A DNA stretch of 64,000 bases from Phoronis australis. Its lineage: Eukaryota > Animalia > Phoronida. Below are positions 1 through 64,000 of this stretch, piece by piece. The notes under the pieces are model-generated. The model saw nothing but the letters and a program-made list of their open reading frames with translations, made no database searches and was not told where the DNA came from. Position 1 is the stretch's first letter, and each line of letters starts with the position of its first letter. Made by a program: the position numbers and the translations under genes. Where the stretch lies: the NCBI GenBank assembly GCA_002633005.1, contig NMRA01000366.1:198319-262318 (forward strand). The letters are read 5' to 3'.

Positions 1-3000
1 GACGAACGAAGCTGTCGGAAATGAGTAAGAAATAGGTGATAGTCTTGTTCAGTAGAAGGTAAACCAACAAAAGCTTAACAAAATCATTAATCAAATAAAT
101 AACGATATCAAAAAATCTGTAATAATTCAAAAATTAAAAAGTTTTCTGAAACCACGTTCAAAACTCTATCTAATGGAGTAGATTCACAAAATTCCGTAAA
201 CTTTTCAAAAAAATAAATTTTGCATTTTTTGAAATGGAAAGTCAAATAACTCAAAATAGTAAGTTTGAAAAACTATTGTAGCAGATCATATGATAAAATA
301 TATTTCAGAAAATGCACATGCAAAAATTTACGTAATTTCTTCATCCCGTTCAAAGTGGCACGCCAGCACGATGGAAAATTGCTGAAAAGCTACAAATCCG
401 CCATTTTCAGTTGAAAACAACTTCCTGTTTAACAGCACTCGACAAAAGCTAAAAACCTACGCTTGAAATAGTTCGACAATGCGCCCTCTGCAGGACAAAA
501 TGATTTGGTTGCGAAATCGAGTTGGGCATGCGCGATGGCAGATATTTCCGTCAACTAAACGTTAAAGATTGTAAGCGCATTTGTAGTACACGTTTTCATC
601 TATAACTATACCGATTTCAACTGTTTACGTCAAATATTGCGGCTTCTATGAGCATTTGAATCTGATTTCAAAAACAAAATGGCCTTCACACCCGCCATCT
701 TGAATCCGATCATGACGAAAAACCATAGAGTTTCAGCTTTTGCAGAACTAGATGTTGTGTGTGATATTTGTGAAAATTGAACGAAAAATGCGACCTGTAG
801 AGTGCGGGCAACAAAAAAATGAAGGCAGAGCACCAAACTTGGCGAAATTTATTTCGCCAAATAAACAACGTTCAACGATACAGTGCCCACAAAGTATTCA
901 AACCTTCCGGAATTTGGTTCAGTGTACTGCAATATGTCTTGCAATTTCCCAACAAGTAGTACCTGCATCCCACTTGTAAGTCTGATAGATCTCAGCAGTC
1001 TGGATTTAATCCGTTACGCTGTGCTTTGCCCTGGAATCTAAGTAGTTTTTACAGCATTGGGACACACCACAGTTCATGAATTGCAAATAGAGGGCGCTGT
1101 GAGTGCCCTGCCAATGAAGATTTCACTAGTATCAACGTCACACTTAGCTTCCACGTTTCAAATAAAATTTTGCATTGGGGTAAGAATTGTTCTACTTAAA
1201 CATATGACATCCAGGTGATGCCGATCATGGAAACAATGTTGTTGAAGCGGTGAAGGATGGCAACTTTCAAATTTTAAAACGTTAAAAATAACGCTTAATC
1301 AGGACCCCAATTGAACCGTGAAAGCAAAGATTGAAACTTCGAAAAAGTGTAAAAATAACCCATATGCGTAATGTCAACCAAACTTTCCAGAGTTTTTTCC
1401 ACAAATAAGCAATGGTACTGAAAGAGGGCGGACCTATATTGCGCGCGACATCCATATTACTGAAAAATGCAGACGTTTTCTAATTAGCGAAAGGCATAAT
1501 TTTTCTAACTCATTAATACTTCTAGAGCAGATGGATGTCATTCCACTATGTTACCATTAAAAACTTACAACCTAACAATTATCAGCTGACCAAATACATT
1601 TAACAAGAGCCCAGTTTTTTGTGCCATTGTCATTTTTCCAGGCTTCAGGCAAAAAATTGATATAAGTGATGCAGCCTCAAGAAAACGCCTGCTACATTTG
1701 CTTCAAACCAGCTAATTTTAAAGATCCCGAATACTTGTTTCACATTAAACTCGTTCAGGTTTAACCGACAAAACAAACTTAGCCGAACTCGGGTCGATCA
1801 TGGCTAATAAATTTGTCAAGTAACCTATAGTTCCCAGAATGGTCAAAAGGGGGTGCAAACAGAAATGCTGCTATTGGACGATCGATCACACTCAGAAACT
1901 CATTGTTTTTAACTGGTAAACTTGGTCATTCAATAAAAACCCTGACAAATTGTTGGTTTTTATGTCCATCTTCTCCACAGAATATTCCACCTTACCGATC
2001 AAATAAAGCATTGACAAAGGGGGTTGTTCGTTTTTACACCTTGTTTCTTCCGCAGAGAGATTCCACCTTTCGATCCCTGATCCAATCATCATGTGACGAA
2101 CGGAGTTCAAGTTAAGGTCACTGTCTTTTGATTGACAATTTTTTCACGGACCCGATTATTTTCAAAGAGAATACAAGACTAGATTTTCGGTTCCCCGATC
2201 AAAGATCGTGATTCATTTCGATGTATAACACAAAAAAACAACTTAACTTGAAGTTCAACTACAGTCTTATTCGCCAAAAAAGGGCTCAGCAACTTGAACC
2301 TGACGGCCTAAAAGTTGCTTGTCAAGGCGAGTTCCAGTCGCAATATGACGTAACCAATTTCAATTCAAGCAAAAAAATAATAAAGTGGTGTTTTCCGAAG
2401 AGCAAATCCGCATTTGGAAGAAGATTGTGTTTTGAAGGCCAGAACGTAGTTGATTGTATTTTTAAACAAACCCTATTAAGTGGCACTGAACCCTTAATTT
2501 CAGTCAGATAACAAGTTTTTATTTAAACCATTCACCGCTGTAAAATCGGTCTTGTCTTGTTCCTTACTCGGTTTAGAAGTGATCTCAAGAACTCGTAAGA
2601 TTTTTAGTCACGCCGTGAGCTCAACTTGACTAAAAGAGGTTACTCACTGCCAGTCTCTCGAAGCTCTTGAATCACCCCCAGTTTGACTAAGGAAAATTTT
2701 TTACCAATTTCATAATAGTAACTAGTCCAAATCAAAAGTTGTTTTTGTGATGACAGCGTATTTATTGAGCATGTTCATCCCCATTTCTTTGAACTATTTC
2801 AAGGTGTCATCATGTATGCTTAGTGTTACTGAGCATTTGAAGAGGGCCAGTGATGCCCTCGTTTCACATTCACCGTCTTTCTTGCACCTACCGGCTAGAC
2901 AATGAAAGACCATAGACAACACTGGACCGCAGATTCCTCGAATCTGGATCACACGAGCACGACCTGCAGATCAAACCACTGCTCCCTTGTGAGACAATTA

Positions 3001-6000
3001 TGTATAGATGAAATGCTGCATCACTTTTCTGTTTTAACTTTATTTTTTGTGTGGATTTTATTGAATGTTTATAATTGTATGCTATATTTACCAAATACAT
3101 AATGCCGCGATACTCTGTGTTTGATTATACATATTTTTGAATGATCAAAATACGATTAAAACAAAAATAAGTAAATGAATTGAACCGATGCCCGAATTAT
3201 TGAATTAAGTCGGCCAAGAGACGTCAATGACACCGCATTACTCGCAGGTGCAAGGAAGTTTGCATCAGTTGTCACCCCACTCATGACGTCGACCATTAAA
3301 GTATTTGGGCGAGGTGAGAGCGTAAGAATGGCCCTCAAACGGCAGATTTAATCCGACACTTTAGCTCTACACAAATCCATTGGAGGGTCCAGTATCATTC
3401 CCTTCAATCGACGCAGCCTTGAGGCGCGATTATCTTTTGCTGGTACTTCAATCGGTATCAAAGATATGAAAATTAGATCTACCCGGAGACGAATCTCCAC
3501 ATAGACTAAAGTGACAAAAGGGAAGGTTTCAATAGCAGGTGCCTTTCTAATGATGATACAAAGACCAGCTTTACAGGTAGAAAGAGCGTTTTCTTTACCG
3601 TAATAATCTGTAGGCAATATTTTCACTGCAAATAAAATTACTCGAAGTGGGTGATACGGCATTGTTTGGTGAGATTTTACTTAGTCATCAACTCTGATTG
3701 ACTGAATAGCAATTGTAATCAGCTGTTTAGTAAATCACTGATTTCTGATACACGTCAAGCACGTTTTCACCTGTTATTTTCTCGCCAATTTCGAGCTCGC
3801 GTATTAAATGGCAATACCCTAAGATTTCGTGAAGAATTACTGAAAACCGATTTAGCGAGATATGGTTCAATTCAAAGAGCGTGCATTGCAATGATTACAT
3901 TTGAACTAGTGTTTGCCAAAATGAAAGTTTGCATCAAAATGTAATTGAAGACATCGTTGTAAATTTGATAAGAATATTCTTTGCTTGGTTCCCGCAATTG
4001 GAAATTTAAAATTAAACATAAAAATAACTTTAAATACAAGTGCACCTGATCATAAGCAGAAAAATGGATTTCGCGGATTTTAATGAATAAACAGGTTTTT
4101 ATTGATTTTGAAGAGAATCTGAATTTTCCGCGGATGTAAAATGGTCAAAATAATCCTGCTGTGCACATTTGCACATTTGCACTTTTATAACGTATATTCG
4201 CATCAAAATGCGGAGGATAATTCACGTGCTCACATAAAGATTAGGTATGACTCTATAAAAATGTCACTCAGGTAAGTTAGGCTAACTTCTGAACATCATA
4301 TCTCAGAAATAGTTGATAGTAGTCATAGGAAACTTTGTTGTTGTTGTAATTAAATTTGGCCATGTCATTGATATCGTTTTTTGCTAACAGTTTGCCTTTT
4401 TGGTAAATTTTGTTGAAAAGTCATGGTCACGTGGTCCAATTAATGATAGGTGTGTTGATACCTGGCTAAATACGCAGACTTGTCGATAATGGCCACCATT
4501 GCCCTTATTTTCACCAGTTTGGAGCACAAAAAGAGTTTCACAGTTTACAGTCCTGTGTATGGTAATCATATTTTACTGGCAAGTTATCTAAAGAGAAGGT
4601 CAGAACGTGCTGTACATCTGCGGCGGCCACTTTGTCGGTGCACTACCAAAATTTGCCGTATTTCTTTCAGGTTATTTTTAAAGCATTCCTTGACGTGCTA
4701 AACGAGCATCATTTGGGAACAAGTTTAAAGTATGTTGGTTTGCCCCATTGTGTTTTAACTGAAAGGAATAGAAGAGTACCTTTAATCCAACAAAGTTCTA
4801 TTCTACCTTGAACACAATGTGTTCAGTATCACCGGCTTTCAAGCCGATTTGAACAACTTTTAGTTACAAAAATGGCACAGAATGAAATTTGCTGCATGGA
4901 GCAGGGTTGTGATTCAGGAAACAAGAAACTCGCGAAAACGCAATATCACGCAAGACTTCGCGAGATATCGCCATGCATAACAAGCAAAGCGTCTAATCGA
5001 ACTGCGCTTTTCTCGCAAGTGTCTTGCGCCTGCAGGCGTGCCTGAAAGGAACTTCATCGTGCACGCGTCGCCTGACACGCAGTCAGCAGGTGGCAATTTG
5101 TTTAAATTTTGATTCTTATTTTTCAAAACACAGCCGTAATGTCGCGTGGAAGAAGTGCCGACTTGTTATTATTAGTGTTTTGATTACAACACTTACGAGC
5201 ATAAATAACCCTATTTACACCAGACCAGTGACCAGACGTACCAATATTTTCTGGCAAAACAAAAATATTGCCCTTGATGTTAAGAGCGGAAATACAAGTC
5301 GACTATACAGTCAACTACACCTAAAGAGGTTTTCACTGTTACCATTGAATATAAGGCACAACGTAAGCGTGCGGAACTTGAATTAATTACAATTTTAAAT
5401 GGCATTGTTAACACACGATAACAGTTTATTTATGAGTATTTTTAATCGGTGTCTCCACCTGAATCAAAGAAAAGAGGAACCATCGTAGATCAAAGCTCCT
5501 CTGAAAACCAAGACATATTGGCAAAAACTCTCCTAAAGCCGACCGGAAACCATTCTTTCTATTTTTTTACAAAGGCGGTTATTATGTAGAGGCACCTGAA
5601 CACCTGAACCTGTAATAGTTGTATCTGATCGTAAAATGGAATTTCCTATAGATCAAACACGTTTTCGTTTTTTACCACTGCTGCAAAACTTGTTAGCATA
5701 AATTGCGACTGAAATAGTGGATCTTCTGTCTTTTATTGACGTAGTTTGATAACTCTTCTCTAAACCAACCATGGGATATAAAGGAAGACGTGCACGCCCA
5801 CGTTAGGTTCTGCTGAAATCCAATCTGCCAAATATTGACCTTCGGCCTTTGAAGGTCGTCAACGAAGCAAATAGTCCCACAATGGCATTTTGCTCCAAGT
5901 CATGATAACAAATTCATTCAATTTTATTCTGATTCGGACACCGTTCATGTAACCATCCATTTCGAGTGTATTCGAGTGGACATCCAATTTCCAGCATGAA

Positions 6001-7453
6001 TGGGCTCGATGTCAGAGAGTAGAGACCTAATTTAAGTATAATAGTAAATTACGGCCAGTCATCGAAGACGCTATCATTATCCACCGAAATTTAGGTGATC
6101 GTGAAAATCGTGTGAACCAGTGCATCGTCCGAGGTTGTGCAATTTCATTGAAACATCGTGACAGTTTTAATTTAATAATAGATTGACGTTAATTTTGTAG
6201 TTCAAGATGGACTTAAGGCGAAATTTAAGTATTAAGTAATCCACTTTGCGTAGAAAATTTCCTATCGTTGAGGAATTTCTCCGAGGCTTCAGTTTTGTCT
6301 GGACATTTCCACGTTTAAAATTTACAAAAAAGTTGCATCGGATGCCATGGAGATTCTTACGTTATTTTAGTAAACTTCACACATAAACTATACGTTCCCG
6401 GTGTTTTCAAGTCTCGCGTCGACATTTTTGACAATCGCATCTCACAACCATTGACAGGTTTATGTTTACGTTTACATATTTTGCAAGTTTAAGAGCTCAA
6501 TTCATTTCTTTCACTTCTCTTCTTCAAATTAATGTAATATATTCGATGTAACAGACATAGAAAAGCAGTGATTTATTTCATATCATGCAGAAATAGTTAT
6601 TCAAATATGCTAAGTGGTCAAATACATCTACACCTTTGTTTCAAGTGAATTCAATTAGAACGTCATTCAACCATAATCCTTACACAGACGAAAGGGCCAG
6701 CTGAAAATTTGTCTCAATAGAATTGTACAAACTCCAATATGCATCACAATTCGCATGTATATTAACACATATCGATATCACAATCTCCTGTAATAACACG
6801 CCTGTAATGCGTTATCAAAACACAAACGGTAATTAGTGTACATGCGAACGCCGGCAATTTATTGCGACACTAACTGATGAACACAGAGTCTGATGATTCC
6901 AAGCAAATACAGTATACTAAAAAAATGCCTTTCCTTCGTGTATTACACGTATAGGTCAGTCATAACAAATGATTTCTTTACGCCAGCATTCCAAATCTTT
7001 TACATCTGTGGAAATCGAGCTTGCGACGCACATTAATTTCACGGGACATCTGTCGAACATAAAAGTAATTCTTATGAATTCAGTAAAACCATCACGTGTT
7101 TTCTCTTAGGGAAACAGTTTGACGAATGCTTCCTGATGCCAAAAGTGGTCACTAAAGATGGATATGATACGACTTGGAAAACATTTATAGCTCGCATGTC
7201 TGCGTTTATTGCTTGAGATCGACAATGGAGACGACTAAAGGGTATTTAAACAGTACACACCATGGACTTTTGGACATTTTGAATTACCGCTGGCCACAGA
7301 CTAAATGTATGACGTAAAATTTAGCTAAACCCATGTTTATTTTGTGTAATTAGCTCGAAATTTTGATTTTTCTTTCAATTTTGCCAATTTTCACATTTGC
7401 CACCATGTGACGTCATGGGTTGAACACAAGAGATCAGTGACTAGTATTGAACA

Positions 7454-7720
7454 ATGGCGGAGAGCAGGGAATTTGAAAGCGACGACGATTATGAGCAAGA
7501 ATTGAACAAATACTATGAAGAAACGTACGGGAATGGTGGCCAGGATGAGGAAATGGGGTTGCACGAAAGCGAGAACAAGTTTAATGTGCTTCCGGCTGCG
7601 TACTTTTCTACTTTGAGCCTTACGAACTGGATCCTACCGCGAGAGAAGCGGCCTCGGGCTCAGCGAGTCAACCCAGTCATCACAGACGATCCTGAATTAA
7701 GAGATGATGTTTCTAAATGA
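7454..7720 (+). pseudogene. Acidic N-terminus of Kolobok accessory (KolX-like) ORF remnant
   Basis: MAESREFESDDDYE... followed, with a frameshift, by YFEPYE, resembling the PYxFEP motif of KolX/P2X7-tail-like proteins. Convergent with the THAP remnant. Confidence 0.4.
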
Positions 7721-7733
7721 TGAATATTGCCCT

Positions 7734-7985
7734 TTATTGAACCAGGCCTTCATCGTAACGTCTCCTGTGACTGGAGTCGAAACACGAGTCCTCAAATTGG
7801 GCAGAACACAGAGTGGCCCCGGACCGAATCGCTTGCCAGCTTGGTCCACTATGACGTCCCACAGTCTCGTTCGGCGCACGAAGCGATGCCATTTCTGCGC
7901 AACTTTGGTGTCCTTCGGAACACAGAGACGTTCTCCGCCTGGCTGCTGTTGCTGCAGCCTCCGGAAACACATCTTTTGATCCCTC
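7734..7985 (-). pseudogene. Frameshifted THAP zinc-finger (transposase N-terminus)
   Basis: Three frames stitch to KRCVSGGCSNSSQAENVSVF / PKDTKVAQKWHRFVRRTRLWD..GP / ATLCSAQFEDSCFD, the THAP pattern C-x4-C..FP..W..LCSxHFE with His replaced by Gln. Confidence 0.7.
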
Positions 7986-8344
7986 TACGAACCTTCTCGA
8001 CGCTTCAAATGTACTTTGCTTTCTGTTCACTCTATACACTTTGTCTCTGATCAGAACAGTATGGCGATCGACTTGGGTTCAACCCATGACGTTGTACATA
8101 ATTATTATTTTTTCAATGTTTGCGCGTTTCTTTATGAGCTGTGCACTAAAGGCACTGAAATCAAGTAAGATAAAATAATAAAGTTTATTTTGAGGTACTA
8201 GAGTCATGTTGTGTACACTTTAAAGAAAGTCGTTGTATTGTAGTAATGTTTTTCACGTGGCTTTACGGTACTAGTATCGGCAACTTTATTCTATATGCTT
8301 AATTATTAGTATTTTTAAATTAATATTTCTAACAATATTGTATT

Positions 8345-8720
8345 GTGGTATATTGTCGACGATCGTGACGAAGACGACAACGATGTCGACGATGGTGGTG
8401 ATGATGTTGATGATGATGATGATGATGATGGTAATGATGATGGTGATGATAATGATGGTGATGATGATGATGATGGTGATGATGATAATGGTGATGGTGA
8501 TGATGCTGATGATGATGATGATGATGATGATGGTGATGATGATAATGGTGATGGTGATGATGATGATGATGACGATGATGGTGATGATGATGATGAAGAT
8601 GATGATGATGATGATGATGATGATGAAGATGATGGTGATGGTCATGATGATGACGATGATGATGATGATTGTGATAATGATGGTGATGATAACTAACGAA
8701 AATGATGGTTGCGACGATAA
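8345..8720. repeat. Imperfect (GAT)n microsatellite
   Basis: Long run of GAT/GGT/AAT/GAC triplets. Confidence 0.97.
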
Positions 8721-8960
8721 GGATTTTGTCTTCGGACCAGAAAATACCGGGGAAGAGCTCCTGTGTTGGCCACTTATAATATCCGGGACGCACGGCGCTC
8801 AGATGTGTGATCCTTTACACGGTCACATTTTCATTTTGCTTAAAGTCCCTGCACATCGCTGATGAAACTAAGCAAAAGAACTCATTTTCATTGCAACAGA
8901 ACATTTTCATTGCAACAGAGCTAACTCCTCAGAACAGCTGCACATTTTACCAAGATTTAT

Positions 8961-9034
8961 TGATGGGCGGCGCAGCATTGAAAAAAAGGGGGGACTATAG
9001 CCCCTCCCCAGCCCCCCTGTGGTGCACCGCCCAT
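8961..9034. mobile_element. Tiny MITE-like inverted-repeat element
   Basis: ATGGGCGGCGCA ... TGCACCGCCCATG terminal inverted repeats around G and C tracts. Confidence 0.4.
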
Positions 9035-12000
9035 GTTGCTGCGTTAAAAAGATTACAATTCAAAGGGTCGTTCATTCAATTACAATAAACAAGGGATTTG
9101 CAGAGTCTCCCTACAACAACAAATTGAAGAACAAAAAATTAGCATACTATATTATCACGCAGTATATCTCCTTGTGGGAAAATCACGTGGACCTGGTTTC
9201 CCATCCTTTTAGATCCGCCTCTGTTCCTCAAATTATTTAAGTTATTGGCAACAGAAGCCCAGTCTATTGTAGCCGATTAGTCCGAATACATCGACTCGAC
9301 AAATACATGGGCCGCGTACAGCAAACACTTAGGGCAGATGCTGTGAGTTATATACCTTTGGCAAACAGGTTGATGGAACATACTCGTTCACCCCATTGAC
9401 AGAGGCTCAAGCCTTTGATAGATGCATCGCACCAAAATCTAACAAACAGTTTTGATTTCTCCGACAGGATTTTCTGAGTGGGTTTTACGGTTTGCTTAAT
9501 GGTTCTGATGCGGGATCATTCTCAGAGTATTTGAATGAATGCATTTATCACATTGGTTATTATTGATAGTACTGATGCACACCCGAAGTAACTTTAAAAA
9601 TGCAACTAAATGAACGTATTCATCAATTATAATTTCAATAAGTATTACTTAAATCTGCAAAAAAAACGCGCGTTTGGTCGAAGAAAAAATTTTCGATTTA
9701 GCCAACTTACCGCCTTCAAATTAGTCTCAACCAGCTCCCTAATCAGATGAGAAGTGATTTTTGATCTTGCAAAGACCAGAGAGATTCTGCAAAACAAGTA
9801 AAATGACACTCAATCCCAACTCAGTTTGCAGGGCCTTGTCCCTAGCAATAACGAACTGTCAGGAATCACCCGAATTTCATCTAATTAATATTTTGGGACC
9901 AACTTCCTAACCATAAGTGGTTTAAGCCAAACGTTGTCTTTTGTGCCGGAAGGGTGGCTTAGTCCCTTAGGACCACCTGTACTCCCGTGTTTTGCACGAC
10001 ATGACGAGAACGCACTCGGATTATATTTTCAATTTGCCTGATGCTATCGTCTATTCTAAAAATACGTCAATTCTTGAAATATTTGGCACACAAATAATCA
10101 CCAAATTTATTATTTTTTATGTTTGAAAGCTTACTAACTTGGCACTCTGAGTCAGCATTTACCAGGCGCGGTACAAATTTTAATAACAATTTTTGAGAAA
10201 TTCCATATAACAAAACTTCATTTATTATTGCCTCAAAATATAACAGTATCAACTAAACTTTTTAAATTTAATCTGCATTTACGTCATGGCAACGAAAGAC
10301 TATTGTTTAATCCCTTTTATTTTTTATCTAGAATAAGACGGTTTTCGGTTAGTTCAATTTTTGCGTTGATCGGAAGCAAACACGTTTCGATATTTGCCAA
10401 TGTTCGATCTCGGAGGTTCACGTTTGTGCCTTATTTCCTCCGTAATTACTGTACATGGACGAATACGTCCCACACAAATTATGATACCGAGTCCCAAAAA
10501 AACTCAAACTGGGGAGGAAGGATTAGAATTACTGAAGGTTACAAAGAGCCCATATGAACTTATACACAACTTCTGAAAACTTCATTCAAAGTCCAGTGGC
10601 CCTCTCTAGTAGAGGGACAACCCGTATTTGAACATTGCGGGTGACCCCTCTAAATCAAATACGATCTATTTGCCCAAAGAAAAGTGCATCTATTAGAGAC
10701 CTTCACTTGCCTACTGACGGCAAGATTTTACCCAATCATACCCCGGGGCTTATTTTGATTAGCAGTTCTCACGTTCTATAGATTACGTAACATAGCTCCA
10801 AATACTGTCTTTCACCAGCAGCATATTTTCCATGCTTCTCGCTCCCGGGCATATTTCTATTTGAAACTAAAATTTGTCTGAATGTAAATATTTTCCATGT
10901 AATCTTTTATTTTCAATTTCCTGCTACATCATGGTAAATGAACTGTTTGAAATTGCACTAATATTAATTTTATTTTGTTCTCAATTCACTAAAAAATCCG
11001 CATTTTGGAATGTCATTACCCATATACGCCCTTGCGTTTATTAAAAATATTGAAGCCTATGACCCAAACGCTCTTATATATACAAAAAGCTTTAACGCAT
11101 AAAACGAAGTGAGACCGATTCAATAGCTGCTGGTCGGCTGAAATGTAATGAACTCACAGACGGCACCGCTGTCACGCGCTGGCCAAGGCGCTTCACAACA
11201 TTGCGAAGGTCCTGTGTTACCACCTTGCACATATATTTCATTTTGCTGCAATCTTAAAGTTCGACTCAAGACTGTAAACTCAGAAAATCTTTATCTCACA
11301 TGGCACATAACGGGAGTAACTTGTCCTATTTCACATTTTCTGAGTCACCTGACGTTTAACTTTTACACGCTGCAAAGTTTTCAACCGGAAGGACTTAAAG
11401 CATTCTAAATATAACAGGCGTGGTATTCGGAAGCCGGTGGAAATCAGAGCCTCTCTGACCAAAACTGAAGTTACGCATAGCTATAGTGCATTATCTGTTC
11501 CATTCACTTTTGATTTTATCAGCCTCCAGCGAAATAACAAATAATTCCATTAAGCCGCATGCAACCATCAATTTCCCATTACAATACAGCGGTGGTGAAA
11601 GCCCGACACTTTCACTGGATTTTAATTTATTTCCGAGCCTGTACAAACAGAAAGGCTGCCCTTATACTCCGATTGGCTTTGAAAGGTTGGAACCGATTTC
11701 AAAGGAGTATATTTGGACAGTTACGCGAGCGTTCCTAATTGTTCCCCGATACCGCTGCACGTTTGTGACTCTTCGGACACTGATTTTCACGGAGTCAACA
11801 CTCACAAGGTATCTGCTTGTTTTTATATCATTCAGTGGCGACCCAGATAGAAACCTTGAGCTACCGGATAGCATCAGATAACACCAGCCCTTCGCGTTAT
11901 GTGATACGATTGTTATCTGATACACGTACATTGTATACTCGTATACAGTGAAGTTTTATTCAGAATTTTAAATGAAGAGAACTTTTGTGAGATAAACACA

Positions 12001-12799
12001 CCCGGGAATCTATATACCCAGTTGTATAAAAGGCCTGTCTTGTAGTCATGCTTGGCCAGCTTGGCAACGAAGAGCAATCTGTCTAGAAAATAAAAATAAA
12101 AAAACACAGGTGCTTGGTAATCAGCGGACCTTATAAAGAGTTGAATATTTACGACGTTTGGGTTATACCACGAAGTAGTATTACATGAATCCACAATTTC
12201 TACCTTGCAATTTACCAATTTTATTTCATAAAGCGTTTGCATTGTTTGCAAATAGACTACTAACGAAAACGGAAAACTAAGAGGCTAGTTTTTGATTTAT
12301 AAAAATTCTGTTGCACCAAACAAACAGCAAACTAGATTAGGGGAAGAAGAAAAGAAAAGGAAATGATTATAGAAACAAAATGGATGCATTGCGTTTCGAA
12401 TGAATACAACTTTTTAAAGCAACGGTAAACCCGTGCTTTGGCTGTCAAAAATGAATGAGGTTACTTACTGTCAAAACATTTGGCTCCCAAATTACCTCTT
12501 CAGTTCAGGCGGCCCCCAAGTTACCTTTAATCTGACCAAGGAACAGATCGAGACCAATTTCATTATTTAAACAAAAACAAAAAATCCCTGACTTACGTAA
12601 TTAAAATATTTCTAGTGAAATCTTGCACGAAATTGTGACTGAATGGTCTAACATATACTGATATTTTTGTTTATCAAGACGTCATTTTAGGATACGCTTA
12701 CCGTCTTCCAAACTCTAAATTTCTTTCATTGAAGCAGTCGTGTCTATCCGCGTGATTTTTTTGTTAAACTCCATTACCAATTTGTAATCTCGAACGATC

Positions 12800-13015
12800 C
12801 CCCCGTTTAGCGAAGTTGGCAAAAAGGTCCGCCTCAGAGAAACAAAAGCTCCGAAAAAAGTAGAAAATGAGACAACTGTCCACTAAAACGTCAGGAACTA
12901 CCAAAATTCGGCGAATGCACAATTCATAGCTTTGAACGTACTCCGTGAAACTTAGTAAAAGGTCCACATTCTTAAAAATTCGAGCACCCCAATTTTTAGG
13001 CTGGGTGCTCGCATG
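12800..13015 (-). mobile_element. MITE family A (CATGCG..CACCCAG termini), copy 1
   Basis: Its reverse complement aligns with 17498-17705 (e.g. GTCCGCCTCAGAGAAACAAAA, ACTACCAAAATTC, AGTAAAAGGTCCACATTCT). Terminus CTGGGTGCTCGCATG. Confidence 0.75.
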
Positions 13016-15118
13016 ATAAGCTACGTATCTTGTTTCAATGCTTTTTCGAGTACACGTTCAACTGTGCTGCAATCGCCCTGTTAGCAACAAAACAGAGCAG
13101 ATGCTAAATTTCGTATTTCATTTTGTTATCTTTCAATAAAAAGAATTTATCAACTCGTTATTTTCGGAGTAATTTCATTCACTGCCAACACCCAAACAGT
13201 GTGCATCTTCATCGACCACATAGCATCTATGTTACTGTTCTACAGTTCATATTATCTTAGTCATCATTTAACTGCCTCCTGACTGAAAGGACTGTATTTT
13301 AATATTTCTGGGAGACAATAACCCCGGCTTAACCCAACGACGAGTTCTACACAAAAAAAAACGCGTCACGCGACCTTTGTAGACTGTAAAAATATTGACG
13401 TTACACTTGCTATGGTCGAAGTCAGCGTATGAATGCGAGTTAGCGGCTGGTTACAATAATATTTCTGGTCTAGTTTAAATATTTTAAGGCTTAGGCTATT
13501 CGATTGTAAATATCGCGTAAACTATTGGTTTGATGCAAATAGGGTGCCACCACACGCCAGGGTAATGAACTAGCGTTCACTCACTAGCTGCCTGTCGATT
13601 TGGTGCAAGAAACTTGTTAGCGAAATTTAGCCCATTATCACCTGGGCCATCGCCCCCCTTTCATCATCGTGGACCCTTTTACGGAGCGCTGCGTGACGCA
13701 ACTTAAGTGACTAAATTCTGCCGCGTATTTACGAGAATCCAGTCTAATCCCATTAAACGTTTCGCCTAAATCTAATCCCTTCCGCGGCCAGCAGTTAATT
13801 GACTGCATAAATAATATTTCTAAAGGAACTGACAAAGGCCACTAAGTCAAGTCGGCGTTAAATCATTCACGTTCGCGGATTCACTTACGGTTTAACTGGC
13901 AAAACAATGACCTGGGGGTAAATAGTCATAGTGTGCAGATATTTCATCATTGTCAATATTACTAAAATTACAGAAAAACGTGTAAAATTCACCATTACAT
14001 TACATTAGATAAGAATATGATGTTTTACTGCATAGCCCAACAAATATATGTACCGGACAGCTATATCTTGGGTTATCGTTTTTCTCTGAGGATGTATTTA
14101 GTTCAAAATTTATATTATATTGCTTTAAAATCAACTTTTTTTCTTAAACGTGTTCAAAAGCGCAAAGTTTCACTTTTGAGAAAAATTATTTTAGCTAAAA
14201 CTGACTCATCAGGTTCCAGTGTTGCAGTTACGTAATTTCAATAATTCATATGTAAACAAGATTTAAAGGAATTTACAGAAATTGTTCTCATAATTATTTG
14301 CAGCATTAAGTGATACCTTTTACCTGTCTCTTGATTTATTGCTAATTTTCTTTCAGTTTTCACCAACGATTTGAAGAAACTAGGCTAAGTTATGTCAATT
14401 TGTTTTCTTTGATGGGTTTTGTAATAAATAGAACTATCGTGAGCTTCTTTAACAGCATTACAAGCGCCTGAAACAGATTCAAAATAGAATAAATATAAGA
14501 GATTATCGGTTCTCATAACCATACATCTTTACCCACATAGCACCACACACGTAGCTGAAACCGAGTGGGTCCCTTAAAGTTTGTAAATTATGAATTATTC
14601 TCAGCTGGATATGGAGAGCTACTTATGTCGGCTATAGCACGTATTAATATTACCACCTGGGCGGTACCGGCAGTAAAGGGAAACGCTCCCTTTCACAATA
14701 TCATAACCCCTGACGGATAATCCCGCAGTTACAGTAGCTAATATGCGTTCAGACTCCTAAATTTCAAACACCTACATGAAAACTTTCAAGCGAAACGAAT
14801 CAAGGTCTTATTGCAACGGGAATCTTATAAAAATGGTCAAAATATCAAGCGTACGAATCTTTGACATTTGTTGTTGTTAATATCGCTGAAGAAATTGATG
14901 ATAAATCGTTCGTGCTCTATTTTCGTTCACACGTTTACCGTCAACAATTATGAATGCGCATGCGTCCAGGTACAACTTAACTGCATGGGCCGGTGTGGTA
15001 AGCTCAGATACCAGGTGTTCCTTCGGAGTGTAAACATTGATCGCTTGTTAGACAGGACGTGTAGCTCTTGCTTCCAAGTTTTATCACAACTCTGCTGCCT
15101 ATTGAAAAAGGACTCGGG

Positions 15119-15523
15119 GTAAGACACTTCTAATTTGATACTCATTATTTTTTCGACTTGTGCGAAAGCCTTGCAATCAGTATTTGTGAAGCAGAAGTAT
15201 AGCAATTTTACCTCGACAGTGGGAGAAATCCGGGAATGCACGTAAAATTTATCGGTGAAACTTCACACGAGAGAAACTTGGAAAGTTGCGTTAATTATTT
15301 ACTCTCAACCTAGAGAATAAGACTAACTACTATCATTCCTTTTCACACCGACTTTGTACAGTTTGTAAAACTGCTACGCCATTTATTCACAACAGTGGAA
15401 TAATGCGAGTTTCAAGAATCGAACGTTTCCCGAAACCTTCAAAAAGTTATAAGAAAATTTTTCTGTCGAATGTCACGTAAAATATTCACATCTCAACATT
15501 GGGTATTTCTCATTTCATTTTAG
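15119..15523 (+). other. Probable 5'UTR intron of FoxAB
   Basis: Donor GGG|GTAAGA at 15119 and polypyrimidine acceptor TTTCATTTCATTTTAG ending at 15523, 28 nt before the ATG. Confidence 0.5.
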
Positions 15524-15551
15524 TTGCTGATCCACGACACTCTACACCACC

Positions 15552-16526
15552 ATGATCGTGGACCCGACTGCCAGGCTCATCGATCACCACGGAAACGAGA
15601 TGACCGACCATTCCTCGTGCATGATGGCCGGCCAACATCAGCATGATCTGGGCCCGTCTCCCCCGCTACACAGTCCGCATCCCGACCACAAGGACTGGCC
15701 TAACAAGAACCAACTGGACGCCAAGTTAGACTCACTACAGCCTCAGCTAGCTCGACACACAACAGCTCTGTCCCAAGAGAAAAGAAGGTTTGCCGACGTG
15801 AAGCCGCCTTATTCGTACATCGCGCTCATAACAATGGCCCTGGAGAGTTCAGCACACGGTATGATGACTTTGAATGAGATCTATGCCTTTATTATGGACA
15901 AATTTCCGTACTTCAGAGAGAACCAGCAACGCTGGCAGAACTCAATACGACACAATCTCTCGCTAAACGACTGTTTCATAAAAGTGCCGCGCGCCCCAGG
16001 CCGCCCTGGTAAAGGTAACTACTGGGGTCTTCACCCGGCCTGCGGGGACATGTTTGCCAACGGTAGCTTCTTACGAAGAGCCAAGCGCTTCAAGCTGCAA
16101 AAAATGAAACGCGATGAACATCACGCGCACATTCAGCACGTAAATTCCTATGGACATTTCACCCTTTTCGGACCTCCACCGGGTGTTCCGTCTGGTTACA
16201 AAACGTCGCCTTACCCGTCGTTTAACCCACTGGCATTGTCGTCATTTTCATCCCAATCGCAGCAATACTCTAGTCTCGGGTCGCAAGTCAAGTCGGAAGC
16301 ATGGAATCAGTCGGTTGCCCCGTCTGCCTACCCTTCACCGTATTACCCCACCGCGAGTGCCATGGCCAATCCTTCCTTGGGATCCTCAGCGCCATATCTC
16401 GCCGGACAAATGCACAGTAATGCGACCCTACCCAGCTACAGTCAACTACCGCAGGCTCACTACGCGAACCAGTATTCGGCACACTCACAGTTAAGGCTTC
16501 CTACGGGCATGTCACAAACTGTATAG
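15552..16526 (+). CDS. FoxAB: Forkhead-box transcription factor, FoxAB class (324 aa, single coding exon)
   Basis: Complete forkhead domain [95 protein letters not shown]. It mixes FoxA-type ([11 protein letters not shown]) and FoxB-type (LHPxCGDMFxNGSFLRR) signatures, as FoxAB does. Strong start context ACCACCATG with an in-frame TGA upstream at 15528. Fox identity is certain; the subclass comes from motif recall. Confidence 0.9.
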
Positions 16527-17497
16527 TCGTGCGGACAGTCTTCTTGAGATGTGGTGTGCCTACGCATGACGTTAACAGTGACGTCAATGACAAGCATTGT
16601 ACTAAAGCCGAACAAAATGATTTCGAGTCGAAGTATTTGTTTCGTAATTCTGGAAAAACTAAGTTATTTTGCGATTACTTCGGGGTTGTACACCTCCGTG
16701 AATTTCCAATTACACGTTGGCTTATTTTACTGTTTGTTGATTTGGACGCGGTTATTAAGTTCAAAATACTTCAGTTTCAAATTTTATGTATTTTCTCTTG
16801 TGAAGTGTTCTCGGCGCGCGCTCATGTAACATATTATTTTATATTTTCTATCAAATGGGCAAATATTTTCTCTACAATATTTTTGTTATTTTTACCATTC
16901 TTTGTGAACATTACTGAACTTTTTGTAAGCCAATAAGATTGTTTACAATCCATTGTGAGAATACAATAGAAACATTATTCGCACTGCAGTGGAGTGTACA
17001 GAGATAATAGTAATTTTACTCCCATTGTTCATTAGGAAATACCACCAGTAATACGATCTAGTGAAGCGTGTGATATAGACGACCGAGACAATCGTACAAT
17101 TTTCCAGTGATAATCTGATAAAATTTGTCATGTACAGGTGCGCGTTTCAAGCAATTTTCCTCAAAGAAAAGAATGATATAAGCTGCGGTTTAAAGGGTAT
17201 TGCGCGTTCTTAAAAAGAGCATTGTAAGTCAGTGAAGACCATCAAGACGAAGCAAAGTGAAATAACTTGGGTTTCTTAATTTTATATGTATAGTGCATTG
17301 TACCAGAAATATTTTCTTCAAATCACGGTGACAAGAATTGTGTTCTTTTCTGGATGGTCTTTTTAAAACCACATTTTATTGTTATCGAGGAGCGGCACTG
17401 TTCGACATAATTGGATTGTGTCTGAAGCGAAATTGTGTTATTGCAAAAATGCAGATGTGAATGAGAGCGAGTGTGCAAGAGTTGTCGAGATGAGAAA

Positions 17498-17718
17498 CAT
17501 GCGCGCACCCAGCCTAAAAATGGGAGGCTCGATTGAGAATGTGGACCTTTTACTAGAAAATAACGGGCTACATTCAGAGCTATGAATTGTGTATTCAATG
17601 AATTTTGGTAGTACCTACCTTTTTAGTGGACTTTTGTATCGTTTTCTATTTTTTCGGACTTTTTGTTTCTCTGAGGCGGACTCTTTTGCCCACTTCGCCC
17701 CCCCTGGGTGTGCGCATG
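17498..17718 (+). mobile_element. MITE family A, complete copy with 5-bp TSD
   Basis: TIRs CATGCGCGCACCCAG / CTGGGTGTGCGCATG; AGAAA duplicated at 17493-97 and 17719-23. Confidence 0.8.
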
Positions 17719-18169
17719 AGAAACGATGCTCGTTACCGGGCCCCGTTGCTGCCAATGTAAAAAAGCTTGTAGACGTAGGTACACGTGTCAAGATACAGCG
17801 ACTGTTTATTTATGTTCCAACTCGTACTATTTATACTTAGCTTATGCCATTTACCGAAAATAAAAGACAAACAAATTTGCCTCGCATTTTGCCCTGCTTT
17901 AACACAGTAATTTGCGCAAAATATTTTGTATTTCTTCAGCAAATGCTCCTCTTGAGTCAGGAGAAAAGTGAGATCTCTGGGAGTCCCGCAACCTGCATTT
18001 ATTCTAACATTGAAATAGTTTGTCTAGGACGTTGATTTCAGTTGTCATACTCCGAATTACAAGTAAAACATCACGAAAAAACACATTTAATGTCAATGAT
18101 AAGTCTTGATGATTCAAACAATGCCAAGTGTCATTGTGTAAGGCCTTATTTCAGAGCAAATGTCAAATT

Positions 18170-18505
18170 ATCATTAGTTATTGTTACTGTCATCACCATC
18201 ATTCTTGTCATTTTCATTATTATTATCATTATTATTATTACTCTTATTAGTATCACCAAAATCATTATTACAATGCAATTATAATCAATACTTTTATTTT
18301 AAAACATGAACTCTGCTGGGGGCATTGCTTAAATCATCAGGAATTCTCATTGTTATTTAATGTAGGCTGTTACAATACTAATGACGATAATGATGATGAT
18401 GATAATAATAACAATAATAATAACAATAACAACAACAATATTAATAATAATAATAACGACATCAGCAACAACAATATTATAATTAGCAGTGGTAGTAGTA
18501 GTAAC
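18170..18505. repeat. (ATT/ATC)n and (AAT/AAC)n low-complexity microsatellites
   Basis: Tracts at ~18170-18280 and ~18378-18505. Confidence 0.85.
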
Positions 18506-20036
18506 AACCTACACAGCTTTCAACAAGCCACCTTTCGGCTAGTAGTATTCTGTCTTGGCGTTTTTGAGTTTCAACTCTAAGTAGCATTGCTTGGCAGATT
18601 TCCGTTCTATAAACCGAGTCGTTTGTTTGCCATTCTCGTGCGAACAAAGCACGCGAGCAACATCTCTCGCACCCACTTCCAAAACCAAGATGTAACAGTG
18701 GAGTTGGGCTCAAGCGCGAAGTCTGGACCACGGAAATGAACTTGAACTCTTAGTGCTGTTGTGGAGAGCGAGTACATTTCTGGGGCACCCTGTATATATC
18801 TACTAAAACGTTACGATGCATGTTTTTGAGGGCTATTTGACTCAAATGGTAAAATAGAAAAAATACAGGTTCGTTTCTGCTTTTCACGAATTTGCCTCAC
18901 ACATCGGAAACTAAAAAAAGCAATAAAATGCAATCCTAGATACGAATATCAGCCCAAGAGTGTCCTTTATTAATTGTTTGAGTCCAGTTTCCTTGTGCTC
19001 ACACGGCAAACGGGTAATTAAATGGGAAAGATATAAAGTAAATTTGGATAAAACACAGTGTGAACGTAGCTTAAAACATAGCATCTGATTATAAAACAGA
19101 TTTGAGGTTTGAACACTTGTCAATGCATTGCGGCCTTTCCCCGTTCAGTCGATATTTCATTCACGTCACAAAAAACAATTACAGAACTTGTTGTGGTGCA
19201 GCCGGGAGGAGTACGCGTTTAAGTACACACGTTTTTGTTATTTGTCAATAGACTCCCTATTCACAAATAATCATTTACGATTTTCCGATTTCCTATCCCT
19301 AGGCACGGTTCTAAGAATCAGTCAATATATTGTTGTGTCGGCTGACCTCTCGCTTGCCAAGAAATCAAAGCATTTCTCCCCTTTCATAAGACTTGTTAAT
19401 GGTAAATTAATTGTCAGGTAGTTTGTAATACACAAATCAGATGTATTGTTTTCACCGGGGGGTGAGATAACCATTGAGACTTTTGTCAAACCATCGGATG
19501 AGGTCAGCAAATGGGGGTTGCATCACTTGAAGCAAACTTGTTTCAGGAGACCGAGCATTAGAGAATCGTACACTGTGACGATCCTTATATCATAATCTAT
19601 GAAAAAATAAATTTGTTTCTTTCAAACACAACATTTTTTGCCCAATAACTTTAACTGGTGATAGCCTCTACTGAGATACTCGCTCTTCATTTGTGGTGTT
19701 TTATATTGTAGCGATTGTTTTTTCTCAAATGACCTGGAATGTGTTACGACACGATTGGTAAGAGTACGTAATTTTTGATATTACACGGGCAAAGTAGAAA
19801 TCTATACGCATTACATTTTATCGTCTGCAAGATACTAATACCAACAACCAAACATTGCCAAATTCCGTGACGGTGACAAGGTTATGATTGACAAATCGAG
19901 TGTCGCAACCGTTCGTACTCCCAGTCGGAAGGACATGCAAACAACTTCTTAAACGGACCCATCTCCGGCGGCAAATTCCATAACCACGTTCATGCGGGTC
20001 AAGCTATACAAATATAACTGGACCCATCACGACGGG

Positions 20037-20090
20037 TATAGTTATATATATATATATATGTGTGTATATATATATATACACATATATAAA
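20037..20090. repeat. (TA)n microsatellite
   Basis: TATATA/TGTG run. Confidence 0.9.
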
Positions 20091-22812
20091 GATAGACCCA
20101 TCCCGACTTTGGTGTACCCAGTTACAAACAGAGACTTGGCTGATCAACCTTTACTAACAGGTGTGCCCACCTATAATCATATTTTATGTAGAAACACAAG
20201 TATTTATGTGGGTGTCCCCACTTTTGTCCATGAAAATCAAACTTCTATTAGATAAGAAAAGTTTAAATTAAATAAGAAGCTGTTTTGAAAGTTTTAGACA
20301 CGTCGAGATTTTGGCAAAAAGATCGTTTTTATAAGAAACAAATCCTGCACTCGTCTCAAGCCTCGTGATTTTGACGAAATTTCCAAGAGGTTTTGCCCAT
20401 ATCATAAACCTGAGACTCGTGTAGGATGGTGTAATCATGATTTCGTCGGAAGATGCAAATCTCGTTGTTAGCTTTTTGAACCTCTTAACAAGAGAACCAC
20501 GATTGATCAAGAGGCATGTTTATGTAATCAATTAGCAAATACAGTCGAATTTTTAGCACACGACGAAGCAATCAATAATGTTATACTTAAAAGGGATATC
20601 CATCAAAGAATGTCAATTTCAAGGTAATCAATATTGCTTATTGTTTAAAGTTACTCACATCCAATATACTGTACGATGTTGAGGTTTCATAGAATCTTTA
20701 TGAATACGTTCACGTAAGGGTGACGGCCTGCTGGAAGTATTTCGCCAGAGCATGATAACACGTGACGCAACAGGTTAACTTTATAAAAAAAACAACACAT
20801 CAAATATCTTCGCTCCATCTCGAGATGGGATCTTCATTCAGTTGAAAACGGGCAGCTAGGTAGTTCCTTGCAAACGGTTATGCAAGTAGAGGGGTTTCTA
20901 GTTGTTATGTTTTTCCAATGCGCACTTACATTGCATTTTCATTTCTTGGGAGTCGAGTTGGCACTAGGGGGCTGACCGTGCACGAATTAGCCTATCTACT
21001 AATTTAAATTATGTCTTTATCATGTTGGTAGATGTGGCCGCTGATCGCTTCTCATGCTACCATGAACTACCAACGTGCTCTCTGCACACGGCACCGGACT
21101 AAGTTCCAGAACTGTTTACTCGGCGCGAGTTTATCCAAACAGAGGCTCCGGGGAATCCTCTGCAGTCACTATATCTCAAGTTGTCTCGGTACAATTGGAC
21201 AATGAAGCTGGACAATTCCATTGGCTACAACCTGTTGTGGGGGTCTTTGAGTCGAGATTAAAACGGAATCAAACCGAAAAAGGGAATAACACTCCTATAA
21301 TAAGTTAGAGCAAACAGGGCAGGTTATCCCGTCACTAGTCAATATTTACACACGGCTCACGGAAGTCAGGTAGCATTCATTGACCATTTAAATGACCATT
21401 GGCCTCTCAATACTGTCCCTAACACCTCATCTATGGCCCCAGGGCACAATGACTATTCCAGCACTTGAAGCTGACACTCATGAAAAAGACTAAGAAACTC
21501 GAGAAGTCGATGCTTTATTGTTGCAAAAACCTATGCGGACAACTTCTGAATATCAACTGTTGTATGTATGAATGAAGTCTATTGAAGACAGAGTTGAATC
21601 ATTCGCACCAAGACGCACCACTAAAAGGAAGCATTTCGTTAGTAAGTTACAAACTAATGGAATTTGCGTTTTTTCACCACTGAAGGGGATGTAACATGAA
21701 ACTTGCAGTTGTTCAAGTTTGTCCGATGCTCCTCCAGACATTCAAAAATTAAAATATAAAACTTCACGATAAATTCGTTATCTATGAAAAAAAATGATAT
21801 CACGCCGAACTTAGTGGACCTCCGCCGTTTTTGAAAAAATCCTTTACCAAAATGCGAGCGTTAGAATTAGTTTTACATTTTGCATGTAGCATTTACTACT
21901 CATGAAACAGAACTGATGGCTTACTTAAAGTCTAATACCTGACTTATTGGAATATTTAGGATATTGTCTCCAGAAAGGAATTAATCAACGACACTGCACT
22001 TGGCGAGACCCGTACATGTTGCTGCTGATTAATTAAAACAGAGCAAGGCCTGGTGAAAAGGTTAATGTACATGGACATTGGTGATAGCCGGGTGAGAAAG
22101 AAAGTTTCCGACCTTGACACCTTATTGAGTTCACTGCATAGACAAACCTGCATGGCGTGGATAATAGCTCAAACCAATGGTCGGTAAAACTTGGTATCTG
22201 TTTGACGTTGAAAATTGCTGCGATGGGGTATTTTAAGGCGTGGCTTTAAATACGACATTCAAGAGCATAGTTGACTCCGTGTTACGAGATATAAAAAGAT
22301 ATATTATTGTTCCTCAGACAAGCTCAAAGGCAAATCACTCATCTGGGCCCAGTTGCATAAAAGTTACACGCGGCACCGCTTCAATGACGTCGCATTACCA
22401 CGCGCCACGTTATTAATTGTCGAACAATGCACCGTGATGTCATGCACCAATCAAACTTATCCAGCGGATAATTTTGAAGTTTTATGCAACCCCCAGTTGT
22501 TTCACGCATTGCAACCATTAAGTATCGCCATAAATTATAGTTCGAACTAATATACTGCATAAACTTAATGTTTAAAAGTCTTAAGTAATAGTAAATACTT
22601 GGATCGTCATTACTTAGTGCACGTCCATAGGTCACTACATTGGAACTTTTATAGTGTAGGCCAGTGACGTCACCAAGATGGTTTTATTACCAAATTCTTT
22701 TAATCTGATCTCTTCACAGAGAGGGATGCCAAAACGCCACGGACGTGCTCAATAACGCTAGTTACACTCGAGACTGAATGAATTCCCGGGGACTGAAAGG
22801 TGCAGAGACCAG

Positions 22813-23054
22813 GGGTCCATTCCAAGAAACTCATTTAAATTCATTTCTTACTTAAGTCTAAGAATTGTCTCAACCAACAAACAAGTTTGAAACTTCCACA
22901 TCCGGTAGGTTTACCAAAATTAACTGACAAAACTTCAGTCAATAACTTAAGATCACTTTCTTGGAACGGACTTAATGCAAATTTAAGTTTTATTTTAAAA
23001 TTGACTTAAATTCAAGATTTGTCTTAGCTAAGTCAATTTTCTTGGAACGGGCCC
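22813..23054. mobile_element. PIF/Harbinger-like MITE
   Basis: TIRs GGGTCCATTCCAAGAAA / TTTCTTGGAACGGGCCC, flanks CAG and TAG (near 3-bp TSD), TTAAG-rich interior and an internal copy of the right TIR at ~22957. Confidence 0.6.
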
Positions 23055-23439
23055 TAGTGCTCCACTTGTAACACATAGCGCTACCTAGCGAAGGCTTAAG
23101 CAACCTCTTCGGATTCTTGCATGGTAGTTCACTTCTAAAACTGATGTTCTGTAGACAGCAATAGTCATTCGACCAACAGCGCTGAGAGTTAACGCCGGCA
23201 CGAGATAAGTAGCCGGCGACTATGTTTTTGATGGAGGGGATACGCGGAAGAAGGATACCCACCCATTAACACAGTAGATTAGTAAAAAGGGCCCATATAT
23301 AGGGAGCTTACGTGAAAGTCACCAGCGGTAGTTATCTTCCAGAAACCCCAAATCCGTAGAGTTTTACGCCACACAAACAGTATAAACAAGTAATTGCAGA
23401 CCGTCTGATACGCGTTGTACCAGACGTGCGCAGGCCGCG

Positions 23440-23620
23440 CATGTAGGCCCATTCCACTGATCACCTGGACCCATTTTTGTGCTTTATTAATGTATACGTA
23501 AAGCCGAGCTGCGAGGAGCTAAAGACCTGACTCAAGGGTTTAGCAGTGTGGCCCAGTGGGACTCGAACCCACGACCTCGAGTAAAGAAAGCGTGTACCTA
23601 TCGCACTAGGCCACACTGCC
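23440..23620 (-). mobile_element. tRNA-derived SINE (head plus core)
   Basis: Minus strand GGCAGTGTGGCCTAGTGCG (A box) ... GGTTCGAGTCCC (B box), with 11-bp closing stem GCAGTGTGGCC/GGCCACACTGC, followed by CCCTTGAG and AAATGGGT SINE-core-like blocks. The 3' extent is uncertain. Confidence 0.65.
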
Positions 23621-26600
23621 TCGATCCTCCCACACACCTAACCGTTTAGTAGAAATCCTTGAACAGCTATCTTATTTTAGATTATCTAGGACAGTATTGA
23701 CAAGTATGTGTATTCAGCAAAATGTCTACACAACTGTAGAATTTGTCTCGACAAAAGAATATAATTTCTGAAAGTAGACATTCCGTAGAATTTGACTGTT
23801 GACCTTATACCACTCTGCCATTAATAAGATCACGTGATCGTGCTTTTTAAAAAAAAATTAGCAATAAAAGAAAGGTATATTCATGGCCAAAGAACAGGAG
23901 CCCCCAACACCCAGTACACTACGTATATAGGAGTATCCTCCGAGGGTTAACGCCATAGGCTGAAGTGATGAATAATTGTCAAACATTGGTCTCCGCTAAT
24001 CTTGACAAAAAGGCGAAAAGTACCAGATTGCTGTTAAACAATTTATTCCCTGGACATATCAAAAGTAAGACTCCAAGCAAACGTCACAGCAAGTACATTA
24101 TTATATGAAAATAATTCAACTGCACAATCAGTGATTAGAAAGCCGGATATTCTTCAATGAACATAAAATAAATATAACGAAAAACAAAAGCAGCAGCTCA
24201 TGGATTGTACAGACAAAAACTAAATTCATTTTAAACTTGCTCAGTGATGACAGACAGGTGTCAATTAATTTGCAAACTACATCTAGAACATTCCCCAGGA
24301 AAAATAGTACAAAAATGTAGTCAAATCCTACAACCAATGGAGTAGCATGCCAATGCATGCATTTAGAACACGTTTAGTATGAGTGTGTTGTACCTAGGTA
24401 GACAGTGTACAGTGAAGCATGGTTCTTTTAATATTCCATCTTCAGTAGCTAACATCTTCCTCAGTCAGTGATATTGAATTTTACCACCAGGTGACGTGCA
24501 AAGCAATGAGTTGTTTCCTAGACTGAGACAGACACCAGGCATTCACACCGTTAGACAACTGTTTGACTCACGAAGACTTCCTAATATTTCTCTTATAATG
24601 CACTGTTTTGCTGTCAAGGAGCACTACATTTGTGGAATACTAACAAGAACTAAGCCTAACTAAGACTGTGTCTTCACATAAAATTACAGTCGTTGTGCAG
24701 TTACACCACTTATGAAAAGTCACCGTTTGGCATATTTAAACTGAAACGTTTTTCTTTAGAAAATGCATTTCTATCATGTGAGTATAACTGTGTTCGCTTA
24801 AGCGGATTCACTTGCTCTTTCGGACACGAAACGACTTAAGGTTATTTCATAGTGTGGATTATGATGACAATTGCACGACTACATGTACACCAAACAAGAA
24901 CTGGCATAAAAACAATCCAGATATTTGGTAGGTATCAGACATAGAACCATGCAGAGATACAAAAGAAGGCAGTGCATAATAATTTGTCTAGCAGAGCATC
25001 TCCATTTGAACGTCAGAGCAAGCTAAATCATTCAACTTAGATAATTCCTATCTTCCTATTAAGTTTAAATAATGTGCTCCCATTACCATGGCATTTTGCC
25101 TTTTATTTCTAAGCAAAGTCAGCATAGGCACTGGCAAAGCAACCATGCTTTAGTTAAAAGAAAATTTGATTTATCACGATGAACTTAAAACAAAAGTTTC
25201 AGCAGAGAGCGTATTTCAAACAACACCTGTCTGCAAAATCTAACTTTCACTAGTTGCGTTTGGAAAACTGAATATACTAAACTACACAGCAACTGTTGTA
25301 CAGTGTACTTTTAAAAATTGCATTGATGGTTGTTCGAAGCTGTTCAAGACACCGTTCTCACTTACACAATGTCTATGTTTCCCACGAGTTTCCAGAATAA
25401 AATGCCTATTTTTCAAGAATTATTTTTCTCACAAAAATAAATAAACAGTATGTTACCCAGAACTTACAGATGCATAAGGCAAGGATGGGTAGTATAGGCT
25501 ACCCCTGCCATTATCAAAAAATACCAAAATAACTAAAAAACTGTAGATTTTAAGACTCAGTAAAAGTGCATATTTTCTGAAAGTGGAAAGCCTGTTGGTT
25601 TTTTAACTTTTTACTAATCTGTTAATAAATATTTTTTGTAAACTTTAGGAAATAAGAAAGGTATATCCAAAACAACCTATCAACAACGTCTTGACCAAAT
25701 TTCAGTTGTTCAAAGAGGAAATCTCAAAAATGCTTTCTAAACATCATTTCGTTTCCTTTTTATGATGGGTAAAAACCATCGACTTCTATTTTTTGAAAGC
25801 CCCTCCTGAAAACAGTTCCTAACAGCGTTTTGACGACCAGGGTACAAAGTGTAGCATTACTGAGACATGACTTCAGAAGTCTAAATTGAAGATTGAACTA
25901 AAAATGAGGACTTACACAGAACTATATGTAACAATGGATGTATGTTAATGAGTATTGCCAAGGATAGTGCGGGAATGTGAGAACTCACAATATGACTTGG
26001 AAATGAGGGGCTTACCTTTCTTATGAATTTTTTGCACGAGTGTTTATACATTTTGTCCTTTCTCATGTTTCCCATGAAGACCCGGAACATGAATAATGAT
26101 ATAGAGACAGCACACGAGATCAATAAGATGCAGCCAATCAGCATGCCCGTCGCTGAAAGTAAAGCTCCTAATAACTTTAACACGCATTACGAGCACCACC
26201 AATCACAACAGGTCTTCACGAACTATTACAGCTTCCATTTTCCCCTCTGACCAGCCACCAGCCGAAGATTCTGCCCACCCTGCCTGCCCCATTGTTGCCT
26301 GTGGCTCGATGGTTGCCATTTTAGTTTTCTGTCGCCCGATGTCACCTTGGGCCCAATGTGAAAACAACCAATCTTGAGTTCTTCTGTCACAACCAAGAAG
26401 GCCTTAAACATGCATTGGATAAAAACGTAAGAAACCAAAACATCCTGCTATTGAATTTCTATAGTTATCTACAGTACAGGTAAAAAATAACTGGATAATT
26501 TTATCTTCAAATAATTACGAGTCATTCCAGAAACTCAAACAGTGATGCCAACTCTGGGTCAATGGTCTCCACTGAAGTAATTGACCTATCGCCAGGATTT

Positions 26601-28084
26601 TGAGGGATGGCTTAACTAGCTAATCAGAACGCAACATTCTAGGCACACCTTCGTTTCCAAGCCGCCATTTTACCCAACAAACAACACGTTGCTGGGTAAA
26701 ACTTATTGTTTGCTTGGCGACATTTCGCAAGGGGTGGAGCTTACAATAGGTCGATTGAATGGCTAGGCTGTTACGTTGATTTATGGATGAAAACCCGTAA
26801 TATTCATTATTCAAGAAAATAATTCTTACCACTACTTACAGAGCCTCGCTGCCTCGATTTTGGGGATGAATATTTAAAAATCACACAAAATTCCCATCAC
26901 CAGGCTCAAAAATTCCACACAAATGATAAAAAATAAAGGTTATTCACTTCTGCAAAACATTAGTTATGGCATCTTGAGCTACTGCTGATGAGGGGTGGCA
27001 GCTGGGGAGTGGATTTGGTCATGACGGAAATTTTCCCCTCAACCAAAAAGTTGCCCTCTCAAAAAGCACAGGCACCTTTCTCCTTAGGTAAGCAAGGGCG
27101 TTGACTCAGCTATAAAAACATGTTCAAGATATTAATAAAAAGCATGGCATTAAGAAGTTTTTCACATATGAAGGGTATGAATTATTTTTTCACAAGCAAT
27201 AAATACGGAATGAGTTCTATAATTAGGCTACTGCACTTTAATGTATAAACACTTACTCTGAGCTGAACTTTGACACAGCCAGCCAAGGATGTACTTGTGA
27301 AGTTTATGTTGTAAAAGTCAATGCAAAGACTCAAGAAGGGCTTCAAATACGGAACGTTAAAGCATATAGGTGGAGGATTGCGAACTGAAACATAGAAAAC
27401 GGCGCAAATTTACACGCTAGGCAGATTGGCAATATCTGTTGCTATCAAATTGAAACATTTACCATTCGCAGGTGTGTTACAGTACCTCAAAATTTAGAGA
27501 AACTAAAATGACATTTGGGTAAGGTCACGCTAAGGGGTACAATCACAGTGATGTCAAAAACATGATAATTTATGCCCGTTTCTGTGGTTATTAAGCGGTG
27601 AACACAGTTTTATTATAAAGTTAATATGTTGAAGAGATAACAGAGATAATTTCATGTGGTAATCTTTTAGACTTTTTACAGAATTCACAGTTTGATCTCA
27701 AAAACGAGCAAATTTTCGCACTTGAAAGTGTGACATTCGTAACCGGCCATTTTCGAACGAAGTTAAAATCCTTAAATAAGGCTGAAATTCTTGTCTGTTT
27801 ATTTTAAATCTTTAAAGCAGTGAATAAAATAGCTAATATTTATTTCAGATCTTTCCATTACACAGTATAATTAGCCAAATTAATTACTTACAAATGCGAT
27901 AACGGGCGTGACGCATTCCGTCAAACCCAAGGACGAACTTCAGACGGATGTTTTCCCATATTGCAGACGACCTGTGATTTCAAACTGGTTCTCAAAAGCA
28001 AATTTAAGCAAAACCTGAAATGCCAGGACCAGTTTGTTCGAAGCGCGCAATGATTTTGTTTAACAAATGCTTCGTTTAAAAGCA

Positions 28085-28765
28085 CCTCTGTGAATTCCGT
28101 CAAGCAATCACGACCGTTATCGCCTTCTAAAATTGAACATCTTTCGAAGTATACAACTTCACTAAGCCAGACAACAGATACATTTTGTCTGTCAGCACGT
28201 GCGATCTATTTTGAGCTGTCAATTTTTAGTGCTGGATGTAAACAAAAGCCCTGAACCACGAGGTTAGTGAATTCCGTCAAACAATTTGGCACGTCACGAC
28301 CGTTATCGAAAGCCAGGCCCCAACATTTGATCGGCAAATTATGTAGATATAATTGATTGTTTATATCGTCAAATTCAAGACACATGAATCACGGTAAAAC
28401 ACGTGTAAGTAGGCAAGTGTTATTTTCGTTTTCAAGCGTGCGCGACTACAAAACGAGGACGAACTGATAACGGCCGTGACGTTGGACAACATTGCCGCGT
28501 AAAATCGTGCGTCAAAAGTCACGACCGTTATTGAGTATAATGGCAATCGTCACGACCTCAATATCTGTAAAAATGCTGTTGAAAATCGTCACGTGTGTGT
28601 TATAACTTGTATTTTTGACGGAGTCATTTCGTAAATCCGCAATGCCGTGATTTTGCGTTAAAAATAGTTCCGATATATGTGCCATGGTTTTCGTTATAAC
28701 GGTCGTGATTTGGACGTAATACCCACGAAGCACGAAAACTTCGGTCGCTAATAGTCACCCTCAAC
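28085..28765. repeat. Cluster of subterminal-type motifs (CACGACCGTTAT, GTGAATTCCGTCAA), probable DNA-transposon end
   Basis: CACGACCGTTAT at ~28109, 28296 and 28520, and inverted at ~28695; related CACAGCCGTTATC at 30390-30610. Confidence 0.4.
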
Positions 28766-31700
28766 TCCTGCTGACTACTTACAGTTGACGAATTGAAAGA
28801 AAAACCGCAGATCTAGCAATGGGTGGTCCACTGCTAATCAGCACTATGTCTATACCACAAAGTGAGGCTTCCAGACCTTTGTGAAATCGGTACTTTTGGC
28901 CAATATAAGGGGGTGTGTGACCAGGGGGTAGCCCAGTGGGTGGTGTCGACTGTTGGAATTAAAAACACCCGGGGGGTGGGGTGACGGGGGTAGACATACT
29001 GTGAGCCATCTAGACCAGGGATCAGTGGCGATGGGGGGGGGGGGCTGGACATTCCCATCCAGGGATCAGCGGCGAGGGGGGATGTGGGGAAGGGAAAGTT
29101 GGTTGAACTTGGTGACAAAACAATGAACTAATTTATGCTCAATCACCCTTCTTCAAACAGGCAGACACGGACACCTTTCTCAGACAAGTGAGAGCCTTTG
29201 ATACCTGATTTTTTCAAAATTTCCATCCCGCTCAGGTGTTACTGAGTCGTTATCCATTACTTACGCAGTGGTGATGCCAACACTTCAAAATAACACAATT
29301 TTTAATTTGTTTCTCTGAGTTTTTATTTAACTCACTTTGATGTTGGTTTTTATATTGTAAATGCCTCTTGAAGACCTGATTCGTGAAAAGTAACTAGTGT
29401 TCAGTACACAAACAGAGAAGTTGAAATTTTTTCTTAAAAGTAGCAATAGTTCCCCCATCCCCTTAATATGGTATTGAACAACAGTTAAAACTCGTCAGTG
29501 GGCTTTTTGCTCTGTCAGCAATGAATCGTGACACTACAATGTTGTGTCAGTATAATTCTCCTCTACTTTTTTATAAAATGAAACTTAAAGCATGCAGTGG
29601 GGCAAATACCAATGAAGGCGGACATTTAAGAGTTGCCTTAAACATGAGAAAGTACCTGAACTTTTGAAGGTGGATAAAGAAAGACATGAAAAAAGGATGC
29701 ATTTTAAAAGCAATTTTGTATTACAAAATATAAAATTTAATCAGTGAGATATGGACAGTGATCTTCATATAATCACTTTTTGTTTCCCCATGGATACTTG
29801 ATGGAAGAACGGATTTGTTCCTCCGAGTGACATTAGTCTGAAAAAAGAAAAGGACAGTTACAAAGAGCACAGCAGTTAATAAGAATCAGGATAGTTTATA
29901 CTCTTCAATCCAGTTCCATTCAAAAGATGCACCACTGAAGAATTTTGCTTCGATGCATCATATTATTCATCATTGCCGAAAAAAGACCGAGAAAAAGGAT
30001 GACATTGAGGAAAGCGATTTTGCTGCAGTTAAACTTCAAGCAAGGAAGATTAGACTACTATATACATTGTCATTGCTGTGGCAATCAACATTACCATAAA
30101 ATTAGTATAATTTTTGTAACCATTAATGATGAAAGCTAGTGCCTGTTTACTTGGAGTTGATGATGAGATTCTCCTTATGATCATGATTAAATGTGGTGAA
30201 AATGAGCTACAGACCAACAGCAAGAATACCTGAGCTACTGAATGGAAGACAACAAATAAACTTCAAGGACCTCTCCCAAGGTGCCAGGAAACTGAAATCA
30301 CCAATTTATTTTAAATGAAAATGTTGGACAATATAACATTCTACTCATACTATTGTGTAACTGACATGGTTAACTGGCTTTGTCAACCATCACAGCCGTT
30401 ATCACAGATATGTCAAAATGTCCAGTCACAACCGTTATCATTTTGTCTTTTATTTCCCCACACCAGGTGATGTTTTGTGTTGTACTTAGTGTTTTTAGAA
30501 AGTTAAAGGTGTTATTATTGTGCATTGCACATGGCTTACGAGACAGAACAGTTTCGATGACAATTAAATAAACTTAAAATGTCCACTTTGGGCATCACAG
30601 CCGTTATCATACTCTGCATTGATATTTTTTAATTTTTGTAGTATATATTGATATATTCATTGATAAAATCCAGAACTACTGTATGTGAACTATCTTAATT
30701 CTGTATAATTTNCATTTGGAGAGCTGCAGGTCATCCATGGTATCTTAGATTGGGTTTGGTGACCACTGTGAGTATCAAAAGTCAGACAATAATTCCCTCT
30801 AAATTCGTTGCATTAGGTTTGTGTTGATTTCCAAACTTTAAATTACTAATAGTTTTAATAGATTTATCACCTTTGATTACAATTATTCCATTTATTTCGC
30901 GAATTCGGAGCATTTCCCACCATGTTAAAATTAATACAGGAAGAAAAGACAAAAGCCGGAATTATTCGGCAAAAATGTGGCAATATTCGCACTACCATGC
31001 GGTCATCTGTGTTCCATGCCTCATTCGTCAGTCGTCGATCAGAGGACTAATAACGGAGATAGTGGATTAAGAAATGAATGTACGTAGATTTATCGGCAAA
31101 AGTTGGAAGGGAATGGGTCGTCCGACGTTTTTTTTTTTGGTCGACGAACGTTTATGTCAAGTAGGGATTTCAGAATTTAGCGCGGGAAATTTTCTTTAGT
31201 TTTGGCGACCTCAGACTTCGTTTGGCGACTTCAGATTTTGTTCAGGTCGCCAAATTCTAAGCGTCGAGCGCTGATAAACATTAAGAAATAAAAGCTTCAT
31301 TTCAACCTTCAGAGGTTACCAACACAGGAGGTTTCCAAGAGGTATGAGTAAGGCAAGGCTGGATTTGTCATGTCAACATTTCCCAAACAGAACTTGCCAT
31401 TTACGGGTTGAATTCCCCATAAAAGATTCATTCCAATTCTACAGATGACATGACATGTTCTACATAACATACCACAGACTGATAGTGAGCCCCATGGTGT
31501 ATGTCCACGAAATGACATAATTTAACCTTTCAACTAGCCCACATACATAAACCGCAGTGTAACTTTGGAAACAGAGGGCATACAAATGAAACTTGATGTA
31601 GAATAATAATTATGTGCAGTTACGGGAGGTTATGGAACAAATGGTGGCGCTAGTTTATGGTATCAATGGCATCGCTGGATTTATCTTTAGACAAGCTAAA

Positions 31701-31896
31701 ACACGCAGAAAAAAGATACTGTTCCAAAAATTGTTTATTCGTTGAACCTCATTCACATCATTCGTTTTGGGAAAAAGGAAAAATTGCAGATTTTTAATAA
31801 AAACGCTGGAAGTAGGCCTATGGAACCTTTGGCTTGGGTAGCAAAATTATAGAATTTTCAGCTGACCATTTGAATGTCTTTTATCAACTTCAACTN

Positions 31897-32143
31897 TGAC
31901 AAAAATCTCAGCTCGCATTTCCAAATTTCAGGTCGCAAATGCGACCTGCAGCTCGTTATGTCGAGCCCTGATAGTTGCTTTATATTTGCCAGGTAGCTGC
32001 CGAGAAGTGTAAAAACTCAGCTCGCATTCGTTGGAAATTCCAGGTCGCATTTTGCGACTTGATACGAGCTGACAAAAATCTCAGCTAGCATTTCCAAATT
32101 TCAGGTCACAAATGCGACCTGCAGCTCGTTATGTCGAGCCCTG
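31897..32143. mobile_element. Duplicated right end of a CAGGGCTCGAC-type (hAT-like) element
   Basis: A ~73-bp block ending GTTATGTCGAGCCCTG is present twice (31897-31970, 32070-32143); a related end lies at ~31200-31273. Confidence 0.5.
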
Positions 32144-32145
32144 CA

Positions 32146-32483
32146 CAGGCACTGCCACAGCTGACTAGTCAGGAGACGGTGACGGTGTTGCTCGTATAGG
32201 AACTTCATACGCCAGAACCATTTCTGCAAATTATGCCTCACACTGACTAAAACATCATAGTCACATTGTTCTAGATACCTTTTGCGCATAGAGAGACTCT
32301 TAGGCTTAGCCCAGGGCTAGGATGGCGTCGGGATGTATTTAATTCCTTCCTTCCAGAAATACACCCGTTATCAAGCTTTCTTCGAGCAGTCCCTCGCTCA
32401 GTTCCCAAAATCGGTAACTTGCGATTTTTACACTGCACACACCAGGGGATATGGCGTCATACAACCTACTGCATGCAGCGTTA
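32146..32483 (-). mobile_element. Repeat family B, copy 1
   Basis: Its reverse complement shares GATTTTGGGAACTGA, GACTGCTCGAAG, TATGCGCAAAAGG and GTCAGTGTGAGGCATAATT with 36100-36368, 36476-36858 and 63787-64000. Confidence 0.75.
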
Positions 32484-33286
32484 AAAATAGGGAGAACAGC
32501 ATTTTTTAAAGGTTTTAGAAAATGTGCAAATACATCACGAGAAAGCTCTCCATGAGACTAAGAGTAGAGAATGGTGCAAAAAAGTTTTAAATTGGACATG
32601 CGGTTCTGGTGACTGTCNTTTATGATAAATAATTTGCAAAAAATTATTTCGATTGGAAATTCCTAGGCGAAGATATTGACCTTAAAGTCCCCAAAACGAA
32701 CAACGAAAAGTCAATTCATACAATTTTGCCATTTCAAATTGGCATAAAATAGCAACAACTCAAGAGGAAAAACAAATAAGTTATCATTTTAAAAAAATTT
32801 CATTGGGAAAGTTGAAATCTGATAATTGCTTGGAAAAATTATTGAGTATTATTTTGTGATTTTTTGTTATCATGCTGTTTTTGCGGCTGACGTAACTGAG
32901 ACAAAATCTATTACATTAAATAAAAGTTAAAACAGTCATAATTTCAAAAATGTATTGATGACAAGTATGATGAATAGAACATTTTAACAGAAGCTACTGG
33001 TAATTCTGATGGCATAATACATCGAATTTAAACATAAACTTTCCACAACAATGCACTATAAAAACGAAGACCTCGTCTTGAGCCATCCAGGAAAGTTCAT
33101 GCTATGCAAATGACAACTGCAGTATTTATTTCCTGAAGTTGTCTTTAGTGACATGAAGAGAAAAAGGAATGTATGGAATGTATGATGGACAGATAAATAA
33201 AGCTCTAAAGGCATCCTGACGGAATGACGGCCAAACCCTTTCACTGACTATCGTAAGTCAGTGGAGTACATGTACACAAGATGGAG

Positions 33287-33774
33287 TTACTCCAGCACTT
33301 TGAGGTCCCCTTGACCAAAGTCGTCCTTCAGCCGAAAGGTGTAGACGGTCTCATCTTTGACGTAGTGGTTATCGAACCAAGATGGATATCCAGGGACCTG
33401 AAAGAATACTATGATTTATAATTGATTTGTTGTTACGATGTATAGGCATTATTTAAAGTATTATGTGAAAATGTTACCACTACTTGGAAATTATGTAAAA
33501 CATTTCAACAAACAAAGCTGACATAATGCTATTAAACGTAAAGGCCGTGAAACAAAAAAAGAAATAGCTAGGTGTTTTTTGTCAGTATACGAAAATCAAG
33601 AGCATGTTGCTCTTTAGATGCTGCAATTTTATAAATAATCACTACCACAGCTTGTTACTTACTAACCTGAGAAATTATAAAGCCACAATTCCCAACCTGA
33701 TCATCACATTCAGCAAACTTGTGATGAACATTCTTGCCAACTAGGAAGTTCGATATTGTTGGCTGGACTGCTGA
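33287..33774 (-). CDS. Two-exon Spindlin-like (Spin/Ssty, Tudor-fold) module; C-terminal fragment of an unknown gene or transposon relic
   Basis: Exons 33774-33667 and 33397-33287 (intron GTTAGT...TTTCAG, phase 0) read SAVQPTISNFLVGKNVHHKFAECDDQVGNCGFIISQ|VPGYPSWFDNHYVKDETVYTFRLKDDFGQGDLKVLE*. This resembles the Spindlin repeat 2 pattern IGKxVEHxF...G.VL..P....WF.I.YEKD..LY.Y.LLDDYKEGDLRI. Confidence 0.6.
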
Positions 33775-34174
33775 CTGCAAGTAGAATCAGTAGAAGCAGG
33801 AAAGAAGAGCCATCTGGACCAAGAGCTACAAGCAGTGTCTGATGAGACAGAAATGTTAGACACGATGTTGATAGTAAACTGATAAATAAGAGTGAAATTA
33901 TCAGAACAGCAATAAAGAAGAAAATAACAATTGGTTTGGTCCACAACCGCTTTCAACAAAGGTTACCTGGAAGATATAGGCCTGGGTGAGATGTATGAAC
34001 AAGCTAGACAAACCTCAATTGTTTTGTTAACTACTTCGTCAAAAATAAGTTTATCAAAAGCATATAGCCATAAGTTTTCATGGACGTGGAACACATGTTT
34101 TGATTCATAACACAGGACTGGAATAGAACTGTACAGTTGTTATATTTGTTTACTCTAAATTTAAAATGTTTTCA

Positions 34175-35265
34175 TTTTTATGCGCCCACATATTTATATG
34201 TGGACGCATTATGCCGTCATCTCTGTCCGTCCGTCCGGGCGGCGTCCGTCCGGCGTCCGCTGCTCTATCTCCAAAACCCTTTGACATACGTTCATGAAAT
34301 TTGGCACAAATGTTCCATTCATGAATGGGACGGCATGTGCGAACTTTCAGACGTACCCGACTACCGGTGTGCCCCCTAGTGGCAATTTTAGTTTTTTACG
34401 CTTACCTTTGTATCTTCAAAAGTCCTGAACGGATTTTCATGAAATTTGGTATGTAGGCATCTATTAGTGAGATGACGCTATCCTGCCGTTTTCAGATGGA
34501 TTCGACATAGTTTGCGCCACCTAGTGGCCATTTTTACTGTTTTCGAGTCTGTATTTTTGCGTCCACCCCTCTATCAACCAAACCGCTCAAAGGATGATTG
34601 TGAAAATTGGCGTGTATGTGCTTAGTATAAGGAAGACAGCTGACAATGATTTTTAGACGATTTGGACTACTGTGGCGCCTCCTAGTGGCAGTTTTGTTTT
34701 TTTTTTCGCCGATGGCTGTATCTCCCAAACCGTTTGCAGGATCTTAATTACTAAATTGAGCAAGTGTATTTATGTGATGTTGGCAATGGACGATGACGAC
34801 TTTAGGATTATTCTGACTACCGGTATGCCTCTAGTGGCAATTTTAGTATTTGCCTCTAGTGGCAATTTTAGTATTTTACATTGACCTCTGTATTTTCATA
34901 GGTCTTCAGGTGTATACTTTGTGTTACTTTGTGACTATGAAGGAAAAGTTCCAAGTGGAAATTTGTTTCAGGCATTCTAATGCTGTGCTAATCTCGTATG
35001 TTTGTTGGTAAATTTGTTTTTAATTCAATGTTTCTGTGGTGCTTTAAGCAACTGGTGTATTGGATGTGCTTGTATTATGAAGATTACTCACATTTTGCCC
35101 CTAGCCTATTGAGGAGACAATGACCATGCCTTTCCATTTTGTTAAGTACAACATACTACATATATGCCCTCTACTGGCCACTTTATGGTACCAAAAAACA
35201 ACCCTAGAAGGATACCGTATGCGGTGCAATTGTGGGCGCATTTCAACGCTGTGCGTTGCTCTTGT
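34175..35265 (+). mobile_element. Helentron-type non-autonomous element (HINE/DINE-1-like), copy 1
   Basis: TTTT, 5' hairpin ATGCGCCCACATAT..ATATGTGGACGCAT, (GTCC)n microsatellite, ~150-bp tandem monomers, 3' subTIR TGTGGGCGCAT and terminal hairpin CAACGC-TGT-GCGTTG followed by CTCTTGT. Confidence 0.85.
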
Positions 35266-36099
35266 CTATCTTGACATATGCTAGTTAAACTGTCTTGGCC
35301 ACAGGCAAAGTAGAGGGTGTGGCCCTGTCTGGGAACAAGCCAACCCAGGTCTCAGACAGCTGGCCGTGTGAGGCAAAAATAGGAAAGAAAATACATTAAA
35401 CATGGGAATCCTTGTTCTCACAACGAGAAATTATTTTATAGTTCTATTTTACATTGAGTTTATATTGGGAAAATTTGAAGTGCTTCAGTGTGTGACCCAA
35501 ACAGTCAACACGATTCGCAGAACCCTTAGCGGCAGTATCTGGAACTACAAAGTGGGTCAGAAATATGCCAAATTGTCAGAAATCGACGAAGAGCCTCTTT
35601 GCAACAAGTGTTTGTAATAGTTCATTAATGCACTCTTCAGTGCGGAATACATTCATTATGTGCACAAATTAGGAAATATTATTAGCAATAAATTCACATC
35701 AAAGTTGAAGGAACAGGCGACTTTTTTGCAGAAAAGTGAAAACTACTTGATACGTAATCGTGTGCGCATGCATTTGTTCTTGACTATAGACACGAGTTTC
35801 ACGTCAAAATTCAAGAATTTTGTCTTCTGAGTTGAAAATCAAATAGCTGTAATTTTGTTTTTGCCGCCTGCAATGTTGCTCAGAAATGTTGGTCACGTCA
35901 AAAAACTTGTGCAAAGTATTATTAAACAGATTTTGCAACAAAAAAGACTACCAGTTAAGTAAAACAACGTCTTATTTCATACTTTGGAATAACTTTTATT
36001 CACACTTGATGCATTTCTGAGTGATTTTTTTGCCAATTGTAATATGCAAAGTTTACACATTGACAGATATGCGATGTGATTCGTTAAAAATTGCTGTCA

Positions 36100-36368
36100 T
36101 CGTTGTATTAAAAAAGGCGAGTTTCCGATTTTGGGAACTGAACAATGGACTGCTCGAAGGAAAAAGTTTGATAATGGGAGTATTTCGTAGAGTCGGAAGG
36201 CATTGGATATATCGACGGCCTCCTAAGGTGTCCCCTTATGCGCAAAAGGTTTTCTAACAATGTGACTGATGTTTTAGTCAGTGTGAGGCATAATTCGCCA
36301 AAAAGCTTCCGTTGTTACTATAGGATCCACACCAGCTAGACAGTCTAGAGACGGTGGTCACAGTGTAA
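36100..36368 (+). mobile_element. Repeat family B, copy 2 (right end)
   Basis: Same conserved blocks; ends in AGAGACGGTGGTCACAGTGTA. Confidence 0.7.
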
Positions 36369-36475
36369 CAGCTAGACAGACTAACCGCTAGACAGTGACC
36401 ACCGTCTCTAGTCAGCTAGAGACGGTGGTCACAGTGTAACAGCTAGACAGACTAACAGCTAGACAGACTAACAGC

Positions 36476-36858
36476 TAGACAGTGACCATCGTCTCTACCT
36501 GGCCATTAGAGATGGTATAGGAGCCAAATAACACTGCGCACCGCAGGTAGTATGATGGCATATTCTCTGGCGAGCGCTGTGTAAAAATGGCAAGTTACCA
36601 ATTTTGGGAACTGAACGAGGGACTGCTCGAAGAAAAAGTTTGATAACAGGAGTATTTTTTCGAGTTAGAATCAATTAAAGATATCAACAGCCTCCTAGGG
36701 TGTCTATCTATGCAGAAAAGGTATTTATATTTATAACAACGTGACTTTAATGTTTTAATCAGTGTGAGGCATAATTCAGTGAAAAGATTTTGGCATATGA
36801 AGTTCCTATTGGAGCTCCACTGTCTACTGAACCAGTTAGAGATGGCGGTCACTGTGTA
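36476..36858 (+). mobile_element. Repeat family B, complete MITE with 21-bp imperfect TIRs
   Basis: TAGACAGTGACCATCGTCTCT ... AGAGATGGCGGTCACTGTGTA. The TA(G/C) termini are Academ-like, but the superfamily is uncertain. Confidence 0.65.
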
Positions 36859-37335
36859 GCATGCAGCTGGTGCCAGTACTGCCTATATAGACAGATTCCA
36901 TTACGGAAATTGCCGAATGCCTGGGGAGCGCCATATTGAGGTCACGCCATTAATGCCATGTCAGATAAACACTGGAGTGAGTAGTCTGTCTGTAAAGCAA
37001 ACCATCCCAGCTGCTGTGTCTGCTTGTGTTGTTTATTTGGAAGCAGATCAGCAGATTTGAAATCATTGATATTCCTGGTAAATGTTGATTTTTTTCATGC
37101 AATACATTTGACAGAAGAAATATTTGTAAATTACTAGATGTATACAATTACATAAATGTCAATAATAAAGTTAAAATTGTTGGACTGATATATAGAAAAA
37201 TAAAACATTACCGTCTAACTGATAATATACCATATTTCAAGGAGGTTTGAAATTTTTGTTTGAATCTTTTCAGAAGTGTTTACAAGTATACAAATAGAGC
37301 TGTTCAACTTTCACCTCCACTAAAAATTGTTTAAA

Positions 37336-37809
37336 ATGCCCAGTGGTAGTAACTGTGCTGTAACAGGCTGTCACAACAACTGGGTGAAATTGAAACGTTG
37401 GGAGACAGAAATTTGTGATGAACACCATGGTCAAATGCACAAAGACTGTCCATGTTTAAAACCTTACAAGTTACACAGAATGCCATCAGGTAAACACAAC
37501 AGTGAATTGAGACTACTGTGGCAAAAGTCCATTAACAGAGACAGATTACCAAAAAATGTCTTTGTTTGTTCCATTCATTTTGTGGATGGTGAGCCAACAG
37601 AAAGAAATCCAGTGCCTCAGCTAAACATGGGATATGCCAGAAAGGTAAAACCTGGTCGCAGGAAAGTTTTGAAGCTCACAAAATCAGCTACTACTGGTGA
37701 AGATGATGATGCACACGTATCTAAAAACACCCACATGGTCGAACATGTTGCATCTGAGACCAGTGAGACACTGCCTGATACTGCGGACAATTCGGAAACC
37801 CCATTCTAA
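37336..37809 (+). CDS. THAP-domain protein (truncated transposase N-terminus, 157 aa, ORF intact)
   Basis: CAVTGCHN ... LHRMP ... LWQKSINR ... VCSIHFVDG..NPVPQL is a C2CH THAP with an AVPT-like box. Possible 5'UTR intron at ~37078-37273. Confidence 0.8.
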   Translation: MPSGSNCAVTGCHNNWVKLKRWETEICDEHHGQMHKDCPCLKPYKLHRMPSGKHNSELRLLWQKSINRDRLPKNVFVCSIHFVDGEPTERNPVPQLNMGYARKVKPGRRKVLKLTKSATTGEDDDAHVSKNTHMVEHVASETSETLPDTADNSETPF

Positions 37810-38203
37810 CAGAGTGTTCAATTTTCCACAAGTCAGCACCAATGTGACTGCATGTCTTTCCTAATCCGGCCATACATTTGCAAGTGCCAGACAATATTTC
37901 ACCACTATTCAATGCTTTTATGCAGACTGAGTTCCACTCATTATTGATGTTCTGAGATGGTCTGACATTTCACTTGATAACCACGGTGTCCTTGTCCAAA
38001 TTACGGTGTAAAATCTTATCAGCGCATCCACTCTGGGAGTAATTGAATGATTCTAGGCTTTTAAAGTTTTTCATCGACTGTCCATCAACTGCTTTTGATT
38101 CTACCAAATAATTGTAAATGTCACCATACATAACATTTGGCCACTCAGGAATATAGTCTTTCCATGATGAAATGCCCTTAAATTCCAATGTTGTAGATGC
38201 CAT
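37798..38203 (-). pseudogene. ISL2EU accessory ORF N-terminus with SWIM zinc finger, one in-frame stop
   Basis: WPNVMYGDIYNYLV...FKSLESFNY...VVIK*NVRPSQ...GTCKCMAGLGKTCSHIGADLWKIE (CxCx7CxH). ORF-track entries 37970-38203 and 37721-37912 are one frame split by TGA at 37970-72. Confidence 0.8.
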
Positions 38204-39619
38204 TTTTTCAATGGACTGCTTGATGTAGGTATCACCAGGATGTCAGAAATTATGTTGTTGTGCAACTGAACGAAGTGACTCACGAAAGCAATGTTAAGAA
38301 CTGAGGGAAATCATAAGAAATTCCTCACAGTGTTGCCATATTAAGGAATGGTTATTTGGCTCTGGGATGTTTATGTGAACACTGTAGCATCCTGTTTATA
38401 ACATGTGTAGATAGATTCCAGGGGACACAGTTATTAGTCATTGTGCTCTAATAGGGCTAAGCCTCTACAGAAAGTAAACAAATCAGTACAACTACATGCA
38501 ACACTGGCAAAGACCCATTTGAAATAATTAAAACCTCAATTAGAATAATAACAAACAACAAATTCATGTCACATCACATTTTTAATAAAACACAGACCTT
38601 ATATAATCCAGGAATACGAGTTTGAATAGCTCACTAACATGGTGAACAGCTGTTCTGTTTTCGTTTCTGACATTATAGTAATGGCTGACTACCGTTATGC
38701 GAAGCCTGTGGCTGTTTTGTAAACTAAATTCCGGAGTTACACGACCTCTGTCTATAGCCAGCTTGCTAGCTGTATGAAGACTATCCTAAAAATACAGATA
38801 GGTACCACTGTTTGTTGAGCTCTGACAGACTTCAAAATTGCACACAACGAGGGTATTTCTGTTTGTCACCTCGTAGTGAAAAGTTAAAACATGTAGAACT
38901 AATGATCGGTGGGAATGCATGCAAAGTCTGGGAGCCAACTGACACCTTGCCCATTGCAGTCATTTTTTGTGAAAAACATCTAAATTAAATATACATAGTC
39001 ATATTTTGCATAATTCTCCACCTGTTGTAAAGGAAAGCCTGTGGTTGTTTTGAAAACAGTGCATCATTTCCTATTTTTGTGACGTCACTCATTTGGAAGA
39101 TGATGACAGCTTTGCAACAAGGTTTTATATTCTGAAATTCCGTATTGTTGGTATCATAATTATGGTAAAAGCTTTAAATAACAAAATGAAATCAGTTCTG
39201 ATAATTTGTGGTCACATGTACGCAACCTCGTTGTAGTAGGACAGTTGATTTAAGAATCGTCAAAAAAGAAACCGACCAGTACGTAATGCTTAATATCAGT
39301 AAATAATTTAGTTTTCTAAAGGTGAAGTGTTGATTTTAATCACAGTAATTTTGTGTCACATTTTATTTGTCCAGTTTTTACCCACATTGGTGAAAGTCGG
39401 ACTGTATAGTATACAGCTTTGTACCAAGGCTACATACTCGTCATAGCCAACCCGTAACCTTCTAGCTTTGATTTGCTACATGTTGGCAACTGTTAGTGGA
39501 CCAAAGTTGCACATTTAGACTAGTGAATGCAAGTTTATTTCATAGTTATGTTTGAAATGCAGTGCTCTAGTACTCGGCGTCTTTATTCATTTGATTTTTC
39601 ACAGTGTGTGATATCAAAA

Positions 39620-39848
39620 GGCTGTTCACCACCCGGCATCACAGGGCTGCTCACCATCCTGCACCACAGGGCTGCTCACCATCCTGCACCACAGGGCTGC
39701 TNCTGCTCACCATCCTGCATCACAGGGCTGCTCACCATCCTCCATCACAGGGCTGCTCACCATCCTGCATCACAGGGCTGCTCACCATCCAGCACCACAG
39801 GGCTGCTCACCATCCTGCATCACAGGGCTGCTCACCATCCTGCATCAC
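39620..39848. repeat. 25-bp minisatellite, ~9 copies
   Basis: Unit CACAGGGCTGCTCACCATCCTGCAT. Confidence 0.95.
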
Positions 39849-39887
39849 ATCTAAAGACTCATAGATTGTAGTAATTACTGAATCACC

Positions 39888-40225
39888 ATGGCAGCAGTTT
39901 GTTTGCATAACTCTTTCACCAAAAAAATGTTTCGGTTTTTATTTTTGAAGTTGAAACGACAACCAGGCCTGCTCTCCACATTTTGCTCAGCAAGTCTTCA
40001 GCCAAGGCAATGGAGTCAAAGAGTGCATAATAAGCTAACAATGAAACGTAGCTTGCAGAGAAACTGGTCGACTCCACAAAAGTTCAGCTCTGTTACTGCA
40101 AGTAGTCCGCCTATAACAGTGCTGGGGATAGAGACTAGCTGTGACGACACAGGTGTGGCTGTTGTTAACGATAGTGGTCACATTCTGGGTGAGGCACTGG
40201 TAAACCAAACGACAACACATCTACA
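39888..40225 (+). CDS. OSGEPL1: OSGEPL1 coding exon 1
   Basis: MAAV...VLGIETSCDDTGVAVVNDSGHILGEALVNQTTTHL; donor CA|GTTAAG, phase 2. Confidence 0.88.
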
Positions 40226-43200
40226 GTTAAGTTTTCCCTTTTAGAGTGAAGTTTAAACAGGTCACATTTCTTTATTGGAATTGTTTTGTGATGTACTTTT
40301 TGGAAATGGCTTGAATTCTACTGATGAGTTTTATGGTTTTTTGGTAACCTCAACACTTGAGAGGAGAGGGTTTAGGAGAAATGACAAGTGGTGGGTGTTC
40401 ACTTGTTATAAATACAGGAGAAGTTGACACAAAACGTATGAAATGACAAGTGGTGGGGGTTCACTTGTTATAAATACAGGAGAAGTTGACACAAAACGTA
40501 TGAAATGACAAGTGGTGGGTATTCACTTGTTATAAATACAGGAGAAGTTGACACAAAACGTATGAAACAAGTAGGAAAACAAATATGACTCCTGATTAAG
40601 CAACTGCTTGACCATTCTAGAACTATTCTCACTGGCTTTGTGACTTGGCCATTCTAGAACTATTCTCACTGGCTTTGTGACTTGGTCATTCTAGAACTAT
40701 TCTCACTGGCTTTGTGACTTGGCCATTCTAGAACTATTCTCACTGGCTTTGCGACTTGGCCATTCTAGAACTATTCTCACTGGCTTTGCGACAAACTTGG
40801 TGCTATATTCCATTACATAAGATTATGTCTTCATAACTGTTTCAGAGAAGTAAGCAGTGAACACGTTGGTATAATGGAGAGATAGCCAGATTTGAAGATT
40901 TAATTGGGCATTTCAGTGAAAAGGTCAACCTAAAGACAAAAAAAAATTAAATTTCTGATCTCATCTAAAAGCTTAGTTTCTAGTTTCAGGACCCATATTT
41001 AAATTTTCTATGATTTTGAATTTTTTTTAAAAAAAACCATTTTTGGAGGTCACATGTCCCTAAAAATTACCCCGATTTTTATGTGTGTTGCTAATTATTA
41101 TCATAAGTAGGCTAATTACGGGTACACTACTTTATTAAATTTGCGCAATCACATGAAGCCTAAAATTTCTAAACATGTCATTTGAACCGTAGAACACCGT
41201 CGACCTCTTTGGGTCAAAGTCCAACTGTTGGATATCATTGTGCCATACATCCATCACAAAGATGCTAAAAGGCTTATAGCTACATCAAAAGTTTTCAATC
41301 AAAATTAAAATAATTTCATATTCTCTTTTAACTTGCTAGTCAATACGATTGACCAATTTGAAACCAGGGATTATTTGTTAAGTCAGATTTCACGTGACTG
41401 ACTGACGTACAGAAAATTTGTACGTCTGTCACGTACCTTCGTCACACCCATAAATTTACAATTTTCAGACAATGAAAGTAACCTTAGGTCTTGTTTTCAC
41501 TTTCCAAACGTGCAGAAGACAAAATGTGTCTCGCACCTGAGAACCTGAAACAACTGAATATTACAAACACAACTATAAAATCATGTAAAGAAGTTGCTAC
41601 GCATTTAAACTAGATGCATTGTACTTTAAATTTCAGTTTCGAAGTATTACTGAAAAGTTGTACTTTACAGTGTAACCTAATTATTCGTAGTAGAATTCAA
41701 ATGGATAAAGTTAGACAGATGGACCACATAACAAAATGTAAATAAAAGAAAATGTTAATTTAAGTGTCCTGCATTTGTAAACTTGAGAGATCCTTAGTTT
41801 TTGGAAAATTGCAGAAGCAAAAAGTCACAAAAAATTTCATAAGGTACAAATTGATAGATTCTTATTTTTACAACCAGGAAAGCATAATACCTGACAGTTT
41901 CGGCTCCTGTCAGCAGCCATCTTTCGAAGTTTTCCGTCGGACTAAGCGAACACAGAAAGGAGCAGTCTCAGCGTAGGGTGACATGTTCAGAGAGGAGATG
42001 GTCTCAAGAGTTCTATTAACATATCTGCAGTCACTGATCATGTTCTTTGTTTTAATCAAAAGATATTTAACTAACTGGGATGATGGTTGTCCTGTTGAGT
42101 CGGAAAATAATTGAAGATCTAGACGAATAAGAGAGGCTATCTAGTGGGTCAGAAAAAAGTGACTCAGGAACAGGGACAATGGAGGGCATAAGTTGTCTAA
42201 GATTTGGAACAGCCTCATCACCACGCCACCTAGTGTTAAATAACTATGGAAGATGGCTGCTGAAATGAAGGTATGATGCTTTCGTGCTTGTGAAAATACG
42301 AAATTATCAATTTAGAAGCAAAAAGACATATAAAAGAATTTTTAAAGTGCTGTAGGAGGACTACATGTAAAGTTGCAGTTCTGCTGAAATCAACGAGTTA
42401 TTTCCACTCTAAACCGCTATATTTTGTATTGAAAAAGCCGATGCTGGACTTTTTTAAATGGTAGCAACCTGTGACCTACTTTATTAAACATTTTTGTCAC
42501 ACGTTCACTGACTAGTCACTCGGCTTGTGTTTTTCGGTGTCTTGGGTGGCTTGTATGAAGTGATTTCACAGCAAATGATTGAATCGTCTCATTTTACATG
42601 TTTTTGGCAAAACGAAAATCTTGATCTTACAATCTTTTTGAGAAAGATTATTTGTTTTCTAAGCCTCTGGAAGATTGAAATGAAAGAGGAAATTGCTGGA
42701 GACCATAGGAAGAACAAATGCGACTGAGAGAGGAACAAATATCTGCTGGAATGTTCTCTGAAACTCGGAAAAAATGCCATGATCGTGAATCAAAAAATTC
42801 ATAATTCTCTCTGCACGAACCATGATACAACTTTATTTTGCGCCTCTCTTTGAAATTGAAAAGAAGATATGTCACGAATTAAAAAACTAAATGAAAAAGA
42901 CAGCTAATCACTTGTAAGGACCAGCATCTCGTAATTTTTATCACTTTGACATATTCCTAAAAGGTAATCCTTAATTTAATGTAATTTGTCTGCAAGACCG
43001 TATCGGTGTAATATGAATGTTATAAGTCGATGCTGTCAACTGGACCATGCTGAACCAATTGTCTTCTTAACACGTTATAAGAAGATACTGAAGTCCTGTT
43101 ACAATACTTTTAAAACATCAAGTTGAATTTCTGGTTTGAGACCATGGCACAGGTTAATCACTATTGGCGCAAGGTTATCAAATGTGCACCAGATAAAATT

Positions 43201-46200
43201 TCGTAGTTTGTTGTTAAGAAACGAACAGTTTGAAGTTCTGTTTTGAAGTTGGACATTTCTTTATTTCCTACAGATGCCAGTCTCCAACTTTTTACTTGGA
43301 GGTTCCATACCCTCAAGTCTTGTTCGGACCTTGGAGGCAAGGTTTTGTCTGTAAAAATTGAACTTTGCATGCGTGGTCACATTTCATTGGCTGCTTCCTT
43401 TATTTGTGACTTGATGTTACAGACGTGGAGGCATCATCCCGCCTGTTGCCCGAGATCTTCATGAGCAATGCATTGAATCGACCACGCATCATGCACTTGA
43501 CCAAGCCAACATGTCTATCCAGGTGAGTTGAAATGATTTGATAGTCGTAATGACGTAAATTTGTCTAAGCTGACTATCTTTGGTTGTAATTGTCGACTCC
43601 AGATTAATTAATATTGCTTTGCCATACCCCAAATTCATTTGCCAACTGCAGATTTATTGCTTTGCTATACCCCTAATGTTATTTGTCAAGTATGGATTAA
43701 TAGTGCTTTGCTATACCCCTAATGTTATTTGTCAAGTATGGATTAATATTGCTTTGCCATACCCCAAATTCATTTGCCAACTGCAGATTTATTGCTTTGC
43801 TATACCCCTAATGTTATTTGTCAAGTATGGATTAATAGTGCTTTGCCATACCCCTAATGTTATTTGTCAAGTATGGATTAATAGTGCTTTGCTATACCCC
43901 TAATGTTATTTGTCAAGTATGGATTAATAGTGCTTTGCTATACCCCTAATGTTATTTGTCAAGTATGGATTAATAGTGCTTTGCCATACCCCTAAAGTCA
44001 TTATTGATTATAGTCTTGGCTGATTAAATTCTCCAACTAATATTCACAAATTCAGCCTTTGCTGTAGTTGTTCTTTTAATTTAATTTAAATGCTGAATGT
44101 TTTGTTTTGTCAGGATGTTAGTGCTATAGCTGTGACAGTCAAGCCTGGTCTGGGACTGTCCCTGGGGGTGGGGCTGGAGCATGCTAAACAGCTGGTCTGT
44201 GCCAGTGGCAAGCCGCTTATTCCCATCCACCACATGGAGGCTCATGCGCTCACAGCCCGCATGATTCAACTGTAAGGATTTCTAAGTACGGTTATTTCAA
44301 TAAGGAGTTCACAAAAGTTCTTAAAGTGCTTAAAATCACCAGTTTCGTGTCAAAAACATCAAAAAAAAAAACAACCCTACCAGTCGATCAGCTGTCAAAT
44401 TAAAACACCCGTAAACACTATGAGATGTTAATTTAGCTGATCTCGAGTTACGACCATTTATTGGTTTAATTTGTTTTGCGCCCATAGCTGTATCTCCTAA
44501 ACCCACTGCTGGATCTTTATTAAATTTAGTAAGTGTATTTATGTGAAGCTAACAACAGACAATGACGACTTTCAGGCGGATCAGCAATTTCATTTCATTC
44601 TGTTTTCCTTTGCTTCTCCAAAGTTCTGTGACAGATTTCTATGAAATTTGGTGAATAGCTTTCTATTAAAGAAGCTATGACATGTTCTCATTTCGGGATG
44701 GATTGTACGTTTTTGTGCCATCTAGTGGCCATTTTTATGACACAAATAAACAACCCTAAAAGCACACCGTTTGCGATGTTCGTGGGCGCATTTCAACGCT
44801 CGCGTTGCTCTTGTTTGTAAACTTATGTTCCATTTATTTAGGATTGAGTTCCCTTACCTCGTGTTATTGGCCAGTGGTGGACACTGCTTATTGGCTATTG
44901 CAAGAAATGTTAATGACTTTTTGCTGATTGGTCAAAGTTATGATGATTCACCAGGAGAGGCCTTAGACAAGGTGTGTATATTTTTTCATACGTTTAGAAT
45001 TACCTGCGACTTTTGAGGCAAGTTAATTTTTTCATATGGTGGAAACCCAAATGTATCACAACCTGCACTTTTTGTTATCCGCCCACATATCTATATGTGG
45101 ACGCATTATGCCGTCATCTCTGTCTGTCCGTCTGTCCGTCCGTCCGGGCGGCGTCCGGCGTCCGCTGCTCTATCTCCAAAACCCTTTGACATACGTTCAT
45201 GAAATTTGGCACATATGTTCCATTCATGAATGGGACGGCATGTGCGAACTTTCGGACGGATCCGATTACCGGTGTGCCCCCTAGTGGCAATTTTAGTTTT
45301 TTACGCTTACCTTTGTATCTTCAAAAGTCCTGAANNNNNNNNNNNNNNNNNNNNNNNNNNNNNNNNNNNNNNNNNNNNNNNNNNNNNNNNNNNNNNNNNN
45401 NNNNNNNNNNNNNNNNNNNNNNNNNNNNNNNNNNNNNNNNNNNNNNNNNNNNNNNNNNNNNNNNNNNNNNNNNNNNNNNNNNNNNNNNNNNNNNNNNNNN
45501 NNNNNNNNNNNNNNNNNNNNNNNNNNNNNNNNNNNNNNNNNNNNNNNNNNNNNNNNNNNNNNNNNNNNNNNNNNNNNNNNNNNNNNNNNNNNNNNNNNNN
45601 NNNNNNNNNNNNNNNNNNNNNNNNNNNNNNNNNNNNNNNNNNNNNNNNNNNNNNNNNNNNNNNNNNNNNNNNNNNNNNNNNNNNNNNNNTATGTGATGTT
45701 GACAACGGACGATGACGACTTTAGGGTGATTCTGACTACCGGTATGCCTCTAGTGGCAATTTTAGTATTTGCCTCTAGTGGCAATTTTAGTATTTTATAT
45801 TGACCTCTGTATTTTCATAGGTCTTCAGGTGTATACTTTGTGTTACTTCGTGACTATGAAGGAAAAGTTCCAAGTAGAAATTTGTTTCTGGCATTCTAAT
45901 GCTGTGCTAATCTCGTATGTTGGTAAATTTGTTCTTAATTCTTTCTGTGGTGCTTTAAGCAACTGGTGTATAGGATTTGCTTGTATTATGAAGATTACTC
46001 ACATTTTGCCCCTAGCCTATTGAGGAGACAATGACCATGCCTTTCCATTTTGCAAATTACAACATACTACATATATGCCCTCTACTGGCCACTTTATGGT
46101 ACCAATAAACAACCCTAGAAGGATACCATATGCGGTGCAATTGTGGGCGCATTTCAATGCTCTGCGTTGCTCTTGTTAATAATGTAGTCTTGTGCTTAAG

Positions 46201-49200
46201 TATTTTCAATAATATTTTTGTTTTTGTGGCTTCAAATTGTTGTCAGCTAATTTATCTTTATGTTTTAAGAAATACAGCATCCTTCATTCAACAAGCAATG
46301 GCAATTAGGAGCAAAATTATGAGTAGGCCTATTTGATAAATTAACGAAATTAAACTGTTTGTATATTAATATATTGTGGGCCAATGGCCCTATGAGTTTT
46401 GAATTAAACATTTTGTTGTTTGTTGTTTGTTGAAAGTCGAAAGTTGCTGGCAATGTTGTGGTCATGCCAAAGCAGATCATAAAATTTGCTCTGGAGTACT
46501 GTCTATTTATTTTGTATTGGACTTCAGAACTTTTCTGACATCATATAATTGCAAAAACTGAAGAAGTTTTAATGAAGATTATTTCAGTAAAGTGGTTTCA
46601 GCTGCTGATTTAAAGTCATGGAAATGTTTAGGCAATTTGACATTCGCGTTTATTAAATGTTTGAATATTATGTATTAACTAAACAATTTTTGTCATTCCA
46701 TCTGCATGTACTAGCATTTAGACAAAGAATCAGCCAGTTCCAAACATACTGTTGAATTGCAGACAGCTAGGCGACTTGGTCTGAAGAATATTCCAGAATG
46801 CTCCAGCATGCCTGGTGGAGCTGCCATTGAATACATGGCCAGGAAAGGTGACCCATGGTCATTTGCCTTGACTGAGCCACTGCTGAAGACTGCCAACTGT
46901 TGCTTCTCCTTCTCAGGTTTGAAAGAACAAGTCAGGAAGATTATAGAGAAAGAAGAGAGTAAACACGGTAAACAAAGACAAGTGTTAACCTTGTGTCTAA
47001 TATAGTCAAAAAAAGCAAGTCAGGCTGATTAAATAATTTTGAGAGACAACTACACCTTCCAATTTTTGGTTGGATTTGTTGTATTCTGAGCGACCGTATG
47101 ACCACTTTATGATTTTCCTAGAAGCACACTGTTTGCGTTACGGTCCTTGGTGCCTTTCAATGCTCCGCATTGCTCTTGTTAATACATGTATATTGTCTGC
47201 CCTTGCAGCGATCTACTAATTATTTTATTTACAAAATATCGTAAAACCACATCATTTACTTTTAACTTCAGTTTCTTGAATTAAGAATTCCTGGTTTTCA
47301 AATTTGGTTGTTTTTAATTTGTCCGCATTTATCAGAGCTTGACACTAACGAACGTCTGACCGTTTTGACAGCAGGTAACTAATTTGTTGTCAACCATCTT
47401 ATTCTTCAATTCAGTGGTATGTCTAATCAGCAAGTTAATGTCATTCAAAGCTTTATGTATAAATCATGCAGAGTTCACCTGAGCTTGATGACCAAGCTGT
47501 TTAACTCATCAGAATTTGAAAGCAGTTGTTTTACAAATTTGGAAGGAACAATGTTTGCTCGTGTCAATTATGAATTATTTTGTTGAATTCATTAATTACA
47601 GCGTGATAACTTGGGAAAGCAAGATTCTCACTCTGGAAAGTGACACTTTTGGTTTACTTGCCCAGCAGACTAGTAAAAAAATTATTTTTGTAGTACACGT
47701 TAAGCAGCTGAATGTATTATGTTGTCGGTAGTGATGTTTCATGATGTCACAGCACAGCTAACCATTTTTTTTCTAACTAGACAGAAAAAGTTTAACGACC
47801 AGTCAGGAAAGGTCTGTTAAGTTTTAGCTAACCTTACTGGCAACTTCAATGCCAACTTCTATGCAGACTCTTGTTGTAGGCTCTCTGCTGCCGACTAGCC
47901 CTTTGCAGGACCAGTTTTAGCGCCTCTGTCTGTTATCATTCGTCCAAGTTTCTCCGTTTTATATAGTGAAACTGCAACTTTATCGTGAATTATTTAATGC
48001 TTAGGAAAGGACATTTTCCAGGGCTTGGAATTTTCCGCGGAAACACGGATTTCCGCTTTTTTCAAATGTTCTGTCCGCGTATTTTATAATATTTCCGCGT
48101 TTCCGCGTAAAAAAACGGATTTGATATAAAATTTCCGCGGCAAATTTCTTTCTTACCGCCGCTTTGCCGACAACTTTCACCTCGAAAAGCGGAAGTTGCT
48201 CTTTATGTTTCGGAGGAACGTAAATTGTCAACATTGCCGGGGCATCTGGGATAGCATGGTGGATTTCCTCAATGGCGGCTCGTGTGATTGTAAACCGCGG
48301 CGACAAATACTACGACTCTGCAGCCAAAAATGTTTGGAGGCGGGAGTGGTGGACGAGCTAAGACAGACGCACGCTTCCGGAGGTGGTACCGTTTATTTTT
48401 ATTATTTTTTTTTTTAAATTTTTTTTTTTATAGTCCTCTCTCGATTTTTGTCGGCAAAAGGTCCACACCGGCTTTTTCAAGGCTGCCTGCGCGCATGTTT
48501 TGGGCCGTAAAAATTTCCGCGTTTTTCGCCATTTGTCATTCCAAGCCCTGATTTTCATACCCATTTTGCATAAAATATATCCAAACAAGATTTAATAATT
48601 ATGTAGACAAATCTTTTTTCATGTTCTATCGCGCGTTTTGTAAGAACAGTAAGTATGATTTGAATCGTGTGTTTAACGAGCAAGTTGTTAAACCAAAGTC
48701 ATTACCGGTGTGGCCACAGAATGCAATGCAAACAACACCATTCTGAGAAAACAATTTCATAAACATGTACAATGTTATTACCTATTGAGAATATGTGTGT
48801 AATCAGAATTGGTCATCAAATCTAGTTGACCATATTGCCCACTCAACGGTTCAGCAATTAAAAGTGAACAGCTAATCACTTGTAGCAGATCTTTGCTTGT
48901 CTGGTTGAGCCAGCTAGCCGATCGGTCGCCAAGTGGCTACCAATCAGTCGGAAAGAAACCTGTGACTAGTACTGTGTCGGTATACTGTAATGGAATTCAT
49001 CTCATTCTTGTCTCTAGGTGTAGCTGTGACTTGTACTGTGTCGGTATACTGTAATGGAATTCATCTCATTCTTGTCTCTAGGTGTAGCTGTGACTTGTAC
49101 TGTGTCGGTATACTGTAATGGAATTCATCTCATTCTTGTCTCTAGCTGTAGCTGTGACTTGTACGGTGTCGGTATACTGTAATGGAATTCATCTCATTCT

Positions 49201-52200
49201 TGTCTCTAGCTGTAGCTGTGGGATCTCTGCTGCCCAGTGTGGCAGACGTTTGTGCCTCTTTCCAATATGCCATTTGGCATCACATGGCAAGACGATTGCA
49301 GCGCTGCCTGTTGTTCTGCGAAATGAAACACTTGCTACCTGAGGAAAAGACACTGGTAAGTGACACACAACGTATAATGCTGGAAATTATTAAAGAGCTG
49401 CAAAATCATGTTTTGTGGAGAGGACAGAGTAGCTAAACGGTGCTATGCACTGCATTCTGGGTAATGACCATCTGCATGACAACTGCAGAGAAGGACCCAC
49501 AGGGCTGTCAACTGTTATGAATTGGATCCATATTCTACATGCTTACATGGCCTAATAAATCACTGGATTTTCAAATATTACTGAAGTAAAAGTGATTTTT
49601 ATAATTGTCTCTTTCAATGCGCCAGCTCGGTGAAGATTGAGGCAGGAAGTTTCAGAAAGTGGCAGAAATTGTTGCGGATGCGAGACTCAACCTATAACAT
49701 GTATCCTGAGTTCCAGTGTAGAATGCAATTTGCAAACACAATTTCCTTGTGTTGTTCAATTGTGGTTTTTGTGAAAAATAGCAGTTATGAAAAAATTTAA
49801 TGACTCAGTAAATTCCATTGCGAGTACACACACTGGAACAAACAAATGCAAACAACTTTCACTCGTTCGTTATGCAACCTCAGCAACCGCGAGATCAGAG
49901 TTTGCATTCCAAGGCTAGTGTTCTATGCATTTGGGGGGCGGTGGTAGTGTGGGAAGAAAAAACCAAGTTGACTTAAAAAACCTAAAGACATGGATGTGTC
50001 AAGATGAGGTATTATGTAATGTTGAGTTTTATTTGCGCACAATTTGAACTTGATTATTATTGTTCTTGTGTGTATAGCTCCATCTTGTGATTGAAACATA
50101 AACCTTCTGAAAATGTGTGAAATAAAGGTTTCACTTGCAAAATATGGATGTTTACGTGAAGATCACAGATTACTTGCTTAATGGGTTGCCAGCCCTGGAA
50201 ACGCAACTCTAAACTGGACAAGAATTATGAGCAAATCAAAGCACTCGGACCTGGAATAGCACTCAGACCTGGAATAGCACTCAGACCTGAATAGCACTCA
50301 GATCTCGAATAGCACTCAGACCTGGAATAATACCCAAACATGGAATAGCACTCAGACCTGGAATAGCACTCTGACCTATAGTAGCACTCAGACCTGTAGT
50401 AGCACTCAGACCTGTAGTAGCAATCAGACCTGGAGTAGCACTCAGACCTGGAGTAGCACTCAGACCTGTAGTAGCAATCAGACCTGGAGTAGCACTCAGA
50501 CCTGGAGTAGCACTCAGACCTGCAGTAGCTTTTACATCTGCAGTGGCACTCAGACCTGTAGTGGCACTCAAACCTGGAATAGCATGCAGACCTGGAGTAG
50601 CACTCAGGCCTGGAGTAGCACTCAGAACTGTAGTGGCACTTATACCATATAATAGCACTCAGACCTGCACTAGCACAACTGTTTTTCCTCTCAAGATAAG
50701 ATTGCGCTTATTTATTTATAAAACTGTGTATCACATGGAATGACTTGTTTGTCGTGTTGTAACCTAGGTGATCTCAGGGGGCGTAGCTAGTAACACGTTC
50801 ATCCGACGGAACATGGATATTGTATGTGAACAGTACAATTGTCGCGTCGTCTGTCCGCCACCACCTCTATGCACTGATAACGGTGTCATGATTGCCTGGT
50901 AGGTGTCAGGACAGCTGCAGAGTTTTAAAAGTCACTGCTTTCATGGTGTAACCGTTCTGGGAACCTGGTTCACAATCACATTTACTGGAGTCTTGTGAAG
51001 CTTTAAGTGGATCTGGCTGTCATACGTCATTGGTGTTGTTTTCTTTGATATATGTTGTAGCTGGACTGCACAGGATTTTGAGCAGGGGCTTTGGGTCTGA
51101 GCTTTGGTCTCATTTTACAATGCTTAGATTTGTATGGACGCAGTCAAACACTAAAACAGGGTATGGCAAAACTAGTTGTGTATTTTGCATGATTGTAATT
51201 GAAGCAATTTTTCTGCATTTCAAAACAATCGTTGATCTTTGTTATTCAAGTGTTTTTCTGTGCTCATCACTCATGGTGACATAAATGTCTTGAAAATACC
51301 TCTTTGATATAATTGTGTTTTAATTCACTCTTTTCTGTATAGGAATGGTGTTGAAAAATTCCGCCAAGGAATAGATATACTGGAACCTGCTGAGATCACA
51401 GATTTGAGGTATACTGCAAAGTAAGTGTCTTATTTGTATTAGTTGTATATTAAAGGCCCATGTAAAGTCATCCTTGAATACCTTTTGTTTCTTCCTTTGT
51501 GTTGGAAGCTTTTGGTTCATGCTTTGTGGTGGGCGCTTTTGTTTTCCGTTAGCATAACGTTATAACTAGTAAGGAACCAAATGGAGTTCATGGATATCTT
51601 TAGGGGAATGTTTACCACCACCATGTTCACGTTAATCAGTTAAAACTTGGGATTTTAATTGTGAGCAGAACCTTTCTTGTTGTCTTAATTTTCCTTAAAC
51701 TGCCGTACAAAATGGTACCCACCCCCTCCTTTAATTGTACATAGTGGTACCCACCCATCCTTTCACTGCAAAGTGGTACCCCCTCCTTCAACAACAAAGT
51801 GGTACCTACCCCTTCCTTTAACTACAAACTGGTAACCATTCCTCTTTTTATGCGCCCTCATATTTATATGTGGACGCATTATGCTCCTTTAATTATACAA
51901 AGTGGTACCCACCCATCCTTTCACTGCAAAGTGGCACCCACCCCCTTTTTCAACAACAAAGTGGTACCCACCCCCTTTTTCAACAACAAAGTGGTACCCA
52001 CCCCCTTTTTCAACAACAAAGTGGTACCCACCCCTTCCTTTAACTACAAACTGGTAACCATCCCTCTTTTTATGCGCCCTCATATTTATATGTGGACGCA
52101 CTATGCTGTCATCTCCATCCGTCCTGCATCCGCTGCTCTATCTCCAAAACCATTTATGTTCATGAACTTTTGCACACATGTCCCTTTCATGGATGGGTTG

Positions 52201-53907
52201 GCATGGCCGAACTTTCGGACGGATCCGACTACCGGTGTGCCCCCTAGTGGCAATTTTAGTTATTTACGTTTACCACTGTATCTTCAAAGGACAACATATT
52301 TTCACAAAATTTGGTATATAGGCATCTATTAGTAAGACGACGGTATCCTCCCGTTTTCGGATGGATTTGACGTAGTTTGCGCCACCTAGTGGCCATTTTT
52401 ACTGTTTTTGCGTGTTTTTTAGCCTCCACCCATCGATCAACCAAACCGCTCAAAGCCTGATTGTGAAAATTGGCATGACTGTGTTCTTACTATGAAGAGA
52501 ACGGTTAACGATCATGATTTTCTGACAACTTCGACTACTAGTATGACACCTCCTAGTGGCAGCTTTTTTTTGCGTCTATCGTTATATTTCCTAAACCGTT
52601 TGCAGGATCTTTACTATATTTAGTATGTGCACTTATATGACGATGACAACAGACAACAACTTTCGGACAGATCTGACAGCTAGTGTGCCACCTCTATATC
52701 TTCAAAGGACCTCAATGTATTTTCATGAAATTTGGTGTATAGGCTTCTGTTTGTGAGGTGACGCTTTATTTCCATTTTCAGATGGATTCGAGGTAGTTTG
52801 CGCCACCTGGTAGCCATTTTTACTGTTTTTGAGTCTGTTTTTTGGCGTCCACCGCTCTATCAACCAAACCGCTTTCACGATAATTGTGAAAATTGGCAGG
52901 TATGTTTTCACTATGAAGTGGACAGGTGATGATGATTTTCTGATAACTTCGACTACTGTGGCGCCTCCTAGTAGCAATTTCATTTTTTTTTGCGCCTACG
53001 ACTGTATCTCCTAAACCGTTAGTACGATCTTTACTAAATGTAAGAAGTGTGTTTATATGATGTTGACAACGGACGATGACAATTTTCGGAAGGATCTGAC
53101 TACTGGTGTGCCCTCTGAGGACTATTTTAGTATCTTCAAACGTCCTCAACTGATTTTCATAAAATTTTGAGTATGGGCATCTGTATCTCCTAAACACACT
53201 GCAGGATCTTTATTAAATTTAAGTTGTAAGTGTATTTATATGAAGCTAACAACAGACAATGATGGCCTTCGGGCGGTTCCAATGAACAGTGTGCCCCCTA
53301 GTGGCAATTTCCTTTTATTCTTTTTCCTTTGTTTCTCTGAAGTTCCATCATGGATTTCTATGAAATTTGGTGTATAGCTAAAGAAGCAATGACATGTGCT
53401 TGTTTTTGGATGGATTGCTTGTTTTTGGGCCATCCAGTGGCCATTTGTATGACACAAATTAATATCACTAAAAGCACACCATTTGCGATGCATTCGTGGG
53501 CGCATTTCAATGCTCCTGTACAAATTGGTAGCCATCCCCTCCTTCAGCTGTACAAAGTGGTGCCCATCTACCTCCTTTAACTGTACAAAGGGGTTCCTAT
53601 CACCATCCTTTCTTGGCAAAAAGCTGCTGTATTATTTCGTTGTTGAATTATTTAAATAGTGGGTGATAGTCCGGCAGGGTAGGGGCCTCCCCGTAGTTTC
53701 AATTTCCAGTGTTAAAACTGATGGAAGTTGAGTTGGTTGTTCCCTTTGATTTCAAGAGCTCCTAGCAGTCTTTTTTGTATGGTAATTCCAACATGTCTAA
53801 AAACTTCTTGTCTATTGATTTCCAGATGCCAACTTGGTGTCGATATTTGCCACGAAGTGTCAAAATCTACCATTAAAGTACCGAAGCTGATTGTTAAACA
53901 GCAGTGA
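39888..53907 (+). CDS. OSGEPL1: Mitochondrial tRNA N6-adenosine threonylcarbamoyltransferase (Kae1/TsaD/Qri7 family), 9 coding exons, 455 aa
   Basis: join(39888-40225,43423-43522,44114-44271,44842-44971,46763-46967,49210-49355,50768-50898,51343-51420,53826-53907) = 1368 nt. All introns are GT-AG and phases are consistent. Motifs: VLGIETSCDDT, GGIIPPVARDLH, PIHHMEAH (metal-binding HxxxH), LLASGGHC, DDSPGEALDK, FSFSGLK, SGGVASN, LCTDNGVMIAW. The N-terminal ~80 aa are R/K/S/L-rich with no acidic residues, consistent with a mitochondrial presequence, hence OSGEPL1 rather than cytosolic OSGEP. Confidence 0.93.
40379..40567. repeat. 62-bp tandem repeat x3
   Basis: ATGACAAGTGG at 40381, 40443 and 40505. 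Confidence 0.95.
40607..40792. repeat. 37-bp tandem repeat x5
   Basis: Unit CTTGGCCATTCTAGAACTATTCTCACTGGCTTTGTGA. Confidence 0.95.
41848..42313 (+). mobile_element. Penelope-like retroelement 3' fragment with inverted 5' pLTR copy
   Basis: Decayed GIY-YIG C-terminus SAVTDH..NWDD..E.N.RSRRIREAI..RNRDNGGHKLSKIWNSLI (~42020-42220). 41848-41925 is an inverted copy of 42247-42313. Confidence 0.7.
43423..43522 (+). CDS. OSGEPL1: OSGEPL1 coding exon 2
   Basis: TTACAG|A CGT GGA GGC ATC... = (Q)RGGIIPPVARDLHEQCIESTTHHALDQANMSIQ; donor CAG|GTGAGT. This frame is not in the ORF track. Confidence 0.92.
43600..43995. repeat. 46-bp minisatellite with 135-bp higher-order duplication
   Basis: Unit GGATTAATAGTGCTTTGCTATACCCCTAATGTTATTTGTCAAGTAT; variant GCCATACCCCAAATTC at 43621 and 43756. 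Confidence 0.92.
44114..44271 (+). CDS. OSGEPL1: OSGEPL1 coding exon 3
   Basis: DVSAIAVTVKPGLGLSLGVG...PLIPIHHMEAHALTARM; acceptor TTGTCAG, donor GTAAGG. Confidence 0.93.
44470..44815 (+). mobile_element. HINE copy 2 (3' portion)
   Basis: Monomer sequence and 3' end CGTGGGCGCATTTCAACGCTCGCGTTGCTCTTGTT. Confidence 0.8.
44842..44971 (+). CDS. OSGEPL1: OSGEPL1 coding exon 4
   Basis: IEFPYLVLLASGGHCLLA...DDSPGEALDK; acceptor TTTAG, donor AAG|GTGTGT. Confidence 0.93.
45075..46177 (+). mobile_element. HINE copy 3 (contains N gap 45335-45689)
   Basis: Both ends present; nearly identical to copy 1. Confidence 0.85.
46763..46967 (+). CDS. OSGEPL1: OSGEPL1 coding exon 5
   Basis: TARRLGL...GGAAIEYMA...CCFSFSGLK; acceptor TTGCAG, donor G|GTAAAC. 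Confidence 0.92.
47115..47180 (+). mobile_element. HINE copy 4 (3'-end remnant)
   Basis: CCTAGAAGCACAC...TTTCAATGCTCCGCATTGCTCTTGTT. Confidence 0.55.
48019..48550. mobile_element. hAT-like MITE with 6-bp TSD
   Basis: Perfect 13-bp TIRs CAGGGCTTGGAAT / ATTCCAAGCCCTG; ATTTTC at 48013-18 and 48551-56; CpG-rich with TTTCCGCG subterminal repeats. Confidence 0.85.
48960..49220. repeat. 64-bp tandem repeat x4 spanning the exon 6 acceptor
   Basis: CTCTAG ends at 49017, 49081, 49145 and 49209. Confidence 0.95.
49210..49355 (+). CDS. OSGEPL1: OSGEPL1 coding exon 6
   Basis: AVAVGSLLPSVADVCASFQYAIWHHMARRLQRCLLFC...EKTL; donor CTG|GTAAGT. The acceptor is the last copy of a 64-bp repeat; an alternative in-frame AG ends at 49215. 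Confidence 0.87.
49500..50197. mobile_element. Old hAT-like non-autonomous element
   Basis: TIRs CAGGGCTGTCAAC / GTTGCCAGCCCTG (12/13 match); TSD not recognisable. Confidence 0.5.
50240..50675. repeat. 18-bp minisatellite, >20 copies
   Basis: Unit AGCACTCAGACCTGGA(A/G)T. Confidence 0.95.
50768..50898 (+). CDS. OSGEPL1: OSGEPL1 coding exon 7
   Basis: VISGGVASNTFIRRNMDIVCEQYNCRVVCPPPPLCTDNGVMIA(W); acceptor CCTAG, donor TG|GTAGGT. Not in the ORF track. Confidence 0.93.
51343..51420 (+). CDS. OSGEPL1: OSGEPL1 coding exon 8
   Basis: (W)NGVEKFRQGIDILEPAEITDLRYTA(K); acceptor TTTTCTGTATAG, donor AA|GTAAGT. Confidence 0.88.
51705..52066. repeat. ~30-bp minisatellite (resumes at 53517-53610)
   Basis: Unit AAAGTGGTACCCACCCCCTTTTTCAACAAC. 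Confidence 0.9.
52067..53516 (+). mobile_element. HINE copy 5
   Basis: 5' hairpin, multiple monomers and 3' subTIR; inserted in a minisatellite. Confidence 0.83.
53826..53907 (+). CDS. OSGEPL1: OSGEPL1 last coding exon
   Basis: TTTTCCAG|A TGC CAA... = (K)CQLGVDICHEVSKSTIKVPKLIVKQQ*, matching the typical OSGEPL1 C-terminus (CPLGVDISxEV...IKVP). Confidence 0.88.
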
Positions 53908-54251
53908 TCTCCACAGGAACAATTCTGAGCCACATGACACAGCAGTGATTGACAAAACTGCCAGGATGTTTATTTCCAATCAAAGGGTGTGCATGTCTTG
54001 AAGACACTTGTGGTGTATGGGTGGTTAGAATGACATGTTTATAGCAGCTATAACTCATCCCTGGCAGCTGTCTCATTATTGTTTCCAGTGAAACATTACA
54101 TTTGTTAGATCATTGACCCAAGCTGAGCAGTGATGTCTGAATGACTTTCACTTTGTCAAAGTCATATGACATTAATTTGCTTTTGTTCAAGTTAGTTGTT
54201 TGTACATGAGGATAACATGAGTTATTGTGTTTTGTAATTTAACTTGTCTTG

Positions 54252-56007
54252 TTTTATTATGCGCGCACATATTTATATGTGGACACATTATGCCGTCATC
54301 TCCGTCCATCCGCCGTCCACTGCTCTATCTCCAAAACCCTTTGACGCACGTTCATGAAATTTTGCACATATGTTGCTATCATGGATGGGACGGCATGAGC
54401 GAAATTTCGGACGGATCCAAGTACCATTGTCCCCTAGTGGCAATTTTAGTTTTTTACGCTTATCTCTATATTTTCAAAGCTCCTAAAAGTATTTTCATAA
54501 AATTTGGCATATTAGGCACCTATTAGTGAGATGACGCTATCCTCGCATTTTCGGATGGATTTGACATAGTTTGCGCCACCTAGTGGCCATTTTTGCTGTT
54601 TTCGAGTTTTTCGGCGTCCATCCCACTATCAACCAAACCACTCTAAAGATGATTGTGGAAATTGGCATGTTTGTTTTTATTATGAAGAGGACACCTGACG
54701 ATGATTTTCCGATGATTTTGACTACTGTGGCGCCTCCTAGTGACAGTTTTGTCTTTTTGCGCCCATTGCTGTATCTCTTAAACCGTTGGCTGCATCTTTA
54801 CTAAATTCTGCAAGTGTATTTATATGATGTTGACAATGGATGACAACGACTTTCAGACAGATCTGACTACCGGTGTGTCCCCTAGTGGCAATTTATTTTT
54901 TCATGTTTACCTCTCTATCTTCAAAGGTCCTGTAGGTATTTTCAGAACATTTGGAATGTAGGCACCTAGTAGTGAGATGACGCTATCCTCCCATTTTCGG
55001 ATGGATTTGACGTTGCGCCACCTAGTGGCCATTTTTACTGTTTTTTAGTCTGTTTTTTCGCGTCGGCCCCTCTATTAACCAAACCACACTGATTGTGAAA
55101 ATTGGCATGTACTGTATGTTCTTACTACGAAGATGATGTTAATTTACCAATTTCTTGGACTACTGTGACACCTCCTAGTGGCAGTTTTGTTTTGTTTTTT
55201 TGCACCCATGACTGTATCTCCTTAACCGTTTGCAGCATCTTTGCTGAATTTAGCAAGTGTATTTATATGAGGTTAGCAATGGATGACAACAACTTTCCGA
55301 CGGATCTGACTTCCAGTGTGCCCCCAGTGGCAATTTTCATTTTTTAGGCTTACCTCTATATCTTCAAAGGTCCTCAACAGATTATCAGAATGTTTGGAAT
55401 ATAGGTATTTATTGGTGAGATGATGCTAGCCTACCGCTTTCGGATCGAATCGAGGAACTTTTGCGCCACCTAGTGGCATTTCTTCCTGTTTCCGTGTCTT
55501 GTTTTTTGCCGTCCACCCCTCGATCAACCAAACTATTCTGGAGATGACTTTGAAAATCGGTGTATATGTTCTCAGTGTGAAGAGGACGGTTGACAACACA
55601 TTCGACTACTGTAGCGCCTCCTAGTGGTAGTTATGTTTTGTTTTGCGCCCATAGCTACATCTCCCAAACTCACTGCAGAATCTTTAGTAAATTTAGTAAT
55701 TGCATTCATATGAAGCTAGCAACAGATGACGACGTCTTTCAGGTGGATCCAATGAAGGCTGTGTCCCAAAGTGGCAATTTCATTATTTTTTGTTTTTCTT
55801 TGTTTCTCTGAAGTTCCTTGACAGATTTTTATGAAATTTGGTAAATAGCTTTCTATTAAAAAAGCGATTGCATGTACCCATTTTGTGATGGATTGTACGT
55901 TTTTTCGCCCTCTGGTGGCTATTTTTATGAAACAAATAAACAACCCTAAAAGCACTCCGTTTGGGGTGCTTTCGTGGGCGCATTTCAATGCTTCCCATTG
56001 CTCTTGT
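54252..56007 (+). mobile_element. HINE copy 6
   Basis: Both ends present; about 11 monomers. Confidence 0.85.
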
Positions 56008-56983
56008 ATTTTAATAGGAAAGACATTATACTTTTTTTGTTCCATTTGCACTCAAAACGAGACATTTTCACACATTTTTGTATTTGAATCATAACCTTTT
56101 TGCAGCCCAAAAAATAGATTTCCCTAGTGGACAAAGCAAAAAATGTTTTTATCCAGCTTACCTCAATCATCTTGTACCAATGAGATAAATATAGAAGAGT
56201 TGAAGTCATGTGGTTTAGGATGATCGGAGTGGTCTGCCATCTTGATGAGTCTAGCTGCTGACTGTGTACTGTGTATATCTAGGAACTGGATTTCAAGTAA
56301 AAACTCGTAGCTTTAATGTTAAGATCATCAAGTGCAAACTAGGATTTTTAGAAAAATCATCCAAGGAAATCAGAACATACTTGAGCATAGAATTAAAGAG
56401 TCAACACTTGTCTTTAGCTTGTATTAAATTTCCAGGTATAGCGGAAAACAACAAAAGTAAAGTTTGAGTTCCAGTATAAAGATTAGACCCAGAATCAGTG
56501 ATATAATGTTTTGGTCTTTCAATGTTTCAAAAATTGAAATTGTAATAAAATGATTTTGTGGGTGAGAATCCGGTCATAGAACCAGCTGTTCAACTTCATT
56601 TGGTCCCTAGAACACCCACTTAAGTTGAGGTTTCATGGTCTTTTACTTGACTTTCCTTCTTTGTCCGATATGTCTTTAAGGGTTTAGTGACCTTATTCTC
56701 TCCAAGATATCTGTTGTTTCCTAGCAACGAAGAAACGCAAAAAGTGACCACAAGATCTGATAGTTGTATATTTTTACAGAGTGGACACCAATTCGAAGAT
56801 TTATTAAATATAGCCACATTATTAGGGTTGGAAGGAAGGGATACCCCCAAGAATTGCTACACCCCACAATGCTATGGGTCGGTAGATGGGCTGTTTCTGT
56901 AGATTTCATGACATGGGACAAATGTTGTGTAGCCTTGCAAGCTATTCAAATCTGCAGCTGTCTTTTTTTGAGGAAAACCATCA

Positions 56984-59092
56984 TTTTTATGCGCCCACAC
57001 ATTTATGTGTGGACGCATTATGCCGTCATCTCCGTTGGGCGTCCGTCCGGCGTCCGCTGCTCCATCTCCAAAACTCTTTGACATACGTTCATGATATTTG
57101 GCACATATGTTCCTTTTATGAATGGGACGGCATGACCGAACTTTCGAACGGATCTGAGTACCGGTGTGCACCCTAGTGGCAATTTTAGTTTTTTACGCTT
57201 TTGTATCTTCAAAAGTCCTTAACCGATTCTCATGAAATTTGGTATGTAGGCACCTATTAGTGAGATGACACTATCGTTTTCGGATGGATTTGACAAAGTT
57301 TGCGCAACCTAGTGGCCGTTTTTACCATTACAGCGTTCTGTTGTTCAGCAACTTTTCCAGACGTGAGGACTGCGTGCGATAACATCTGGCTTTTTTGTTA
57401 ACTGCCCAGCTCAGTCTTTTGTCCCGTATGTTAACAAGCAGGTCAATTATCCTCCAGGCTTCAAAGGAAACGTATGGTGGTTGCACGCTATTTCCGCACG
57501 CGTATTCAGAACGCAGTTGGACAGAATAGATTGTTGTAGTTGGGCGATTTTGGTGATTCAAAAACTAAACATGATCAGCATTTGACGAGGAATTCAGAAA
57601 TGCTATTGGTTTAAGCTCAAATACGTTATAGCTCAACTTTCATTTTTATCAGCCCAGCCCAGTCAGGCTAGATATGATCTGATCGGAGATTAGAGCAATT
57701 ATCAACAAAAGAGCGCAGGCCCTCCAACCATAAATGCCAGAATGGAGTTAATCAGTCGTGTAAGATATTGGCTACGGGGGGGGGGTAAACTTTCCAACTT
57801 GTTGTTGGGCTATAGAATCGAACAAGTTGTGAGCAACGGGATGTCGCCGTCATGCTGTTTTCGAGTTTTTTGCGTCCACCCCTCTATTAACCAAACCGCT
57901 CAAAGGAAGATTGTGAAAATTGGCATGTGTGTTTTTACTATGAAGTGGACATCTGACAATGATTTTGCAATGGCTTTGACTACTGTGGCGCTTCCTAGTG
58001 GCAGTTTTGGTTTTTTGCGCCTATCGCTGTATCTCCTAAACCGTTCACAGGATCTTTATGAAATTTAGTAAGTATATTTAGATGATGTTAAGAACAAACT
58101 ACGACGACTTTCGGACCAATCTGAGTGCTGGTGTGCCACCTAGTGGCAATTTTATTTTTTTTACGTTTACCTCTCTATCTTCAAAGGTATTCAACGTATT
58201 TTCATAAAATTTGGCGTATAGGAATCTATTTATGAGATGTCGCTATCTCTCCGTGTTCAGATGAATTCGACCTAGTTTGCGCCACCTAGTGGCAATGTTT
58301 ACTGTTTTCGAGTTTTTTTACGTCTTCGCATCTATCAGCCAAACCCTTTTCAGGATAATTGTGAAAATTGGCATGTATGTTTTTACCGACTGTGGAGTGG
58401 ACGGCTGCCGATGATTTACTGACGACTTCGACTACTGGGGCGCCTCCTAGTGACAGTTTTTTGTTTTGCGCTCATGGCTTTATCTCCTAAACTGTTTGCA
58501 GGATCTTTACTTAATTTACCAAGTGTATTTATATGATGTTGACTACGGACGACGACGACTTTCGGACAGATCTGACTATTGCTGTGCCCCCTAGTAGCAA
58601 TTTTAGTTTTTTAGGTTTAACTCTGTATCTTCAAAGGTCCTCAACAGATTTTCATAGAATTTTGAATATAGGCATCTTTTGGTATGATGACGCTATCTTT
58701 CTGTTTTTGGATGGAATCGAGGTATTTTGCGCCACCTAGTGGCCAGTTTTGCTGTTTTCAAATCTTGTTTTTGGCGCCCACCCCTGTATCAGGCAAATCA
58801 TTTGAAAATTGGCAAAAGAGTTCTCAGTGTGAAGACTATCTTTGATGATGGTGATTGACTACTGTGGCGCCTCCTCGTGGTAGTTTGTTTTGCGCCCATA
58901 GTTGTATCTCCTAAACCCACTGCAAGGTCTTTATTAAATTTAGTAAGTGTATTTATATGAAGATAGCATCAGATGTCGACGACGACTTTCAGGCGGATCC
59001 AACGGACACTGTGCCCACTAGTGGCAATTTCATTTTATTCTGTTTTCCTTTGCGTTCGTGGCTGCATTTCAACGCTCTGCGTTGCTCTTGTT
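56984..59092 (+). mobile_element. HINE copy 7 with nested insertion
   Basis: Both ends present; about 10 monomers, interrupted at 57326-57854. Confidence 0.85.
57326..57854. mobile_element. Nested MITE-like insertion
   Basis: Splits the HINE string TTTTTAC/TGTTTTCGAG. Imperfect ~30-bp TIRs CATTACAGCG..GTTGTTCAGCAACTT / AAGTTGTGAGCAAC..CGCCGTCATG. Confidence 0.65.
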
Positions 59093-60299
59093 ATATTTTG
59101 TCCTGTTTATGGTCTTCGTATAATTACAGTATATTAATGCCTGGGTATGTAGCACAGGGCAGGTAGGATTTTTGACCATTCAGTTTTGTCATATTAATTT
59201 TGTGGCGGGGTGTTGTCTATATGAATGTGCTAATAACAGAATGGTGTGCCAGTAAATGTCCGATCCAACTGAATTGAGGGATTAAATTAGAGTTGGTTGA
59301 AATCTGACTTTTGCTGAAGTGAGGTGCCCTGTACCAGTACGGTACAGTAACTTTGTAGCAGCTAGACATTTCCTTTTTACGTCACTGTGTGTGATTTTAC
59401 TGCGTGATGGTCTTATTTTGAAATAAATATGCTTTGAAACAAATCAGACCTTATCGTTTGAAATGGTTACAGTATCTCAATGTGTTGTTTCTGAGTGAAC
59501 ATTTTTGTTGTCCTCGTTCTGGATGGCCAATCAGATTGAAGTGTGCTTGTTATTGACAGAAAAAAATTCTGCTATTCCACTCATCATGGTCGGATAAAAG
59601 GGGTGCTTAGATTGGTGTAAAATTTAATATTGGTAAAAATTCATAATGCTAACGCGTTTTTAATACTCAAGTTCCGCCCATATACATGTATTACAGCAGT
59701 GTTGTTTTGCAGCACAACTGTTTGAATTGTGAGACCATGTCGTTTCAAACTGTACAAACTACTAGTTCACCACGCTAAGATGAATTACGTACTAGGACAA
59801 GTAATACCACATAGTAATGAATAGAATGAAGCAATTTTTCTTGAGACACCTCAGCTCCTAATAAATGCGATTTATTTTTGAAAAAAAGTCTGCATATTGA
59901 TGTAATTATTATTCCTTGGTATAATCTGAAGTAGACAATGCTTTCGGGAAATTGGGTCTGTGCAAATGTACATTTCGAGCTCCAGCGGCTTCACCCGCCC
60001 AAGGAATGATGTTTACAGGCACACGCGGGTAACCGATGTATATGTGCGTTTCTTACCAACTAGTAGGCCTACAGGGTATTTTTGGTGTCTTGTGCATTCT
60101 TATTTCTTCATTGAAATATTTAATGTTAACATATCAGTTTCTATAACGCTATCGTTTTTTGCAACATTTTGCTCCCAACTTGTATTCAAACTGGCCTTTG
60201 CCCTCGATTCCCATCAAGTAAAGTTTCATTGGCCAACTCCTGCATACAATGACACGACTTTACGCGCACGCATACTGATGTTTGTATGCGCATCGATTT

Positions 60300-60510
60300 C
60301 ATGCGCGCACCCAGTCTAAACTATAGTGGGGCTCGAATTTACCGGTATGTGGACATTTTAATGAAAACACGGGGAATAAACAAAAAACGGTGTTCAGACC
60401 TATAAATTATGCATTTACGCCGAATTTCTGTGTCCTTTTGTCTCGTTTCCTCGGACTTTTTCTTTCTCTTAGGTTGGCTTGTTTGTCCACTTCGCCAAAT
60501 GGCGGGGGTT
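60300..60510 (+). mobile_element. MITE family A, diverged copy 3
   Basis: Starts CATGCGCGCACCCAG and retains GTGGAC, CGGACTTTTT and CCACTTCGCC blocks. It is immediately followed by a Helentron copy. Confidence 0.65.
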
Positions 60511-60519
60511 TCTATTCAA

Positions 60520-62272
60520 TTTTTATGCGCCCACATATTTATATGTGGACGCATTATGCCGTCATCTCTGTCCGTCCGTCCGTCCGTCCGTCCGTCCGTC
60601 CGTCCGTCCGTCCGTCCGGGCGGCGTCCGTCCGGCGTCTGGCGTCCGGCGTCCGCTGCTCTATCTCCAAAACCCTTTGACATACGTTCATGAAATTTGGC
60701 GCATATGTTCCATTCATGAATGGGACGGCATGTGCGAACTTTTGGACGGATCCGACTACCGGTGTGCCCCCTAGTGGCAATTTTAGTTTGCTTACCTTTG
60801 TATCTTCAAAAGTCCTGAACGGATTTTCATGAAATTTGGTATGTAGGCACCTAGTAGTGAGATGACGCTATCCTGCCGTTTTCGGATGGATTCGACATAG
60901 TTTGCGCCACCTAGTGGCCATTTTTACTGTTTTCGAGTCTGTTTTTGTGCTTCCACCCCTCTATCAACCAAACCGCTCAAAGGATGATTGTGAAAATTGG
61001 CATGTATGTGCTTACTATGTAGAGGACGGTTGACGATGNNNNNNNNNNNNNNNNNNNNNNNNNNNNNNNNNNNNNNNNNNNNNNNNNNNNNNNNNNNNNN
61101 NNNNNNNNNNNNNNNNNNNNNNNNNNNNNNNNNNNNNNNNNNNNNNNNNNNNNNNNNNNNNNNNNNNNNNNNNNNNNNNNNNNNNNNNNNNNNNNNNNNN
61201 NNNNNNNNNNNNNNNNNNNNNNNNNNNNNNNNNNNNNNNNNNNNNNNNNNNNNNNNNNNNNNNNNNNNNNNNNNNNNNNNNNNNNNNNNNNNNNNNNNNN
61301 NNNNNNNNNNNNNNNNNNNNNNNNNNNNNNNNNNNNNNNNNNNNNNNNNNNNNNNNNNNNNNNNNNNNNNNNNNNNNNNNNNNNNNNNNNNNNNNNNNNN
61401 NNNNNNNNNNNNNNNNNNNNNNNNNNNNNNNNNNNNNNNNNNNNNNNNNNNNNNNNNNNNNNNNNNNNNNNNNNNNNNNNNNNNNNNNNNNNNNNNNNNN
61501 NNNNNNNNNNNNNNNNNNNNNNNNNNNNNNNNNNNNNNNNNNNNNNNNNNNNNNNNNNNNNNNNNNNNNNNNNNNNNNNNNNNNNNNNNNNNNNNNNNNN
61601 NNNNNNNNNNNNNNNNNNNNNNNNNNNNNNNNNNNNNNNNNNNNNNNNNNNNNNNNNNNNNNNNNNNNNNNNNNNNNNNNNNNNNNNNNNNNNNNNNNNN
61701 NNNNNNNNNNNNNNNNNNNNNNNNNNNNNNNNNNNNNNNNNNNNNNNNNNNNNNNNNNNNNNNNNNNNNNNNNNNNNNNNNNNNNNNNNNNNNNNNNNNN
61801 NNNNNNNNNNNNNNNNNNNNNNNNNNNNNNNNNNNNNNNNNNNNNNNNNNNNNNNNNNNNNNNNNNNNNNNNNNNNNNNNNNNNNNNNNNNNNNNNNNNN
61901 NNNNNNNNNNNNNNNNNNNNNNNNNNNNNNNNNNNNNNNNNNNNNNNNNNNNNNNNNNNNNNNNNNNNNNNNNNNNNNNNNNNNNNNNNNNNNNNNNNNN
62001 NNNNNNNNNNNNNNNNNNNNNNNNNNNNNNAAATTTGTTTTTAATTCTATGTTTCTGTGGTGCTTTAAGCAACTGGTGTATAGGATGTGCTTGTATTATG
62101 AAGATTACTCACATTTTGCCCCTAGCCTATTGAGGAGACAATGACCATGCCTTTCCATTTTGCAAAGTATGCCCTCTACTGGCCACTTTATGGTACCAAT
62201 AAACAACCCTAGAAGGATACCGTATGCGGTGCAATTGTGGGCGCATTTCAACGCTCCGCGTTGCTCTTGTTT
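60520..62272 (+). mobile_element. HINE copy 8 (contains N gap 61039-62030)
   Basis: Both ends present; expanded (GTCC)n; nearly identical to copies 1 and 3. Confidence 0.85.
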
Positions 62273-63786
62273 CTACTTACATGTAGTGTTCAAGTGTTTC
62301 ACACGAACGCATGCCTCAGATCTTTTCTTTAGAATAAATCAAGTGGCGGCGGCGGAGTCAAGGAATTTTTAGACCCTGACAAAAACCTGGAAATGCAGCG
62401 ATGTAATGGCGCGCCGGAGAGCGGTCCCTTGACAACTGATCGTTTTGTCGGTTTATAAACAACTCATGAAATATATGTTCTGTTCAATTATAACGACGAA
62501 AAAGGTTAATCACTGTATAGTAGCACGTAGTGTGACGGAAATATTTCTAAACTTTACACATTTCAATGATTGTCTTTTCGACTGAGCCGGCAAAACTCCC
62601 CAGACACAAGCAGACTCCGTGAGAATTTCAGCCAAAGCATTAGGAATTAATTTGTGTCTTTGCAACGGCTTATAGTGTATATGACCGTTTAAGCAATGTG
62701 TTGGTCGCAGGTTTACATTGCTTTTTGACACCAATATTTGAAAACCTCGTTAGTATTAAAAATTTCAAATTTTGTTCTGAAAATTTTCCGACATCCACAA
62801 GGCCACCGTGCTTTTGTTTACATAGCGTTCATCATCAATATGGCGGACTGCGAGTAGTCACGCATTATCTATCATGACCGGGACCTCGCTAAAAAGCAAG
62901 ACTTCGCGAGATTACGTGAGATATCGCCGTCTGTTTCAAATGAGAACACGTGACTTTGACTAGGTTATAGCTAGGTCCTAGCGTAGGTCCTAGCGTCTAC
63001 TGAACGCACGCCGGTTATTCATTATCTGGCAGGGGTCAGTACCCCACCACTGAAATTGTCTGACATATATCTAGTGCACCGCGTGGAGGGATGCTTGATG
63101 TTCGATGTGGGTGGTTTAATTCAACCGGTTACCTGGTGGGTAACTCAACTTGGGAGATTTGAGCGTGTCTGACGAAGATAATCCGCCACTCTATTTGTGT
63201 GGCAGCTAGTGTTCATTCATGACACTAATTGGTCTATCACGATTAATTTGCAGCCAGTTTCACGTGGTTACCTATTATGTAATTGGTCCAGCTCAATTTT
63301 GGGAAACCATTATTCTTTATCTGCCATAGGTACCCCACTACTGAAATTGTACTGGCAGTGGAAAATTTTGATACAGCATGAGTAATAGGTGTCGCAGAGT
63401 ATTTTAAGTGGTTACCAGAAAAGTTGACCTAATTTAATGTTGAGTGTCATTATTGGCCCCCTGATCACACCCACTAGAGCGAACCTGCCAGAGGGCCATT
63501 TGTGGTATCGAAGAAAATGGGGCTATTCGGAGAATTCTCCTCGCGGTGTCGCTGCTGTACTAGTGGTGATTGAATTGCGCATGCGTGGCTGTCTGCATGT
63601 AAACAACTGGTAAAAGATGCAATTTTTATCAAAATACGTCGTCGCGCTAAGCCTTATTACTGCTAATTTCCTTGGTACAAGTCTTCGACAGGTGGCCACA
63701 AATTTCCAAAAGACCTAAGGTTACTATATTCGTCGACAATTGCGGTCAACAGGGTCAACTAACTGACAAAAAGTGTGTGGATGCTG

Positions 63787-64000
63787 TAGGCAATGACCAT
63801 CGCCTCTGTTGGCCCGAACCAGAGGCGATGTAGAGGCTATAGGCGCTCTGTACGCCGGAAGTTTTTCGGCGAATTATGCCTCGCACCGACTAAACCATCA
63901 AAGTCACGTTGTTATAAATACCCTTTGCGCATAGAGGAACACCTTAGGAGGTTGTCGATGTGATTAATTCCTTCCAACTCGAACAAATACTCCCGTTATG
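63787..64000 (-). mobile_element. Repeat family B, copy 4 (runs off window)
   Basis: Terminus TAGGCAATGACCATCGCCTCT, then AATTATGCCTC, TTTGCGCATAG and CTTAGGAGG blocks. Confidence 0.7.

What the first reader, a model, noticed from the sequence alone, without database searches (positions are those of the whole stretch)
33287..33774. Hidden spliced Spindlin-like (Tudor) histone-reader module on the minus strand
Seen: two stop-free exons with canonical splice signals (polypyrimidine-CAG ending at 33775, CAG|GTTAGT at 33667, TTTCAG ending at 33398) join in phase 0. The product is FLVGKNVHHKF...GFIISQ|VPGYPSWFDNHYVKDETVYTFRLKDDFGQGDLKVLE*, which the ORF track misses. Established: Spindlin1 repeat 2 has this pattern and reads H3K4me3 through an aromatic cage; equivalent aromatic residues (HKF, WF, Y, VY) are largely present here. 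Inference: a single C-terminal Spin/Ssty domain, not a three-repeat Spindlin. It may be the tail of a transposon protein that uses a methyl-histone reader for target choice, or an orphan gene. I could not find its upstream exons.
Basis: partly seen in the sequence, partly recalled or inferred. Interest (0 to 1): 0.72.

Follow-up and report, generated by a model that had tools for sequence, protein, structure and literature searches.

The report
Transposase tail with Spindlin-like reader
This is a likely dead two-exon scrap of a cut-and-paste jumping gene whose intact relatives in many animals end in a small domain predicted to fold like the histone-mark reader Spindlin, so those enzymes likely grip marked chromatin, while this copy has no enzyme part nearby and lacks one of the four pocket residues.

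Summary
The two exons and the phase-0 intron between them are real. Exon 2 alone finds Spindlins in the PDB (E 1.8e-5). Its closest relatives, however, are the C-terminal ends of 950-1050 aa proteins from molluscs, echinoderms, an annelid and a catfish. These have a conserved D-D-E triad and CxxH motif, are predicted to fold like the hAT transposase Hermes, and end in one Spin/Ssty domain. Six related loci have a GT-AG intron at the same codon. Two complete elements have TAGC(A/G)A ends and 7-bp target duplications. The window holds only the last ~62 codons: no transposase body, no ends with a target duplication, the W151-equivalent cage residue is Asn, two other conserved residues differ from sister copies, and no junction reads were seen. 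The proposed acceptor at 33775 is probably the border with another repeat. Verdict: a decayed remnant of a hAT-like transposase lineage with a Spindlin-type reader; histone binding and targeting are untested. I found no paper on it. This scan noted the same design earlier in other genomes.

The parts
33667..33756 (-). First half of the Spin/Ssty-like domain (LVGK..H.F motif to the SQ donor); in relatives this is the end of the long transposase exon
   Evidence: family alignment
33398..33666 (-). 269-nt phase-0 GT-AG intron at the SQ|VP junction, a position shared with 6 related loci
33287..33397 (-). Last exon: second half of the Spin/Ssty-like domain and stop codon
33125..33130 (-). AATAAA, candidate polyadenylation signal about 160 nt after the stop
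   Evidence: function not tested
32638..33286 (-). 3' non-coding part shared with at least one diverged sister copy (one contig piece spans 32638-33427 with 94 other letters)
   Evidence: table 8
33764..34030 (.). High-copy repeat abutting the remnant; its border lies at the proposed 33775 acceptor; no similarity to the transposase profile
   Evidence: summed DNA depth 450-1250 against 6-10 for exact contigs; loose ends at 33769 and 33776
32147..32483 (+). Left copy of an inverted pair of a very high-copy repeat that brackets the remnant; not shown to be this element's end
36529..36888 (-). Right copy of that inverted pair (a further partial copy at 36109-36309); no target duplication found

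Best explanation
The locus is a likely non-functional 3' remnant (the last intron and about 62 codons) of a DNA transposon whose intact relatives encode one 950-1050 aa transposase, predicted to have a Hermes/hAT-like cutting core and ending in a single Spindlin-repeat-2-like domain that likely binds methylated histone tails and would hold the enzyme on marked chromatin. Shown: the homology, the conserved D-D-E and CxxH residues, the shared intron position, TAGC(A/G)A ends with 7-bp target duplications in two relatives, diverged sister copies in this genome, and loss of the enzyme part and of one cage residue in this copy. Predicted: the folds. Inferred: cut-and-paste mobility through the DDE core; methyl-lysine binding by the F/Y-W/Y/Y cage with the D184- and D189-equivalent acids (about 0.65); use of that binding to bias insertion towards, or to work within, H3K4-methylated chromatin (about 0.4). 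The confidence given is for the remnant identity.
For: Exon 2 finds 21 representatives, 19 with a Pfam Spin-Ssty match at E below 0.1. The long ones carry the domain at the C-terminus behind transposase motifs. One of them finds 141 relatives. In 82 aligned members D377, C423, H426, R513 and E691 are invariant and D304 is present in 75, with 7 gaps. AlphaFold model of P0034: pLDDT 89.0; best Foldseek match Hermes, E 3.7e-7; VIA Z 16.4, rmsd 4.4 over 346 residues, and residues 875-946 match Spindlin-4 at Z 10.5, rmsd 2.0 over 68. 104 of 115 longer proteins found with a domain alignment also match the transposase-body profile. The joined product is 45-51% identical to transposase tails and 37% to fish Spindlin repeat 2. 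GT-AG intron at the same codon in L001, L007, L026, L044, L064, L076; 39 of 120 listed proteins lose similarity right at that junction. Ends and 7-bp duplications in L010 and L083. Decay: Asn at the W151 column, aromatic in 39 of 43; Asp and Asn where the family has Asn (40 of 43) and a hydrophobic residue; sister-copy reads and contigs carry the family residues at those two codons; terminal branch 1.06 against a median of 0.26.
Against: No transposase body, and no TAGC(A/G)A ends with a target duplication, around this copy, so the assignment rests on the domain and the intron. No whole genome is held, so a full-length parent in this species was not seen. Both exons are still stop-free with canonical splice sites, and most conserved residues remain. 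The domain alignment used was built mostly from this family, which inflates the 104 of 115. The tree gives the window row no well-supported group. Twelve related loci lack the intron. L010 also has a rival 8-bp pair. No binding or insertion-site data.
Confidence: 0.84

Rival explanations
1. A living orphan or domesticated gene encoding one stand-alone Spin/Ssty reader, spliced from unseen upstream exons through the acceptor at 33775.
For: Open frames, canonical splice sites and AATAAA; three of four cage residues and both acidic anchors kept.
Against: No junction listed at 33397/33667 or at 33775 in about 5,090 million letters from three RNA runs, whereas a neighbouring intron gave 10, 19 and 47 reads. 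RNA depth over 33660-33711 is 0-0.6. Reads on exon 2 lie on both strands and nearly all carry sister-copy letters; 6 of 728 laid RNA reads are 99% or more alike. Non-conservative changes at conserved columns. 33775 borders a high-copy repeat. Caveat: the RNA runs are other samples, only 18-19% of each was read, and tissues are unknown.
Confidence: 0.07
2. The module is the tail of a different mobile element, for example a Kolobok/ISL2EU-type element with a spliced-on Spin exon, perhaps linked to the THAP and SWIM-like remnant at 37.3-38.2 kb.
For: A THAP ORF (Pfam E 8.4e-6) lies 3.6 kb away, with a convergent minus-strand ORF remnant. The DNA upstream of exon 1 shows no similarity to the hAT-like body.
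Against: The THAP ORF is on the opposite strand and points away. The minus-strand remnant converges on THAP and is separated from the exons by it and by other repeats. Among 115 proteins with the domain, the 11 without a body match are 2 fish Spindlins and 9 fragments of 115-147 aa, none with another transposase type.
Confidence: 0.08
3. Same origin, different job: in intact elements the domain is a protein-contact or anti-silencing module (binding a partner, or occupying marks that host silencers read) and does not steer insertion.
For: Single-domain context lacks the repeat-1 pocket that adds affinity in Spindlin1 (PMC3967050, passages). The F141 column is Gln or Leu in 6 of 43 and the Y177 column is non-aromatic in 9 of 43. 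Some family members appear to end without the domain (for example P0061).
Against: All four cage columns are mostly aromatic (37, 39, 43 and 34 of 43) and the D184 column is Asp in 39 of 43, the pattern of the K4me3 pocket, which repeat 2 forms alone.
Confidence: 0.35
4. Chance resemblance of two short frames.
For: Pfam finds nothing on either exon alone; exon 1 alone finds nothing in the PDB.
Against: shared intron position.
Confidence: 0.01

Closest known systems
Spindlin1-4, Spin/Ssty repeat 2 (Pfam PF02513; PDB 4uy4, 4mzg, 7e9m, 5lug)
   Same: Sequence and predicted fold; best match is repeat 2; cage columns F141, W151, Y170, Y177 and acids D184, D189 are mostly kept in the family (cage residues from PMC3967050, passages).
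   Different: One domain, not three; fused to a transposase; the window copy has Asn at the W151 column; binding untested.
hAT superfamily, Hermes transposase (PDB 6dwz, 4d1q, 8edg, 2bw3)
   Same: Best structural match of the family's core; D-D-E with CxxH and a helical insertion; short imperfect TIRs starting TAG.
   Different: 12-14% identity; no sequence-profile match to Hermes in the listed PDB hits; no PF05699 or BED match in 10 of 10 scanned; 7-bp rather than 8-bp duplications in the two complete elements; long N-terminal helical region and C-terminal Spin domain.
P element / Galileo, MuDR (ISCth4), Kolobok, Dada: the C/DxxH group
   Same: Share the C/DxxH motif with hAT (PMC9587614, passages); P and ISCth4 are the next transposase matches (Z 9.4 and 10.5); Galileo and 1360 make 7-bp duplications (PMC3698922, passages).
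   Different: Weaker structural match than Hermes; no THAP domain in the 10 proteins scanned; no TTAA target as in Kolobok.
Reader-bearing mobile elements: chromodomain Gypsy integrases, Tudor-bearing Gypsy-10_Ec32 of Ectocarpus, PHD and Chromo fusions
   Same: C-terminal chromatin-reader domain on the inserting enzyme (PMC12477816 and bioRxiv 10.1101/2021.11.30.470311, passages).
   Different: Those are retrotransposons or Chromo/PHD fusions. PMC12477816 calls its Gypsy the first reported TE with a Tudor domain. 'spin' occurs 0 times in the main text of the fusion survey.

Membership tests
Spin/Ssty domain (PF02513) | Sequence similarity to Spin/Ssty repeats | tested here: met
   Exon 2 against PDB E 1.8e-5; joined product against fish Spindlin repeat 2 E 2.6e-11 pairwise; 19 of 21 nearest relatives match PF02513. 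Single exons give no Pfam match.
Spin/Ssty domain (PF02513) | Tudor-like beta-barrel fold | tested here: met
   On the relative P0034: Spindlin-4 Z 10.5, rmsd 2.0, 68 aligned. The window peptide itself was not folded.
Spindlin repeat-2 type methyl-lysine reader | Four-residue aromatic cage F141/W151/Y170/Y177 in the window copy | tested here: not met
   F, N, Y, Y.
Spindlin repeat-2 type methyl-lysine reader | Four-residue aromatic cage in intact family members | tested here: met
   Aromatic in 37, 39, 43 and 34 of 43 domains.
Spindlin repeat-2 type methyl-lysine reader | Methyl-dependent binding of H3 tail peptides | not testable with these tools
   Needs peptide binding assays.
Spindlin (three-repeat host gene) | Three tandem Spin/Ssty repeats | tested here: not met
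   Only one domain in the six-frame window.
DDE transposase, C/DxxH group (relatives) | D-D-E triad and CxxH motif | tested here: met
   D304 75 of 82 (7 gaps); D377, C423, H426, E691 82 of 82.
DNA transposon (relatives) | Terminal inverted repeats with target-site duplication | tested here: met
   L010 211-7617 and L083 7134-13059; 2 of 38 TAGC(A/G)A pairs in 6 loci carry a perfect 7-bp duplication; motif found after the fact.
hAT superfamily (relatives) | Hermes-like catalytic fold with helical insertion domain | tested here: met
   Foldseek E 3.7e-7; Z 16.4, rmsd 4.4, 346 aligned.
hAT superfamily (relatives) | 8-bp target-site duplication | tested here: inconclusive
   7 bp in two elements; a rival 8-bp pair exists in L010.
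hAT superfamily (relatives) | C-terminal dimerisation domain PF05699 or BED finger by profile | tested here: not met
   0 of 10 full-length proteins at E 0.05. Filed as hAT-like, not as hAT.
Autonomous or intact element (window copy) | Transposase body upstream of the domain | tested here: not met
   Best core-profile hit in the window E 0.16 at 43.2 kb on the other strand.
Autonomous or intact element (window copy) | Family-type ends with target duplication around the copy | tested here: not met
   single-N assembly breaks at 31896 and 32618 limit the test.
Expressed spliced gene (window copy) | Junction reads 33667 to 33397 | tested here: inconclusive
   None listed in three RNA runs, 18-19% of each read, other samples; control intron detected.

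The most novel reading that the evidence does not exclude
A widespread, apparently undescribed lineage of animal DNA transposons (TAGC(A/G)A ends, 7-bp duplications, Hermes-like core) uses a Spindlin-type cage to read H3K4 methylation when it inserts, and vertebrate Spindlin arose by capture and triplication of this transposase tail. In my searches the domain occurred on transposases across several phyla and on three-repeat Spindlins only in two fish. That search was biased towards the transposon family, and the 63-column tree cannot be rooted, so the direction is open.
Probability: 0.2. Interest if true: 0.88.

Novelty: new variant of a known kind. Interest (0 to 1): 0.56.

Why it matters
Reader-guided insertion is established for chromodomain retrotransposons, but a Tudor-type reader on a cut-and-paste transposase was not found in the papers searched, and a 2025 paper describes a Gypsy element as the first TE with a Tudor domain. 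If the intact domain reads H3K4 methylation, it gives a natural chromatin-tethered transposase whose targeting can be tested directly, and a candidate source for the Spindlin family. The copy in this window is only a decayed marker of that lineage.

Tried and rejected
No whole genome is held, so copy number and a full-length parent could not be searched. Pfam on single exons: nothing. Exon 1 against the PDB: nothing. Word-index search with exon 2: nothing. Sequencing runs: no RNA holder listed. Viral contigs: 90 pattern matches, none confirmed. Acceptor 33775 as a true exon start: rejected as unsupported. The inverted ~300-340 nt arms at 32.1-32.5 kb and 36.5-36.9 kb as this element's TIRs: not shown; they belong to a very high-copy repeat with further copies at 36.1 and 63.8 kb, end in YAGGCA, show no target duplication, and do not match flanks of 83 related loci. 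Link to the THAP remnant: rejected on orientation. Tree of 90 domains: too few columns, 19 of 80 inner branches well supported, bootstrap not settled; it cannot place the root or the window row. hATx and hATm as the family: the papers describe BED plus PF05699 with 8-bp duplications, and TAGGGTG ends with 8-9 bp duplications, which do not match. Paper searches without a description of this fusion. Repbase and Dfam could not be searched and may hold these elements; the supplements of the bioRxiv fusion survey could not be seen and may bear on novelty.

Full report
Setting. The window is animal DNA at about 39% G+C, with a forkhead gene at 15.5-16.5 kb, a THAP ORF at 37.3 kb and many repeats. 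No whole genome is held.

Observation. On the minus strand 33774-33667 and 33397-33287 are stop-free and join in phase 0 across a 269-nt GT-AG intron; AATAAA lies at 33130. Pfam finds nothing on either exon alone and exon 1 finds nothing in the PDB. Exon 2 finds 17 Spindlin chains among 18 matches, best E 1.8e-5, with repeat 2 as the best stretch. On the full family profile the joined product scores 40.6 bits against 11.0 and 10.4 for the single exons. On a profile of 43 related domains it scores 74.1 bits against at most 10.7 for shuffles, and exon 1 hits that profile independently. The module is real.

What it belongs to. Exon 2 searched against 1.84 billion representatives gave 21 hits; 19 match Spin-Ssty, one is a short fragment without a Pfam match and one is an unrelated repeat protein. 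The long hits, from Diadema and Mya, carry the domain at the C-terminus. P0018 finds 141 relatives; named ones come from bivalves, gastropods, sea urchins, Capitella and the catfish Neoarius, and most are labelled uncharacterized, some 'SPIN3-like'. In 82 aligned members D304, D377, C423-x-x-H426, R513 and E691 are conserved. The AlphaFold model of P0034 (pLDDT 89.0, pTM 0.70) matches Hermes best (Foldseek E 3.7e-7; VIA Z 16.4, rmsd 4.4, 346 aligned), then ISCth4 (Z 10.5) and the P transposase (Z 9.4). Its last 70 residues match Spindlin-4 (Z 10.5, rmsd 2.0). Of 115 longer proteins found with a domain alignment, 104 also match the transposase-body profile, 2 are fish Spindlins and 9 are short fragments; the query was built mostly from this family, so this count is biased. 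The window product is 45-51% identical to three transposase tails and 37% to repeat 2 of two fish Spindlins.

Intron. Six of the 83 fetched loci have a GT donor at the same SQ|V codon boundary and a downstream AG|VP exon, with introns of about 100-530 nt; L026 has the same GTTAGT donor. Three more break at CAG|GT with no exon found in the DNA left, and twelve are uninterrupted. Thirty-nine of the 120 proteins listed lose similarity exactly there, as expected when a gene caller reads into the intron, and six short hits begin with acceptor-like text before VPG. The window's intron is therefore a family trait. The upstream acceptor is not: 25 of 28 loci that reach the domain run into it in one frame, and the AGs at 33814 and 33826 score the same as 33775.

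Mobility of the relatives. Many fetched loci are frameshifted copies. Two have both ends: L010 (211-7617) and L083 (7134-13059) begin and end with TAGC(A/G)A, have 14-nt ends with 3 mismatches and a perfect 7-bp duplication. Two of 38 such pairs in six loci carry one. The motif was found after the fact and L010 has a rival 8-bp pair, so 7 bp is probable, not settled. L083 is filed under a bacterial bin but is likely misbinned animal DNA (inference from its microsatellites and tree position). With no PF05699 or BED match in 10 of 10 proteins, I call the family hAT-like within the C/DxxH group and do not file it as hAT.

State of this copy. Only profile positions 908-969 of 970 are found in the window; the body profile's best hit is E 0.16 elsewhere. 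No family-type ends with a duplication surround it. DNA contigs show the exact copy at depth 6-9.5 and summed depth 37-72 over the exons at 80% likeness, roughly a handful of diverged sisters (depth is only a rough guide). The stretch 33764-34030 is a far more abundant repeat whose reads leave the window sequence at 33769 and 33776. Spindlin1's K4me3 pocket is F141, W151, Y170, Y177, with D184 and D189 anchoring the H3 N-terminus (PMC3967050, passages; numbering from the alignment). In 43 family domains those columns are aromatic in 37, 39, 43 and 34, and Asp in 39 and 31. The window has F, N, Y, Y, D, D. It also has Asp-Asn where the family has Asn plus a hydrophobic residue, and sister-copy reads and contigs carry the family residues at these codons. 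Its leave-one-out score is sixth lowest of 44 and its tree branch is four times the median. In three RNA runs (about 5,090 million letters read) no junction was listed for this intron, the core of exon 1 was nearly uncovered, exon 2 reads were on both strands, and 6 of 728 laid reads were 99% or more alike, while a neighbouring intron was seen in 10, 19 and 47 reads. These are other samples, partly read, so silence is likely but not proven.

Mechanism. Shown: homology, catalytic residues, ends and duplications in relatives, cage conservation, decay here. Predicted: folds. Inferred: the intact enzyme excises and inserts through its DDE core, and its tail binds a methyl-lysine, most likely H3K4me3 by likeness to repeat 2, tethering it to marked nucleosomes. 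Whether this steers insertion or serves another purpose, such as a partner contact or shielding from silencing, is open.

Literature. Searches (listings and abstract starts) found no description of a transposase with a Spin/Ssty tail. PMC12477816 (passages) calls a brown-algal Gypsy the first reported TE with a Tudor domain. The chromatin-TE fusion survey 10.1101/2021.11.30.470311 (passages) has no 'spin' in its main text; its supplements could not be seen. Also read: PMC8721813 (first quarter and passages), PMC6004678, PMC9587614, PMC3698922 and 10.64898/2026.08.20.746118 (passages). Repbase and Dfam were not available. Earlier notes of this scan describe the same design in other genomes; they are unchecked leads, were seen after my reading was formed, and are not used as support.

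Verdict. Observation partly confirmed; transposon-tail reading supported; this copy is likely a dead remnant. New variant of a known kind; interest 0.56.

Noticed in passing
window 37324-38242: THAP ORF on + (Pfam E 8.4e-6) converging with a broken minus-strand ORF that has a SWIM-like CxC..CxH motif (label recalled; no Pfam match); multi-copy by DNA depth (about 70-90). Looks like an internally deleted two-gene DNA transposon.
   Followed up: partly
window 27600-30760: Multi-copy non-coding stretch (DNA depth 47-83) with a repeated GTCACGACCGTTAT-like motif in opposite orientations near its two ends; likely a non-autonomous DNA transposon; ends not found.
   Followed up: partly
window 32147-32483, 36109-36309, 36529-36888, 63838-63999: Very high-copy repeat with YAGGCA ends and hairpin-forming subterminal sequence; tandem palindromes at 36336-36510.
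   Followed up: partly
window 34158-35265: Extremely abundant repeat with many copies at 44-62 kb, heavily represented in RNA reads on one strand.
   Followed up: no
window 24500-27300: Minus-strand transcript with a GT-AG intron at 26402-27255 (10, 19 and 47 junction reads) and no long ORF in the part joined; possibly a long UTR or non-coding RNA.
   Followed up: partly
window 15531-16526 and 39882-40244: Single-exon forkhead gene (Pfam E 8e-38); and an ORF ending in a VLGIETSCDDT motif that resembles the first exon of a mitochondrial tRNA-modification (OSGEPL1/TsaD-like) gene (label recalled; no Pfam match).
   Followed up: no
L008, L013, L014, L026, L043, L044: Several related elements carry tandem arrays downstream of the transposase gene, with periods from tens to about 350 nt.
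   Followed up: no
L081, L082, L083: Three bacterial genome bins hold this transposase, likely animal DNA misbinned as bacterial.
   Followed up: partly

Follow-up and report, generated by a model that had tools for sequence, protein, structure and literature searches.

Organization of the locus

The window, that is, the whole 64,000-nucleotide stretch of Phoronis australis DNA that we analysed, contains an OSGEPL1/TsaD-like gene and copies of a repeat family that lie around and within it (Table 1). The span from 54252 to 59092, described as a Helentron-type element in a sequence-only reading, was found to consist of two separate copies of HINE type (non-autonomous Helentron). We retain the name copy 6 for the first of them. 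It starts inside that gene's 3' UTR, and a spliced contig extends to 54295.

Table 1. Features of the window, with the starts of the motif slots in the two main arrays
Feature	Coordinates	Strand	Remarks
Younger complete family copy	34175..35265	+	Slots A, B, C, terminal; different tail
OSGEPL1/TsaD-like host gene	39890..54295	+	Pfam TsaD hits below cut-off, GT..AG joints, spliced contig, translation
Exons of this gene	44111-44271, 44842-44969, 46761-46966, 49209-49354, ...-50897, 51342-51421		
Last exon of this gene	from 53826		Stop 53905-53907
Family 3' fragment	44461..44814	+	Intronic
Younger family copy	45073..46177	+	Intronic; assembly gap 45335-45689
Older family copy	52068..53515	+	Internal deletions; in last intron; 5' end duplicated at 51846
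HINE-type copy (copy 6), complete	54255..56007	+	Termini located
5' subTIR and inverted-repeat arm (hairpin), copy 6	54259..54288	+	2 substitutions
Central array, copy 6	54402..55920	-	11 motif slots; CTCF consensus reads on - strand
Slots of copy 6, first half	A 54427, B 54573, C 54730, A 54875, B 55015, C 55168		
Slots of copy 6, rest	A 55318, B 55463, C 55614, terminal A 55761, last slot 55905		55318 one base deleted; 55761 degenerate
3' subTIR, decayed palindrome and CTCTTG-T end, copy 6	55974..56007	+	subTIR GTGGGCGCAT
Second HINE-type copy	56985..59091	+	3' tail shortened; insertion inside
5' subTIR/IR hairpin, second copy	56989..57018	+	Intact; -11.5 kcal/mol, z -5.03, 0/200 shuffles
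Central array, second copy	57140..59030	-	10 motif slots
Slots of second copy, first part	A 57166, B 57302, C 57988, A 58133, B 58279		
Slots of second copy, rest	C 58440, A 58584, B 58729, C 58867, terminal A 59011		
Unrelated insertion, ~530 bp	57325..57856	.	Imperfect ~30-bp terminal inverted repeats; interrupts second copy
3' subTIR, palindrome and CTCTTG-T end, second copy	59058..59091	+	subTIR with 2 changes
Younger family copy	60521..62270	+	Long perfect (GTCC)n; assembly gap 61039-62030

The HINE/Helentron-type anatomy that had been proposed was borne out at both ends of the element. ATGCGCCCAC was seen at the 5' end of six copies and GTGGGCGCAT at the 3' end of seven, giving subterminal inverted repeats (subTIRs). 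The 5' inverted repeat pairs with the subTIR (DINE-1 type), and the resulting hairpin folded with z of -5.0 and -5.1 in two copies and was decayed in a third; that of copy 6 is weak (z -0.03, as against -5 in intact copies). At the 3' end a palindrome stem, CAACGC-nnn-GCGTTG, was present in both the MFE and the centroid structure of two of the three copies folded, with weak energy (z -2.5 and -1.0); in the second copy it reads CAACGC-tct-GCGTTG (59070-59084). Behind the 5' module lies a microsatellite, (GTCC)16 at 60570-60633 and a degenerate GTCC-type stretch at ~54300-54320 in copy 6, together with central tandem repeats, for which TRF gave a 443-bp period at 54405-55742. The flanks are T-rich and mutually unrelated at both ends. 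Within the window we saw no autonomous Rep-helicase-endonuclease element bearing these ends. The insertion in the second copy is likely a MITE; it has no second copy in the window, and it is covered by reads and contigs that originate at other loci.

Dispersal and RNA of the family

Both ends of the copy at 34175..35265 were set by contigs with unrelated T-rich flanks, at 60-78 records per run for 34173-34175 and 100-112 for 35265. The family is therefore dispersed to many loci, as had been claimed, with 60-112 contigs of unrelated flank at each end; these counts are a lower bound on loci, since a spliced contig in one run makes the runs look like transcriptomes. For the same reason, depths of ~3e5 vs ~5 were rejected as a measure of genomic copy number. 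Exact-pattern scans of metagenome contigs, prokaryote genomes and viral contigs gave no further copies, and Rfam gave 0 hits in 51000-64000.

RNA of the family favours one strand by ~36:1. An internal promoter is disfavoured as its sole source: starts and ends did not pile up, and the contigs run in from many 5' flanks. We regarded the read starts at 55627 and 58875 as priming or alignment effects.

A CTCF-consensus motif in the repeat unit

Across the 21 slots of the two copies we observed the cycling of monomers A, B and C that had been described, with every slot in the same orientation. The five motif starts quoted earlier also hold: B is exact at 54573, 55015 and 55463, and one base departs from the quoted string both in C at 54730 and in A at 54875 (GCGCCTCCTAGTGA, GTGTCCCCTAGTGG). 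With up to two mismatches allowed, 32 matches were found in the window, all on the + strand (0.56 expected; 0/100 shuffles). The monomers are spaced at 136-161 bp, with a mean of 146.5 over 18 intervals, and the three-monomer period is 427-452 bp.

The CTCF match was scored with published consensus strings and not with a position-weight matrix. Six of the two copies' 21 slots matched at 14/14 and 13 at 13/14 or better, and two were degenerate (55318, 55761). When all scored slots were compared with the core consensus CCASYAGRKGGCRS, 15/36 matched at 14/14 and 27/36 at 13 or more, a scoring that leaves out five further degenerate slots. That five A slots are degenerate, with at least one A slot missing altogether, we count against a CTCF reading. 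Every one of the 15 exact CCASYAGRKGGCRS matches in the window lies inside the elements, and the last slot of the 3' fragment (44715) is another perfect CTCF variant. Read on the - strand, B equals a published CTCF 'super motif' at 18/19 bases; A is identical to the core of the reference site with which mouse CTCF affinity was measured. The identification with published CTCF sites, and the observation as a whole, are confirmed; the interpretation placed on it is partly supported.

Conservation of the motif

The motifs had been judged by eye to be among the best-preserved parts of the monomers. Their preservation does significantly exceed that of the remaining monomer sequence, although it is nearly reached by two other boxes (4.5% and 5.8% mismatch, as compared with 3.1-7.6% for the three motifs). 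Mismatches numbered 28/497 within motifs and 521/3970 outside, and 0/326 circular shifts were as low. With p-values that are optimistic here and below, because they come from 13 rows of one window related by descent, tree parsimony placed 19 changes in 48 motif columns and 424 in the remaining 403, ~2.6-fold fewer per column (p 1e-6), and 17/44 against 323/351 when only non-CpG columns were used (p 6e-5). Columns invariant across A, B and C made up 12/14 of the motif and 56/129 elsewhere (p 0.0015); the best non-motif window of 14 columns had 11.

These figures could also be obtained if the motif were one of several slow boxes of the HINE satellite, kept by effects of sequence-dependent mutation, conversion or array recombination, with a CTCF match that is an accident of the founder and no functional binding. 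The two other boxes agree with this, as do oyster HINEs, whose otherwise dissimilar monomers are described as having common conserved segments (available text of PMC7492417), and the sequences are few and related. At this base composition, one Mb of repeat consensus should contain ~0.1 exact consensus matches, so that over many genomes some families would carry one. However, the motif is G/C-rich, yet G/C columns are the fastest elsewhere (non-CpG G/C 21/314 vs 185/1109). Diagnostic class differences persist inside the motif, which indicates that it has not been homogenised across classes, and they follow CTCF degeneracy, since 6/7 of the variable motif positions are CTCF-degenerate (p 0.002). 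We regard the slow-box reading as unlikely.

In older copies the motif had changed as little as the transposition termini (21/338, 6.2%, and 8/135, 5.9%), against 466/3243 (14.4%) for the rest; in young copies the values were 0/84, 2/135 and 54/751. Such equality with the termini would also be expected of a selected, iteron-like site for the Helentron's own Rep/zinc-finger protein, or of a site for a host zinc-finger protein other than CTCF. Class C fixes one non-consensus base that is disfavoured by the CTCF consensus, 5/17 class-level alleles at variable positions fall outside the consensus-permitted set, which speaks against a CTCF reading, and no upstream motif of vertebrate type was evident by eye. 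On the other hand, a binder other than CTCF would make a coincidence of the 18/19 super-motif match and of the CTCF-permitted alternatives at five degenerate positions, and oyster HINE arrays, described as mutually unrelated, are ill-suited to a fixed transposase site (available text of PMC7492417). This alternative seems to us quite improbable.

Changes confined to single copies were distributed differently, with 12 at CTCF-fixed and 6 at degenerate positions. When the alleles in non-CpG columns were divided into shared and singleton ones, the excess conservation of the motif was of marginal significance (p 0.05 and 0.13). Sequence constraint tracks CTCF specificity in this small and related sample. 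Since class differences sit at degenerate positions while single-copy mutations fall anywhere, the pattern points to selection on the motif in the transposing lineage and to decay once a copy has inserted. Among the 40 of 163 variants listed, none lay in the motif; as ~1-2 were expected, this is no evidence either way.

Methylation, nucleosomes and boundaries

In vertebrates, bound CTCF sites are surrounded by a locally unmethylated zone. Judged by CpG retention, no such halo exists at the motifs studied here: CpGs were kept at 61/109 within 25 bp of a motif and at 54/93 farther away, and those beside the motif decay normally. A shield against methylation is not supported by these counts, and the accessibility proposed below would not come about through local hypomethylation.

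Two proteins bound at sites 147 bp apart leave no space for an intact nucleosome between them. Monomers of 140-180 bp are moreover usual in oyster HINEs, where no link to CTCF is reported (the main text of PMC7492417, as available, never mentions it). On both grounds, the reading of the 'nucleosome spacing' as CTCF phasing is unsupported.

The copies might serve the host as dispersed insulator clusters that set boundaries or barriers, their sites being preserved in place by host selection. The CpG of the motif itself was kept at 17/19, as compared with 108/180 elsewhere (p 0.012), and singleton changes are somewhat rarer in motifs (p 0.054). In lamprey and zebrafish, sites carried by transposons are occupied by CTCF, and Helitron minisatellites of C. 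elegans act as barriers by a CTCF-free route (available texts of PMC5504073, PMC7182764, PMC9341505; bioRxiv 10.64898/2026.08.08.743475). However, 12/18 single-copy mutations hit CTCF-critical positions, and after insertion the motifs decay like the termini. For the CTCF motifs of protostomes, echinoderms and lancelet, a 2026 preprint reports loop and insulation scores at baseline, and invertebrate CTCF motifs show little phasing. Because of these baseline scores and of decay that ignores CTCF-critical positions, the suggested remodelling of boundaries is unsupported, and we consider preservation by the host improbable.

A possible role of CTCF in copying of the element

We give a probability of roughly one half to the following reading: the family is a non-coding HINE-type element whose ~147-bp repeats were each founded on a CTCF-consensus site, a site to which host CTCF likely binds and which likely persists since binding would raise the rate at which a copy is multiplied. 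On sequence grounds, the element likely uses CTCF for its own copying rather than for chromosome boundaries. We take the host to possess CTCF on account of its bilaterian ancestry; CTCF orthologues have been reported from molluscs and annelids, flatworms lack them, and the CTCF motif ranks top in annelid open chromatin. In a FoxAB tree the host grouped weakly with ambulacrarians (80/87), a position that is not firm, and the best BLAST hits were lophotrochozoan.

The ancestral monomer would already have contained the site, and its amplification would have produced the A-B-C higher-order repeat. In master copies the monomers may then have drifted to 59-66% identity, with the site changing almost only in ways that CTCF tolerates. 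Several same-facing sites could attract CTCF in the germ line, which may keep the donor element within reach of an autonomous Helentron's Rep-helicase. Constraint on the motif would end after insertion, and host insulation would be an occasional by-product, with the conservation having another cause.

A stronger and more tentative version, which we hold to be doubtful, is that the transposon, of rolling-circle type, has come to depend on host CTCF as a cis-requirement of its life cycle: the satellite would be a docking array selected like the termini, and the shared orientation of its sites would determine how the element can be oriented within a transcribed gene and so the ~36:1 strand bias of the RNA. 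If so, it would be a non-architectural use of CTCF in invertebrates, with hundreds or more natural insertions for testing invertebrate CTCF.

The family is a high-copy element with a textbook CTCF site in its repeat unit, held as tightly as its transposition signals. It links, in a testable way, two questions: the reason for satellites in HINEs, and the function of CTCF in invertebrates, which seem not to use it as a loop anchor. If bound, the arrays would supply this genome with CTCF sites on a large scale, motif-based surveys of invertebrate CTCF would be biased, and insertions that are polymorphic would serve as natural experiments on clustered CTCF sites.

Relation to known elements

The family resembles the HINE/DINE-1 elements of Thomas, Vadnagara and Pritham (2014, PMC4067079) in its 5' subTIR with nested inverted repeat, microsatellite, central repeats, 3' subTIR, 3' palindrome, T-rich flanks and lack of coding capacity. 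It differs from them in that no autonomous element with the same ends was seen in the window; the subTIR core is 10-11 bp, as against 11-15 bp in published HINEs (PMC4067079, PMC7492417). The term 'insulator' is absent from the available text of PMC4067079. Cg_HINE of the Pacific oyster, as described in the accessible text of PMC7492417, likewise has a GTCC-type microsatellite and, between its end modules, short dispersed arrays whose monomers measure 140-180 bp, as well as conserved boxes common to diverged monomers. In this text-only comparison, the three-monomer higher-order repeat and the CTCF-consensus site in each monomer set the present family apart.

Canonical CTCF motifs are also spread by the lamprey hAT-Tip100 repeat 274 (PMC5504073) and by zebrafish TDR13B, HATN9_DR and SINE3-1a (PMC7182764, PMC9341505). 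These are vertebrate cut-and-paste elements or SINEs with demonstrated binding, whereas ours is an invertebrate element of rolling-circle type whose motifs are known from sequence; the available texts on them describe no tandem array of ~10 same-facing sites. The PATC barriers of C. elegans Helitron minisatellites (bioRxiv 10.64898/2026.08.08.743475, available text) share internal tandem repeats in rolling-circle elements, an intronic position and a proposed anti-silencing role, but act through bending with a 10-bp period, in an animal that lacks CTCF, in contrast to the discrete protein-binding consensus seen here.

Our searches of the open-access literature turned up no report of Helentron repeats that contain CTCF arrays. 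Helitron-marked supersized sperm loops have reportedly been described in Xenopus tropicalis by Shi et al. in 2023, a case that resembles the present one in that a Helitron family is tied to 3D chromatin features.

A CTCF-motif array in a HINE-type element

We observed that the element, a non-coding family of HINE type (non-autonomous Helentron), is present in the window as six copies with both ends, besides three partial sequences, and that all nine face the + strand (see table). Each copy has the same order from 5' to 3': a T-rich start, ATGCGCCCAC with a nested inverted arm, a GTCC-type microsatellite, a central array, and a 3' end module of GTGGGCGCAT, a short palindrome and CTCTTG followed by T. 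The inverted arm folds strongly in intact copies (z -5.0 and -5.1) and is decayed in the copy at 54255. This anatomy is that given for DINE-1/HINE in the available text of PMC4067079, and the features described for oyster Cg_HINEs in that of PMC7492417 also match, the oyster monomers being compared by text description. The end modules, microsatellite, array and palindrome support the Helentron/HINE-type identity proposed by the sequence-only reading.

Coordinates of features in the window
Feature	Position	Strand	Remarks
Two-ended copies (n = 6), starts	34175, 45073, 52068, 54255, 56985, 60521	+	Found by window self-comparison; assembly gaps break two
3' fragments	44461, ~47080	+	
Duplicated 5' end	51846	+	Within the 30-bp minisatellite
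Elements making up 54252..59092	54255-56007, 56985-59091	+	
Foreign insertion, ~530 bp	57325-57856		Just 3' of first B motif in second element's array; imperfect ~30-bp terminal inverted repeats; likely a MITE
Exact 25-bp duplication of one-base-deleted A motif	34826-34876, 45745-45795		Array end, younger subfamily
30-bp minisatellite	51705-52071, 53516-53611		Both sides of copy 52068-53515
Lone CTCF-like 14-mer	42221-42236	as in elements	Two mismatches to super-motif core; outside annotated elements
Intronless forkhead gene	15552-16526		Best matches lophotrochozoan FoxAB-like proteins
OSGEPL1/TsaD-like gene	from about 39890	+	
THAP-domain ORF	37324-38242		Pfam PF05485, E 8e-6; adjoining opposite-strand ORF
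Second dispersed repeat family	62692-64000, 32181-32483, 36109-36824	both	RNA from both strands

Both ends of copy 34175-35265 were fixed by aligning public sequencing runs. In each run 60-78 contigs run out of the 5' end and 100-112 out of the 3' end; the T-rich sequence that they enter is unrelated among contigs (agreement 0.37-0.41). Read depths on this copy were rejected as copy numbers, since a spliced contig shows run X1, which bears the label 'DNA?', to be transcriptome-like. Copy 52068-53515 looks as if it had landed inside the minisatellite, with partial re-duplication afterwards. In the younger subfamily, the 3' tail beyond the 25-bp duplication is unlike that of older copies.

Three classes of monomer and motif (A, B and C) cycle in the array. 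The motif pattern occurs 32 times in the window, always on the + strand, where 0.56 matches were expected; the five positions quoted earlier were confirmed, two with one-base variants. Motifs lie 136-161 bp apart (mean 146.5, 18 intervals), with a three-monomer period of 427-452 bp. The nucleosome-like spacing claimed before thus stands as a measurement, but is no evidence of phasing, because HINE monomers usually have this length, and because it corresponds to a nucleosome core with no linker.

On the - strand, B agrees with a published CTCF super motif (bioRxiv 2026.09.16.752217) at 18/19 bases, and A is identical to the 14-base core of the site that a mouse CTCF affinity study used as its reference (PMC5694663). 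Against the consensus CCASYAGRKGGCRS (PMC6746451), 15 of the 36 scored slots (expected motif places) matched fully and 27 at 13 or more positions; outside these 36 are five more A slots, degenerate, and another A slot that is deleted. Exact matches in the window were all inside elements (15/15), as were 27/28 at one mismatch. Within 54252..59092, 13/21 slots matched at least 13/14 positions. Class C has a non-consensus A fixed at the K position. The 18/19 identity, the shared core and the full matches agree, at the sequence level, with the proposed CTCF-consensus identity.

HINE satellites are known, and so, separately, are CTCF sites carried by transposons (PMC5504073, PMC7182764, PMC9341505). 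The available text of bioRxiv 10.64898/2026.08.08.743475 proposes C. elegans Helitron minisatellites as CTCF-free barriers, whereas the motifs here are CTCF-consensus. In the open-access literature, largely surveyed at title level, we found no description of Helentron repeats that carry CTCF arrays. Judged by its sequence, the CTCF-motif array in a HINE-type element is a real observation.

Conservation and decay of the motif

To define units, the array was cut at a box preceding monomer A rather than at the motif. Among few rows, related to one another, mismatch to the majority was 28/497 within motifs against 521/3970 elsewhere, and no circular shift was as low (0/326), confirming the suspected excess preservation. 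The motif was still better preserved with gaps counted (43/512 vs 650/4099) and with CpG columns dropped (26/459 vs 389/3451). Tree parsimony gave 19 changes over 48 motif columns and 424 over 403 outside (10/13 rows). The classes are 59-66% identical, with 12/14 motif columns invariant vs 56/129 elsewhere. Two non-motif boxes (mismatch 4.5% and 5.8%) and one non-motif window (11/14 columns invariant) weigh against the motif being special, and the shared/singleton split without CpGs was marginal (p 0.05, 0.13).

Class majorities and four variants of the last slots, at the array end, differ at 6/6 degenerate consensus positions and one fixed position (p 0.002), and 12/17 alleles at class-variable positions are consensus-permitted. 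Single-copy changes fell 12 times at fixed and 6 times at degenerate positions, near the 8:6 expectation. Difference from the majority in motif, terminal signals and the rest was 6.2%, 5.9% and 14.4% in three older copies, and 0%, 1.5% and 7.2% in three younger ones. The simplest reading would be that constraint acts on motif and termini alike for as long as a lineage transposes, and that both decay afterwards.

CpG decay was strong across the whole monomer, with no weakening close to the motif (kept: 61/109 near, 54/93 farther). The arrays are therefore likely methylated in the germ line, without a protected halo, which does not support the idea that they shield the element from methylation. 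The CpG inside the motif was kept in 17/19.

A possible role of host CTCF

In our main reading, with a probability of about one half, a predicted host CTCF would bind the array and the bound copy would be preferred as transposition donor; host gene, binding and copying gain are all presumed. The earlier proposal, that the family spreads insulator boundaries, is the weaker reading because published loop and insulation scores at invertebrate CTCF motifs are at baseline. The available text of bioRxiv 2026.10.19.760054 reports this for protostomes, echinoderms and lancelets, with weak phasing at fly motifs, and that of PMC7854359 describes the motif in an annelid as mostly single and promoter-bound. 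For one spiralian, a squid, the accessible part of PMC10658182 reports TADs whose boundaries carry a CCCTC-like motif.

Strand bias and genomic setting

According to RNA joints and a spliced contig, three copies lie in introns of the OSGEPL1/TsaD-like gene, and copy 54255 starts within its 3' UTR. In run X5, another public run, 28,600 of 12.75 million reads mapped to the copy at 34175 with 80% likeness. First mates lay on - over + by about 36:1 (family-wide reads, 34188-35268), a ratio that may be raised by a small number of abundant transcripts. In the + strand host gene, too, spliced reads have their first mates on -, so the family RNA corresponds to the element's + strand. Both strands are represented among the reads of a different repeat, at 62.7-64 kb. 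Since family reads exit through many flanks, this RNA appears to come from read-through of copies that almost always lie sense to host transcription, and in such copies the CTCF consensus faces upstream. Neither T-rich targets (T/A 1.11 in the gene region) nor AATAAA counts (4 in sense, 10 in antisense) seem strong enough to explain the bias alone.

The FoxAB-like gene lies ~23 kb upstream of the OSGEPL1-like gene. Its homologues in molluscs, brachiopods and annelids are all equally distant (52-60% across the greater part of its length), and despite its best matches its tree position is unplaced. The host is a bilaterian invertebrate. The THAP-domain ORF pair is probably a DNA transposon remnant.
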